Shown here: one piece after another, positions 1-64,000 of the stretch
Numbering within the stretch: the stretch's first letter is position 1
How the letters are laid out: each line of letters begins with the position of its first letter
NCBI RefSeq assembly: GCF_963921235.1
Contig: NC_086108.1
Location: forward strand, 86,244,001-86,308,000
Reading direction: 5' to 3'
DNA: 64,000 bases
Origin: Mobula hypostoma
Lineage: Eukaryota
Notes under the pieces: generated by a model
Seen by the model: only the letters and a program-made list of their open reading frames with translations
Databases searched by the model: none
Told to the model about the DNA's origin: nothing
Program-made: the position numbers and the translations under genes

Positions 1-979
1 GTAGAGCGGCGTCCATTAAAAATAGAGGCGCAGAGAAATTTCTTTAGCCAGTGTGTGGTGAATTTGTGGAATTTATTACCACAGACAGCTGTGGAAGCCA
101 GGTCATTGGGTGTATTTAAGGGAGAGCTTGACAGGTTCTTGATTGGACACATCATCAAAGGTTATGGAGGGAAGGCCAGGGAGTGAGGCTGAGGAGGGAA
201 AGTAAAGATCAGCAATGATTGAATGGTGGAGAGGACTTGATGGTGTCACTTAACTACTCATTTCAGTTAACTTCCCTTTCCCCGTGTTCCACCGGGCTCC
301 TTGATTAGGGCACCTGATCTTCTTCCAAACCGGCAAGATAAAAACCCCGGCTTATAGCTACTCGGTTGTGGTTCATCACCGTAGCCAGGGCAGCAATGAA
401 TATTCCGAGCCGCAAAGGATAAGGGACCGTCTTCATGAGCCTCTCCGTGTCAAGATTCATATTGTCTGTTGTGTTTGTTTTTGTCATCTCGTGTCCAGCT
501 GAGTGTTGCTGGCCGTTTTGCCGCTACTCTGAGCTGAGATGCGAGTGGTCTGTCGTTGTTTTGTTTTGAAGGCTTAGAGTCCCAGTTCAAGTCAAGGCTC
601 CGAGTCCCGGTTCAAGTCAAGGCTTCGTGTCCAGTCAAGTGATTGCTGGCCATTTACTGCTTCATGAGCTTCTCCATGTCAAGATACGTATTGTCTGTTA
701 TTGTTTTGTTTAGTCGTCTCATTTCCAGCTGAGTAGGTCCGGCCGTTTGCTGCTACTCCGAGTTGAGAATTCTGTCTCTTCGTGTCCATTCCAAGTCCAG
801 GCTCTGTGTTCCAGTCAAGTCTAAGTCCAGGCTCTGTGTTCAAGTCAACTCCAAGTCGGTCTCCGTGTCAAGCCTCTGTGCCTGTGTCTTGCACTTGGGT
901 CCGCTTCCTCCGCTTCCTCCGCCGTCCATTGAAACAGATGGGCCAAATGGCCTAATTCTGCTCCTATGTCTTACGGTTT
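1..979 (+). mobile_element. CR1 LINE 3' end, split by a solo LTR at 244-936
   Basis: Same 3' UTR as the CR1 at 2580-2834. Removing 244-941 restores gattgaatgg..gacttgatgggccaaatggcctaattctgctcctatgtctta. Confidence 0.85.
244..936 (+). mobile_element. Solo LTR (Ty3/Gypsy-type), 693 bp
   Basis: TG...CA ends (tgtcact...gaaaca); 5-bp TSD gatgg at 239-243 and 937-941; internal ~110-bp duplication (432-540 vs 661-770); gcacttgggtcc motif near the 3' end. Confidence 0.85.
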
Positions 980-1081
980 AAAAGCAGATGGGATTCAAAG
1001 TTTGTCAAAAAGTATGGAATTTAAAATCTAGAAAGGTTTAAGGAAAGACATAAAGGCCTTAAATAGGATGCAGAATAGATT

Positions 1082-4000
1082 TCAGAATCGGAATCAGGTT
1101 TATTATCACTGACATGTGATGCGAAATTTGTTAACAGCAGCAGCAGTTCAAAGCATTACATAATATAGCAGAGAATAATTAATTAATTAACTAAATGAAA
1201 ATATAAATAAATAAGTAAATTTATTACAGTATATGTATATTGAATAGGTCTTAAAACATGCAAAAAACAGAAATACTGTATGCTTAAAAAAGTGAGGTAG
1301 TGTGCAAGGGTTCAAAGTCCATGTAGCAATCGGATGGCAGAGGGGAAGAAGCTGTTCCTGAATCACTGAGCGTGTGCCTTCAGGCTTCTGTACCTCCTGG
1401 CATACTACCAGATGACTGGAAAATTGCACATGTTACTCTGCTATTTAAGAAGGGCGGGAGGCAGCAGAAAGGAAACTATAGAACTGTTGGCCTGACATCA
1501 CTGGTTGGGAAGTTGTTGGAATCGATTATTAGGGATGAGATGACGGAATACCTGGAGGCACATAACAAGATAGGCCAAAGCCAGCATGGTTTGCTGAAAG
1601 GAAAATCCTGCCTGACTAACCTACTGCAAATTTTTGAGGAAATTACAAGCAGGGTAGACAAAGGAGATGCAGTAGATGTGGTGTACTTGGATTTTCAAAA
1701 GGCCTTTCAAAGGTGCCGCACATGAGGCTGCTTAACAAGATAAGATCCCATGGAATTATAAGGGAGTTACTAGCATTGGTGGCTGATCGGCAGAGAACAG
1801 AGTGGGAATGAAGGGATCCTGTTCTGGCTGGCTGCCGGTTACCAGTGGAGTTCCACAGGGGTCAGTGTTGGGACTGCTGCTTTTTGCGATGTACATCAAT
1901 GATTTGGACTATGGGACTAATGGATTTGTGGCTAAATTTGCCGATGATACAATGATAAGTGGAGGAGCAGGTAGTGTTGAGGAAACAGAAAGCCTGCAGA
2001 GAATCTTAGCTAGTTTAGGAGTATGGGCAAAGAAGTGGTAAATAAAATACAATGTTGGAAAGTGTATGGCCATGCATTTTGGTGGAAGAAATAAACGGGC
2101 AGACTATTATCCATATGAGGAGAGAATTCAAAGTGCAGAGATGCAAAGGGACTTGGGAGTCCTTGTGCAGGATACCCTAAAGGTTAACCTGCAGGTTAAG
2201 TCGGTGATGAAGAAGGCAAATGCAATGTTGCTATTCATTTCTGGAGGTATAGAAGGGATGTGATGTTGAGGCTCTATAAAGCACTTATGAGACCACACTT
2301 AGAGTGCAAGTTTGAGCTCCTTATTATAGAAACGATATACTGTCATGGGAGAGGGTTCAGAGGAGATTCATGAGAAAGATTCCAACAATGAAATGGTTAC
2401 GGTATGAGGAATGTCTGACAGCTCTTGGGTTGTACTCCCTGAAGTTCAGGAGAATTATGGGAGATTTCATAGAAGCATTCCAAATGTTGAAGGGCCTGAC
2501 AGATTAGATACGGCAAAGATATTGCATGGTAGGGGAGTCCAGGACAAGAGGGCACAACTTCAGGATTGAAGGACAGAGATGTGAAGAAATTACTTGAGTC
2601 AGAGGGTGGTAAATCTGTGGAATTTGTTGCCACGAGCGACTGTGGAGGCCAGGTCATTGGGTGTATTTAAGGCAAACATAGAAAGGATTAGCCAGGGCAT
2701 CAAGGGGTATGGGGAGAAGGCAGGAGAGTAGGGAATACTGGAAGAATTGGATCAGCCCATGATTGAATGGCGGAGCAGACTCGATGGGCCAAATGGCCTA
2801 CTTTTGCTCCTATATCTTATGGTCCTATGGTCTTAAAAATGCATGTCCTGGGTGCTGGAGGTCCTTAATAATGGGCGCTACCTTTCTGAGACACCGCTCC
2901 CTGAAGATGTCCTGGGTAGTTTGTAGGCTAGTACCCAGGAAGGAGCTGGCTAGATTAACAACCTTCTGGAGCTTCTTTCGGTCCTGTGCAGTGGTCCCCT
3001 CATACCAGATAGTGAAGCAGCCTGTCAGAATGGTCTCCCTGGTACATCAATAGAAGTTTTTGAGTGTATTTGTTGACATACCAAATCTCTTCAAACTCCT
3101 AATGAAGTATAGTCTCTGTTTTGCCTTTCTTATAACTGCATCGATATGTTGGGACTAGGTTAGATCCTCAGAGGTCTTGGCATCCAGGAACTTGAAACTG
3201 CTCACTCTCTCCACTTCTGATACCCCTATGAGGATTGGTATGTGTTCCTTCATTTTACCCTTCTTGAAGTCCACAATCAGCTCTTTCGTCTTACTGTCAT
3301 TGAGTGCAGGGTTGTTGCTGGGGTACCACTCCACTAGGTGGCATATCTCACTCCTGTACACCCTCTCGTCACCACCTGGGATTCTACCAACAATGGATGT
3401 ATCGTCAGCAAACTTGTAGATGGTATTTGAGCTACGCCTAGACACACAGTCATGTGTATATGGAGAGTAGAGCAGTAGAGGTGCACCAGTGTTGATCGTC
3501 AGCGAGGAGGAGATGGTATCACTAATCCACACAGATTGTGGTCTTCCGATTAGGAAGTCGAGGATCCAATTGCAGAGGGAAGTACAGAGGTCCAGGTTCT
3601 GCAACTTCTCAATCAGGATTGTGGGAATGATGGTATTAAATGCTGAGCTATAGTCGATGAACAGCATCCTGACATATGTGTTTGTGTTGTCCGGGTGATC
3701 TAAAGCCGTGTGGAGACCCATTGAGTTTGCTTCTGCTGTTGACCTATTGTGGCGACAGGCAAACTGCAATGGGTCCAGGTCCTTGCTGAGGCAGGAGTTC
3801 AGTCTAGTCATGACCAACCTCTCAAAGCATTTCATCACTGTAGGTGTGCATGCTACTGGGCGATAGTCATTAAGGCAGCTCACATTATTCTTCTTAGGCA
3901 CTGGTATAATTGTTGACTTTTTGAGACAAGTGGGAAATTCCGCCTGTAGCAGTGAAAGATTGAAAATGTCCTGGATTCTCCTGCTAGTTGGTTGGCACAG

Positions 4001-4362
4001 GTTTTCAGAGCCTTACCAGGTACTCCATCAGGACCTTCTGCCTTGCGAGGGTTCACTCTCTTTAAAGACAGCCTAACATTGGCCTCTGAGACGGCGATCA
4101 CAGGATCATCAGGGGCAGCAGGGTTCTTCCCAGCTGTAGTTGTGTTCTCCCTTTCAAAGCGTGCATAGAAGGTTTTTGAGTTCATCTGGTAATGAAACAT
4201 CGCTGCCATTCATACTATTGGGTTTCGCTTTGCAGGAAGTAATGTCTTGCAAACCCTGCCAGAGTTGCCTTGCATCTAATGTCACCTCCAATCTCATTCG
4301 AAATTATCTCTTTGCCCTTGAAATAGCCCTCCGCAAATCATGCCTGGTTTTCTGGTATACTG
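1082..4362 (-). mobile_element. Rex1/Babar-clade LINE, 5'-truncated and decayed, split by a CR1
   Basis: RT ORF 3155-3901 ([32 protein letters not shown]); upstream fragment 3880-4209 (RKAEGPDGVPG); (tctgat)n-like tail at 1082-1097. Confidence 0.88.
1399..2834 (+). mobile_element. CR1 LINE, 5'-truncated RT region and 3' UTR
   Basis: Frameshifted RT fragments (PDDWKIAHV..FKKG, SQHG..GKSCLTNL, YLDFQKAF, SGVPQGSVLG, KFADD); tail tcttatggtcctatggtctt. Confidence 0.92.
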
Positions 4363-4384
4363 GGTTTTCTAAAATTAATCCAAG

Positions 4385-4750
4385 CATGAAAGAATTTAGA
4401 TAGATGGATAGACTGGGGAAGCTGGTGTTCTCCTTGGAATAATGAGCAAATCCAGTAGAGGTAATTAGAATAAGGAAGCTTATACACAGATTATCCTTCC
4501 AATTGGCAGAAAGGTCAAGAATTGAGGTTCACAGAAATGTCATGAGGATTATTTTTTAATGTGGTGAGTTGTTAAAGACTAGAATGAACTGCCAGGAGCG
4601 ATGGAGGAAAGACATTTAATTGTAGTATTCAGAAGGGATGAATGTGTCAAAGAATTGAAGCAGCTATGGGTAGTGTGAAGGAATAGGACCAGCTGGGTGT
4701 TTCTAATGCACTCAGCAGTCTGAATACTCTCCTTCCACACAGCGAATATT
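4385..4750 (+). mobile_element. Highly decayed CR1 3' fragment
   Basis: Residual similarity to the CR1 ORF2 end and 3' UTR (gactggggaagctgg..tccttgga; tagaatgaactgcc). Confidence 0.5.
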
Positions 4751-5819
4751 CTGTACCTTGTGAAAATATCTTGAAACAGCCTCTAAATCCTGCTTGTATC
4801 TAGTTTACTCTGTATACACAGCTGACAGGTTTTTCCAAGGATGTCTTTGTCAGAGAGGGAATTTCCTGAGACTCTGAAAGAGAAACTGCTCACTCTCTGC
4901 TCTTGCTTGGTGAGGTGACCCAGATTTCATGGCTATAATGGAAGGAACAGAGGACAAATGCCCATTAGCCTGGTCACGTCTCAGGCTTCAGGCGCTGTTT
5001 GTCAAAGGTGACAGAAACCAATGCTAAATGAGCTGAATAGAATTAAGTGAAAAAAATAAGAGTCAACTGCCACTGCTTCATGATTGAGATAGATACTTAA
5101 TGAATTTCTGATGCTCTTCAACTGGTATCCCTTTTCCTGATAGTCATTGCCATGGTTCTGTGAATTGTTCACTATGAGCGGCAGTTCATTAGGTGAGTAA
5201 GAAATGAATAGAGCATTGCCTGTGAACAAGCCTTTGATGTTGAATTCATTTAATGCTGAGAAAGCTGCAATTCATACACGAGACTGGTAATTTCAAGATG
5301 CCAAACCTGTCAAGCACTAGGACACCGCCTCCCTTCATGCCAGAGTCAACAATGTACTCAGATAATAATTTGCTCTCATTCTGAGCAGCATGTATTCCTT
5401 TCTGTATGAAACTCAATGAATAGGGAGAGCATCTTTGCTGGGAAAGCAGGTTTAATAGGATTTTGTGAATGCCATTTCTAATAAATGTGTTAATGGTCTT
5501 TTTCTGGTCATAGGAGGGTGCCTATTGCTTATAGAATCTGCTGCCTGATTTTACAAGAGGAATGTCTTAATGAAATTACCTCTGCACTCCTGGAAGAATA
5601 TTCCTACACCATTTGCAGTTTGTGAATTAAAAGTAAGAAAAACATGTGAGGGAGGTGGAATGTGAGGAAGAAGACTGGCCATACCATCATCTTCAACTGT
5701 CAGCTGCAAATCCCATTCTAATTAGGAGAGAGGGCTCTCCTCAGGGGATACGGTATGGCTGCTCTGCTGTCCCTCAATGGGTTATTGCTGCTGATGCTGG
5801 TTTTCTGTCACCTTGGAAG

Positions 5820-6055
5820 AACCTGGAGCTAGAGGTCACTGTTTAAAAATCAAGTGTCCTAATTTGTCTTTGGATGCCTCTTCCTCAAAGGGTAGTGTAA
5901 GCATCTTTTGGGCCAGAGATAGTTAGATACTTAATCTGCAAAGGGGTGAAAATTTTCTGTGAATAGAAGAGAATGAAGAGTTGAGCTGATGATTGGAATA
6001 GCCACAGTACTATTGACTGGCCAAGTGTCTAAAGGGCTGAAAGTTCTGCTCCCTA
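5820..6055 (+). mobile_element. Highly decayed CR1 3' UTR
   Basis: ctagaggtcactgtttaaaaat..agttagatacttaat..aaagggctga..ctgctccta matches the layout of the other CR1 tails. Confidence 0.5.
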
Positions 6056-6143
6056 CACTAAGCACTTGTTTGTTTTTATACCAGGGAAAACAGAAGTGAG
6101 TGTTGCACAATGTAGTTAGGTGAGATATTTTTCTCAAGATATA

Positions 6144-6690
6144 CACTCAGTGGCCTTTTTACTAGGGACCTCCTGTATCTAATAAAGTGGCCACAGAGTG
6201 TATACTCATGGTCTTCTGCTGCTGTAGCCAATCCACTTCAAGATTCGACACGTTGTGCATTCAGAGACGCTCTTCTACACACCACTGCTGAGTTACTGTC
6301 ACCTTCCTGCCAGCTTGAACCATTCTGTCCATTCTCCTCTGACCTCCCTTATTTACAAGGGCCTTTTCACCCACAGAACTGTTGCTCACTCAAGGAATTT
6401 TGTTTTTTTTTCCATAATTCTCTGTGAACTCTAGAGATTGTTGTGTGTGAAAATACCAGGAGTTTCTGAAATACTTAACCACCCCATCTGGCAACAACAA
6501 TCATGACACGGTCAAAGTTACTTCGGTCACATTTCTTCCCCATTCTGATGTTTGGTCTAAACAACTCTGAACCACTTGACCATGTCTACGTTCCTTTATG
6601 AATTGAGTTGCTGCTGCATAATTGGCTGATTAGATATTTGCATTAATGAGCAGGTGTACAGGTGTACGCAATATGAGACCACTGAGGATA
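6144..6690. mobile_element. Non-autonomous Tc1/mariner-type element (MITE-like)
   Basis: TA + cactcagtggcc at the left end; decayed inverted copy ggtgtacgcaatatgagaccactgag..ta at the right end; extra inverted TIR copy at 6181-6202; no transposase ORF. Confidence 0.75.
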
Positions 6691-7122
6691 TATCACTAAA
6701 TCAGGCCATTTGATCCAAAATGTCAATGCCTTCAGAAGATTACCATCAAATAGGAAGTTTAATATCCCAAGGCATCTTCCAAAGTTCTCAGTGTGAATAG
6801 TAGCAGTTGTGCTTAAGAATCCTAATTTAAAACTCGTGATAAAAGATGAGCTTTGAGAAGATTTTAGGAAGATATAGCTGTCATTCTGGACCAGTGGAGA
6901 GTGTGTATAAACTGTGAGCTGTGCTTGTGGGAGGGTTGGATGAAGAGTTAGTGTGTGAGAGTGGGATGGAGCCTTTGAACATTGAGCCCAGTCCTGACTT
7001 ATTACAATTATTGGCGGGTGAACGTGATCTATATTTGCAATTGAGGCCAGTGTCTCTATTGGAAGGTGATTGGATTTAAATAAATATGTTCACTGACGCA
7101 GACCAGACTGCTGACGTAATGG

Positions 7123-7610
7123 AGCAACACACACAAAATGCTGGAGGAACTCGACATGTAACGCAGCATTTGTGGAAAGAAGTGAACAGTCAACATTTCA
7201 TCAGGCCCTGAAAGGAAGCGAGCCAAAGTGAGAACAAAAGAATAGAGATAGGGGAATGGTGCAAGAGCTGGCAGGTGATAGATGCATCCAGATGAGGGAA
7301 GAAGAAAGGGGGGTGGTGGGGGGTGGGGGGAGGGAATGATGTAAAGTGGAAGGGGCAAGAGGCTGAAGAAGGAATATGATAGGAAAGGGCTCTAGACCAT
7401 GGAATAAAGGAAAGTAGGTGAGAACCAGAGAGAGGAAGAGGAAAGTTATGCATAGGTCATGAAGATGGGAGAAGAGAAGAAAATGAGGTAATGAGGCCAT
7501 GAAGATAAGGGAAATCAAAGAAACTGGAGTAACAAAGAGGAGAGGTTACCAGGGCATAGAAAAAGCATGTTGATGCCATCCTGTTGGAGACTGTAGGGTA
7601 ATGAAATTGC
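7123..7610 (-). mobile_element. Penelope-like element 3' fragment with a collapsed hammerhead motif
   Basis: Shares the acacacaaaatgctggaggaactc terminus and purine-rich UTR with 9256-10335. Minus strand reads cctgatgaaatgttgactg (stem II deleted). Confidence 0.78.
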
Positions 7611-7809
7611 TGGAAACACACAGTACATATTCACAGCCACTGAAATTAAGTTGGGGATCACTTTAAGAGGCTGGTCTGACGTGATTACATGATTATGGAA
7701 AGCACATTTACCATGTTTAGTGTTCAATGTTTGGAGTACAATAAATGAGCTGTTACAGTTTTTCTTAAATATAAAATGCATCCTCCATTTTTATTTGTGA
7801 AAACCTCCA

Positions 7810-9254
7810 TTGGTGACTCTAATGCTCTAGGATAATTCCAGAGTTACTGAACACGTTGGCCAATGCAGATGCTTTGAAACTGGCGGAGTTTTGGAAGCAA
7901 AATGCTATCATTCCGTTTGTATAAGCTGAGGCCAAGTTCACAAGAAATTTACCAGAGGACACCAAATATTTCTGTGTGGTAGCTTTGCTCAACACTCCGT
8001 GGTTGCAAGAGTGGAGAGTCTACTAGAACACCCACCTGAACACAATAAATACAAATCACTGAAAACTCACCTTTTACGGACTTTTAGACTATCGGTTGTG
8101 AGCGTGCCAAACAGTTGTTCTCCTTGCCTAGCCTCAGTGATGTTAAGCCACCGGAGTTAAAGGACCACATGCTGTCTCTCTTGGGGAGTCGCCATCCTTG
8201 TTTTATTTTTAAAGAAGTCTTCATGCAGCAAATGCCTGATCAATTTCATATAGCCTTTACTAATGCCCCGTGATGGACTTTCGGGAGTCTAAAATGGCTG
8301 CTAGTTCACACTCCGCTAGGCAACAATGCATCATTCCTCTTCCTTTCCCAATCTCAATAACCCCAGTCAGCAAGGCCACCAACATAAAGACACTCATAGC
8401 TGTGAAACTGACTTTGCCAGCTCTTAGTTTTTACCACACTTGCTAGTAAGTGGCGACTACCTTGCAGCTTTGACAGTACCAGCGCATCAGGACATCAGAG
8501 GTCTGTGAATACCATGGATTCCAGCTGCTAAACTTGTCTACTGATCAATTGTGACAACGTTTCAGGGTGATGTTTCCTGTGTGACATGGGAGCTCAAGTG
8601 AGTGTGCTGCCAGCATCACCTATCGATGAGGAGGCAAAGAGCAACAAAACCTCACTGGAGGCCACCAACAGCAGTAGGATCCAGACGTACGGGACATGAC
8701 AGGTGACACTGTGCTTCAGTGGGCGATGCTACACATGGGACTTCATCCTGGCTAAAGCGGCTAGACCTCTACTCAGTGCAGATTTCCTGTGCGCCCCAGG
8801 ACTGTTAGTCGATCTGAAGAACTGCTGGCTTGTGGATGTCAAGGACTTTGTGTCGTTACCCTGCTCCCCCAGTAAGTTCCCCACAATGACTCTGTCAAGC
8901 GCATATACCACTACATGTGAGTTTTTTCGAATGCTGGGTGAATTCCCAAACCTCACCAAGCCCATGTTCTTCACTACAGTCACAAAACATGGGGGTCAAG
9001 CACCACATTCCCACAACTGACCAATGAGTATATGCCCATGCACGTAGACTGGACTCAGAAAAGCTGGCAACCGTGAAGGTTGAGCTTGCTAACACTGAAA
9101 GACATTGTATGCTGTTTGAATAGCCCCTGGGTTTCACCACTCCATGTGGTCCCTAAGCCCGATGGTGGCTGCCGTCCACTTGGTGATTTCTGAAGCCTTA
9201 ATTAGGCCACCGTGCCCAATCGTTACCTGGTCCCACACATCCAAGACTTTTCAT
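7810..9254 (+). mobile_element. Ty3/Gypsy (CsRn1-like) internal fragment: decayed gag-protease-RT start
   Basis: Gag-like LKLAEFW..AEAKF at ~7872; protease FLCDMGAQVSVLP at ~8573; RT SPWVSPLHVVPKPDGGCRPLGDF..LN..TVPNRYLVPHIQDF at 9122-9252; PBS-like tggtgactc at ~7811. Truncated by a PLE. Confidence 0.8.
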
Positions 9255-9255
9255 A

Positions 9256-10335
9256 AACAAGAGACAACCTGCAGATGCTGAAAATCCAAATAATACACAC
9301 AAAATGCTGGAGGAACTCAGCAGGCCAGGCAACATCTATGGAAAAAGTTGACATTTCAGGCTGAGACCGTTCAGCAGGACTGTAAAAAGAATGATGAGGA
9401 GTAGATTTAGAAGGTGGAGGGAGGGGAGAGAGAAACACAAGGTAATAAGTGAAACTTGGAGGGAGGGATGAAGTAAAGAGCTGAGAAATTGATATGTGAA
9501 AAAGATATAGGTTAGAGCAGGGAGAGTCCGATAGAAGAGGACAGAAGGGGAGAGGAGCACCAGAGGGAGGAGACAGGTGGACAAGGAGATAAGTTGGGAG
9601 AGGGAAAAGGGGATGGAGAATGGTGAGGTGGGGGAGGGCATTACTGGAAGTTCATGAAATTGATGTTCATGCCATCAGTTTGGAGGCTACCCAGACAAAA
9701 TATAAGGTGTCATGCCTCCAACCTGAGTGTGGCCTCATCACAACAGTAGAAGAGGCCATGGAGTGACATATCAGAATGGTAATGGGTTGTGGAATTAAAA
9801 TGGGTGGCACTAGGAGATCCAGTATATGACCCCAACATACTTACAGGTGAAGTGTCACCTCACCTGAAAGGACTGTATGGGACCCTGAATGGTAGTGAGG
9901 GAGGAGGTGTAGAGGCAGGTGTAGCACTTGTTCCGCTTGCAAGTATAAATGCCACAAAGGAGATCAGTGGAGAGGGACAAATGGACAAGGGAGTCGAGTA
10001 GGAAGAGATCCCTGTAGAAAGCAGAAAGTAGGGGGGGGAGGGAAAGATGTGCTCGGTGGTGGGATCCCGTTGGAGATGGTGAAGGTTATGGAGAATTACG
10101 TGCTGGATGCAGAAGCTGGTAGGGTGGTAGTTGAGGACAAGAGGTACCCTATACCTGGTATGGTGACAGGAGGATAGGATAAGAGCAGATGTGTGTGAAA
10201 TGGAAGAGATGCGGTTTAGGGCAGAGTCAAAGGTGGAGGAAGGGAAGCCCCTTTCTTTGAAAAAGGAGGACATCTCCTTTTGTTCTAGAAAGAAGAGCCT
10301 CATCCTGAGAGCAGTTGTGATGGAGACAGAGGAAT
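9256..10335 (-). mobile_element. Penelope-like element, 3' ~1.1 kb (linker, GIY-YIG remnant, UTR, hammerhead)
   Basis: ORF 9860-10303 (FFKERGFPSS..ALNRIS..RVPLVLNYHP..HLQRDPTT..IFP); 9660-9790 matches the endonuclease C-terminus at 41029-41259. Confidence 0.88.
9345..9382 (-). ncRNA. Minimal hammerhead ribozyme motif, variant core CUGCUGA
   Basis: Minus strand: cagtc CTGCTGA a cgg tctcag cct GAAA tg TC aactt. A6>C and weakened stems. Confidence 0.55.
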
Positions 10336-10977
10336 TTGTGTTTTAAGAAGGGACAGGGTGGGAAAAGGCCTCCGTGTTATTTCTGTGATCTGTTTCTTAG
10401 ACAAGGTAAACACAAAAGGTGATGTAGTTTGAGAGTGGGAGGCTAATATAAGTAAGAGATCAGAGATGACATCTATCACCAATGCAAGAGATGTAGCTGG
10501 ATTACAGGAAATGGCAGTCAGCAGAGGAAGTTATATTAGTGTGAGGAACTTCTCAAGAGAGGAACAGGGGGTAGTGAACCCAAGGTGGAGAAGCTGTATG
10601 AATGAGATGAAGTTTTAAATCATGGTTTCATGTGCATGCTAAGAATTCAACTCTGCTTCACTGGACACACAAAGGCTCTTCCTTTGCTGTTCCATAAACA
10701 TTATGAACACAACTTTATTAATCTGTTACCTTTGCATCAAATAGATGAAAAAATTGGAGTCAAACAGTTTGAATCAACTTTTGTAGCCTTAAAGGGATAA
10801 TGTTATCTACTGAATTCATATCAATGCTGGATTACTCTGTGAGAGTGCAGTAGTTGAAAACTGTATTGGTCTTGACTGAACAGCACTCTCCTGATATGCT
10901 TCACATTTAGCTCTTAGATATTTGGTCATCACTTGCCTGCACTGGAATGGATTGGTTTAGGCACCTTGATTGATAGA

Positions 10978-11676
10978 TGTAGCCTCCCCTGGCCACCCTC
11001 AGGGTCGCTCGGCTCGCTGTCGTCTAGGGAAACCACCTCGGCCCCGAAAAACTGGGTAATTCGTTTGTGTGGATGCTGTGTGAGGTACCCCACCCCGCCC
11101 AAATAACAGACAATACACCAGATGCAATTAAAGGATATACAGTTTATAGATATTACTGGAACTATATAATTAAAAGAGAATAAAATATAAAAGGAAAATA
11201 AAAGGCGCCACACTTATCAAAGTTCAATCTCTTCGTGCACAAAAACCGTTGGAGCTCAAGGACCTTCTTCTTCACCCTGCGACCCCCTCGGACCACCTCG
11301 ACCGGCTGCCTGGGACCAACAACGGTGGTCGACCAGACGCTCCACACGAGTCTGTCTCCGTCTCCTCGCTGAACGTCCCGCTCGGGGTCCGACCCCGTTA
11401 GCGGACTCACAGCACCTCGTCCATCCTCTATCTCGCTCTCCCGCCTTCTGCCCCAAAACCCCACGCATACAGTATCTTCAAATACACCAAAACCATACAC
11501 AACTATCCCAATTGGTTAATAGCACTTACTTATCACACTCTAAAGCAAAAAAACAAGCTGCTAGAGCAAACTTTCTCAGCATTTAACACAACAAAGCCGC
11601 ATTCCCCAGATTAACATAACAAAGACGCCATTTTAATTAGCCTCCGCCGTAACATAAAAGTCGAAACCCCCTCACA
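10978..11676 (-). mobile_element. Solo LTR, 699 bp, CpG-rich (probably young)
   Basis: tgtagcc...cctcaca ends; 4-bp TSD taga at 10974-10977 and 11677-11680. Orientation inferred. Confidence 0.85.
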
Positions 11677-11959
11677 TAGAGAAGCATCATAATGAAAAGA
11701 AAATTAAGATTTAGAGAAAACCTTTTATAATTCCTCAGTCACAAACTTTACCATTCTGGCAGATGGAGCCACATTTTTATTTTGTGCACAATTTTTCTGG
11801 TTTAATCTATGATGACAATTTTTGCAAAATGAAGCTTTTTGACTTTCATACCTATCAGTTCATGAGGGTCAGGTCAATTCCCAGGGCTTTTCCTCTACCT
11901 CAGGCTAAAGAACGGCATGCCTTTCTTTGTAATTGTCTTGGGATTTCTCAAAATGTTTT

Positions 11960-12310
11960 GCAACCAGTGGATAATTTTTGAAGGACAGTCTCTGTTATTA
12001 AAACTATGCAGCCAATGAGTACACAAGGTCTCAGAAGCCCAATGAATGAGGAGATGTTTTTGCAAGAGTGTGCCAAAGAAGGACTGGTTTTCTAGGATCC
12101 CTAGAGGAGGCAGTACTGCTCAGGTGAAAGTCATAGATTCTCTCATATATGGCTGAGCAGGAGAACTTGATTTTAGACTTTTCCTGAAAATCAACCATGC
12201 TAATCTCATGTTATTAAGTCAGGTGTATAATTCTATCTAAGAATGTCTTCTCATTCCTCTGAGGGAGCTCAGTGTTGTTTCCCAGAGAATGGTGGGAACT
12301 TGAATAGAGA
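11960..12310 (-). mobile_element. Ancient DeuSINE (SacSINE1-like) remnant
   Basis: Weak similarity to the Deu-domain and tail pattern (tttttgaag..gcagccaat..acacaaggtctca); collinear with 60950-61276. Confidence 0.4.
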
Positions 12311-12435
12311 GGAGGGAAGGCGTCAACTCTTCAACATTATTTTTCAGCTAAAGTGTTTTTATTTCAGACTTGTAACCTTCACACTATTTGAGCTATAAGA
12401 ACAAAAACACAAGTCTTTGGAAAGATATTTTCCCT

Positions 12436-12729
12436 TTTATTTAATTAAAGATACAAAGTGGAACGCCCTGCCGGCCCAATGAGCTGAACCACCCAGCAAC
12501 CCACCTATTTAATTTAAGCCTAATCACTGGACATCTTACAGTGACCAATTAACCTACTAACTGGTAGGTATTTGGACTGTGGGAGGAAACAGGACCACAC
12601 AGAGGAAACCCACATGGTTCACAGGAAGAACGTACAAACTCCTTACAGATAGTGTCAGAATTGAACTCTGAACTCCAGAATGCCCTGAGCTGTAATAACA
12701 TGCCGACGGCTATATTACCATGGCAACCC
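12436..12729 (-). mobile_element. tRNA-derived V-SINE (HE1-like)
   Basis: Minus strand: A-box-like head, B box gagttcaattc, V-domain ggagtttgtacgttc..gtgggtttcctc..tttcctcccacagtccaaa, A-rich tail. Confidence 0.85.
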
Positions 12730-13779
12730 TTTTTGATCACATTGAGGAGTATCCATCACATTCTTTTAACAAAATCCTGATTGCTCCATTGCCCATCATC
12801 CAGCCTGTTGTTCATCTTCTGAGTTGCATTATGTTATAAAAACTGTATTTACAGATAAACCTAGTGAATATCATGGAAATAGTATATAAAAAGCATCTTA
12901 GATCAGCCATGCATGATATTATCTTCCTTTACTCTCTCCTGTTTTAATTCTATGGATTGAAAGCATAAGGTACTATTTCCTAACTTTGTATAATATAAAA
13001 TTGTGAGAAATTGGAACAATGCTCTTGAACTGACAAAAATCATCATTAGGAGAAGCATTAAATGAAACAGTCTGCAATGTTATTTCCCAATGTTAATAGG
13101 ATCTTACAAATCTTATTACTGTATACAGATAATGTTTATATTTTCATTTTCATGCTTATTGAAATGAAATCCAACCGAATTTGAAGAAGTTGAACATTAT
13201 TAACAGCAGAGAGAAATGAAATATTCCTCCCCTTTTGAGTATTTCTGTTAAATTGAGAAATGAAGCCAAGTCAGAACATACATAATTATTTTCCCATTGA
13301 CACTGTAGAAGAATTTGAGAAAAGGAGTCCTACTGTACAGGCCACATAATGGAAAAATGTGCACATTCTATTGTTTCTCACTAAGTAGTAAAATATGGTT
13401 CAGTTTTATCCCTGCAATTCAATCATCAATGGATTTTTTTGTATTTTTATTGCATTAATAGTGGTGCATGCAATCACGATTTCAATGTTTAAGAGAAGTT
13501 TGGATAGGTACATGCATGGTAGGGGTTGTAGGTTTTCATAAATAAAACAGAAGAGGTGTTTTAAGTTTATGAAAAACCGTAACAGCTCTCTTTTATTATC
13601 AACCAAACACAGAACATAAAGTGCGGTAAAAACGTCACGTCATTACTTCATCAGGTCAGACCAGCCTCTTAAAGTGAACTCCAACTCAATGTCGGTGGTT
13701 GCGAATTATGTATATGTTTCCTCCCATTATATTACCCTCCAGGGCTCTGGTCCCTGTTTAGTTCTATGGCAGTGAGCAT

Positions 13780-13855
13780 TTTAAATGGTTTGGCACAGGC
13801 TAGATGAGCCAAGAGATCTGTTTCTGTGCTGAACTTTTCTATGACTCTGTGACTT
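13780..13855 (+). mobile_element. Short CR1-type 3' tail
   Basis: ggcacaggctagatgagccaagagatctgtttctgtgctgaac..ctatgactctgtgact. Confidence 0.55.
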
Positions 13856-15009
13856 TAATATTGTAAATGATGGTGGCAGTGCACATCACACTCTGTACTG
13901 TTTGGTAAAATCTGTATTTGTGGATGCATACACGCATGCACATGTGCAGACATGCATGCAAATATTTGGTGGTGTTAACATTATGGGTTCTTTTATTTAG
14001 ACTTCAAGAATAAGTGAGCTTGATTTAATGTGAAGATATTCTGCTTTTCAATAAAAAGTAGCAGTTTGCTCCATATTGTTTCTTATATTCTCAGGAGTCC
14101 TTGAACACGTATATTGAATTATGACATTATGTACCATGAGATCTGAGATCCTCAGAGTAGAATTATAATTCCTGAATGAAGAAAAGGTTATTAGATTTTT
14201 TTAGCTTAGTCTTTCAAGCAGATCACATTTAGTTTTTGAACTATCAGAGATTTGCCCTAATTGTTTAATCTCTTGAGATGAATATCAGCTGAAAAACTCC
14301 CAAGAAAGCAAAAATGACATTTTTCATTAGTGCTCCCACTCCAATATAATATCGCAAAGTGTATTTTTTGCTTCTGACCGGTTAATTCAGAAATTATATC
14401 CTGTAGTCCTAAATGGGCCAGAAATATGGTGCTTTGGGGAGTTTTTATTCATTTTGCTCATTATTCATGTAGCTTAGTCCCATCAGGCAAACGGTTACAC
14501 TTTAAAGGGGTTAATTGATATAGCATTCACTAACTTCGACTCTGCAAAATCTAAGTTATTTTCGTTCAATGCCAATTCCATCTAGAGGCTTGACAATCTT
14601 GTCCTCTAATCCCCTTGTCTATTTATGCAATTAGTGTTTAAGTTAGATAAGCAATATTTTTGTGCCCAAGGTACAATATAGGATGAGTTGAACATAGAAA
14701 TAGAACTACGCCTTTTTTTAACGGGAGCAAAGCAACAGGAGGGGAGCGAGAGGGCATTCGTCTGGTTTTATTTAATTGAATGTTACTCTAAACAAAAAAA
14801 AAGGTCACTGAGGTGCCTGAATGGTCAATATTGAGCTTAAAATAAGTGGTTACTGTGATGATTTTGAAGACTTTATTTTAATATAATTTGCATGATAATA
14901 GTATTTTGGAAATAACTATTTGCCCCATTAATCATTAAAGTTGATGTTGAAGGCTGTGACTTTTAAGCATATTTTGAACTCTGTGAGCTTTAAGTCTATT
15001 CACTGATAC

Positions 15010-15031
15010 ATATATATATATATATATATAT
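15010..15031. repeat. (AT)n microsatellite
   Basis: Direct read. Confidence 0.95.
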
Positions 15032-15229
15032 CAGCCAGCACACAAGACTTATTTTTAGGTACTAATCAGCCCTTTGAATGATAATGCTTATTTCCTTTTT
15101 GAATTCCAAATCATTTTAATTAGGCTTGGGAATGTTTTCATTACTGCCAATTGTCAAAGAACAGAAGTTAGAGATAAATATTGTATTCTCATTGCTGTAG
15201 CAAAGGCAGATACACTTTTGAGGGTGCTG

Positions 15230-15405
15230 CCTTTTAATAAAACATTAAACCAAAATATTATCTGGTTCCTAATGGGATATGAAAGAAAATTTGACCTTGT
15301 CTTGAATAAGAGCAGGAAAGCTGTCCCTGCACTTGCCTAATATTTGTTCACTTTAAAGCATTATCAGATGTCCTGAGGTTGAAAGACAGCAAATCTTTCT
15401 TTACC
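15230..15405 (+). mobile_element. Ancient DeuSINE remnant
   Basis: ttgaataagagcaggaaagctgtcc..cctaatattt..taaagcatt..gatgtcctgaggttgaaag..aaatctttcttt resembles the Deu domain plus tail. Confidence 0.45.
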
Positions 15406-15764
15406 TTTATTCACATCCTAAAGTTCATGGAAACTTCATTCAAATGATATTCAAAGATTTCTTTGTATGCTTCAAAATATACAGTTTAAAATGTCAACAA
15501 TTCTACAGTGATACAAACTTGTTTATTGACTAGATAGAAAACATCCCCGCTCAATGTGTCTTTGAACTGGATTGATTGACAGCTCTATTCAAAAGTGTTT
15601 TAGTCCAATGTACTGTACATAGGAGTATGTTCAGTATCCTTATTTCAATTATATTCAGTTACCAGGCACAGGGACTTCATATGCCAATGTAGAAAATAAC
15701 TTCTAAATTTATCTTCATTGTTTATTATGTTTTTATTCGATAGGTCAGTTTGGTTCTGGGTAAT

Positions 15765-16240
15765 GAGAACAGAAATGCTGGAAGTACTCAACAGGTCAGG
15801 CTGCATCTGTGGGAAGAGAAACAGAGTTAATGTTTTTGGTCGGAGATCCTTCATTAGAACCGGAAAGCAGACAGAAGCAAAAAAGCTGCAGGGAGGCTGG
15901 GGGGGGGGGGGGGGGGAGGGAAACCAGGGTCACCATGGGGATAAGCTATAAACAACGGTAGATGGTGGATGAACGAATGAGAGTGGTTTGAGAGTGACAG
16001 CGTAGGCAAATACTCTTCGAGCTGGGAAAAGCAGAGCAGGAAGACACACCTGGCTGATAAGGCTGTGCATGTCCTTCATTCCTAGAGAAAATAAAACAAA
16101 ATAAAGTTGGGAATATCAACCAAAAAATCACAGATGGACATTTGGTATAAATTGAGGAATTAAATTAACCAAAGTTGTGGAATTCCAATATTAAGTCCAG
16201 AAGGCAGCAAAATGCTCAGATGGAAGGTGAAGTTGTGTTT
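15765..16240 (-). mobile_element. Old Penelope-like 3' fragment with a decayed hammerhead
   Basis: gaaatgctggaagtactcaacaggtcaggctgcatctgtgg terminus; minus strand gttCTAATGAaggatctccgaccAAAAcattaac; endonuclease-end remnant at 16170-16240. Confidence 0.65.
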
Positions 16241-17214
16241 AACATTTACTAACTTGCAATTAATTATATTTATGAAATGTACGCTACACCGAACAGGTTA
16301 ACAGAACTTCCCAGGTTTTGGAATAGAAATAGAGAAGATTTTTCACATCCCATGCTATAATTAAAGAATACGTTTTAGTTCCTGCTTATGAAAGATACAG
16401 GCAGCACGTTTCAGTACAATCTGCTTGTGATAACTGACTTTGTACCATAACTGTAATATAAATTGAAACAGTATCTAAGTTAGCGGCAGTAAGAATGCCA
16501 GAAATAGGACGCAAGCACTAAACAGGATGTTTGAAGTTGAACAATATTTATAATGAATGCTGTGGGGCCAGAAATGCGTGAGTAGAAAGCACTGACATTG
16601 GTAGAGGGAATGGATTTACCCGTCAGTAACTTATTTGATAGCATCCATATGAACTCTGCTCAAAATTATTTTACCACCCTATTATAGGGAAGGTACATAT
16701 AATTTCTTCAATGCATTTCAATTTTTAGTTATTCGCCATGGCGTCAGGGGAAATAATTATGCACAAAAAGTCCTTGTTATTGCAAAGGGGAAACATTTGT
16801 GTTTTATGCGTAGAGCTGAAGGACGCCAAAGCGCTAATCATTTTATGTAATATAATGTAAGAAATATATGGGCAGAACATTATTGATATCTCAAAAGTTT
16901 GCTGCAGAAAACTGGTGTGGGGTTAAAATGTATCAAAACGTGTGGTTAGGGACAGGGAATGAATTACCCTTGAGCAGGCTGATGCCATGGTTGCCAATGC
17001 TCCACTCACACAGGCTCTTTGTAGACAACTTGAGAAAAAAGAGACACCCAGATGCATCTTTGTTTCCTGTTACTCTTTGGTTTCTTTATAGTGCCATCTG
17101 TGGATCAGTTAATAGATCTCTCACTTTAAATGCTTCAGAAGGTTTGTGTTCATGCCCTGCTTCAAAGACTTAAGCATAAGCATTTTGGCTGACATCCCAT
17201 TGCATGTCACACTG

Positions 17215-17620
17215 TTGGTTTTGTCTGGGTAGCCTCCAACCTGATGGCATGAATATTGCTTTTTCCTTCAGGTAAAAAAAATCCCTCCCCTTCCCCTCTT
17301 CTTTTATTCCCCACTCAGGCCTCTTACCTCTTCTCACCTGCCTCTCATCTCCTGTTATGTCCACCCCTCTTTCCCTTTCTCCAATGCTCTACTCTCTTCT
17401 CCCATCAGAATCCTTCCTTTCCAGCCCTTTACCTTTCCTTCCCACCAGGCTTCGCCTATCACTTCATCTATCTCCCTTCCCCTGCCCCCACCTTTTTATT
17501 CTGGCGTTCTCCCCCTTCCTTTGCAAACTTGAAGAAGGGTCTGGGCCCAAAACGTTGACTGTTTACTCATTTCTATAGATGCTGCCTGACCTGCAGAGTT
17601 CCTCCAGAATTTTGTGTGCG
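17215..17620 (+). mobile_element. Penelope-like 3' fragment with a decayed hammerhead
   Basis: gtctgggtagcctccaacctgatggcatgaa (LGSLQPDGMN), pyrimidine-rich UTR, TTGAAGA a gggtctgggccc AAAA cg TT gactg at ~17529-17561. Confidence 0.82.
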
Positions 17621-17639
17621 TCTCTATTGGTTGTGTAAC

Positions 17640-17830
17640 CCTTTAGCAGAGATGTTAAATCAAAGACCTCTCTATCCCTTCAGGTGTAAATGAAAGAGCC
17701 GATGAGACTAGTTTTCAAATAGTAGGAAATATATCCTGTCTTTCTTCACTCAGCGTCGTTACACAGACCAGTAGGTTATCTGGCCATCATTAAATAACGG
17801 ACAGGAATTTACAGTGAAAGCCTAGAAGTT
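17640..17830 (+). mobile_element. Ancient DeuSINE remnant
   Basis: gagatgttaaatcaaagacctctctatcccttcaggtg..aaagagccgatg..ttatctggccatcatt resembles the Deu domain. Confidence 0.5.
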
Positions 17831-17875
17831 ACACGCCAGGCTCCCAAGGCATTTCATCTGTAAAATATCAGAATA

Positions 17876-18225
17876 TTATTGGTATTGGTATTGTTCTTTT
17901 TTTCACATGTCTTGAGATAAACTGAAAGGATTCTCTTGTTTCCTGTTTCTAGAGATCAAGTTATTATTCTGCATTGTTATTGATCGAACTTGTTCTATTT
18001 CTGTGCAACCACCACAGAGAAAGTGCAGTGTAGGTAAGCAACAAGGTGCAAAATCATAAAAGGTAGATTGGGAGGTTAAGAGACCATTTTCTTGCATGCA
18101 AACCATTTAATAATCTTATAACAGTGGTGTAGGAGCTGTCCTTGAATCTGGTGGCATGTGCTTTCAAACTCCGATATCTTCCGCCCGATGGGAGAGAGGA
18201 GAGTGTCCATGGTGGGTGAGGCATT
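17876..18225 (-). mobile_element. Rex1/Babar-type LINE 3' end
   Basis: ORF 18054-18239 (LPSGGRYRSLKAHATRFKDSSY..VIRLLN); (accaat)n tail. Confidence 0.75.
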
Positions 18226-18648
18226 CCAACACTGAACACTGAAGTCCAATGCTAGAGTGCCAGTTTTCCACAATTCTCAAGCTATTACCTAGTGAACAAG
18301 ATTCATTAGCAAAGGCAAATAAAAATAAGGCAGGCGCAAGAAAGCAGCCATTGCTGGAGCTGCCTTGTGTGAGCAGGCCAATGTTAGTTTTGGCTTTGGT
18401 TCATCAGGCTTAGGCAAGATCAGGCTTGGGTAAGGTCAGCTTCTTCTCCTTCTTCTGTATTCTTTACTCCTTGTCTGTGAGAGCACAACTAATGCAGTTA
18501 GAATGGCTCCAGGGGCTGTGTTATGTTCTTTCTGTGAGGTGTGGGATTTCTGGGAAATCTCCAGCCTCCTGGATAACCACATCTGCACCAGGTGCAGCTC
18601 CTCAGAGAACACGTTAAGGAACTGGATCTTCGGCTCATATGGGAGACT

Positions 18649-18696
<48 letters not shown>
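18649..18696. repeat. (GATA)12 microsatellite inside CR1 ORF1
   Basis: Perfect 48-bp run. Confidence 0.97.
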
Positions 18697-18697
<1 letters not shown>

Positions 18698-18976
18698 GAG
18701 CTACAAGGAAGGAGTCAACAGGAGGCTGGTAGCCAGGTAACTGTCTGGAGAAGAAATGGAAATGGGCAGCCAGTACAGTGTAGCCCTGTGGCCATTCCCC
18801 TCAAGAATAAATATACCACTTTGGTTCCTTTTGAGGGGGATGACCTACTGGGAGAGCTGCAGAGATCAGGTCTTTGGCATTTAGTCGAGCACAGTGGCTC
18901 AGAAAAGATGAGAAGTTACAAGGGCTGCAGTAGTGACAGGAGATTCCATAGTTAGAGGAATAAAGACAGGGTTCTG

Positions 18977-20231
18977 AATTGAATTGAATTGACTTTATTA
19001 CTTACATCCTTCACATACACGAGGAGTTAAAATCTTCATGTTATGTCTCCGTCTAAATGTGCAATGTGCAATTGATAGTCATTTATAATAAATATTATGT
19101 ACAACAAGATAGTCAATATGACATAGAAATACAGTTGTGTCAGCATGAATTAATCAGTCTTATGGCCTGGTGGAAGAAGCTGGCCTGGAGCCTGTTGGTC
19201 CTGGCTTTTATGCTGTGGTACCGTTTTCTGGATGGTAGCAGCTGAAACAGTTTGTGGTTGAAGTGACTCTGGTCCCAAAGATCCTTCGGGCCCTTTTTAC
19301 GCACCTGTCTCAGTAACGTCCTGAATAGTAGGAAGTTCACATCTACAGATGCGCTAGGCTGTTCGCTCTCTGCAGAGTCCTGTGATTGAGGGAAGTACAG
19401 TTCCCGTATCAGGCAGTGATGCAGCCAGTCAGGATGCTCTCAATTGTGCCCCTGTGGAAAGTTCTTAGGATCTGGGGGCCCATACCAAACTTCTTCAACC
19501 GTCTGAGGTGAAAGGGGCGCTGTTATGCCTTTTTCACCACACAGCTGAAATGTACAGAGCAAGTGAGATCCTCGGTGGTGTTTATGCCGAGGAAATTAAA
19601 GCTGTTCACCCTCTCAACCCCAGATCCATTGATGTCAATAGGGGTTAGCCTGTCTCCATTCCTCCTGTAGTCCACAACCAGCTCCTTTGTTTTTGCGACA
19701 TTGAGGTTGCTTTCTTGACACCACTGTGTCAGGGTGATGACTTCTTCTCTGTAGTCTGCCTCATTATTATTTGAGATAAGGCCAATCAATGTAGCATCAT
19801 CAGCAAATTTAATTAGCAGATTGGAGCTGTGGGTGGTGAGAGTCATGGGTATACAGAGAGTAAAGGAGGGGACTTGGTACACAGCCCTGAGGGGCACCTG
19901 TATGACAGTCAGGGGGCAGAGGTGAAGGAGCCCACTCTTATCCCCTGCCGGCAATCTGACCAGCTACACAAGGCAGGGTGAAGGTCGAGGTCTCTGAGCT
20001 TCTTGTCAAGCCTGGAGGGAATTATGGTGTTGAATTCTGAACTGCAGCCCAAGAACAGCATTCTCACATAAGCATTCTTCTTCTCCAGATGTGTAAGGAT
20101 GGTGTGTAGAGCTGTGGCTATTACGTCATCTGTCGATCGGTTGTGTCGGTAGGTGAATTGTAGGAGGTCCAGTGTGGGTGGTAGCAAGCTGCAGATGTAG
20201 TCCTTGACCAGCATCTCAAAGCATTTGCTTA
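18977..20231 (-). mobile_element. Rex1/Babar LINE, 5'-truncated, inserted in CR1 ORF1
   Basis: ORFs 19909-20214 (LDLLQFTYRHNRSTDD), 19523-19954 (KFADD), 19140-19340 (LLPSRKRYHSIKARTNRL); (caatt)n tail; TSD ttctg at 18972-18976 and 20232-20236. Confidence 0.9.
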
Positions 20232-20940
20232 TTCTGTGGACATAATAGAATCATCTGGATGGTATGCTGTCTCACAAGTGCCAGTGTCAGGGGTGTCTCA
20301 GACTGGGGCCACAGCATTCCAAAGGGGGATGGGGAAGAGGGGGAGCAGCCAGAAGGCTTGGTACATATTGACACAAATGACATGGGTAGAAAAGGTGAGG
20401 AGGTCCTGAGAGAGATCTTAGGGAGCTAGGTAGAAAGCTGTATTAATTGGCGATTGCTGCTTGTGCCATGCGTCATTGAGGGTGAGAATAGGAGCATTTG
20501 GCTGATAAATGCATGATTGAAGAACTGGTGCAGGAGTCAGGAGTTCAGATTTATGGATCATTAGGATCTCTTCTGGGCAACGTACAGACAATACAACAGG
20601 GATGGTTACACCTGAACCCAAGGGAAATGGCCTCCTTGCAGGCAGGTTTGCTGGAGCTATTCGAGAAAGGTTAAAACTAATTTGGCAGTGGTATGGGAAT
20701 CAGGGTAATAAGGCTGAGGATGGGGCAGTTGGTTTACAAACAAAGGCAATGTACAATGTGACTGCTAGCAAGGGCAAGCTGATGATAGGGCAAAATTACA
20801 GTCAACAGGATAGTTCGTGTGATGTAAAAGGGGACAAAATTGAAAAGGGTGACAAATACAGGACTGAAGGTGTTATATTTGAATGCAAGCAGTATACGGA
20901 ATAAGGTAGCTGAACTTGCAGCACAGTTAGAAATTGGCAT

Positions 20941-21130
20941 CATAATCACAAAATACTCTGCAGATGCTGGGGTCAAAGCAACACTCACAACACGCTGGAG
21001 GAACTCAGCAGGTCGGGCAGCATCCGTGGAAACGATCAGTCAATGTTTCGGGCCGGAACCCTTCGTCAGGACTGAAGAGGGAAGGGGCAGAGGCCCTATA
21101 AAAAAGGTGGGGAGGGCGGGAAGGAGAAAA
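20941..21130 (-). mobile_element. 190-bp non-coding PLE-derived insert with a hammerhead
   Basis: Perfect 12-bp TSD agaaattggcat at 20929-20940 and 21131-21142; PLE terminus sequence. Confidence 0.9.
21037..21074 (-). ncRNA. Minimal type I hammerhead ribozyme motif
   Basis: Minus strand: cagtc CTGACGA a ggg ttccgg ccc GAAA ca TT gactg. Perfect stem I (cagtc/gactg) and stem II (ggg/ccc); ACGT palindrome decayed to ACAT. Confidence 0.75.
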
Positions 21131-24089
21131 AGAAATTGGCATGTATGACATCACGGGCATGACTGAATTGTGGCTGAAAAAAGTTTATTGCTGGCAGCTG
21201 AGCATCCAAGGATACATATTGTATTGAAATACAATAGGCAGAGGTGTTGGGGTGGTTCAGTTGGTAAAAATGAAATCAAATCCTTGGAAAGAGGTAACAT
21301 ACTGTAGGATCAGAAGGTTTAGATTTGTTATTTGCTGAGCTAAGAAACTGCAAGTGTAAAAATACCCTGATGGGAGTTATATACAGACCTCAGAACAGTA
21401 TCAAAGATGTGGGCTACAAATTACAATGGGAGATTGAAAACACACGTCAAAAGGGAAATGTTATGATAGTCATGAGGGGTTTCAATATGCAGGTAGATTG
21501 GGAAAATTAGATTGGTTCTGAATCCAAGAGGAGAAATTTAGCTTATTAGAGCAGCTCATGGTTTAATGTAAAGGAAACCAGGGAAGGCAGAGATCATGAT
21601 ATGATAGAATTCACCCTGCAGTTTGAAAGGAAGGAGCTAAAATCAGTTATACAATGGAATAAAGGGAATTATAGAGGCATGATAGAGGAGTGAGCCTAAG
21701 TTAATTGGAAGGCACACCAGCAGGGATGATTGCAGAGAAGCGTTGGCTGGAGTTTCTGGGAGCAGTTCAGAAGGCCCAGGAAAGAAGAAGTATTCTAAAG
21801 GCAGGGTGATGCAACCATGGCTGACAACTGAAGTATAAGCCAACATAAAAGCTAAAGAGAGGGCATGTAATACTGCAAAAACTAGTTGGAAGTTAGAGGA
21901 TTGGAAAGCTTTTAAAAATCAGCAGAAGACAACTAAAAGAGTCATAAAGAGGGAAAAGATGGAATACAAAAGTAAGTTAGCCAATAATATCAAAGAGAAT
22001 ACCAGAAGTTTCTTTAGATATATAAAGAGTGAAAGAGGCAAGAGTAGATATCAGACCACTGGAAAATGATGCTGGAGAGATAGTAACGGGGGCTAGGAAA
22101 TGGCAGATGAATTGAAATAAGTATTTTGCATCAGTCTTTACTGTGGAAGACTCTAACAGTATGCTGGGTGTTCGAGAGTGTCAGCGGGCAGAAGTGAGTG
22201 AAGTTGCCATTACTAGGCGCTTTGCTTGGGAAGCTGAAAGGTTTGCAGACAGATAAATCAAGTGGACCAAATAGTCTACACCCCTGGATTCTGAAAGAGG
22301 TGGCAAAAGAGATTGTGGAGGCATTGCTAATGATCTTTTAAGAAACAATTGATTCTGCCATGATTCCGAAGGACTGGAAAATTGCAAATGTCACTCCATT
22401 ATTCACAAAGGGGGAGAGGTAGAAGAAAGGAAATTATAAGCCAGTTAGAGTGACCTCAGTGGCTGGGAAGATGTTGGAGTTGATTGTTAAGGCTGTGGTT
22501 TTAGGGAACAGATGCACATAATAAAACAGGCCACAGTCAGCAAGGTTTCCCAAAGGGTAAAACTTGCCTAACAAAGCAGTTGGAATTCTTCAAAGATATA
22601 ACAAGTAGGACAGACAAGGGAGAATCAGTTGATGTGTACTTGGATTTTCAGAAGGCCTTTGACAAGGTGCCCACATGAGGCTACTTAACAAGTTAAGAGC
22701 CGATGGTATTAGAGAAAAGATACTAGTGTGGATAGAGCACTGGCTAATTAGCAGGAGGCAAAGAGTGGGAATAAAGGGAGCTTTTTCTGGTTGGCTGCCA
22801 GTGACTAGTGGTGTTCTACAGGGGTCTGTGTTGGGACCACTTCTTTTTATTTTTTCTGTCAAAAATTATTTGAATGACAGAACTGACAGCTTTGTGGCCA
22901 AGTGTGCGGATGATACAAAGAGTGGTGGAAGTGCAGGCAGTGTCCATGGCGCAGAGAGGCTGCAGGAGGACTTCGGCAGATTTGGAGAAAGGGGAAAGAA
23001 GTGGCAGATGGAATAAAGCATAGGGAGTATCTGGTCGTGCACTTTGGTAAGAGTAAAGGCATGAAAGAATTTTCAACATGGGAAGAAAATTCAAACATAA
23101 AGGGACTTGAAAGTCCTCATGCAGGATTCCCTAAAGTTTAATTTGCAGATTGAATCAGTGGTGAGGAAGGCAAATATAATGTTAGCATTCATTTTGAGAG
23201 GACTAGAATATAAAAGCAATGATGTAATGTTGAGGCTTTATAAGGCATGGGAGAAGCCTCATTTGGAGTATTATGAGCAATTTTGGACCTTTTATCTAAG
23301 AAAGGACGTGCTGACATTGGAGAGAGTTCAAAGCAGGTTCATGAAAATAATTCCAGGATTGAAAGATTTATCATATGTTTGTTGGCTCTGGGCCTGTACT
23401 CACCGGACTTCAGAAGAATGATGGGGGATCTCATTAAAACCTATTGAATGTTGAAAGGCCTTGATAGAGTGGATGTGGAAGGAATGTTTCCTATGGTGGG
23501 TGAGTCTAGGACTAGAGAACACAGCCTCAGAATAGAGGGATGTCCATTTAAAACAGAGATGTGGAGGAATTTCTTTAGTCATAGAATGCAGAATATATAG
23601 AATTTGTTGCTACAGGTGACTGTCGAGGCCAAGTCATTGCGTATATTTAAGGCAGAGACTTATTGATTCTTGATTAGTCAGGGCATGAAGGGTTATAGGG
23701 AGAAGGCAGGAAATTGGGGCCAAGTGGGAAACATACCAGCCATGATGAAGTGGCAAAGCAGATTCAATGGGTCAAATGACCTAATTCTGCTCCCATATCT
23801 TTTGGTTTTATGGTCTTAGTGCAATCTATTCTCATTGCCTTTGAAGCATGTACGTGGATCAACCCTTGTTCCTGCAGATGCAAGACCTTTCCCTAACAGC
23901 CTATCTCCCTTATGCAGTGATCCAGTACAGCATCGCACAATCTTGAAGGCCACTCTCTCCCATGCTGTGCTATTCTTCAACCTTTCCCAGAAAAGAATCA
24001 CATCCTGCACAACTGATGCACCTGAACCTATCACAATTAAACTGAGGGAAGAGCCCTCCTTTAATTGGTGCTAGCCACGCACTGTATTA

Positions 24090-24466
24090 GCACTCATAGG
24101 GCGATCACTCGAGTTGAGTATGATATTCTCCTAATGGGTTATTTTCTTAATGGAGGATGCCTGTGCGTGACTTTGTTTAACATGAGGAGGCTGATGGACC
24201 GGCAGCTCCCAAAAGGCCTTGACAAACCAGGGTCAGGATCCAGTCACGTGAGATGCAAGGCGACTGGGGGACGCTTCACTGCTGCAGCCTTCCTCCGCCT
24301 TCACTGCCATTCTGATGTGTCATCATCTCCCACCCACTCCACCATTCTTGGTTAGATCCCTCTTTTTCTGGGATCCCCCCCACTTAAGCTTGCCACTGCG
24401 GGTGACTCTCAGGATCACAGTTCACAAGCTTCTCCACGACGGCACAGTGATGATCCTCAGAAAAGG
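24090..24466 (-). mobile_element. Non-coding RTE-derived retroposon (RTE/BovB-like 5' UTR plus short tail)
   Basis: Minus strand begins gatcatcactgtgccgtcgtggagaagcttgtgaac, resembling the 5' end of BovB/RTE LINEs as I recall it; no ORF. Confidence 0.45.
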
Positions 24467-25170
24467 CTCACAGTATCACCACCCTGCTGACACTTACAGC
24501 CAGTTAATTGTCAGTTTATCGAAGGCTGGATGTTGAAGTTATTTGAATGAGCAGACAGCACCAAAGTGGCATGCACAGACTGCCATAGCTCATGTTTTTC
24601 GGGAGACTCTGATTTAGCCCCTGAGAGCCTTATCACCCACAATGCATTCTGATGTATTTTGTTTGTTCTAATGTAGTATGCAGAGAATCACTTAATTGAA
24701 CCATTAGCTGAAAGTAAAGCAATTTTCTCAGTGGGAGAGTGCTTTAGATAGACAGCCGAAGTACAGACAGAGACAGCAGCACAATGTGGAGCTCTCACCA
24801 AGTCTTCAGTCACTCTTACTGGCCGTAATTATTCATCCAAGACTGTTTAACTGAGAGATAAACACAGGCTTTCTGGTTCCAGCTAAGTAATGCTGACACC
24901 CATTCCAAGCTCTCTATAAGATCATGGCAAATATAAATCACAGATGATGATTGTTGCTGCAAAATCATCACTGTCAGAAATGGCAATGAAGGTGATTATC
25001 ACCTTGGGATGGGAAGGAAAATGATAGTTCTGGATCAAGGGCGATATGCAGTGGGGCAGGATGGGTATAATGGGCATCCAATCACCACTTTCATTTCTCT
25101 AATTGTGAGTTAAATATTATTACTTACGTGCATCTCATGATGCACTTTGCCAAAGTGAGATAATGAGAAA

Positions 25171-25230
25171 AACAAGATAGCAAGATTGTGGAACTAGATA
25201 GCAAGATAGTGGAACAGGATAGTGAGATAG
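25171..25230. repeat. ~21-bp minisatellite (caagatagtggaacaagatag), also at 28364-28388
   Basis: About three degenerate units left of the CR1 and one unit right of it. Confidence 0.7.
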
Positions 25231-28200
25231 AACATAGAACATAGAATAGTACAGCACAGTACAGGCCCTTTGGCCCACAATGTTGTGCCGACCCTCAAAC
25301 CCTGCCTCCCATATAACCCCCCACATTAAATTCCTCCATATACCTGTCTGGTAGTCTCTTAAACTTCACTAGTGTATCTGCCTCCACCAGTGACTCAGGC
25401 AGTATATTCCACGTACCAACCACTCACTGAGTGAAAAACTTTCGTCTAATATCCCCCTTGAACTTTCCACCCCTTACCTTAAAGCCATGTCCTCTTGTAT
25501 TGAGCAGTGGTGTCCTGGGGAAGAGGTGCTGGCTATCCACTCTATCTATTCCTCTTATTATCTTGTACACCTCTATCATGTCTCCTCTCACCCTCCTTCT
25601 TCCCAAAGAGTAAAGCCCTAGCTCCCTTAATCTCTGATCATAATGCATACTCTCTAAACCAGGCAGCATCCTGGTAAATTTCCTCCGTACCTTTTCCAAT
25701 GCTTCCACATCCTTCTTATAGTGAGGCAACCAGAACTGGACACAGTACTCCAAGTGTGGCCTAACCAGAGTTTTATAGAGCTGCATCATTACATCGCGAC
25801 TCTTAAACTCTATCCCTCGACTTATGAAAGCTAACACCCCATAAGCTTTCTTAACTACCCTATCCACCTGTGAGGCAACTTTCAGGGATCTGTGGATATG
25901 TACCCCCAGATCCCTCTGCTCCTCCACACTACCAAGTATCCTGCCATTTACTTTGTACTCCGCCTTGGAGTTTGTCCTTCCAAAGTGTACCACCTCACAC
26001 TTCTCCAGGTTGAACTCCATCTGCCACTTCTCAGCCCACTTCTGCATTCTATCAGTGCCTCTCTGCAATCTTTGACAATCCTCTACACTATCTACAACAC
26101 CACCAACCTTTGTGTCATCTGCAAAATTGCCAACCCACCCTTCTACCCCCACATCCAGGTCATTAATAAAAATCAGGAAAAGTAGAGGTCCCAGAACAGA
26201 TCCTTGTGGGACACCACTAGTCACAATTCTCCAATCTGAATGTACTCCCTCCACCATGACCCTCTGCCTTCTTCAGGCATCCCATCCTGAATCCACCTGG
26301 CCAAACTTCCCTGGATCCCATGCCTTCTGACTCTCTGAATAAGCCTACCGCATAGAACCTTGTCAAATGCCTTACTAAAATCCATATAGATGACGTCCAC
26401 TGCACTACCCTCATCTATCTGCCTGGTCACCTCCTCAAAGAACTCTATCAGGCTTGTTAGACACAATCTGCCCTTCACAAAGCCATGCTGACTGTCCCTG
26501 ATCAGACCATGATTCTCTAAATGCCCAGAGATCCTATCTCTAAGAATCTTTTCCAACAGCTTTCCCACCACAGAGTATGGCTGACTGGTCTATAATTACC
26601 CGGACTATCCCTACTACTTTTTTTGAACAAGGGGACAACATTCGCCTCCCTCCAATCCTCCGGTACCATTCCCGTGGACAATGAGGACATAACGATCCTA
26701 GCCAGAGGCTCAGCAATCTCTTCCCTTGCCTCGTGGAGCAGCCTGGGGAATATTCCATCAGGCCCCAGGAACTTATCCGTCCTGATGTATTTTAACTAAT
26801 CCAACTCCTCTTCTCCCTTAATATCAACATGCGCCAGAATATCAACCTCACTCGTATTGTGCTCACCGTCATCAAGTTCCCTCTCATTGGTGAATATCGA
26901 AGAGAAGTATTCATTGAGGATCTCGCTCACTTCCACTGCCTCCAGGCACATCTTCCCACCTTTATCTCTAATCTGTCCTACCTTCACTCCTGTCATCCTT
27001 TTGTTCTTCACATAATTGAAGAATGCCTTGGGGTTTTCCTTTACTCTACTTGCCAAGGCCTTCTCATGCCCCTTTCTTGCTTTTCTCAGCCCCTTCTTAA
27101 GCTCCTATCTTTCTTTCCTATATTCCTCAATAGACCCATCTGATCCTTGCTTCCTAAACCTCATGTATGCTGCCTTCTTCCTCCTGACTAGATTTTCCAC
27201 CTCACTTGTCACCCATGGTTTTTTCACCCTACCATTCTTTATCTTCCTCGCCAGGACAAATTTATCCCTAACATCCTGCAAGAGATCTCTAAACATTGGC
27301 CACATGTCCATAGTACAGTTCCCTGCAAAAACATCATCCCAATTCACACCCGCAAGTTCTAGCCTTATAGCCTCATAATTTGCCCTTCCCCAATTAAAAA
27401 TTTTCCTGTCCTCTCTGATTCTATCCTTTCCCATGATAATGCTAAAGGCCAGGGAACGGTGGTCACTGTCCCCCAGATGCTCACCCACTGAGAGATCTGT
27501 GACCTGACCCGGTTCATTACCTAGTACTAGATCTAGTATGGCATTCCCCCTAGTCGGCCTGTCCACATACTGTGACAGGAATCCGCCCTGGACACACTTA
27601 ACAAACTCTGCCCCGTCTAAACCCTAGGAACTAATCAGGTGCCAATCAATATTAGGGAAGTTAAAGTCACTCATGATAACAACCCTGTTATTTTTGTACC
27701 TTTCCAAAATCTGCCTCCCAATCTGCTCCTCTGTATCTCTGCTGCTACCAGGGGGCCTATAGAATACCCCCAACAGAGTAACCGGTAGGCTCCCCTCCTG
27801 TTCCTGACTTCCATCCATACTGACTCAAAAGAGGATCCTGCTACATTGCCCACCCTTTCTGTAGCTATAATAGTATCCTTGACCAGTAATGCCACCCCTC
27901 CTCCCCTGTTTCCGCCCTCTCTATCCCTTTTAAAGCACTGAAATCCAGGAATATTGAGAATCCATTCCTGCCCTGGTGCCAGCCAAGTGTCTGTAATGGC
28001 CACTACATCATAATTCCATGCATGTATCCAAGCTCTCAGTTCATCACCTTTGCTCCTGATGCTTCTTGCATTGAGGTACACACACTTCAGCCCTTCTACC
28101 TTACTACATTTACACCCTTTATTCTGTTTCTCTTTCCTCAAAGCCTCTTTATAGGTTAGATCTGGCTTTACTCCACACACTTCTTTCACTGCTCTATCGC

Positions 28201-28360
28201 TCTGGGTCCCATCCCCCTTGCAAATTAGTTTAAATGCTCCCGAACCATGCCAGCAAACCTACCTGCAAGGATATTGCTCCCCCTTGAGTTCAGGTGCAAC
28301 CCATCCAATCTGTACAGGTCCCATCTTCCCCATAATAGATCCCAATGATCCAAAAATTTA
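25227..28360 (-). mobile_element. CR1 LINE, relatively young: ORF1 C-terminus, complete but frameshifted ORF2, 3' UTR
   Basis: Endonuclease 27671-28189 (LKCVYLNARSIRSK, YDVVAITDTW), GVFYRPP, LDLVL, GDSDH; RT 26221-26571 and 25424-26257 (SGVPQGSVLGP, FADD, LVRPHLEYC); (tctatgt)n tail. Confidence 0.95.
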
Positions 28361-28439
28361 AAGGTAGTGGAACAAGATAGCAAGATAATGCAATAAACAA
28401 AATGCTAAATGGGACTGGAGCAGAGAATCTTGATGGATG

Positions 28440-28575
28440 CATTCCTGATGGAGTGCTGCATTGTCAGAGATGTTGTCTTTTTGCACAAGACATTAGAGGA
28501 CTCCTTTACTTGCTGTGTATTGATCTCATGGCACTATTTCACAGAAGGACAAGTCAGTTACTCTTGGCTTCCCAG
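28440..28575 (+). mobile_element. DeuSINE remnant
   Basis: ctgatggagtgctgcattgtcagagatgttgtcttt..gatctcatggcactatttcacagaag resembles the Deu-domain core. Confidence 0.6.
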
Positions 28576-28579
28576 CTAG

Positions 28580-29360
28580 TTACAGAAAGACACGAGGAAT
28601 AGGATTTTGTCCCTTTGAGCCTATGATAAGAGGCTTAGACGAGGATGGTAAGGACCCAAGTGCTGAAGTATCCGAGACTAGAATGAACATACGATTTCGA
28701 GACTGAAATCAGAACAGGGTGCTTGAATAAGGGTTAGACGAGAACCTGACAAGACTAGAGAAGAATCCAAATAAGACAGAAATCCTAAACACAGTGACAG
28801 AATGTGTCAGAGATGAGATGACGATTTAGCACTGAACCTGAGTTCAGGTGCTTTTTAAATATCCGCATCTTGGCGGCAAAAAAACCATGTCCATCAATTA
28901 GTAGAGCAGGTGAGAATTTTTAAAGAGACCGTGCCAGCTATCCATGCTCCAGAGAATCGAAGCGTCCAAACCCAGGAAGTTGGCATGGTTGAATGCATAC
29001 CATATCAGAGCCTGCTTGGTAATTCAATAAGATCATGCTGATATTCTCAAATAGCATTTTCCAGCCATATTTCTCAATTCCTTGAATATCTAGGAACTAT
29101 CTACTGCATTCCTGTTTGGATTGCAATCAGTGATTGAGTTTCACTGCCTTTTCGAATAGAGAATTGTAAAGATTCACTGCCTCTGTGTGATTATTTCTCC
29201 TCATTTCTGTCCTACATATCCACCCCTTTCCTCGGGACTGTGACATTTAGTGCTAAAGACTTTAGTCAGAAGTTTCCATCTGCTGAGCATACTATGGATT
29301 TTATACATTTCGATTTTCCTAAACTCCAGAGAGCAGGAGCCTAGTATACTAAATGTCTCT
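28580..29360 (-). mobile_element. Old CR1 3' end split by a solo LTR
   Basis: gagcctgct..attcaataagatcatg; gagaattgtaaagattcactgcctctgtgtga..tttctcctcatttctgtccta. Confidence 0.65.
28624..29007 (-). mobile_element. Solo LTR-like insert, 384 bp
   Basis: Ends tgataag...catatca (6/7 inverted match); flanking duplication gagcct at 28617-28622 and 29008-29013; minus-strand gcacttgggtcc motif shared with LTR 244-936. Confidence 0.72.
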
Positions 29361-29526
29361 TTATACAGCATAAAAAGTTAATCCTTTCTGCAGGTAAGAA
29401 GACTAAAAGAATATGAATTACCACATGTCTAGTCTCAGTAAGCTTCATCAAGACTTATATAATTGTGGAACAATAACTTTACTGTTGTACTCAAATCTTT
29501 TTGCAAAAGAATCCAAGCTACAAATG

Positions 29527-30120
29527 CAAACAACAGGAATTCTGCAGATGCTGGAAATTCAAGCAACACACATAAAAGTTGCTGGTGAACGCAGCAGGCC
29601 AGGCAGCATCCCTAGGAAGAGGTGCAGTCGACGTTTCAGGCCGAGACCCTTCGTCAGGACTAACTGAAGGAAGAGTGAGTAAGGGATTTGAAAGTTGGAG
29701 GGGGAGGGGGAGATCCAAAATGATAGGAGAAGACAGGAGGGGGAGGGATGGAGCCAAGAGCTGGACAGGTGATAGGCAAAAGGGATACGAGAGGATCATG
29801 GGACAGGAGGCCCGGGGAGAAAGACAAGGGGGGCGGAACCCAGAGGATGGGCAAGGGGTATATTCAGAGGGACAGAGGGAGAAAAAGGAGAGTGAGAGAA
29901 AGAATGTGTGTTTAAAAATAAGTAACAGATGGGGTACGAGGGGGAGGTGGGGCATCAACAGAAGCTAGAGAAGTCGATGTTCATGCCATCAGGTTGGAGG
30001 CTACCCAGACGGAATATAAGGTGCTGTTTTTCCACGTCCCATTCCCATTCTGACATGTCTATCCACGGCCTCCTCTACTGTAAAGATGAAGCCACACTCA
30101 GGTTGGAGGAACAATACCTT
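29527..30120 (-). mobile_element. Young Penelope-like 3' fragment with an inverted 5' segment
   Basis: 29570-30034 is close to the reverse complement of ~41180-41660; 30031-30120 is a plus-strand piece (STSHSHSDMSIHGLLYCKDEATLRLEEQ). Confidence 0.92.
29625..29662 (-). ncRNA. Minimal type I hammerhead ribozyme, canonical core
   Basis: Minus strand: tagtc CTGACGA a ggg tctcgg cct GAAA cg TC gactg. GUC triplet and ACGU palindrome present; predicted cut between 29630 and 29629. Confidence 0.85.
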
Positions 30121-30575
30121 TCAATAAGAGCATGGCTGGTCTGGCTGTGGACTCAACTCACCTATCTGCCTTTCCCCCACAAACCTTAATTCACATGCTA
30201 TCCAAAAATCTATCCAACTGTGTCCAAAATATTTTTCATCATGTGCCCTCTATTGCTTCTCTAGGGAAATACTTCCACAGATGCACTACTCTGTAGAAAA
30301 AGCAGTTTCTCCTCACCTCCATCCTAAATCTATTCTAGCCTGAACCTTGAGGCTATGTTCCCTATTTCTAGTCACTCTTATCAGTGGAAACAATTTTCCT
30401 ACTTCTATCTTATCCATCGCCTTCATAATTTTTTATGTTTCTATAAGATTTCCTCTCATTCTTCTGAATTCCTGTGGGTATAGCACAGATGACTCAATCT
30501 GTCTTCATAGATTAGAACTCATATCTCCGGAATCAACCTGGTGACCCTCCTCTGCACCGCCTTCAAAACAAGCAT
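30121..30575 (-). mobile_element. CR1 3' fragment
   Basis: Reverse complement of the CR1 ORF2 end and 3' UTR (tcaataagagcatggctg..; aacctggtgaccctcctctgcacc). Confidence 0.75.
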
Positions 30576-30576
30576 A

Positions 30577-31290
30577 CGGTGCCTTGAAAAAGTATTCAGC
30601 CCCAATTATTGTTCACATAAATGAGTACTACAACCACTGATTTTATCAATTTAACTGAGAATTTGTATTTGTAAATCACATGCTCCTTTTGTTCAAAGTA
30701 GAGTCAAAAACTGGGCAATTATAAAGCATGAATAACTAAAAATGCAAAAGCTGAAATGTCAGAGGTTCAAAAGTATTCATCTCTCTTTGCTCAGCACTTA
30801 GTTGAACCTCCTCTCACAGCTATTATAGCTATTGAATAAGTCTCTATTAGCTTTGCACATTGTGATGGTGCAAGGTTTGCCCATTCCTCCTTGCAAAATT
30901 GGTCAAGCTGTGCCAGGTTAGTTGGAGAACGGTGGTGGACAGCAATCTGGAGATCTTGCCGGAGATGTTCGATTGGGTTAAGGTCAGGACTCTGACTGGG
31001 CCACTCAAGGACATCAATTTTCTTCATTTGAAGCCACTCCACGGTTGCTCTGGCAATGTGCATTGGGTTGTTGTCCTGATGAAAGATGAACTTTCTCCCC
31101 AGTTTAAGCTTTCTGGCAGAGGCTCTGTATTTAGTAGGTTGTTACCTGGCTGATGCACAATATTAGATTTATGCCACACATACTACTTAGTGTTGAGGCC
31201 AAGAAGTTCCACTTTAGTTTAATTCAACCACAAAACTTTCTTCCACACCTTTACAGTATATTCTAAGTGATGCATTGCAGTCTTTTTTTA
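30577..31290 (-). mobile_element. Tc1 transposon fragment: one IR/DR end and transposase C-terminus
   Basis: TA + cggtgccttgaaaaagtattcagcccc; inner DR aaaagtattcat at ~30769; ORF 30791-31063 with VLEWPSQSPDLNPIEHL (DD34E glutamate). Confidence 0.88.
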
Positions 31291-31324
31291 GCAGTACGTG
31301 TATTTGATTTCGTTTTTTATCAAC

Positions 31325-31846
31325 AGAGCCATTCTATCCCCTCTGCCTACCTACCTGTCCTTTCAATAAAAGATGTATCCTTTGATTTTAAGTTCCCAAC
31401 TATGATCTTCTTTCAGCCATAACTCACTGATGCCCACAACATCAAAACTGTCAATCTCTTAACCGTGTTACAAGATCATGTACCTTATTCTGTACACTGT
31501 ATGCATTCAAATGTAACATCTTCAGGTATGTATTCATCATCCTTTTCAATTTTCCCCCCATTGTTACATTTCACCTCATCCCACTGACTGCAATTTTGCC
31601 CTGTCATGTTCCTGTCCTTCCTCATAGTCTTACTACACACTGAATCAACTTGTATACCACCTGTCCCACCCTCAGGCTTATCACTCCGGTTCTCATCGCC
31701 CAGCCAAATTAGTTTAAACCCTCCCCAACAGCTCTAGCAAACCTTCCCACAAGGATATTAATCAGCCTCATGTTCCAGTGTAACTTGTCCTGTTTGTACA
31801 TTTCATATCCTCCCCAGAAGAGATCCCAGTGATCCAGAAATCTAAG
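31325..31846 (-). mobile_element. CR1 fragment (ORF1 end and endonuclease start)
   Basis: ORF 31709-31906 (RFLDHWDLFWG..DKLHWN..NILVGRFARAVGEGLN) matches the ORF1 end at 20550-20680. Confidence 0.8.
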
Positions 31847-31899
31847 TATGGCCATAGGTGAAGGTTGCACTGACTGCTTACTCACCTTACTTCTCTTGG

Positions 31900-32190
31900 T
31901 GGTCACCCAAGATGGACCTGACTAATATTACAATTTTCTGCAACTTATTCCGATTATGTGCAGTAGCCCCCACCCCATACCAGTCAGTTAGAATGCTCTC
32001 TGCAGTTTATTTGTGGAAATTTTCGAATATTGTAGTTGACAAACCAAATCTTCTCAGCTCCTTATGAAGTATAGCTGCTGTCTTGTCTTCTTTATAGCTG
32101 CATCAATATATTGAGTCAAGGTTAGGTCCTCAGAGATATTGACACCCAGGAACTTGAAATTGCTTACTCTCTCCACTTCTGATCCCCGTA
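31900..32190 (-). mobile_element. Rex1/Babar fragment
   Basis: GSEVERVSNFKFLGVNISEDLT..KKTRQQLYFIR. Confidence 0.8.
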
Positions 32191-32479
32191 TGATTTTTCT
32201 TATGTAATAAGAAATCCTGTTACAAAAGCAAGTGCCTTCTTGTGATAAAAAGTATAACACTAAACAGAAGGATTGGATAAGAATGACTAACTTAGTCTGT
32301 CTCAATTCTGCTCTAAATTTAAATTGTGGTTGATATGTGCCCGTAAACTGACAACGAATAATTTCCTTGGCACTTCAAAAATCCAGTTTTCTTTACCTTC
32401 AGTTTAGCTTTTTGCTAAACATTACAAGGTCTTAGATAGCAGAGATGTTTCAGGTCTAAGGCCTGAAAGCTTCTTCAAT

Positions 32480-32860
32480 GTTGCCATCATATCTGCTTCT
32501 GCCATTTCCTTTGGTAGTGTGTTCCAATCACCTCTCACTCTCTGTATAAAATACTTGCCTTGTAAATCTCCTTTATTTTTTCCCCTCTTTCACCTTGAAG
32601 TTATGCGCTCAAATATTTGACATTTCCAGTCTGGGAAAGAGACTCTGACTACCTACCCTATCAACGTCTCTCAATTTTATATAATGCTCCTAGGTCACCC
32701 TTTGGCCTCCAACATTCCAGGGAAAGTAATCCAAGTTTTTCTAACTGCTCTTTATAGCTAAAACACTATAAATCTAGACAAAATCTTGGTAAACCTCTTC
32801 TGCACTCTCTCCAAAGCCTCCATTCACTTGCTGTCATGCAGTAACCGGAGCTGCACATGA
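32480..32860 (-). mobile_element. Decayed CR1 3' fragment
   Basis: gttccaatcacctctcactctctg; ggtcaccctttggcctcc; cttggtaaacctcttctgcactctctccaaagcctcc. Confidence 0.7.
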
Positions 32861-33949
32861 TAAGAAAAAAAAATAACTTGGGCATAGCAAAATGAGTTGT
32901 AAAATAGAAGAGAATTCCACACTCAGCAGTACTGATTTCCCTTAGTGGTTTTACCAAGGGTGAGTTAATTGGAATATTTTGTGTCAATTAATAATACTGA
33001 CAATTTATTAGCACTTTTAAAGTAAATGGCAAAATGACCATAAAAGCTGAGGTAGCTTTGCGTTTATTGGTTGATTCTGGTTGACAGGTTTATTGTCTTG
33101 TTTTGCATTGATTGCTCCTGCTGTCAGTATCTTGCCTGAGCATTGGTTGCACAGCACCAATCATCTGGTTTGGAGAGGGCGGGGGAACGAAACTTCCCTT
33201 GAGCAGTAGTGCAAAGTCTGTGATATCAAATTAGCAGCCTGTTTTATACCATGCCAGATGAGCAGAAAATGGGGCAGATTGCTAAGTGGTCTGCTTATTC
33301 ACCAGCACAAATTTGGCACTGTTGGTTGTGGTCCACTTCACACCCAACTGTCTTTCATTTGCACTATTTAAATGACTTTTAAGTTGGTATTTCCTTTTCT
33401 TATGCCATGTGTATCAAGTTAAAGGACATTGTCCATGAAAATTTGGTTTTGTGTTTGTGGTTCCAGAATAGAGAAATTTGGTATAGAACGAAGCAGACTA
33501 AGAGTAAAACTGAACTTCTAACACATTAATATGTTCATAGACCAAATACGTCCTCACCCGTTCTTCATTTTTGAGTAGGTGTGGATTATTGCTGAATAAC
33601 GGACATAAAGCTACCGTGATATTGCTGGGCTGAAGTTAATTCAGCTTTGATCACTTTAAGATTTATAATAACTATTCAGGAAATGTGAGTTTCAATCTTT
33701 CTGTTTGGCTTAAATGTAAATCCAGGTACTAAAGCTTAAAGAACAGACTTATGTTGGAAATGTGACATTACAGCAGTTAGCCTGTATTCTTGAAAGGCCT
33801 GTGAGATTATAACAAGACAGAAAAAAACAAATATTTTTATATTTCCTGCTCCCAGGATTAAGTAGTAAATGCAGAGAGAAATTAGTTTTTGATGCTAATG
33901 CTATGGATCAGAGAGAGCAACAATATCTACTTTGCCGACCAGTGCACAT

Positions 33950-34820
33950 TGGAATCACTGTTACACAGTTTGGAACAGGCCTTCATCACAGGTCCTTCAT
34001 GCCGACATAATTGACTGCTTGCGTATGTCCATTTGCTTACATTTGGCTCATATCCTCCATACCTTTCCTATCAATATCTCTCTAAATTGTAATGCTACTC
34101 ACATCGACCACTTCCACTGGCATCTCATTCCACATACTCAGAATCTTCTGTGTGAAAACTATGTCCCTCATGTTCCCACCAAGAATTTCCTCTAAGCTTA
34201 AATCTATGCCTTCTGGTTTTAGACTCCCCTACCTTGAGAACAAAACTATCTATGCCTCTCCTGACTTTATATACCCTTGTAAGGTCACCCCTCAGCCTCC
34301 TACTGAACATGCCAGGGAAAACAATCCCAGCCTTTCCAGTCTTTCCTTACAATTCACACACTCCAGTTATGGTAACACCCTTGGGAATCTCTCCTGCATC
34401 CTCTCTAACTTAATGACATCCTTCCTATAACTTGGTGCTTTGGTGTGGTCATGACCTGCAGCTATCAACACAGTAATGAACTGACTGACTTGTTGGCTCT
34501 GCCCACTGCCATTGGCTCCTGGACCGGCTTCACTCACCTTGTGGCTGTGAACTCACTTTTGGGGATGCAATCTGATGTTTACTGTTATGTGTGTTATTGG
34601 TTCGCTTTTTGATGCTTGCATGATTTGTTCTTTTTTCTCTGATGGTGGTCTTGTCATGTGGGGTTTATGTTTTCTTTCTTCTTTGTTTTGTCACTGTCAT
34701 CAAGAAGACGAATCTGAAAGTTGTATACCGTACACATACTTTGACAATAAATGTACTTTGAACTTTGAACCAGAAATGCACACATTACTCTAAGCATTGT
34801 CTCACCAATATCTTATACAT
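33950..34820 (-). mobile_element. CR1 3' fragment interrupted at ~34440-34770 by a plus-strand LINE-tail element
   Basis: RRLRGDLTRVYKVRRGID..GESKTRRHRFKLRG. The insert ends gacaataaatgtactttgaactttgaac and CR1 sequence resumes after it. Confidence 0.72.
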
Positions 34821-34964
34821 TGGTTTAAGTTATGTTAATAGAATTGACTAAAAGTGGAAGAGTATAATTGCATTTGATATTACAGCTTGCATTTCAGAGC
34901 TAGCCATCAAAAAACATTCTTCCCTCTTGTGATAAACTATATTGTTCATTATTATTCATTTTTA

Positions 34965-35240
34965 GGATGAAAGCTTCACTGGCAAGTACAAAATTGTCCA
35001 CTTGTAAGTGCCAATGGAAAAGTGATGGTGAGCTACTTTCCTGAATCCTGTAGAGTATGTAAGATGAAGGTTTCCATTGCCTTTGGGAATGGAAGGGGTT
35101 CCAGGATTTAAAAAATTACAATGATGAAATATTTCCAAATCAGGACATGGTGCAGATTTAATTGAAGCCTGCAGGATGTGGTTATTTCATGTAACTGGTG
35201 CTGAGTGTTCATGGGTTTGGAAGGTGCTGTCAAAGTAGGC
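34965..35240 (-). mobile_element. Ancient LINE 3'-end remnant (CR1/L2 group)
   Basis: tggtgagctactttcctgaa..gttccaggattt..atatttccaaatcagga resembles a common shark/ray LINE end; family uncertain. Confidence 0.4.
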
Positions 35241-35427
35241 ACTTACTGACTGGTAAAATGTATGCTTATAGAAACCCAGAGTCAGACAGCATGGAAACAA
35301 GTCCCTGGTCCTGTGTTTGGCCTACATCCCCCTGGGCCCTTACTATCCATTCACCTGTCCCAATTCTTTAAAAGGTTGTAGTTGTGCTTGATTAATCCAC
35401 TTCCTCAGGCACCTCATTCCCTATACC

Positions 35428-36198
35428 AATCATCATCATCATCAGGTGCCGTGCCCAGTTTGAGCTTTGACTGCCATGGCCCACACACTCCTGTTTCGGG
35501 TCAAGTGGATCAATTCATTGGTATTCATTTCCAGTTCTCTGGCTGCTGTCTCCATCATCATTTGTCTTTGTCTTCTTCTTGCTTTCTTCCCTTCAATCTT
35601 TCCTATAATTACCATGCATTCTAACTCCTCTTTCCTAATTACATGTCCAATGAAGTTACATTGCCTTTTCATGATCTCATACATTATTTCTCTTTTAGTG
35701 TTTGCTCTGTTCATGACATCCTCGTTAGATATTCATCTCGTCCATGATATTCTTCGCATCTTCCTCAAAAACCACATCTCTGCTGCTTCAATTCGTTTCT
35801 TCATGTTACTAGATATTGTCCAACATTCTGAGCCATATAACATAACTGGATAAATGTAACATTTCAGTACTCTGAGTGGGTTGTCACGCCTAGTTTAGTA
35901 TTGGTCAGTATACTCTTCATTCTCGTAAAGGTGTCTTTTGCCATCCCTATTCTTCTTTTGATGTCCATGTCATACCTGCCATCTGATGTCACCCGGCTTC
36001 CTAAGTAGCAAAAGTTCTGTACTTGTTTTATGTCTTCCCCATTTATTCTCAGCCTGCAGACAGGATTCTCCTTCTTTTTGGATATCACCATACATTCTGT
36101 CTTTTTGCAATTGATAGATAGACCCATTTTTGTACTTTCTTCAACAACTATATCAATTAAGTTTTGTAGTTCTTCCTCCATACTTGCAATTAACACAG
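35428..36198 (-). mobile_element. RTE/BovB-like LINE 3' fragment
   Basis: ORFs 35864-36205 (GLSINCKKTECM, FCYLGS, DIKRRIGMAK) and 35442-35714 (FIGHVIRK, GKIEGKKARRRQR); (tga)n tail. Confidence 0.9.
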
Positions 36199-36329
36199 GA
36201 AACACTAATCATACAAGAAAAATTTGGTCTTCACTTCTTTTTAAATCTTTCCTTTCAAGTGTTAGACTCCTAAGATAAATTTCATGGTAAAGTTTCCTTC
36301 CACTTATAAAGTAAAGTTGATAAACTACA

Positions 36330-38612
36330 AGAGTAAAAAGACCTTGATGGGTGTTATACACATGCCCCCAAACAGTAGCCAAGGTGTGGGATATAAATTT
36401 CAATGGGAAATAAGAAAGACATGTAGTTAAGGCAAAGTTACAATAGTTATTGGGATTTCAATATGCAGGTAAATTTAGAAAATAAGGTTGGTGCTAGATC
36501 CCAAGAGAAGGAATTTGTAGAATGCCTACAAAAATGGCTTTATAGAGCAGCTTGAGGTTGAACTCCCTAGTGGAAATGCAATTCCGGATTTGGGTATTGT
36601 GTAATGAACCAGAATTGATTAGGGAGCTTAAGGTAAAGGAACCCTTAGGAGTCAGTGATCATAATATGACAGAATTTATCCTGGTTTGAGAGGAAGATAT
36701 ATGAGTCTGAGAATGAGTATTACTGTAGAGTAAAGGGAATTACAGAGGCATGAAAGAGGAGCTGGCCAAAATGATAGGAAGGGGAAGCTCGCAGGGATGA
36801 TAGCGGAACAATGGCTAGACTTTCTTGAAGCAATTCAGAAGGTGCATGATGGATACATTCCAAAGAAGTAGAAATATTATAAAGGGAGGATGTGGCAACC
36901 ATGGCTGACAATGGGAGTGAAAAATAGCATAAAAGCAGAAGAGAGAGTATACAATATAGAAAAAAAAATAATGGGAAGTGAGAGGATTGGGAAGCTTTAT
37001 AAACCAACAGAAGACAACTAGAAAAAACTTAAGGTGAGAAAAGATTAAATATGAAGCTGATAATATCAAAAAAGATACCAATTATTTTTCAGATATATAA
37101 AGAATAAAATAGAGGTGAGAGTGGATATTGGGTGGCTGGAAATTGATGCTGGAGAGGTAGTAATAGGAGGCAAAAAAAAGGCGCATGAACATATCAAATA
37201 TTTTGCATCGGTATTCATTATGGAAGATACCAGCAGTATACCAGAAATTCAAGAGTGACAGGATGCAGTTGTTGTTACTAAGGAGAAGGTGTTTGGGACA
37301 CTCAAAGGTCTGGAGGTAGATAAGTCACTTGGGCCAGATACACTCTAGGTTATGAAGGAGGTGGCTGAAGAGATTGTGGAGGCCTTTGTAAAGATCTTTC
37401 AAGAATTACTAGATCCTGAAATGTCTTCAGAGGACTGAGAAGTTACAAATGTCACTCCACTCTTTAAGAAGAGACAGAGGCAGCAGAAAATTAATTAAAG
37501 GTTAATTAGCCTGAGTTCAGTGGTTGGGAAGATGTTGAAGTCCATTATTAAGGATGAGGTTTTGGGATACTTGGAGGCACATGATTTTAGCCTGGTTTCC
37601 TCAAAGGGAAATTTTGCCTGATAAATCTCTTGGAATTCTTTGAGGAAATAACAGGCAGGATAGACAAAGGAGAGTCAGTGGATGTTGCTTACTTGGATTT
37701 TCAGAAGTCCGTTGACATGGTGCTGCACATGAGGCTGTTTAACAAGATAAGAGCCCATGGTATTACAGTAAATATACTAAAATGAATAGAAGATTGGCTG
37801 ATTAGTAGGAATCAAAGTGTGGGAAAAAGGGGTCAAAGGAGTCTTTTCTGGTTGGCTGGGGGTGAGTAGTGGTGCTCTGCAGAGGTTGTATTGGGATCGC
37901 TTCTTATTACCTGATATTGTATGTCAACAACTTGCATGATGGAATTCATAGCTTTGTGGCCAAATTTGAAAACAATACAAAGATAGGTGGAGGGGAAGAT
38001 CATGTTGAGGAAGCAGAGAATCTGCAGAAGGACATATTTATATTTTGGGGAAAGAAGGGGCAGATGGAATTAGTGTAGGGAAGTGTATGGTCATGCATTT
38101 TGGTAGAAAGAATAAATGCATAGATTATTTTCTATACAGGGAGGAAACTCCAGAATTAGAGGTGCAAAGCTACTTGGGAGTCCTTGTGCAGGATTCCCTA
38201 AATGTTAACTTGCAGGTTGTATGGGTGGTAAGGGAGGCAAGTGCCACATTGAGATTAATTTCAAGAGGACGAGAATACTAGAGGAAGGGTGTGATACTGA
38301 GGCTTTGTAAGTAGTTGGTCAGGCTGCACTTGGAGTATTGTGAGCAGTTTTGGACTCCTTATCTAAAAAATATATGTGCTGGCAATGGAGATGGTCCAGA
38401 GGAGGTTTATGAGAATGATTGCAGGAACGAAAGAGGTGCACAAGGAACGTTTGATGGCTTTGGTCCTGAACTCACTGGAGTTTTGAAAAATGAGGGAGGA
38501 TTTCATTGAAACCTATCGAAAATTGAACGACCTATTTAGAGTGGATGTGGAGGGGATGTTTCCGATAGTGGGTGAGTCTAGGACTAGAGGGCACAGCCTC
38601 AGAATAGAGGGA
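36330..38612 (+). mobile_element. Decayed CR1 ORF2 (endonuclease through RT)
   Basis: Collinear with 21360-23540; many stops and frameshifts. Confidence 0.88.
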
Positions 38613-39140
38613 CATAGAACATAGAAGAGGACACCACAGGAATGTGCTATTCGGCCCACAATGTTGTTCTGAACCAGCTCAGAAGCATGTCTAAATCACT
38701 CAAACACTAATCTCTCCTACCTACGCCGTGTCCATATCCCTCCATCCTCTCACGTCCAAACATTTCTTAAAAGCCTCTAATTTATTGGCTCCTACTACCA
38801 AACCAGGCAGTGCATTCCAGGCATCCACTGCTCTCTGAGTAAAAAAACTTACTCCTCACATCCCCCTTGAACCTACCCACTTTCACCTTCAGTGCATGCC
38901 CTCTGGTATTTGACATTTCAACCCTGAGAAACAGATACTTTCTGTCCACTCTATCTATGCCTCTCATAATCTTGTAAACCTCTATCAGGTCTCCCCTCAG
39001 CCTCCAGCGCTCTAAAGAAAACGACCTAAGTTTGTCCAGCCTCTCATGAGAGCAGGCAGCATCCTGGTGAACCACTTCTGCACCCTCTCCATAGCCTCAG
39101 CATCCTTCCTATAGTGGGGTGACCATAACTGTACGCAGTA
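38613..39140 (-). mobile_element. CR1 3' fragment, tail-to-tail with the preceding CR1
   Basis: (tctatgt)n tail; ORF 38782-39075 (FSLERWRLRGDLIEVYKIMRGIDRVD). Confidence 0.88.
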
Positions 39141-39374
39141 CAATATAGATGATATGCAGGACAAGTATTTTTACTGTACATGTGACATTATTAAATCAAT
39201 TTACCAATTTATACCCCACTCCATAAATATATACCATTGTACTCAACACACGCCGTTCTCATGTCCCATGGTGAATCCAAAGGTTGTGGCAACAGTTCAG
39301 TGATGGGGTGAGTGAAGTTGAGTGAACTAATTGACACCCGATTGTCAACTGGTATGGAAACACCAATGGGTTTG

Positions 39375-39860
39375 AATGGAAAATCCAACAAAAGGTAGTG
39401 GATTTGGCCCAGTACATCACGGGTAAAGCCCTCCCAACCACTGAGCACATCTACATGAAATGCTGTTGCAGGAAAGCAGCATCCATCATCAGAGATCCCC
39501 ACCACCAGGCCATGCTCTTTTCTCGCTGCTGCCATCAGGTAGAAGGTACAAGAGCATCAGGTTCATGAATAGTTATTACCCCGCAACCATCAGACTCTTG
39601 AACAAAAGGGGATAACTACACTCACCTGCCCATCCACTGAGATGTTCCCACAACCAATGATCTCACCTTAAAGACTCTTTATCTTGTTCTCGTTATTTAT
39701 TGGTATTTAATTTATATTTGCATTTGCACAGTTGTTGTCTTCTGCACTCTGGTTGATCTTTCATTGAGCTTGTTAAAGCTACTATTCTATATTTTTGCTG
39801 AGTATGCCCGCAGAGAAATGAATCTGAGGACTGTATGTGATGACATGTATGTACTCAGTA
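39375..39860 (+). mobile_element. Rex1/Babar 3' end
   Basis: aaagcagcatccatcatcagagatccccaccaccaggcc..ctgctgccatcaggtagaaggtac followed by a 3' UTR. Confidence 0.8.
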
Positions 39861-40109
39861 TACGCTCATACTCACCCTGCACCAGTCTCCACTCCCTACA
39901 ACCAGATGAGGCGTTCTTCTCTCACGGATGTGGGCCCATCCGAGCAGCTTCAGCAATGTTTGGTTAGGTTTGATCTGAGTTTCAGCCTCTGCACTGTGTT
40001 TCTGCCTTATCTCCCACAGGTTACTGGCATATAAGTATCTTCCTTGTCCTCTACATCTTTGTCAAGCATTTCATCTTCTTCATGTGAGTACGCGCAACTG
40101 GGAGGGTCA

Positions 40110-40362
40110 GTCCCATTCCAAGTTCCTCACCTATCCACCGCTTGCCATTCACTTCCACCTTCCACACTCCCACTGGATCCCATCCTTCCCGTTCACTTCC
40201 ATCACTTGGGCCTAATGGGACCCCACCCCTTCCCATTCACTCCCACCGTCCAGACTTCCAATGGGACCCCACCCTTTCCCATTCACTCCCACTGTCCGCA
40301 CTCCCTATAGGACCCTATCCCTCCCCATTCGCTCTCAAAGGGACCCCACCCACTCCCACTCT
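40110..40362. repeat. Degenerate C-rich tandem repeat (cccattcactcccact / gggacccc units, ~45-bp period)
   Basis: Recurrent cccattcactcccac and atgggacccc motifs. Confidence 0.65.
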
Positions 40363-40489
40363 ATGGAAAAGCTCTGAACTATTCAATTAAACTTTATTGA
40401 TAATGCTGCTTGTACAATATGTAAACTCCTCCCAAGTGGGGGTGGCTAACTGAGTGACAGAGGAATAATGCTATTAACTACCACTACAG

Positions 40490-40655
40490 AGGCCAAGTCA
40501 GAGTTTGAAAGGTTCTTGATTCATTAAGGCATCAAAGGGTATAGGGAGAAGGCAGGAGAATGGGGTTGAGATGGATATTAAATCAGCCATGATGGAATAA
40601 CAGATCAGACTCCATGAGCTGAGTGGCCTAATTCTGCTCCTGTTTCTTTTGGTGT
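40490..40655 (+). mobile_element. CR1 3' UTR fragment
   Basis: ggcatcaaagggtatagggagaaggcaggagaatgggg..tcagccatgat..tggcctaattctgctcct. Confidence 0.8.
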
Positions 40656-41028
40656 ATTTTAATTTTGTTTGATTAGCGACTTTAATACTTAAATCATTAC
40701 ACATACCTACGGACCACACATCATTTAAAGTAAACAGCTTAATTTATTGCAACCCTCTGTCACTTTTGCAACCACTCTAAGAATAGCCAATAGCCAATGC
40801 GTTCATCTTCTCAGTGAAAGCAACATTCAGCTCTTTGAAATGATATGCCCAGATGGTTAAAGCCTTGGCACGGTTTTAGTGGTTATTATGCTGGATTGTC
40901 CTGGAGTCAGGCCTCAATCCACAACACATGACAGAAAGCTGAATCAGGAATTCCATTTGGAACACTGCTGGCTATCATTCAGCACTATTTGGCTATTTTA
41001 TGATGAAGATTGAACTGCATCACTCAAA

Positions 41029-41259
41029 TTGGGAGATCGTTTTGCTGAACACCTACGCTCTGTCCGCCAGAGAAAGCAGGATCTCCCAGTGGCCACACAT
41101 TTTAATTCCACATCCCATTCCCATTCTGACATGTCTATCCACGGCCTCCTCTACTGTAAAGATGAAGCCACACTCAGGTTGGAAGAACAACACCTTATAT
41201 TCCGTCTGGGTAGCCTCCAACCTGATGGCATGAACGTTGACTTCTCTAACTTTCGCTAA
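41029..41259 (+). pseudogene. C-terminal half of a PLE GIY-YIG endonuclease (5'-truncated, frame open)
   Basis: LGDRFAEHLRSVR..LPVATHFN..HS..RLEEQHLIFRLGSLQPDGMN, showing the R..EH, E and G.N motifs typical of the PLE endonuclease. Confidence 0.85.
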
Positions 41260-41564
41260 TGCCCCACCTCCCCCTCATACCCCAACCATTATTTATTTAT
41301 ATACACACGTTCTTTCTCTCTCTCTCTCCTTTTTCTCTCTCTGTCCCTCTGACTATACCTCTTGCCCATCCTCTGAGTTTTTTTATTCCCCCCTCCCACT
41401 TTTCTTTCTCCCTGGGCCTCCTGTCCCATGATCCGCTCGTATCCCCTTTGCCAATCATCTGTCCAGCTCTTGGCTCCATCCCTCCCCCTCCTATCTTCTC
41501 CTATCATTTTGGATCTCCCCCTCCCCCTCCAACTTTCAAATCCCTTACTCACTCTTCCTTCAGT

Positions 41565-41602
41565 TAGTCCTGACGAGAGGTCTCGGCCTGAAACGTCGAC
41601 TG
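41565..41602 (+). ncRNA. Minimal type I hammerhead ribozyme, canonical core
   Basis: tagtc CTGACGA g agg tctcgg cct GAAA cg TC gactg. Stem II agg/cct; predicted cut after 41597. Confidence 0.85.
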
Positions 41603-41864
41603 TACCCCTTCCTAGAGATGCTGCCTGGCCTGCTGCGTTCACCAGCAACTTTGATTTGTGTTACTTTTTTTCCTTTTATGGTTCTATGTGTCAGATTTCA
41701 TTGGCTGTTGATAATTGGTAATTGTTTCATTATTTTTATATGCAGTGAGTTACAGTGAAAATATTTGCTTTGCATGCCATTTATACAGACATTTTGACCA
41801 CATTGTATGTTGAGGTAGTATAAGGAAAAAGCAATAACTGAATGCAGAGTAATATACCAGGTTG

Positions 41865-43430
41865 GGTTCTGAAAGACTCCGCAGCCCAACTAACTGAGTT
41901 CAACATCTGTCTGTAACAGTCCATTGTCCCCTCAGTTTTCAAGGCAGCAACCATCATTCCAGTGCCAAAGAAAGAGACAGTAACCTGCCTAAATGACTAT
42001 CGTCTGGTGGCATTAACATCAACCATGATGAAAGACTTTGAGTGGCTGATCATGGAGCATATTAAAGCCTTACTCCCAGCTATATTGGACTGATTCCGCT
42101 TCGCTTATCACTCAAGTCCATCCACTGATGATGCAATAACCTCTGTCCCATCCCACCTGGAAAATGGGGTCTTATATGCCTGACTGCTGCTTATAAACCA
42201 GAGTTTGGTGTTTACACCATCATTCCCCCCCGCCCAAAACTGGTGGGGAAACTGTCTTCACAAACAGAAGAAAATCTGCCGATGCTGGACGACCGAGCAA
42301 AACGCACAAAATACTGGAGAAATTCAGCAGGCCAGGCAGCATCTAAAAAAAAGAGTACAGTCGACATTTTGGGCTGAAACACTTCGGCAGGACTAGCTTC
42401 TGTTATTGCTTTTCCCAATCCCGCTGAAGGGTTTCAGCCTGAAATGTCGACTGTACTCTTTTTTTAAGTGCTGCCTGGCCTGCTAAGTTCCTCCAGCATT
42501 TTGTGTGTGTTGCTGGGTAACTGTCCTCTCTGGGTCTCAACACCTCCCTCTGCAAATGGATACAGACTTCCTAGCAGACTTCCTTGTGGGCAACAACGTC
42601 TCTAGTCTCATTACACAGTCGCTCCCCAAGGCTGTGTCCTCAGCCCGTTGCTGTTCACACTGCTGACACCTGACTGCATTACAGGATTCAGCTCAAACCA
42701 TGTCTTCAAGTTTGCAACACAACACTGGTTGGCCTAATCCAGAACCTTGATGAGACGGAGTACAGAAAGGAAGTAGAGTGGCTGCTGGATTGGTGCGAGA
42801 AGAACAGCCTAAGCCTGGAAGTGGACAAGGCCAAGGAAATCACTGTGGAGGTCAGGAAGGTGCAGACAAACCATCCCCCTCTTCGAATACACGGCTCCTC
42901 TATAGGGAGAGTTAAGTGCACCAAGTTCCTGGGAGTTCACATCATGGATGACTTCACCTGGTCCCTTAATATCATCTCCCTGAACAAGAAGGCACAGCAG
43001 AGCCTTCACACATTCGTCAGGAGTGCTGCATATGCAGCACCCTTAGAATTATTAAGGATCCCACCCATCCATCCATTATCCTCTTTGACTTTCTACCATC
43101 AGGCAGGAGACATAAAAACATGAATGGTCATGATTGGAAACTTGTTTCTTCCCTCAGGCCATTAGGCTGCTGGCCTCCCTGCCATATCATATCCAAAATG
43201 TCACTGGTTAATCTGTTCGATACATTACAATATTTAATTAATGCACTTTAGTTTGTTATTGATGTGTGATTTATCTGTAGATTTTACCCTTACCTTCATA
43301 AGCTATTGTGTGTTATGTGCACGACTGTGCTTTACACCCTGGTTTGGGAAACATCTATTTCTATATACAATATATGGTTATATACATTATATACATGCAT
43401 TTAGTTAAATGACAATAAACTCGACATGAC
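41865..43430 (+). mobile_element. Rex1/Babar LINE, decayed RT region and 3' UTR
   Basis: [53 protein letters not shown]; tail aaatgacaataaactcgacatgac. Confidence 0.85.
42259..42514. mobile_element. Foldback PLE-derived insert with two opposed hammerhead motifs
   Basis: Inverted arms ~42296-42393 and ~42418-42514; TSD gggaaactgtctt (42246-42258) / gggtaactgtcct (42515-42527). Confidence 0.85.
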
Positions 43431-43699
43431 ATAGAGTTGCAGTTGCAAAAAGCAAGCAGTGCAGGGAGACAACAAGGTACAAGATCATGATGAGTTAGAT
43501 TGTGAGGTCAAGAGACCACCTGATCATACAAGAGGGCTGTTCAGAGCATCAGGATAAAAGCTCAAATCTAAGTTCAACTTTAATTATCATTGAACCATAC
43601 ATGAATACCCATGAATACAGCTGAATGAATCAGCGATCCTCCGAGACTAAGGTGCAATGCACAGTACCAACAGCCATACACAACACAAGGCACCATAGC

Positions 43700-43860
43700 A
43701 ACCCCCCCTCGATACCTTTCTCATCCATGTACCTATCCAAGCTTCCCTTAAATGTTAACATTTGAACCTGCAGCCATCACTTCTGCTGGCAGCTTGTTCC
43801 ACAGTCGCACCACCTTCCGAGCAAAGAAGTTACTGTCAGATTTCCTTTAAATATTCGCCC
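43700..43860 (-). mobile_element. CR1 3' UTR fragment
   Basis: tccatgtacctatccaa..cttaaatgtt..ggcagcttgttccacagtcgcaccacc. Confidence 0.65.
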
Positions 43861-44127
43861 CCTTCCTTCCGAGAGGCAGCCAGTGAAAATGATCAACGTA
43901 GCAGTCCGCAGAGGAAACAAAACAATAAACAGCACTCTTTCAGATGTCAAAGATGTACAGTACATCATATGCTAGTTCAAAGGGAAATGCCTGGCTAACA
44001 CAAAACTGCACTGGGTGAATTGCAATTGTATCCATGGGACCCCAGTGTGCTGTAGAAAATAATATTAAGCACGGTAGAACAATATTACTTGAAAGAAATG
44101 TTTCGATCCTGATGGAGGTGATTCTAT

Positions 44128-45815
44128 ATGTGAATGTGAATGTGACTGGGTATAAGTGAATGTGCATGTGGGTATACTGGGTATAAGTGAATGTGAGTGT
44201 GACTGGGTATAAGTGAGTGTGAGTGTGACTGGGTATAAGAGAATGTGAATGTGGGTATACTGGGTATAAGTGAATGTGCATGTGGGTATACTGGGTATAA
44301 GTGAATGTGAGTGTGACTGGGTATAAGTGAGTGTGAGTGTGACTGGGTATAAGAGAATGTGCATGTGGGTATACTGGGTATAAGTGAATGTGAGTGTGAC
44401 TGGGTATAAGTGAGTGTGAGTGTGACTGGGTATAAGAGAATGTGAGTGTGACTGGGTATAAGAGAATGTGAATGTGGGTATACTGGGTATAAGTGAATGT
44501 GCATGTGGGTATACTGGGTATAAGTGAATGTGAGTGTGACTGGGTATAAGTGAGTGTGAGTGTGACTGGGTATAAGAGAATGTGCATGTGGGTATACTGG
44601 GTATAAGTGAATGTGAGTGTGACTGGGTATAAGTGAGTGTGAGTGTGACTGGGTATAAGAGAATGTGAGTGTGACTGGGTATAAGAGAATGTGAATGTGG
44701 GTATACTGGGTATAAGTGAATGTGCATGTGGGTATACTGGGTATAAGTGAATGTGAGTGTGACTGGGTATAAGTGAGTGTGAGTGTGACTGGGTATAAGA
44801 GAATGTGCATGTGGGTATACTGGGTATAAGTGAATGTGAGTGTGACTGGGTATAAGTGAGTGTGAGTGTGACTGGGTATAAGAGAATGTGAATGTGGGTA
44901 TACTGGGTATAAGTGAGTGTGAGTGTGACTGGGTATAAGTGAATGTGAGTGTGACTGGGTATAAGAGAATGTGAATGTGGGTATACTGGGTATAAGTGAG
45001 TGTGAGTGTGACTGGGTATAAGTGAATGTGAGTGTGACTGGGTATAAGTGAGTGTGAGTGTGACTGGGTATAAGTGAATGTGAGTGTGACTGGGTATAAG
45101 TGAGTGTGAGTGTGACTGGGTATAAGCGAATGTGAGTGTGACTGGGTATAAGTGAATGTGAGTGTGACTGGGTATAAGTGAATGTGAGTGTGACTGGGTA
45201 TAAGAGAATGTGAATGTGGGTATACTGGGTATAAGTGGGTGTGAGTGTGACTGGGTATAAGTGAATGTGAGTGTGACTGGGTATAAGAGAATGTGAATGT
45301 GGGTATACTGGGTATAAGTGAGTGTGAGTGTGACTGGGTATAAGTGAGTGTGAGTGTGACTGGGTATAAGTGAGTGTGAGTGTGACTGGGTATAAGTGAA
45401 TGTGAGTGTGACTGGGTATAAGAGAATGTGAATGTGGGTATACTTGGTATAAGTGAATGTGAGTGTGACTGGGTATAAGTGAGTGTGAGTGTGACTGGGT
45501 ATAAGTGAGTGTGAGTGTGACTGGGTATAAGCGAATGTGAGTGTGACTGGGTATAAGTGAATGTGAGTGTGACTGGGTATAAGGGAATGTGAATGTGGGT
45601 ATACTTGGTATAAGTGAATGTGAGTGTGACTGGGTATAAGTGAGTGTGAGTGTGACTGGGTATAAGTGAATGTGAGTGTGACTGGGTACAAGTGAATGTG
45701 AGTGTGACTGGGTATAAGTGAATGTGAATGTGACTGGGTATAAGTGAGTGTGAGTGTGACTGGGTATAAGTGAGTGTGAGTGTGACTGGGTATAAGCGAA
45801 TGTGAGTGTGACTGG
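44128..45815. repeat. Minisatellite/satellite array, 26-bp unit gactgggtataagtgagtgtgagtgt with a 31-bp variant
   Basis: About 60 units read directly; the 31-bp variant has gggtatactgggtataag. Confidence 0.97.
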
Positions 45816-46693
45816 TGTTACGAGAATACACATAAAATTAAGATGTTTGCTGGCCTGGGCTAGCATCAGTGGCATCAGCAGTTGGTCTGCCACCTGCCCT
45901 CAGGGGAAGGAGAGATAAGGAACAATGGAGCAGCGTCTGGAGATGTGTAATGAAGGGATGTGGGAGGAAGAGCTGTCTGGAGCGGCTCCCCCCTTTGAAC
46001 CCTGAACTGTTTGAAGTGATGGACAGGCGATACCCCAGCAGGGGGATAAAAAGGGACAGGTTCGCTAAGACAGACACACGCCACCCGAGGTAACGAGACC
46101 CTGGAAGCGGTGCGCTTCTCACGAGTGGGTGAGAAGTGCCAGACAACGACAAGGGTGGAAAGGTACGATCAGCGGGAACCCGGTGTGTGTCCGCCCTTGC
46201 CTGGGTGCCGGGTTCACTGCAGAGGATCGACCGCATCTGGAGGAGGGGTCACAGTCGGTGGCCTCAGGTAACATCACCAAGGACCTGCCCAAAAGCTGTT
46301 TGTGAGCCATCCCGCTGGTCTGTGAGCCATCTTGCTGGTCTGTGAGTGAAGCCGTTCTGAATGATGAGTTGTTCCTATTCTATCTCTCTCTTCCCCCACG
46401 TTGTCCACCGCCATGGCAACGATTACTGCGAACTGAACTACTAAACTGGACTGAACTTTGAGTCATTTTGAAATTGGTCATTTACCCCTAGACAACGACA
46501 GAGCTTGATTGATGCTGTTATCTTAATTCTGTGCACATGTGTGTTTATCATCACTGAACTGTTGCATTTATTATCCTTTCGATTACTGTGTTGCTTGTTT
46601 CTGTAATGAAACTTTCTTAGTTCTAGTACTCCAGACTCCAACTGAGTGATCCATTTCTGCTGGTTTGGCAACCCAGTTACGGGGTACGTAACA
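45816..46693 (+). mobile_element. Solo LTR, 878 bp, inserted in the satellite
   Basis: Perfect 7-bp terminal inverted repeat tgttacg/cgtaaca; 4-bp TSD ctgg at 45812-45815 and 46694-46697; TATA-like gataaaa at ~46045. Confidence 0.92.
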
Positions 46694-46845
46694 CTGGGTA
46701 TAAGTGAATGTGAGTGTGACTGGGTATAAGTGAATGTGAGTGTGACTGGGTATAAGTGAGTGTGAGTGTGACTGGGTATAAGTGAGTGTGAGTGTGACTG
46801 GGTATAAGTGAGTGTGAGTGTGACTGGGTATAAGTGAATGTGAGT
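46694..46845. repeat. Continuation of the 26-bp satellite
   Basis: About 6 more units, in register. Confidence 0.95.
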
Positions 46846-46934
46846 TTATAAATGAAATGGTACAGGCACTTTTTAGCAACGTACACTACTGCGCAAAAGT
46901 CTTTAGGCACGCATAATATATTATCTACCTCAAG

Positions 46935-47144
46935 AACATGAGATGAAGAGTCCTTTGAAAGCGAGTCCATAGGTTGTGGGAAGAGTTCAGTGGTGGGGTG
47001 AGTGAAGTTATCCCCTCTGGTTCAAGAACCTGATGGCTGAGGGGTAATAACTATTCCTGAACCTTGTGGTGTGGGTCCTGAGGCTCCAGTACATCCTTCC
47101 CGATAGCAGCAATCAGCAGAGACCACGATGATGGATGCTGCTTT
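46935..47144 (-). mobile_element. Rex1/Babar 3' fragment, cut off by the Gypsy LTR
   Basis: ggttcaagaacctgatggctgaggggtaataactattcctgaacc..atggatgctgcttt. Confidence 0.75.
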
Positions 47145-47589
47145 TGACACGTGTGTGGTTATTGCCCAAATGCAGAGGGAGAGACACTGAAGCAGATGAA
47201 TAGTTCACTGAATTTTAATAAAAACTGTGCAGAATTAAAGGGAAAAAAAACAATAAATGTTTGGCTATAGTGCCGTTAACAAAAAACTGTCAAGCTAAAA
47301 GCTAACACCAACACTGCAGTTAGGAAGCAATAACTTAATACTAAATGAATACCGCCCATTTACAGTGTCAATTGAAAATGCAGTGTCCTTTCCCAGACAA
47401 GGGTGAAAGTAAGCAGGAAGCATAGATGTTGCATGCTTTGGCAACACTGTCTCGACAACACTGGAACAAGAGGAAGAGAGTTAAATAGCACCACAATGAA
47501 ACACTAATCAGCTAGAACGAGCATACTCAGGAGTGTGATTACGGAACCTGTTCTACACCTCTCCTGAGAGGCACACAGACGCGGTGGCA
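47145..47589 (-). repeat. 3' LTR of the chromovirus
   Basis: tgacac...gtggca; direct-repeat similarity to 52482-52908; adjacent PPT (minus strand aggggaggagga-like). Confidence 0.82.
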
Positions 47590-47886
47590 GAGTGTCCTCC
47601 TCCCTAGGCACAGCCCCTAAGGCGCCAGACACTTGTGCCTGCTGTAAGGCCCAGACGAGAGACTTGTCCTGGGCCGGAACCCGAGAAGGTTGCTCAGGGC
47701 CATACCCCTCCCAATCCACAAGATACTGGAGCCGGTCTCATGCCTGGTGAAATGTCAGGAGGCTCCGCTCAGAATAGACCAGGCACCCATCCATCAAGTG
47801 GAAAGGAGGGGGAGCAGAAGTAGTCATCAACTTGATGAATGCATGGAATACTGGGTAAATCCTTTTTGATGATTATAATCGCAAAC

Positions 47887-48105
47887 TTTATTTATTTATT
47901 TATTGAACTGCAGGGCAGAATAGGCCCTTTCAGCCCTTCGAGCTGTACTGCCCGATAATCTCCCAATTTACAATGACCAATTAACCTACCAACTGGTAAA
48001 TCTTTAGACTGTGGGAGGAATTTGGAGCACCCAGAGGAAATCCCCGTGGTCACGAGGAGAACGTACAAACTCCTTGCAGACAGTGATGGGAATTGAACCT
48101 GGACC
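47887..48105 (-). mobile_element. V-SINE (HE1-like), 5'-truncated, inside Gypsy pol
   Basis: Same V-domain as 12436-12729; (taaa)n tail; B box ggttcaattcc. Confidence 0.85.
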
Positions 48106-48664
48106 TTGTTGATAGCCTTCTTCACTATGAATAGTGCCAGGAGATAATCAGCTTTGGTATTCTTGCTGCCCAGATGGTAGACGAAGGTGAAGTTAAACCA
48201 AGTGAAGAACAGACCCTAACAATGTCTGATGGGAGTTGAGTTGTAGAAGTTCTTGTGACCTGTCAATACAAAAGAAGGATGCTCTGCTCCCTCCAGCCAA
48301 TATCCCAAACTTCCGAGGTTTTCTTTATAGCCAGAAAGTCTTGGTTCCTGACATCATAGTTACATTCAGTGGAGTCAGGTGATGCGGAAGAAAGCCACAA
48401 AGATGCAGCAAGTTATCCACGGAAGAGCAGTAGGACAATACAGTTCCAATGCTGACATCTAATGTATCCACCTGAATGGTGATGACTGGATGGAATGGGT
48501 TTGGGTGTTGCAGCACTGGGGCAGTGGTGAAACGTCTCTTTAGCTCTGAGAAAGCTTGATCTGCTTCACTTGTCGAATGGAATCCTGCAGAGGCTTTCTT
48601 GGTGAGTGCATTTATGGTAGCCATGATTGAACTGAAGTTTCTGGCAAAGCGGCGATAAATGTTT

Positions 48665-49480
48665 GACTATAAGACCATAGACATAGGAGCAGAATTAGGC
48701 CATTTGGCCCATTGAGTCTGCTCTGCATGGCTGCTCCTTTTATTTCCTCCTCCTCAACCCAAGTTCCCAGCCTTCTCCCCATAATCTTTGATGCCATGAG
48801 CAATCAAGAACCTGCCAATCTCTGCCTTAAATACACCCAACGACCTGGCCTCCACAGCTGCATGTGGCAACAAATTCCATGAATTCACCACCCTCTGGCT
48901 AAAGAAATTCTCTGCATCTCTGTTTTGAATGGATGCTCCTCTATCGTGAGCTGTGTGCTCTTGTCCTAGACTCTCCCACCATAGGAAACATCCTTTCCAT
49001 AGCTACTCTGTCTGGGCCTTTCAACATACAAAGGGTTTCAATGAGATCCCCACTCATCCTTCTAAATTCCAGCTAGTATAGACCCAGAGCTATCAAACGT
49101 TCCTCATATGATAACCCTTTCATTCCTGGAATTATCCTTGTGAACCTCATCTGGACCATCTCCAATGCCAGCACAACTCTTCTAAGATGAGGAGCCCAGA
49201 ACTGTTCACAATACTCAAGGTGAGGCCTCACCAGTGCCTTATAAAGCCTCAGAATCACATTCCTACTATTGTATTCTAGACCTCATGAAATGAATGCTAA
49301 CATTGCATTTGCCTTCCTCAGCACTGACCCAACCTGCAAGTTAATCTTTAGGGTGTTCTGCACAAGGACTCCCAAGTCCCCTTGCATCTCAGATTTTTGG
49401 ATTTTTTTCCCCATTTAGAAAATAGTCTGCATATTTATTTCTACTACCAAAGCGCATCACCATGCATTTTCAAACATTCT
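48665..49480 (-). mobile_element. CR1 3' fragment inside Gypsy pol
   Basis: LRLYKALVRPHLEYCEQFWAPH; tail tctatggtcttatagtc. Confidence 0.9.
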
Positions 49481-49544
49481 GCATGCTTCATGTCTTTCTG
49501 TCAAGAGCAGGAATAGATCAGAATGTCTTTCAAATACACCAAAA

Positions 49545-49663
49545 GTCAAGTCAGGTCAAGTTTATTGTCATTTAACTATAAACATATTTAACCATATAAT
49601 GTATATAGAAAAAGGCCAAGATTTCTTTGAACCAGCGTATAAAGCACAGTAGTAGACATAACA
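49545..49663 (-). mobile_element. Rex-type LINE extreme 3' tail
   Basis: aagtcaagtcaggtcaagtttattgtcatttaac, same family as the 43330-43430 tail. Confidence 0.7.
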
Positions 49664-49777
49664 AGCTGGATTGCATGTATACGTATATTCATCTGCGGAC
49701 CGCTGAGATCAGCTTGTTCTTGCTGATAATATCCTTGCAGCATCTTTTTACAGGACCTGTCACTCAGGGACTTGAGC

Positions 49778-49804
<27 letters not shown>
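49778..49804. repeat. (TA)n microsatellite
   Basis: Direct read. Confidence 0.95.
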
Positions 49805-49808
<4 letters not shown>

Positions 49809-49830
49809 CTGTGTATGACTATATGTTTAA

Positions 49831-50253
49831 CGTTGATTCATTTGGATGCATTCGTGGGAATTCATGTATAGTTTAATGATAATTAAAGTTAAACTTGGAC
49901 TTGAGCTTTTATCCTGATGCTCTGAACAGCCCTCTTGTATGATCAGGTGGACCCTTGACCTCACAATCTAACTCATCATGACCTCATTGTCTACCTGAAC
50001 TGCATCTTCTTTTTTGTGATTATAACACTCTATCGAGTCAAATCAAATTCATTGTCATTTAACTATATACATTTCTATATATATTGTATATAGAAATGAG
50101 ACATTTCCCAAACCAGGGTGTAAAGCACAGTAGTACACATAACACACATTAAACACAATATCTTATGAAGGCAAGGATAAAATTTACAGATGACTCACAC
50201 ATCAATAACAAACTAAAGTGCATAAATTAAATATTGTTAAGTACCGAACAGAT
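49831..50253 (-). repeat. Inverted duplicate of the TE mosaic at 43211-43635
   Basis: Reverse-complement match that runs across two TE-TE junctions. Confidence 0.85.
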
Positions 50254-50281
50254 CCCCTTCTTGGAAACAAACCTGGTTTTA

Positions 50282-50346
50282 AGCATCACACATAAAAGTT
50301 GCTGGTGAACGCAGCAGGCCAGGCAGCATCTCTAGGAAGAGGTGCA
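50282..50346 (-). mobile_element. 65-bp PLE terminal fragment lacking the hammerhead
   Basis: Nearly identical to 29562-29626. Confidence 0.85.
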
Positions 50347-52481
50347 AAACCTCATGTGGATCATGTGGATTTATCTTGGAGAACATGATTGCTCCTTGGA
50401 GATGTTCAAAAGCAGAGGCAAGCAGGGAAAGAGGGTAACAGTTCTTCACTGTGATGTTCTTGAAGGGTTGATAATCAACAGGGATAAAGCTTGCCATCTT
50501 TATTGCTCACAAAAAAGAATGCACACCCCTGCTTGCGAGGTTGATGGACGTATAAAGGCGAATGTCTCTTTAATGTATTCTTCCATAGCCACCATTTCTA
50601 GACTAGAGAGAGAACAGAGCTGGCCCAGGGAGGACTAATGCCATGTAATGAGTCAGTAGTGTAGTTGCATGGTGGATGTGGAGGCAGGGAGGTGGCTTTG
50701 TTTATACTGAAGACCTCAACAAGATCAGTATATTCAGCCAGAACACCATGCAGGACCATACTAGCAGTTGGCACAGGAGGAGATACACTGACTGGGTCTT
50801 GAGCTGGGCACAGACAGGTAGACAGATGTGCCAGCCCCCTCTTGGAGTGCCTTTGGGTACTAGTTAATCTGTGGGTTATGTCAAGATAGCCAGGTAAGGC
50901 CAAGCACCAGTGGCAGTTCAGGGGAATCAACAAGATAGGAGCACTACTTCCTATGGTTGCCTTCTAGTACTAGTTGGAGGAGCTCTGTGGAAACGTGGAT
51001 CTTGCCAGTGCCCAGAGTTTGCCCATCCAGAGCTTTCACATTGATATTCTCTCCCAATTGCTGAGCTGGAACTCTCCATCTTTGAACCACAGAAATATCC
51101 ATGAGGTTCCCAGCTGCTCCAGAGTCAATTATTGCCAGAAGCTCATGAATCTGGGACCTCTACAAGGAAGCTGGGAGCACTATGTGATTAGGGGATGGCG
51201 ATTAGACCCATCGGAATTCCCCTTCCTGCTGATGGGTAACCTCTTTAACTGGGCGTTTGGGACATGCTGCCCGGAAGTGTCCTGGATCACCACAGCAGAG
51301 GCAGCAACCTGTTCTCCTGTGCTGATCTCAATCCTCCTGAGGTTAGTGCATGCACCCCACCTGCATAGGCTTCTCCGTGGACTGGGTTCTGGGTGATGAG
51401 GGAGAGGGTGAGACAGAATGGTATCTAAAGAGTAAGAAATTCAGGACATTCTTTCTCTGTGCCACTCATTGTCTGGTTGTCAACTCGAATGGCCTGATTT
51501 ATTAGGTCCAGCTCGTCATGCACTGTGACTTCATGCTGAACCCCTACACTCAGCCCATGGTAGAAAACAGTGATGAAGGATCTCTCATTCCACTCCATCT
51601 CAACTGCAAGCATATGGAACTTCATTGCATAGTGCCACACTCTTCCCTTCCCTTGGTGCAGGTCCAGGAGTTGATGGGCAGCCTCCCGATCCTGTACTGG
51701 AAGATCAAACACTCTCTTGAACTCAACCTTGAATTGTTGGAAGGACTGGGCTGCAGGGGAACCGTGTGCTGAATAAGCCAACTGCGGTCCACGTAACAGG
51801 TTCACCATGTATGCCAGCTTACACGCTGATCAACAAACTGATCAGGTCGGGCCTGGAAGGTCGGCTCACACTGGGTAATAAAGTCCCAGCAGTTGTCAGG
51901 GTCACTGGAATATCTGCCTGGTGGAGGAATACTCAGTTCTGGTACAAACATGGTTTTGGGAGTCCAGGCATTAGCGGTTGAGGTTGTTGAGGTGTTTGAC
52001 GAGGAGGCTCCGGGAGATGCTGGAAGTGGGACTGTTATGGCTAAAGGCTGCTAAATTAACACAGTGAGAGTGGTAATGGCTGCCACCTGACTCTGCCTGT
52101 CAGTAGAAAGCTGCTGAACTGCAGCCGTGAGAGTAGTAATTGCTGCTTCCTGATTCTGGCTGTATAAGTGAGTTGGCAAATTGTCACTGTGAGGGCTGGC
52201 ACTGCGTGAGCTGGGACTGGGCTTGTTGCTCTGAAAGTTGCTGTTGCGCTGTGTGAAAAATGTCGGCCAATCTAACTTCTGCCGATTTTAGGTTCTCCTC
52301 CACAAACTTCGGTTTGGACTGGGTTTGCCATTCTCAAAGGAGCTGTCACATCGCTTCTGTCACTTCTCCCAACACAGCTTCCACTGATTGTAGCTTCTCT
52401 CCTATCTGACCAATGAATGCTAGAGCCAAGATCAGCTGTTCTCTCTCTGCTGGGTCGATTTTCTTGTTGGTTGAGACATAC

Positions 52482-52908
52482 TGACAGAAATATGCAGTTA
52501 TGGCCAAATGCAGAAGGAGAGACACTGAAGCAAATTCATAAACTTTTAATAAGAACTGTACAGAAATAAAGGAAAAACAATAAATGCAAGGCCAACAGGC
52601 CTGTTAACAAAAACTCTCAAATTGAACATTAATACCAATACTGCTGCTAGGAAGCAGTAACTTAATATTAAATGAATACCGCTCATTTACAGCGTCAATC
52701 TAAACAGGAGTCTTCTTTCCTAGACAAAGGTAAACTGTGGGCATAGACAGTGCTATGCTTTTGGTCAAGTCTTGACAACACGAATGAGAGGAAGGGAGTT
52801 AAATACCACCAGGACGAAACACTAATTGGCTGGAATTTGCATACTCACGAATGTGATTGTCGAATCCATTCAGCAGCCTGCCTGCAAGGGTGTGTAGACG
52901 CCATGGCA
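52482..52908 (-). repeat. 5' LTR of the chromovirus
   Basis: tgacag...atggca; followed on the minus strand by gtatgtctcaaccaa..atcgacccagca, resembling a short leader and decayed MDPA-type gag start. Confidence 0.82.
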
Positions 52909-53575
52909 TAATCCATAGTTGTGGCAGATATCCTGCAAGATTGCTCCATGTAGATATACTTAACTGAGGGAGGGCTTTACCCTGATAGACTAGGCTATAT
53001 CCACTTCTTTTCATAGTCCTCATTCCCTCTAAATATTCTCTATCCACGTATCTATGGGTCTGGAGACATTTGCAGAGTAGTTGGGAAAGCGCTGTGGATC
53101 TTCTCCTCCTTAATCCAAACCCCAGCGTTGTGCTGTCACATATCCCAAATCCTTGCTCTCTGGAAGGACAGATGTTGCTCAGGTGACTGCTGGCCAGAAT
53201 GAATTAAAATCTGCCAAATAACGAGCAAGAAGGATGCAAGGACAGTGGAAGCAGACAAAGCAAATATCTTTGTTCTTGCCATGTGGTTGAAGGACAGAGG
53301 TTCCATTTTGTATGTCTGTTTTTCTGCTACCATTTTGTGTAATGCACAGGGTTGGCTCAATTAGAGCAACTGAAAGTGGAGACAACGAGTTTCCGACTGA
53401 TGATCTGCTGTACCCAAATATGAAGCTGTTAATTTGGTTATTAAAAATATCAGGCTTGTAGAAAGAACAGCCTGTGAACTGCAATAACTTGAGTCCCGTG
53501 TTTGGCTGGTCTGCGTTGGAATAAACAAAGGAAGTTACCTGAGGCACAAGTCTGGGGGAGGAGCCATAAAGTGAA

Positions 53576-53675
53576 ACTGCTGATGAAGGGTCTCAGCCAA
53601 AAATGTTGACTGTTTACTCCTTTTCATAAATGCTGCCTGGCCTGCCGAGTTCCTCCAGCATTTTGTGTGTGTTGC
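53576..53675 (+). mobile_element. 100-bp PLE terminal fragment starting at a hammerhead motif
   Basis: CTGATGA a gggtctcagcca AAAA tg TT gactg ... gagttcctccagcattttgtgtgtgttgc; G12>A. Confidence 0.82.
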
Positions 53676-56098
53676 AAATAATACTGTTCGTAGCCTTGGG
53701 CCAGAACGAATGAGAAGCTGACATAGGTCAGTCAGATGAGCCTGAGCCAATGAAATTGAAACATAACTGATTAATTTGATAAGGAAAAGGTTAAGAATGA
53801 AGAATTTTGGTAGTGGAGACAGCAACAATGCTGGAGATCAAACACAGCAGAAGTGGATGACTCATGACAAAAATGTGAATATTTATCAGAATTAAAAGGA
53901 ACTCCTGGCCGGCTCAGACTGCTTTTTCCAGGCATTTCCTTTTCTATGCTTCAGAGAGGGGCAAGGGAAACCTTGTTGGTGTGAACATCGGTATTTAGAT
54001 TTGTATAATTTGCATGCTTGTTCAGTGAGCCAATAAAGGTATTTGTCAGTACATCCAGATAACTGATTATCATTGTTATCATTCTGCAGTAGCTGCAACA
54101 TTACTGTTGCCTACAGTTGAAAGGGACAAGAGATGGTAAGTGGGAGAAGATCTTTGCCTGGACAGCAGGTTCTTGATCCTGGTCAGCATGTCCAATGCCT
54201 ATATTTTTTTTTCTTTTGTCTAGCATATAAATTCAACCTTCTTTCAATTGTTCTTCTCTGCTTCCTCTGGAACCTGGAAAAAGAGAGGGATAGAGAGGGA
54301 TGCTCCTTGGTATACATAGGCAGAGGCAAAACTCAATCTCATTTGTAGCTGTGTCATGAGGAGAGAATTAATGCATTAGGTCAAGGACACTTCATCGTAA
54401 ATGCACCTGCTGGGTTCTCCTGACATATTCTGCTTTTATTTTGGATTTTGAGCAGGTGCAGATTGCTATAATTGCTGTTCTCTATGCAATCACAGATAAG
54501 AGATGGGCAGCAACTTTAAAAAAATCACTATTTTAGTCATTAAAACAAGACAATAAACAAGAAACAGGATTGAGAGAAGCTGCTACAACCACCTAGTGAA
54601 TTCCTCTTTGAAGAAAGAAGAAACAACGTTGTTTACTTTAAATCATTTAATGCAGAGAAATATTGAATGCAGGATTCTCAAGACATGATAGTTGCAGTTC
54701 CTTTGTGGATAGATTTCAATGATGTTTAACATTGGTTTTGGATCCACGGATTCCAATGTGAAATCTATGTATTGTGCAATGACCAATCTATAGGGTAAAT
54801 TCAGAACAACACAAGCATTATTCAAAATTGTGGGCAGAAGAGTGAGCAGAGGTTTGGTGAACCAATGGGAAGGACACAGCAAAATGAATATCAATAAAAT
54901 AGCATGAATTCTGTTAGTAATACAAGCTAATAAATTTAAACCAAAATACAGGCATTTCAGATGCTTCAAGGTATCTATTTAAAAGAAGATTATGCTTTAC
55001 GATTGTGGTTAAATTTTACTTTGTTGAAATAATGAAGTTATTTAAAATTAAAACTCGGTAAATTTTCAGAATGGCATTAGTGTGGAGTTGTAATAGCATT
55101 TATCATTAATTATTGATTTCTTGTGTGTCAGGTTTGCACTAATGTCCATCAGTTCATAATATACAGCTTCATTAAAAACAATGGGGTGAATTGTAAAATT
55201 CTTGAATATGTACAGAAGATGACAATAGACAATTAATTCCCATGCAGGCAGATTGCTGCCTTTGTGTTGCTTGTATCCTGACATGATTGTTGTGTAAAGT
55301 CTTGGCTAACCATTCAGTTCAAAGACTGCAGACTTCAGCCGAGATTTAGATTTTGTCAGCAGCACCTATCACTTAGAGTTAGCTCACACTACTTAAAGCA
55401 GGACAGTCCTTATTAAAAGTAAGACACATTAAGGCAACAGCAATTAGTAACCAGCAATTGGGTAAGGCTTGTCAGGAGACAAAATGCTTAGTGGATATAG
55501 CTACATTGAGTGGAATGGTTGATAATGTTACAAAGAAAAAATGGTAAACCATAGATTAGATAATTTTAAAAATGAGAAGAAAGATGACTGAACATTAGCT
55601 GCCACTTTGGAGCCCCAGGGACACTCAGGGTGTCCAATAAGTGAGTGTAGCCAAACCCATTTCTCATCAATATGTTCATAAAAATGGTGACAACTGCAAA
55701 TTTGCAAACAACACTTAAATATAAAAATTGTAGTCTATAAAAGCATGTAAAATTGCCACAAGAAAACTGATTTTCTCAGCTGTAAAAAAGTATGTTCAGA
55801 GCTTTTCACTTTACCTATTTCTTGCAAAAACAATCCGTGTAAAGACTTCCAGAAATAAGAAAATACTAATTAGTGCTTGTTGCATTCGAGGGTCCTGAGC
55901 TAGAGTGTGGGGGAAGTTTGTGCATGCCCTAATTCCCTTCCTTGAGCCTACTTTGGTTAAATGAATTTTTGTAAGGCACTATATTAGAAATTCTGAATCA
56001 GAATCAGAATCAGGAATAACTAGCATGTGTAATGAAATTTGTATGATGCAATACATGATAATAGAGCTACAAACTGAATTACAGTAAATGTATATGTA

Positions 56099-58119
56099 CA
56101 GTATATACATAAGTATTTACCCCCTTCAAGTCAGTATTTAGTAGATGCATCTTTGGCAGCAATTACAGCCTTGAGTTTGTGTAGATAGGTCTCTATCAGC
56201 ATTGCACATCTGGACTCTGCAATGTATTACCATTCTTCTTTACAAAAATGCTCAGGCTCTGTTAGATTTCATGAGGATCATGAGTGAACAGCCCTTTTCA
56301 AGTCCAGCCACAAATTCTCAATTGGATTGAGCTGTTCCTGACTTGGCCACTCCAAGACATTAACTTTGTTATTTTTAAGCCATTCCTGTTTAGCTTTGGC
56401 TTTATGCTAGAAAACAAATCTTATCCCAAGTTACAGTTCTCTTGTGGACTGCATCAGGTTTTCCTCAGGATTTCCCCGTATTTTGCGGCATTCATTTTAC
56501 CTTCTACCTTCACAAGCCTTCCAGAGCCTGCTGCAGTGAAGCATCCCCACAGCATGAGCAACCACCACCATGCTTCACGGTAGGGATGGTGTGTTTTTGA
56601 TGATTTACGCCAAAAATAGTGTTTAGTCTGATGGTGGAAGACTCAATTTTGGTTTCATCAGACCATAGAAACTTCTTCCAGCTGAGATCAGAGTCTCCCA
56701 CGTGCTCAGAGTCTCCCACGTGCCTTCTGGCAAACTTAAACCGAGATTTCATGTGAGTTTTTTACAACAGTGGCTTTCTCTTTGCCACTCTCCCATTAAG
56801 CTGCGACTGGTGAAGCACCCGGGCAAAGTTGTATGCGTAGTCTCTCGCAACTCAGCTACTGAAGCTTGTAACTCCTCCAGAGTTGTCATAGGTCTCTTGG
56901 TGGGCTCCCTCACTAGTCCCCTTCTTGCATGGTCACTTAGTTTTTGAGGATGGCCTGCTCTGGACAGATTTACAGCTGTACCATATTCTTTCCATTTCTT
57001 GATGATTGACTTAACTGTACTCCAAGGGATATTCACTGCCTTGGAAATTTTCTTGTATCCATCTCCTGACTTGTACTTTTCAATAACCTTTTCATGGAGT
57101 TGCTTGGCATGTTCTTTTGTCTTCATAGTGTAGTTTTTGCCAGGATATTGACTCACCAGCAGATAGACCTTCCAGATATGGGTTTAATTTTACTACTACA
57201 GTCAATTGAAACACCTTGACTGCACATGGTGATCTCCATTTAACAAATGATGTGACTTCTAAAACCAATTGGCTGCACCAGTGATGATTTAGTGTGTCAT
57301 ATTAAAAAGGGTGAATTCTTATGCAATCAATTATTTTGATAATTAAGGAGGAGAAGCTGGCGGCGCGCCTGCGCGTGCGTAGCCTTCTGGAGAAAATGAT
57401 ATCGTATCTGTTAAATGGGGCCGTGGACAATTCTGATTTGATGGAGAATGGACGTGAAAGCACAGAGGAACTTCTGGAGAAATTTCTGAAATGCCCGTTT
57501 GCTGCTGTCGTTACTGTGTGGTCGGGAATCTTTCCGAGGGTAGGCCTCAAAATTGCCTGTTTTTGATAACCGAGAAGGAGGTCAAAGTGTTTGGACAGAG
57601 TTGACGCTCAGTACTCGGTGTTAGAGAGCTGATCAGAATTCAAAGTTTTCAGATGTCTCCGAGTTGGATTGTGGTCGGCATGGCAGGGAGAGTTTTTCTT
57701 CCTTCTCCCATCTGCATGAGATGTGGGACATTTGAGAAACTTTGAACTTTACTGTGCTCACGGACTTCTTCATCAAGTTATGGTATTGTTACACTGTTTG
57801 TAACTGTATGTTATAATTATGTGGTTTTGTCAGTTTTTTCATTCTTGATTTGTCCTCTGTTCTGTGATATCACACCGGAGGAAATAATGTATCATTTCTT
57901 AATGCATGCATTACTAAATGACAATAAAAGAGGACTACGTGTCTTCATAATCGTAATTAAGTTAGCTCACTTTGTAGAGATCTCTTTTCACTGTGACATG
58001 AAAGAGTCTTTTTATTTTGATCAGTGTCAAAAAAGCCAAATTAAATCCACTGTGATTCAATATTGTAAAACAATAAACATGAAAACTTGGGGGGGGGGGG
58101 ATACTTTTTATAGGCACTA
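56099..58119 (-). mobile_element. Tc1 transposon with a decayed transposase
   Basis: ORF 56749-57156 (MKTKEH..GYKKISKAVNIPWSTVKSIIKKWKEYGT, paired-like HTH); ORF 56510-56752 (WSDETKIE, PTVKHGGG); right end atactttttataggcact; left end keeps only a DR-like aagtatttaccccc. Confidence 0.9.
57348..57953 (+). mobile_element. 606-bp non-autonomous retroposon in the Tc1 terminal repeat
   Basis: 8-bp TSD taattaag at 57340-57347 and 57954-57961; CpG-rich head gaggagaagctggcggcgcgc; Rex-like tail ctaaatgacaataaa. Confidence 0.8.
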
Positions 58120-59409
58120 CGTAATGGATATAATGGTTAAATTAAGTAAGTAGTACAAAAGAGGAAATAAAATATTAGTGAGATAGTGTTCATGGGTCCA
58201 ATGTCCCTTCAGAAATCAGGTGACAGAGGGAAAGAGCTGTTCCTGAATCATCAAGTGTGTGCCTTCACATTTCTGTACTTCCTTCATGATGGTAGCAATG
58301 AGAAGAGGGCACATCTTGGGTTGTGGGACATGCCCTTTTCTCATTGCCACAGTCAGGAATATTTAACTTAATCTGGTTGCTTCAACAAAGCAAACTGAAA
58401 CAGATTCACATTCAAATATTGAAAATGATAGCTAGACGTCCCAGGCAAATTCTGTTTTGTAAGTTAATTTTTTGGTATCTTTTTGGCATTAGACCTGCAA
58501 TCCTGTCAATGACTTTTGGGCTTCAGAAAGTCAACAGAACACTTTAATTTCTCTTTTGAACAAATGTGGCACTTTAGATCCCTTAAGATGTGTGCATGGG
58601 TGTTATTGCAGACATGCATTTGAGAAATGCAGTTATCTTTCCTGTGATCGCCACATTATCTGCATATTGAGGGCATAGTTATAAGAAAGGAGACTGAATA
58701 CTTTGTTGTGAGAGTACATGCAGTGCCACCGTTTATCTGGAGAAATGATTGATTACAGAATCTAATGATGAATTCAAATAGCCTCTTCTTTTGTTTTTGT
58801 GTTCCAAATGAAGTCAGTGTAGGCAGCCTCCATGCACTCCACTGGTGATTTCATATCTGTTACATAAAGTTAATACAGAGCAAGTCATATCCTAGTTATT
58901 ACTTAACACTAAAAGACAAGCTCTCCTGTGGCCACCATAGCAGTGAGTTAAACTATTCAATACCTTACTAACTTAAATTCCTGAGATCCAATTCACCTTC
59001 AAAGACTTAATTCAGCACCCATCTTTCACAGTCTCTTAGGCAATGTCTCTTGATCTCACTCCCCTGGAATTCTGCCAACTCACTCCTATACTTAAATGGG
59101 AGAAATTAATATGATGTGGGAATAAAGTAAATCCTGAATACATTTGTTCACTTCACATTAATTGCTGGTTAACAAGCAAAATGTCACACTGGGTGTATTA
59201 ATATGCATAAGAAATATTTGCTCCCAGAAGTTTAGAGTGAAAGTAAAACTATGCTAATGGACTATTAATTATACCAGAATATAGTACTATATATTAATGT
59301 ACAATTATTTAGTTCAGATGCATAGAGGAAATTAAAGCTTCAACAGATCTCTATCATATCAACCAACTCTTTGGTTTCCTTTGGTTACAATCTACTGCAA
59401 AAGTTGAAT

Positions 59410-59730
59410 ATAGAATCATGGACATTTTCAGTATTGGAGGTGGACATTCAGTCCATTCTTGTCCATGCTGGCCAAACATGGATTTCAGCTTAATTTTCTT
59501 AGCCTGCAAATTGCAGCTCCACAAGAGCTGGCCAAGGCATTTTCTAGATGAGGTGTGCATTTCCTCCTTTGGTACCCTTTCATATACCAAGTTTCAAAAT
59601 CATACCACTCGAGTGAAGCAGTTTTTTTTCCTCAACTGCACTCTTATTCTTCTGCCAATTAACATATCAAAGTTTCTTTGCGGCTGACTTCCTACTGATG
59701 GAAATAAGTCTTTTTTTTACTCTAAAACAT
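59410..59730 (-). mobile_element. Ancient CR1 3' fragment
   Basis: atagaatcatgga..ggaggtggacattcagtcca..cataccactcgagtgaag..tttcctc. Confidence 0.55.
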
Positions 59731-59811
59731 TTCCGCCTAACTACCAATCAGCACAGGAGCACCTCAGAGATGTGTGCTTAGCTCACTGCTCTAGTTTCTC
59801 AATTTTCAGGA

Positions 59812-60645
59812 CTATGTGACTAAGCACAGTTCAAACACCATCTATAAATTCACAGGTGACAACAGTGTTATTGGCAGAATCTGAGATGGTGAGAAGAAGC
59901 CTTACAAGAATGAGTCAGATCAACTGGGTGAATGTTGTCACAACAACAACAATGTCAACAGAACCAAAGACTTAATTGTGGTTTCAAGAAGACGAAGTTT
60001 GGAGAACGTGCACAAGTCCTCACTGAGGGGTCAGCAGTAGAAAGAGGGGGCAGTTGGGTATCTGAATCTAGGGCCCAACACATTAATGCAATTATGAAAA
60101 AGGTATGCCAATGTCTCTACTTCATTAGGTGTTTGAGAAGATTCGGTGTGCTATCAAAGACTCCTGCTCATTTCTACAAATATAATGTATGATGGACGGT
60201 ATTCTGACTGGTTGCATCACTGCATGGTATGGAGGTGCCAAACTGGATCAAAAGAGGCTGCAGAGAGTTATAAGTTCAGCCAGCTCCATCACAGACACAA
60301 CCCTCCCCACCATCCAGAACATCTTCAAGAGGTGGTGACTTAAGGAGGTGGCATCATCATTAAGAAACTTCACCATCCAGAGCATTTTCTTGTTACTACC
60401 ATTGGGTAGGAGGTACAGCAGCCTGAAGACCCACACTCAGCATTTTAGGAACAGGTTCTTCCCCCTCCTCAATCAGAATTCAGAATGGTCAATGAAACCA
60501 GGAAAGCTACCTCATTAGTCCCTTTTTTGCAGCATTTACTTATATTTGCAACTTGCAGTAATTTTTATAGGTTGTGCAGTCCTGTTTGAACAAAGCAACA
60601 AACTTCATGGCATACATCACTGATAATGAAGCCAATTCTGATTCA
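59812..60645 (+). mobile_element. Rex1/Babar 3' portion, decayed
   Basis: IYKFTGD..; KKVCQCLYFIRCLRRFG; ILTGCITAWYG; LLPLGRRYSSLKTHT; tail aattctgattc. Confidence 0.85.
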
Positions 60646-60689
60646 TAATTTTAAACAGTTGTATTAAATCTATCCTCAGGTTTCCATAA

Positions 60690-60790
60690 TTCAGGAGAAA
60701 CTGATCCCTTGCTGAGACAATCTCTCCTCATAAGTAGCAACATTCCTGTAAATCTCCTCTGCACCCTTTCTAGTTGTACAAGTTGCAATA
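60690..60790 (-). mobile_element. Short CR1 RT-end fragment
   Basis: ctgtaaatctcctctgcaccctttctagt. Confidence 0.5.
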
Positions 60791-60949
60791 ACACCCATAT
60801 AACCAAAACCAAAAATAGTGGCAATGGGTATTAAATCATGATCAGATCTGCCACAAATCTTATTTTCATCCTTGGATCTGAGAAACTGTGAAGAAAATTG
60901 CCAATTATATTTTACCTCATTGCATTTTTCAAAAAACCCAAAGGATCTG

Positions 60950-61276
60950 TCTACAATCAATTACTTTGAAATGCAGTAAGAGGGAACCCTTTTGCACACA
61001 GAAAGATCTCACAAACTAAAGGTATGAAATTAATGTCCATTTAATTTCTTAACTGAAGGGGGTAATGCTCTTTATGACATCGGGTCAAATCAAATATCAG
61101 CATTGCATCTTCCCATCAAGAGAGATAAGACTTCTGCTTTAGTAGTTACTCAAAGGCATTGCTTCTGTGGCAGTTCATTTGTTTCTCAGTGGTGAACTGG
61201 AGTGTCAATCTAGATTATGTTTCGCAGATGCAGAATGGAATTTGAACTCAATCTCGGACTACCAAGAGAACCAAGG
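60950..61276 (-). mobile_element. Ancient DeuSINE (SacSINE1-like), near full length
   Basis: ctcagtggtgaactggagtgtcaatctagattatgt..tttgaactc (B box on minus strand); tttgcacacagaaagatctcacaaac. Confidence 0.6.
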
Positions 61277-61329
61277 TAATGAAAAGAATATTGTTGGTTG
61301 ATAATTACTGAAGTATTATTACAGACCGA

Positions 61330-61435
61330 TTGTGGGACACAAACAGAATTGCAATGGGTGGTTCAGATCAACCATAATACAATTGATTAGTTGTACAGGC
61401 TAGAGGAGCTGACTGGCATATATCGACTCCTATGT
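61330..61435 (+). mobile_element. Ancient CR1 tail
   Basis: cagatcaaccataat..acaggctagaggagctgactggc..gactcctatgt. Confidence 0.5.
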
Positions 61436-62294
61436 ATTTAATTTAATAGTGAAAGTTAAAGAAAGGAATAATTTCAATGTATTAGAGCAGTATTTACTAA
61501 ATAAAAACATAAGTATATATTAATGACATAGTTAATTCAGATAATTGAACACATTACATAACCATGTTCATTTAATTGAAGTGTTTTATTAAATAGACAT
61601 TAAGCCTGATACATTGTGAAGGTTCAATTCTAGTTTGAAGAAACAAAATTAATATAGTGGTTGGGCTTGTGTGTCACACCAATGTTAAAACAATTTAACA
61701 AGGAATTGATCTCACTAAATGTGATTGCATCTCTAAACACCTCAGACAATTATTTCTTAGTGCAAAGATCAGACATGGTAAATGTTCTGCACTCGACTAT
61801 TGTTGATTGAGGAGGACATTTCTTCTGTAAGGAAGAATAGGGAATTAGGAACCTTGTATGTTTGTGATTGCAAAGCAATCTGATTCTACAGACGTTGGAA
61901 GAGCAAGAGTTCAATGTCTCGCACCATGGAGAAATATAATTTTACCTATTCATATTACAGAGGATTTCATTCCTTAACATCATTAAGCACAGCAACTAGG
62001 GATATATTTCCAGATACAGAGTAAACAAGGTAAATAATTAAACATGAATAAGAGTGTAAGTTGTGTGCCCAGCAGAGTGCTTCACTCTTTATAGTAACAC
62101 CTACTATTATGCTGAAATTAACAGATAGAGGAGAATTTAATTACATATTCTTTCACACAGTCGAGCTTGGTAATTCTTGAAACTGAATTCTTGACAATCT
62201 CATTACTCATCACTGCTTGAGTTAAAATATTCTGAAATATCAACTAAAGTAGGATGAAAAATAAGACAAATGAGAATGTTAATTATCATATAAA

Positions 62295-62424
62295 AGCAAA
62301 AAAAAATGCTGATACTGGAAACCTGGAAAACACATAAAAAACACGAGAAATAAATATCAGGTTAGGTAGTATCTGTGATGTGAAAAACATCATCAGAATG
62401 TCAGATCAGTGACCTTTCATCAGA
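62295..62424 (-). mobile_element. Ancient PLE terminus with a decayed hammerhead
   Basis: Minus strand tCTGATGA a aggtc act gatct GACA; aaatgctgatactggaaacctg terminus. Confidence 0.6.
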
Positions 62425-62635
62425 TCAATATGATTGCAGATACTGTATGGTGGAAAGGAGTGAAATTATTATATTCTGTGGTAGTAAAGAATGAAGTTCT
62501 GTGGTGTGAGAGGGTGAAAATGTATTGATTCAAAGTGGAGGCATTTGAACTCATACAGAATCCCAGCTCCATTATTCTTTGCAAACAATTGTCCACTTTG
62601 TTGATCAGGTTAATTACCATTTTTGACTGGAAATT

Positions 62636-62830
62636 TATAGTTCAGCAGAATGCACCTTAGTTTATCAAGCCTTTTGTTAGATCTTTGAAAGAACCACTCA
62701 CTTAGTCCTAGTTTCCTGCTCTTCACTTGTTCTGCCTTAATTTCTTGTCTCCAGATATTATCTTCACCTTTAAAATTGATTATTACAAAACTGATTTCAC
62801 TGATTAATTTCTGCTTCTGGAATGACTTAG
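62636..62830 (-). mobile_element. Ancient CR1 3' UTR remnant
   Basis: Minus strand ggactaagtgagtggttctttcaaagatctaacaaaaggcttgata..ttctgctgaacta. Confidence 0.4.
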
Positions 62831-63699
62831 TTGGAAGCAATTCTCATGAGCCTTCTCTGATCTTTGAATTATCTGCATAGTCAATAATGGCAACTGGTAC
62901 CAGTGTAAGAGCAGTAAAGAGATACCGAGACTCAGGGCTAGGATGAAGACCCTGAATTGCAGATGAATGTCAAGAATGAAGAATGATATCCCAGTTCACA
63001 GCCTTCTCCTAGAGGGGAATTGCTTATATAAGATGTAAGCAGTTCCTTGAAAGATAGATAATTCTCAGAATAAGCCTGTGAAATCATAGACCCTAGAACA
63101 AACTAAGTGACCTTTACAAACTCTTGTGTTTGTGAGCAACATTGTACACTGAGATCTGGTCAGCTACATAACAATAAATAAATCTTCACATCCTGCTGTT
63201 CAGCAGTGATTGTTGCAATGATTGGAACATATCGAACTAATCCTTGTAACTAATAGCAAAAACAGCTCACTTTAAGGTGGGGGGGGGCGCTTAGTGAAAT
63301 TCCTTGCTGGGCTCTTCAAATATTGGTTCCAATGGATCTCCTTCTGCACCAATACCACAGGGATTGTCCAGGTCTCATTCACTATATTCAGGGATTCCCC
63401 CCTTTGCTGCCTCTCCTCTCCATGGCAAGCAGGTTCCGTGGTGCAGGTGTATCGCTGCTGGTGGGATAGTGTGCTTTTAAGGGATGCTGTCCCTTCCCAG
63501 ACTGAGGCACATCAATGTCTGAACCCATGTTAAATTGAATGTGGCTCCTTTGGGTACAATTCAGCTTTGTTATAACATGTCTGAGATATTCCGCACGGTT
63601 TTAAATGTCTTTATGGACAATTTCATGATTCTGTATTTTTGTGTGGGCATCAACACTAAATGCAGTGGAAAGTTTAACTCATCACAAAGAATAATCCAA

Positions 63700-63840
63700 T
63701 ATTTGGGCTAGTGTTTTTTTGGATAAGATGTTGGAAAGGGAACTCATCTCCTTCTTTGCCTACACTGCTCTGGTCAGTATTTGCCCTTCAACATGTGCCA
63801 ACGCTCAGACTAGATATTCTGGCTATTTGGTCACCTGCAG
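63700..63840 (+). mobile_element. Ancient DeuSINE remnant
   Basis: tttggataagatgtt..ctggtcagtatttgcccttcaac..agatattctggctatt. Confidence 0.4.
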
Positions 63841-64000
63841 TAACTAGTACCTTCCTGTAGGTAAATAAGCAGCCGCATAGATTTGCTTAATGACTGTGAA
63901 TACAATTGAATATATACCATGTTCTTTGTGAAATAAGATGCGGATTGCCAGTATCACAGGAATGTTCAAAGCTGAGATCAATAGATAGTTGGACCACAAA

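Follow-up and report, generated by a model that had tools for sequence, protein, structure and literature searches.

The window analysed here, 64,000 nucleotides of Mobula hypostoma DNA (contig NC_086108.1), contains at positions 20941–21130 a 190-bp non-coding segment that carries a hammerhead motif. An initial annotation left the origin of this segment between two readings, an extreme 5' truncation of a Penelope-like element (PLE) and a member of a retrozyme-like non-autonomous family mobilised by PLE enzymes. The question raised by the locus is thus whether the segment is a fragment of an autonomous element or a unit of a family of its own.

Insertion into a CR1 element

The 12-mer AGAAATTGGCAT is present in identical form at 20929–20940, on the element's 3' side, and at 21131–21142, on its 5' side. 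It occurs only these two times in the 64-kb window, and the match cannot be extended in either direction. At any one position, an exact 12-mer would arise by chance with a probability of about 1e-7, which rises to 2e-4 if 40 × 40 positions of slop are allowed. However, four exact 12-mer pairs lie 100–400 apart in the window, outside satellite sequence, so that the AGAAATTGGCAT repeat alone is only suggestive. (A satellite array of 26- and 57-bp units, with long spurious open frames, occupies 43900–46850.) By comparison of sequences, the decisive evidence for insertion is a paralogous CR1 copy on the minus strand (31361–31726), in which the target occurs once: the alignment has a clean gap of ≈201 bp, with AGAAATTGGCAT at both edges.

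The host is a decayed CR1-type LINE on the plus strand. It runs into the start of an AP endonuclease at 20633–20928, at 70–83% to the paralog (31461–31755), and its endonuclease resumes beyond the insert at 21143–21290, at ≈73% to the paralog (31361–31460). When translated, both flanks correspond to the N-terminus of a CR1-type endonuclease, and a Pfam Exo_endo_phos match (E = 4.7e-7) was found in a more distant CR1 copy at 27671–28255. The flank translations and the paralog agree with the location in a CR1 endonuclease region given by the initial annotation.

Contigs from four of the 23 sequencing runs listed (49,586, 46,287, 29,554 and 2,932) were aligned to 20681–21400 at 85% likeness. X1, X5 and X10 are DNA runs, and X17, with 2,932 contigs, is guessed to be RNA, although none of the listed runs is recorded as RNA; since contigs carry no information on strand, level, ends or locus, X17 indicates family presence only. 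The 5' junction is bridged by a 203-nt contig of X1 (21083–21285; depth 11.3, one difference), which rules out an assembly artefact. X1 may be the window's own sample, and the bridging contig excludes assembly error only. Among the matches listed, no X5 or X10 contig crossed an insert junction. Joints that skip the insert were seen in the sequencing runs; they come from other CR1 copies, and the insertion could not be dated by orthologous empty sites. The observed/expected CpG ratio is 0.61 in the insert, compared to 0.27 and 0.10 in the flanks, as would be expected of an insertion younger than its surroundings.

The 190-bp insertion is therefore confirmed, together with the perfect 12-bp target-site duplication (TSD) that had been claimed for it, by the exact match, the single target in the CR1 paralog and the X1 contig across the 5' junction.

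Anatomy of the insert and its hammerhead

Read on the minus strand, the insert consists of 59 nt of pyrimidine-rich pLTR sequence upstream of the hammerhead core, a minimal type I hammerhead, a conserved terminal block and a tail of 35–40 nt. The short UTR piece, the hammerhead and the PLE terminus of the initial annotation could thus all be identified.

The tail and the 3' terminus occupy 20941–20976, with an end that is uncertain by a few bases. They were assigned by a tail profile and by a step in the summed contig depth of the four runs at 20944/20945, from 27 thousand to 774 thousand. An optional tail of 30–40 bp has been described for PLEs (PMC11167929, PMC8557442). Here, the tail was detected in four of the 11 window copies (the insert, which is copy A, and those at 29.5, 9.3 and 42.3 kb), from which the profile was made; the profile gave no match under E = 0.4 in the remaining copies, of which copy H may retain a degraded piece. 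The conserved terminal pLTR block (20977–21035, minus strand) is common to all subfamilies and has the greatest depth in all four runs. A profile built from ten window copies found 11 such ends at E ≤ 2e-11 and nothing further under E = 0.5, the next match having E = 0.51. (Two sub-threshold matches to PLE end or tail profiles, at 54398–54466 and 62339–62423, had E = 0.5–1.1 and are perhaps much older copies; the former matched PLE sequence by blastn with E = 5e-5.)

At the other end, 21076–21128 (minus strand) is truncated upstream pLTR, or 3' UTR, that aligns with the longer window copies and with the consensus of loose contig ends in X5 and X10, from which it differs, as from the family, by a two-G deletion near 21112. 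The family consensus diverges past 21128, and the two junction bases at 21129–21130 are neither family nor TSD and were probably added without a template. Of the 190-bp module proposed at the outset, the insertion itself thus stands, but its last two bases are not family-derived.

At the 5' arm of helix I, a pyrimidine tract that terminates in CAG (21072–21096, minus strand) is a candidate splice acceptor of a pLTR intron, based on comparison of the copies. Tract and YAG are both present in five of ten copies examined (A, B, C, D and H), and F1 has the YAG without the tract. A PLE intron in D. virilis ends at helix I (PMC4209133). Copies F1 and G start within a few bases of the putative acceptor, which could reflect splicing or a stop in reverse transcription. 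A TATA-like AT block at 21097–21105, TATAAAAAA when read on the plus strand (antisense to the element), is separated by ≈30 nt from the hammerhead core on one side and from the insert's 5' end on the other; other subfamilies have an AT-rich block at an equal distance, with different letters. A two-way TATA has been noted in the pLTR (PMC3846280), and the D. virilis Penelope promoter is described as TATA-less (PMC2377424). The GC content of the insert is 0.537. A global RNA structure was considered and rejected, since the whole insert folded no better than its shuffles (z = −1.41).

The hammerhead (21036–21075, minus strand) was delineated by a descriptor, by folding and by the alleles of the family. 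Helix I (21075–21070/21041–21036) has six Watson–Crick pairs, and is followed by the core CUGACGA at 21069–21063 and one extra (bulged) base. Helix II (21061–21050) has four base pairs, including one G-U, and GAAA at 21049–21046. Stems I and II are therefore intact, as the initial annotation held. Helix III, which it did not mention, is of the zero-loop kind and is disrupted at 21044: opposite C15.2 stands A, where pairing would need G. The cleavage site is predicted after 21042 (U17). The pairing base at 21044 is carried by 77%, 76% and 90% of the depth in X1, X5 and X10, respectively, and the change in the insert has the form of CpG decay. The self-duplex of the insert has a predicted energy of −1.1 kcal/mol, compared to −3.5 for copies B and C. 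At position 17, U is the majority base (35%, 35% and 2% of the depth differ in X1, X5 and X10), and it is thus a trait of the subfamily and not damage.

The descriptor, which was composed after the motif had been seen and did not require helix III pairing, matched none of 20,000 dinucleotide shuffles of the insert and three sites in the window (21069, 29657 and 41570). The ensemble probability of helices I and II is only ≈0.36. A search of the whole window with Rfam gave no matches at gathering scores, and a search of 20900–21200 gave three chance-level matches (E = 2.3–3.3), none to a hammerhead family. This shows that the minimal type is missed by Rfam, not that the motif is absent.

The closest known ribozymes are the minimal hammerheads (min-HHRs) in the pLTRs of metazoan PLEs, including the fish elements Xena, Poseidon and Neptune (Cervera and de la Pena 2014, PMC4209133). 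These share with the insert the type I topology, the extra base between 9 and 10.1, the G10.1–C11.1 pair and the lack of a loop 3. Their palindromic 15.2–16.2 positions, through which they must dimerise for what is a weak cleavage, are found in the majority of the insert's family and were lost in the insert. Helix I (6 bp) and helix II (4 bp) of the insert have canonical sizes, whereas the corresponding helices of Schistosoma min-HHRs have 4–5 and 7–8 bp. Min-HHRs occur mostly as single motifs and were linked by their authors to truncated PLEs; no ray family is named in the passages of that paper bearing on these elements. From its letters, the hammerhead of the insert would be a passenger from the pLTR of the parent element and, being present only once and having since mutated in helix III, is unlikely to cleave.

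The ratio of summed depth in X17 to that in X1 is 2.1–4.6% downstream of the predicted cleavage site, 0.45–1.1% over and upstream of the hammerhead and ≈1% in the CR1 flank bins checked. This contrast is a lead only, since little can be measured reliably from contig depth and the downstream part is also matched by older subfamilies.

The Penelope family in the window and in sequencing runs

The 11 window copies have widely differing 5' boundaries. Counted from the hammerhead core, the long copies begin at about −973 (D), −544 (C), −465 (B, at 29.5–30.1 kb), −388 (H) and −327 (E), and the short copies at −59 (the insert), −52 (J), −20 (F2), −6 (G), −5 (F1) and +32 (I), the latter being accurate to a few bases only. 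Six of the 11 are shorter than 200 bp; five of these begin no more than 60 nt upstream of the core, and three within ≈25 nt of it. Five of the 11 ends reach GIY-YIG coding sequence: tblastn matches copies D, C, B and E to PLE reverse transcriptase/GIY-YIG proteins, and DNA similarity to E shows that H extends into the final endonuclease codons. A continuous spread of 5' ends into GIY-YIG sequence had been put forward as the mark of ordinary truncation. Such a spread was largely found in the window, but the window copies are only 73–78% identical to the insert over the core and belong to other subfamilies.

Of 64 candidate proteins, 22 matched the peptide of copy C (at 41 kb), with Mobula hypostoma (92% identity) and Hypanus sabinus giving the best matches. 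Weak Pfam GIY-YIG matches were found in five of six homologues scanned (E = 2.7e-4 to 8e-3; 16.9–21.6 bits, all below the 22.6 cut-off), and Pfam found nothing in the two PLE fragments of the window that were searched. The best homologues have a YIDD-type reverse transcriptase motif. They also have, like copy D, the motif CKRNKCYTC (CX4CxxC) ahead of the endonuclease (P0001–P0002). A CX2-5CxxC motif marks Neptune and Nematis among PLEs with a C-terminal endonuclease, and is a mark of Naiad too (PMC8557442), and the parent element looks like an endonuclease-bearing, Neptune-like PLE.

Over the core region, the insert is 78% and 75% identical to the copies at 29.5 and 41.5 kb, which are 93% alike. 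Judged by these identities, it is a member of a subfamily distinct from the other window copies, in keeping with the distinct sequence noted initially. A Mobula hypostoma gene model includes a stretch in which 31 of 32 residues are identical to the antisense frame of the insert, and represents the same subfamily at what seems to be another locus. A protein search with this open antisense frame gave three matches, none of which reached upstream. The conserved family pattern had no matches in viral, metagenome or prokaryote genome contigs.

A clear TSD was found at two of the ten loci searched, the insert and an inverted pair at 42.3 kb; a 9-bp match with one mismatch at the 41-kb copy is doubtful. 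The pair (42246–42525) consists of two very short PLE ends arranged head to head, 42257–42394 on the minus strand and 42409–42514 on the plus strand, with its own 11-bp TSD (one mismatch) and a tail on one side only. In copy B, the 5'-most 91 bp (30030–30120) are endonuclease-coding and inverted relative to the rest of the copy, which constitutes a 5' inversion. Copy D (9251–10352) is the longest in the window, and reaches the C-terminal region of the reverse transcriptase, with frameshifts and a deletion in the GIY-YIG core. (Open frames at 51425–51829 and 56749–57183, on the minus strand, resemble a retrotransposon gag fragment and the N-terminus of a Tc1-type transposase, respectively.)

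The sequencing runs allowed the insert's own subfamily to be followed beyond its 5' end. Summed depth collapses at 21113, from 564 thousand to 1.8 thousand, and loose ends are present at 21112 in X5 (40 contigs, agreement 0.68) and X10 (21 contigs, agreement 0.78). These have two extra G, match the insert to 21128 and then share 11 of 12 letters in both organisms. On the element strand, this continuation matches copy H at 7264–7277, which lies 60–73 nt upstream of the H core, in identical register. (The motif search behind this match gave eight matches where 5.45 were expected, and only the register of this one is informative.) The subfamily thus appears to extend upstream of the insert's 5' end with pLTR sequence, and not with the unit's own 3' end. 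A shared pLTR continuation past 21128 fits truncation, and not a 190-nt circle, although the subfamily itself was followed for just 12 letters past this point.

The fall in depth at 21113 might be taken to prove a shared boundary; we rejected it as proof because of the two-G indel at this position and the like continuation of the loose ends. The median length of the loose ends is 17–19, i.e., they would end near 21128 (these are the loose ends among the matches listed, with 2,096 more). We ascribe the drop and the short loose ends to the indel and to short contigs; a preferred boundary near 21128 would look alike.

The family is very abundant. Summed depth in X1 is 0.56–5.4 million over 20945–21112, compared to ≈11 at the unique junction; the resulting ratio, ≈4.8e5, is not a true copy number. 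It would correspond to roughly 5e4–1e5 copies close to the insert and 5e5 in all subfamilies, and the density in the window (11 per 64 kb) extrapolates to 4e5 ends. No joint from 21130 to 20941, as in a tandem, was found among the 15 + 12 joints listed (371 + 51 more). A backward joint from 21112 to 21076, with six letters between, was present in X1 at a depth of 359; it excludes the hammerhead and may represent a short duplication or an inversion in some family copies. Alleles at 21042 (35%) and 21075 (43%) that are common in X1 and X5 are nearly absent in X10 (2% and 0%), which suggests a subfamily that expanded in only some of these organisms.

Origin of the insert

Taken together, the insert is probably one 5'-truncated, dead-on-arrival 3' end of an abundant autonomous, endonuclease-bearing (EN+), Neptune-like PLE, made by target-primed reverse transcription. 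This is the extreme truncation of the initial annotation, and is supported by the empty site in the CR1 paralog, the scattered 5' ends (from about −973 to +32), the five of 11 copies that reach coding sequence, the upstream pLTR shared with relatives that continue past the insert, and the tail in four of 11 copies. Among the points against it, the copies extending into coding sequence belong to other subfamilies (75–78% to the insert over the core), and the 5' starts near the core are more clustered than a smooth decay would suggest.

From the known biology of this class, the GIY-YIG endonuclease of the parent would have nicked the decayed CR1 copy. Its reverse transcriptase would have primed on the target and begun at the distal of two start sites, a start that would account for the presence of the tail. 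From there, copying of an unspliced template would have run past the terminal block and hammerhead, to halt 59 nt upstream of the core; the pair of additional bases may have come in at the joining step, and a staggered second nick, once repaired, would have produced the 12-bp duplication. The priming steps, the splicing state and the inactivity of the insert are the inferred parts of this account; the insertion, TSD, homology, family continuation and helix III change are observed.

Such products have precedents. Most PLE insertions are truncated to one terminal repeat (bioRxiv 10.64898/2026.07.22.740005), Penelope copies can be flanked by TSDs without terminal repeats (PMC2377424), and truncated, single-repeat, TSD-flanked copies and solo min-HHRs are known (PMC4209133, PMC2377424, bioRxiv 10.64898/2026.07.22.740005); PLE insertion structures like those in the window have also been described (PMC8557442, PMC3846280). 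EN+ PLEs of the Neptune/Nematis type (Craig et al. 2021, PMC8557442; Arkhipova et al. 2013, PMC3846280; Schostak et al. 2008, PMC2377424) share with the insert strong 5' truncation, an optional tail of 30–40 bp and a TSD of ≈8–12 bp. With the ray family they share inverted neighbours, seen here in other window copies, and a CX2-5CxxC motif before GIY-YIG, seen in the longer relatives. We find no difference in kind between the insert and the insertions described there, its clade being placed, provisionally, by the motif. The Poseidon element PAc of Anolis carolinensis (Frangieh et al. 2024, PMC11167929) also has a hammerhead near the pLTR end and two classes of 3' end separated by a tail. The tail in four of 11 window copies, one-sided in the 42.3-kb pair, matches the two start sites and optional tail of PAc. 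PAc differs in its clade and in its hammerhead-to-3'-end distances (≈90 and 125 nt from the core in the ray family). Cleavage by its hammerhead was dispensable for insertion in vitro.

Other routes to the same structure were weighed against truncation. It is unlikely, in our view, that a PLE enzyme started inside the RNA, just behind an upstream pLTR, and ran off at the RNA 5' end or a strong stop, and there is equally little to be said for the corollary that fixed-length hammerhead modules were made in this way repeatedly from the autonomous transcript. Since this route would give a sharp 5' boundary without a separate family, such a boundary alone is no proof of one. Internal initiation near the ORF start has been shown in vitro for the anole Poseidon (PMC11167929), five of the 11 window copies begin 5–59 nt upstream of the core, and the depth drop and the loose ends of 17–19 letters are compatible with it. 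However, the boundary of the insert is shared in the window only roughly, by J (−52), which is of another subfamily. The D. virilis element has a 75-nt intron, 46 nt beyond the start site (PMC2377424), which runs up to helix I (PMC4209133), and by analogy −59 would fall inside the intron and not at an RNA start. No pile-up of molecule starts or ends was reported, though contigs cannot show one. The insert would quite improbably be a solo pLTR, left when a partial tandem (truncated pLTR, ORF, pLTR) collapsed by recombination between its repeats. Partial tandems are the usual PLE arrangement (PMC8557442), a perfect TSD would survive the recombination, and solo pLTRs have been noted, there without TSDs (PMC3846280). 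On the other hand, this requires a second, rarer event, whereas short TSD-flanked copies form directly (PMC2377424) and the 42.3-kb inverted pair represents very short direct products.

The retrozyme-like family of the initial annotation, in which the insert would be a monomer or fragment of a pLTR-derived non-autonomous non-LTR retrozyme, made by PLE enzymes on a multimeric or circular RNA template, found no positive support and is very improbable. Metazoan non-LTR retrozymes (Cervera and de la Pena 2020, PMC7229834; Li et al. 2026, bioRxiv 10.64898/2026.07.22.740005) do resemble the insert in being non-coding, with a type I hammerhead, pLTR ancestry, a length of 150–450 bp and a TSD of more than 4 bp, which 190 bp and a 12-bp TSD fit. 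Those of vertebrates are pLTR-derived, occur as dispersed monomers and are present in the one chondrichthyan genome sampled, with a mean consensus of 363 bp (bioRxiv 10.64898/2026.07.22.740005), and the backward joint in X1 (21112 to 21076, depth 359) may also count in favour of this reading. Against this, the locus holds a single unit with no tandem repeat, and no end-to-start joint is among the 27 listed (422 more). The pLTR upstream of the 5' end leaves no place for a 190-nt circle, though a longer unit is possible. The ends of the insert are set by the PLE tail, where longer copies also end, and by truncation, unlike the ribozyme-to-ribozyme units of retrozymes. Its hammerhead is of the minimal PLE type and damaged in helix III, its GC content is 54% compared to the <50% described, and as a whole it folds no better than shuffled sequence. 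We also give little weight to a SINE-like reading, in which a ray PLE subfamily of ≈50,000–100,000 copies consists mostly of short hammerhead-plus-tail modules with a preferred 5' boundary. It is as doubtful that such modules are run-off copies or trans-mobilised pLTR-only transcripts, dispersed as monomers without tandem arrays or circles.

We found no description of this ray PLE family among the paper listings searched. As a truncated PLE end, the insert is an ordinary but clean example of a Penelope insertion of this kind. The single locus matters little, and the family is more useful than the copy: several hundred thousand ends, by rough arithmetic, would make up a very large natural data set in rays. 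Such a data set would inform where PLE reverse transcription starts (with or without the tail) and where it stops (5' ends relative to the hammerhead and the splice acceptor). A SINE-like element dependent on Penelope would be indicated only if the 5' ends turned out to be sharply fixed.

Follow-up and report, generated by a model that had tools for sequence, protein, structure and literature searches.

What is the 38-base motif at positions 41565-41602 of the plus strand, and why do so many of its relatives lie in the same 64 kb of Mobula hypostoma DNA, the stretch that is called the window in this contribution? A sequence-only reading of the window had taken the motif for a minimal hammerhead ribozyme, and its letters and pairing were confirmed exactly as written there. 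We identify it as a minimal hammerhead of type I (min-HHR), located in the 3' pseudo-LTR (pLTR) of a 5'-truncated Penelope-like element (PLE) of the Neptune type. In the numbering used for the family, C3 of the core is position +1 (41570). Stem I is formed by UAGUC and GACUG (41565-41569 with 41598-41602; -1 to -5 with +29 to +33) and consists of four Watson-Crick pairs and one U.G pair. C3 to A9 read CUGACGA (41570-41576) and are followed by an extra G (41577), by stem II with the strands AGGU and GCCU (41578-41581 and 41586-41589) around a CUCG loop, by GAAA (41590-41593), by the palindrome ACGU at 15.2-16.2 (41593-41596) and by C17 (41597). Cleavage is predicted between 41597 and 41598. The focal copy thus has the core CUGANGA...GAAA...UH, a helix I of 4-5 bp and a helix II, and it lacks helix III. 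The extra nucleotide between 9 and 10.1 is a G in the focal copy; in the family it is an A in all 26 young copies and in 63 of the 68 old ones.

The description of the core as canonical holds for the 11 core bases, all of which are kept, but not for the closing pair of stem II. Here the conserved G10.1-C11.1 is replaced by A-U, the consequence of a private GAGG in place of the AGGG of the family. In 26 young copies position 11.1 is U (19), C (5) or G (2), mostly giving a G.U pair, and other subfamilies, like 15 of 17 distant PLEs, retain G10.1-C11.1. Because the G-C pair persists there, we regard A-U as a within-family variant that does not exclude the focal copy from the class. The copy at 29625-29662 represents the family better than the focal copy.

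That the resemblance to a hammerhead arose by chance is a reading to which we assign a negligible probability. The folding energy of the focal motif is indeed unremarkable (z -0.88), and a scan of Rfam returned no hammerhead family at E<=1; in the Rfam sense the motif is not a canonical type I hammerhead. However, a structure descriptor composed of core, stem II and stem I gave three matches in the window and none in the reversed window, and a descriptor search as proposed by the sequence-only reading, performed on 680 kb of random genome (68 regions of 10 kb), gave 22 matches against 0 in the control. The motif has a fixed place in the element, and its fold covaries across phyla; the descriptor controls together with the covariation in distant PLEs refute a chance resemblance. 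A pattern for the core by sequence alone matched three times in the window, compared with a shuffle mean of 0.62, and three matches were reached by 1 of 100 shuffles. In the predicted fold of the monomer GACG of the core pairs with CGUC, which is an inactive fold. For the young family a further hairpin is predicted from -19 to +11 (41551-41580), in which the pyrimidine tract pairs with the core and positions -4/-3 lie in the loop. As a switch acting against the ribozyme this hairpin was rejected: 10-33% of shuffles were equally strong, and it is absent from copies with an A6C exchange in the core.

Table 1. Features of the focal element and related copies in the 64-kb window.
Feature	Position	Strand	Basis or remark
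PLE ORF remnant, 5'-truncated: C-terminal GIY-YIG endonuclease part, codons 940-1016	41022..41259	+	stop TAA 41257-41259
Pyrimidine-rich 3' UTR/pseudo-LTR	41260..41563	+	flanks the ORF on both sides in full-length copies
Predicted 3' splice site: branch-point-like TACTCAC, pyrimidine tract, CAG; 6 nt before core	41546..41563	+	sequence; putative function
Minimal type I hammerhead, focal	41565..41602	+	sequence, descriptor, fold
Positions -4/-3, YYAGTCC: family-wide 5'-end hotspot	41566..41567	+	insertion-end counts
3' terminal segment, ends at first of two family 3' end clusters, without 35-nt tail	41603..41666	+
Young copy, same family: intact hammerhead 29625-29662, tail, short inverted 5' arm 30030-30120	29526..30120	-
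Second subfamily, hammerhead 21037-21074: core intact, palindrome lost (ACAU)	20945..21131	-
Divergent inverted pair, A6C subfamily: 42358-95 minus, 42416-53 plus; both further core-damaged	42261..42517	.
Older truncated copy: ORF remnant and A6C-type hammerhead 9345-9382, stem I broken	9255..10336	-
Old decayed copy, C3U and G12A	17441..17621	+
Old short copy, begins at core, G12A	53578..53678	+
Old decayed copy	15772..15906	-
Old copy, stem II deleted	7120..7298	-
Young copy truncated just 3' of hammerhead, absent from the sequence-only reading	50277..50346	-	profile match

The sequence-only reading had listed 11 motifs of the window as one dispersed family. A family profile retrieved 10 of these 11 (E 1e-16 to 1e-67) and did not retrieve 62392-62424; the sequence at 62330-62445(-) is probably a very old hammerhead-like end of another PLE family, with GAAA changed to GACA and a different stem II. 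All 11 core bases are kept by only three of the 11 listed copies, those with C3 at 41570(+), 29657(-) and 21069(-), and two copies of the window keep both core and palindrome. The other listed copies have G12A, A6C, U4C, C3U or a deletion of stem II; A6C is found at 9345-9382 and 42358-42453. The GIY-YIG remnant, whose stop lies ~310 nt upstream of the focal motif, is 97% identical (tblastn) to the intact 1016-aa ORF of locus L062, and blastn gave 89.6% over 41022-41666. The focal copy extends through the -4/-3 hotspot, and the branch-point-like TACTCAC reads TACTAAC in some copies of the family. The window also contains fragments of LINE-type (APE/RT) retrotransposons (3155-4012, 25424-28258, 41870-42240 and 42540-43150), one of which encloses the inverted PLE pair (42261-42517). 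A 70-bp near-perfect inverted repeat at 6135-6210 matches miRNA-precursor models below their gathering scores and is likely a MITE-type hairpin. A degenerate tandem repeat of considerable length occupies 43940-45900; its GC skew is strong, and its minus strand has open frames of ~600 codons.

A pattern for the junction of pLTR and 5' UTR has 375 exact copies in the genome, and a stop-free ORF of 1016 aa was present in five of eight junction loci that were retrieved as a whole; one of the five, L068, has an internal frame-shifted stretch. The five ORF-bearing loci have flanking repeats with 98-99% identity and a hammerhead in both of them on the sense strand, in agreement with the fixed place in a Penelope-like terminus that had been claimed. 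The distance from the hammerhead to the ATG amounts to 166 nt in four of the five loci and to 171 nt in L064. The 5' repeats of full-length copies vary in length, the shortest having tens of bases and the longest 1,995 bp. The two repeats of a locus differ at 0-7 sites, which is not consistently below the differences between loci; those of L063 differ at 0 sites, compared with 3-11 against other loci. The single ORF combines an RT with a C-terminal endonuclease of the GIY-YIG type that carries a CCHH motif, as in EN+ PLEs of the Neptune clade; the Pfam matches to RVT_1 and GIY-YIG were below the curated cut-offs, and the motifs were read from the sequence. Partial tandems, inverted 5' copies and a tail of 30-40 nt, as known for the Neptune clade, are present as well. 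The assignment to the Neptune type is based on layout, domains and the linker that joins RT to EN, where CKRNKCYTC in L062 fits CX2-5CxxC, a feature of the Neptune clade that is common to Nematis (PMC8557442). The closest named relatives are from Chiloscyllium punctatum (69-72%), which fits a cartilaginous fish as host.

A very high genome-wide load of the motif had been anticipated from the window, and this is supported. In 3.48 Gb, a tight 31-nt core pattern is found without mismatch 55,143 times (control 0), and an adjacent 20-mer 102,412 times. The random sample of 680 kb contained 165 element remnants and 22 descriptor-intact motifs, from which ~840,000 remnants and ~112,000 intact motifs can be extrapolated. 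Since the sample exceeds the two true counts (31-nt pattern and 20-mer) by 20-45%, we estimate several hundred thousand remnants and ~10^5 intact motifs. The PLE family that carries the motif is recently active and has more than 55,000 near-perfect copies. Hammerhead counts given in the accessible text of PMC4209133 are ~4,000 for coelacanth and ~9,000 for Xenopus.

Conservation was determined for 95 copies of the random sample that span the motif, 26 young and 69 old ones. The motif is fully intact in 16 of the 26 young and in 2 of the 69 old copies. The sequence-only reading had named a core no better conserved than its flanks as evidence against a ribozyme. In old copies the core is better conserved (88.1% versus 78.1% for the flank, p=0.036; stem I 85.9%, loop II 74.3%), but a block of the flank from +48 to +58 equals the core, and the conservation could therefore partly reflect promoter or protein-binding constraints. 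The comparison is also ill-posed for dead-on-arrival copies because selection acts on the master lineages, so that subfamilies are the proper comparison. Of 68 old copies, 17 have A in place of the catalytic G12, and other G residues of CpG sites are changed in 24 of 68, 25 of 65 and 27 of 63. G12 is thus lost at about the CpG rate, and the dispersed copies decay neutrally, without purifying selection.

Clustering on the sequence outside the motif separated four main subfamilies, whose fold is the same while N7 and loop II vary and the flanks have diverged. The A6C subfamily (core CUGCYGA) has 4,029 exact matches, and 26 of 30 inspected matches (L327-L356) carried the diagnostic flanks. In other hammerheads A6C strongly lowers cleavage with Mg2+ and favours Mn2+, according to the accessible text of PMC7151607. 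When the descriptor was applied to distant PLEs (80 metagenome loci, 28-63% protein identity), it gave 19 matches, 17 of them on the sense strand, with 0 in the control; removal of one duplicate and one inverted repeat copy left 17 for comparison. At most positions their stems use four or five pair types, and G10.1 (17 of 17), the palindrome (17 of 17) and the extra A (15 of 17) recur although none of them is demanded by the descriptor. The fold shared by the subfamilies and these recurring features therefore argue for a real fold that is selected on master elements, where it is maintained probably for RNA processing at another step of the cycle. The notion of a stem II that varies yet stays paired needs correction: its differences in the window are mostly CpG decay and subfamily differences rather than two-sided compensation, and covariation is found across distant PLEs only.

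The ends of the insertions indicate which RNA is copied. The 5' ends of young copies were counted as four non-family bases followed by 7-8 family bases with one 20-nt anchor, at six positions that include one internal control (+12). We obtained 234 ends at -6, 1,665 at -4, 1,960 at -3, 817 at -2, 284 at the control and 370 at the cut site (+29). The maximum of the 5' ends thus falls on the outer border of stem I, whereas no spike was found at the cut site (370 versus 284 at the single control position). TSD-flanked simple insertions make up 9 of 30 inspected cases at -3, 6 of 30 at -4 and 0 of 30 at the cut site. Among 100 listed ends at the cut site, 24 fold back through complementary stem I sequence, and 13 were joined by microhomology at TCCT|GAC. 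Cleaved RNA is therefore not the preferred template; it may contribute slightly, the count at the cut site being 1.3x that of the single control position. The same is described for the PLE of the anole, for which the accessible text of PMC11167929 reports uncut RNA as the dominant substrate and no reads ending at the cut site. At the other side, the 3' ends cluster at ~+93-97 and ~+129-133, that is ~65 and ~100 nt downstream of the cleavage position, and so bound the 35-nt tail. Copies that stop at the outer edge of the ribozyme are a sizeable minority, roughly 18% if the capture is ~0.24, a value of our own estimate.

The sequence YYAGTCC at the edge of stem I is kept in all four subfamilies and resembles the initiator consensus. 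The peak at -4/-3 likely marks a real 5' end of an RNA, most simply a transcription start at this initiator-like sequence. We rate a transcription start at not quite an even chance, a drop-off of the RT as a credible but lesser possibility and a nick by a nuclease as unlikely. Most copies that continue into the ORF reach far upstream of -4, which counts against a main transcription start at this place. A single extra G of the cap type was found in none of 15 TSD-flanked young copies and in one old copy. Splicing to host exons was rejected as the cause of the peak because the TSDs directly abut the start in 9 of 15 TSD-flanked cases, and a second hammerhead register cutting UUA|G was dismissed because neither stem would pair.

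Two loci, L069 (C2:157.816 Mb) and L085 (C50:58.412 Mb), are TSD-flanked tandems of a 310-nt unit that comprises hammerhead, tail, 5' UTR and the first 47 codons. At the junction, identical in both loci, codon 47 of the ORF (CAT|GT) is joined exactly to CAG|TTAGTC; this junction occurs six times in the genome, all from the two loci. The GT donor is present in 13 of 21 ORF copies (fixed in the lineage of L085, mixed in that of L069), and the AG acceptor lies 6 nt before C3 of the core. By their alleles, the units stem from two different donor lineages, and the two tandems thus arose independently. The splice-type junction suggests that these tandems were generated by rolling-circle copying of a back-spliced circular RNA. 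Spliced templates that use the CAG acceptor are not common, as the 5'-end count at -6 is at baseline. Other tandems (L070, a 262-bp tandem; L437, a 145-bp tandem of an inverted pair) have non-splice junctions, and therefore template jumps also make tandems. In mini-elements, to which L070 and L437 belong together with L032, L036, L038, L051, L053, L057 and L058, a short 5' piece of the ORF is joined to a second pLTR end at non-splice junctions that vary, and the same strand thereby has two hammerheads at a distance of 150-450 nt. As a tentative proposal, for which we see a fair case but less than an even chance, the copied RNA would have its 5' end at the edge of the ribozyme instead of the cut site, and the RT could roll round a circle that is back-spliced to the acceptor in front of the ribozyme.

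With high confidence we assume that the motif is the min-HHR of the pLTR of a recently active Neptune-type PLE, that its cleavage is likely weak and confined to the dimer or to the presence of the element's protein, and that its copy number results from the adjoining RT start and not from selection on each copy. The RT would start at the two tail sites and copy through the uncut ribozyme, so that nearly every truncated insertion would carry the motif. Lying next to the RT start, the motif would multiply as a passenger, and it would be kept on the masters for a processing role that is invisible at the insertion ends. Min-HHRs have been described as inactive as monomers and weakly cleaving even as dimers (accessible text of PMC4209133), with dimer cleavage of minimal hammerheads ascribed to Lunse et al. 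(as cited in PMC6765202), and the anole PLE ribozyme needs the protein of its element, and insertion in vitro can do without this ribozyme (PMC11167929, as far as accessible). In the model of de la Pena, an essential and active ribozyme would cut both pLTRs of tandem transcripts, the unit would be circularized by ligation, and the RT would copy the circle into more-than-unit insertions. A religated circle would give no spike at the cut site, and the variable length of the 5' repeats (tens of bases to 1,995 bp) at 98-99% identity to the 3' repeat, the identical repeats of L063 (0 differences versus 3-11 against other loci) and the retention of the fold across distant PLEs are all consistent with this model. 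We nevertheless hold it to be rather doubtful: repeat differences within loci (0-7) are not consistently lower than those between loci, a subfamily was amplified with the A6C exchange (4,029 exact matches; diagnostic flanks in 26 of 30) that impairs Mg2+ cleavage elsewhere (PMC7151607), and in the accessible text of PMC11167929 insertion in vitro is unaffected by ribozyme mutants.

The A6C subfamily also fits a catalytically vestigial signal in RNA or DNA, such as a promoter, a splice context or an RNP-binding site, that merely has the form of a hammerhead, and the same is true for G.U or A-U replacing G10.1-C11.1 in young copies, for the predicted pairing of the monomer core with CGUC, for a core that is predicted to be sequestered when the upstream sequence is present and for the overlap of stem I with an initiator-like motif and a splice acceptor. 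A sequence signal, however, would not explain why all core bases and the palindrome are kept in distant PLEs, because the stems there differ wholly, and the upstream hairpin is matched by 10-33% of shuffles, which makes a mere signal quite unlikely in our view. We consider it very unlikely that intact dispersed copies act within host pre-mRNAs, by pairing in cis or trans, and impose a genome-wide load of self-cleavage. There are ~10^5 descriptor-intact copies, and, judged from the sequence and the geometry of the dimer, the GUC/GACUG half of a same-strand copy ~850 nt downstream could serve as partner of the focal core; cofolding of the focal and the 42416 copies, however, gave no heterodimer, dispersed copies decay neutrally, and the published activity is low (PMC4209133, accessible text). 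The weakly cutting ribozyme that is amplified beside an RT start therefore remains our preferred reading.

PLE-borne minimal type I hammerheads are a published class (PMC4209133), as the sequence-only reading had noted. To judge from the accessible parts of this source, the present family resembles the min-HHRs of metazoan PLEs in being of type I without stem III, in the palindromic 15.2-16.2, the helix I of 4-5 bp, the extra base between 9 and 10.1, the location in the pLTR and the occurrence mostly as single dispersed copies and close opposite-strand pairs. It differs by at least 55,143 exact copies, by mostly G.U at 10.1-11.1 (A-U in the focal copy) and by the A6C subfamily. Two of the three supplements of PMC4209133 have no entry for shark, Callorhinchus or Leucoraja, and what remains of the supplements may list hammerheads of cartilaginous fish. 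A literature search, in which subscription literature was poorly covered, found no account of the present PLE family or of the 5'-end peak. Poseidon of Anolis carolinensis (PAc) has the same order of pLTR, ORF and pLTR, two RT start sites that bound a tail of 30-40 nt and inverted insertions consistent with extension of both strands (PMC11167929); the insertion ends of both elements agree in showing no cut-RNA template. In contrast to PAc, the present element has a Neptune-type Cys linker, a ribozyme that precedes the ATG by 166 nt, where that of PAc overlaps it, and a 5'-end peak at the edge of stem I, which is not described in the accessible text of PMC11167929. Penelope of Drosophila virilis is similar with regard to a spliceosomal 3' splice site, which maps to the 5' end of helix I, and an internal promoter in the pLTR (PMC2377424, PMC4209133, accessible parts). 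Its transcription start, however, lies ~120 nt upstream of the end of the intron, and the intron was shown by RT-PCR (PMC2377424), whereas splicing in the present family is deduced from just two genomic junctions. Non-LTR retrozymes, as outlined in the accessible part of bioRxiv 10.64898/2026.07.22.740005, are tandem units of 50-1000 bp that each have a type I hammerhead and derive from PLE pLTRs. The 310-bp tandems L069 and L085 fit this layout, although tandems are rare here and have a splice-type junction; the focal copy, a single truncated PLE end, falls outside the definition of at least two tandem non-coding units with a hammerhead.

What we describe is thus a new and extremely abundant family within the published class of PLE min-HHRs. 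As the class is known, the finding itself is ordinary, and its value lies in the scale: ~10^5 young insertions make the role of the PLE hammerhead testable by counting, and the A6C subfamily and the G.U closing pair, as natural variants, and the candidate back-spliced circle lend themselves to direct tests. If our tentative proposal of an RNA that begins at the edge of the ribozyme and of a back-spliced circle is true, PLE circles and retrozyme-like tandems would arise without ribozyme cleavage, the A6C subfamily could multiply despite its impaired core, and the insertions in this genome would represent a fossil record of the PLE cycle.
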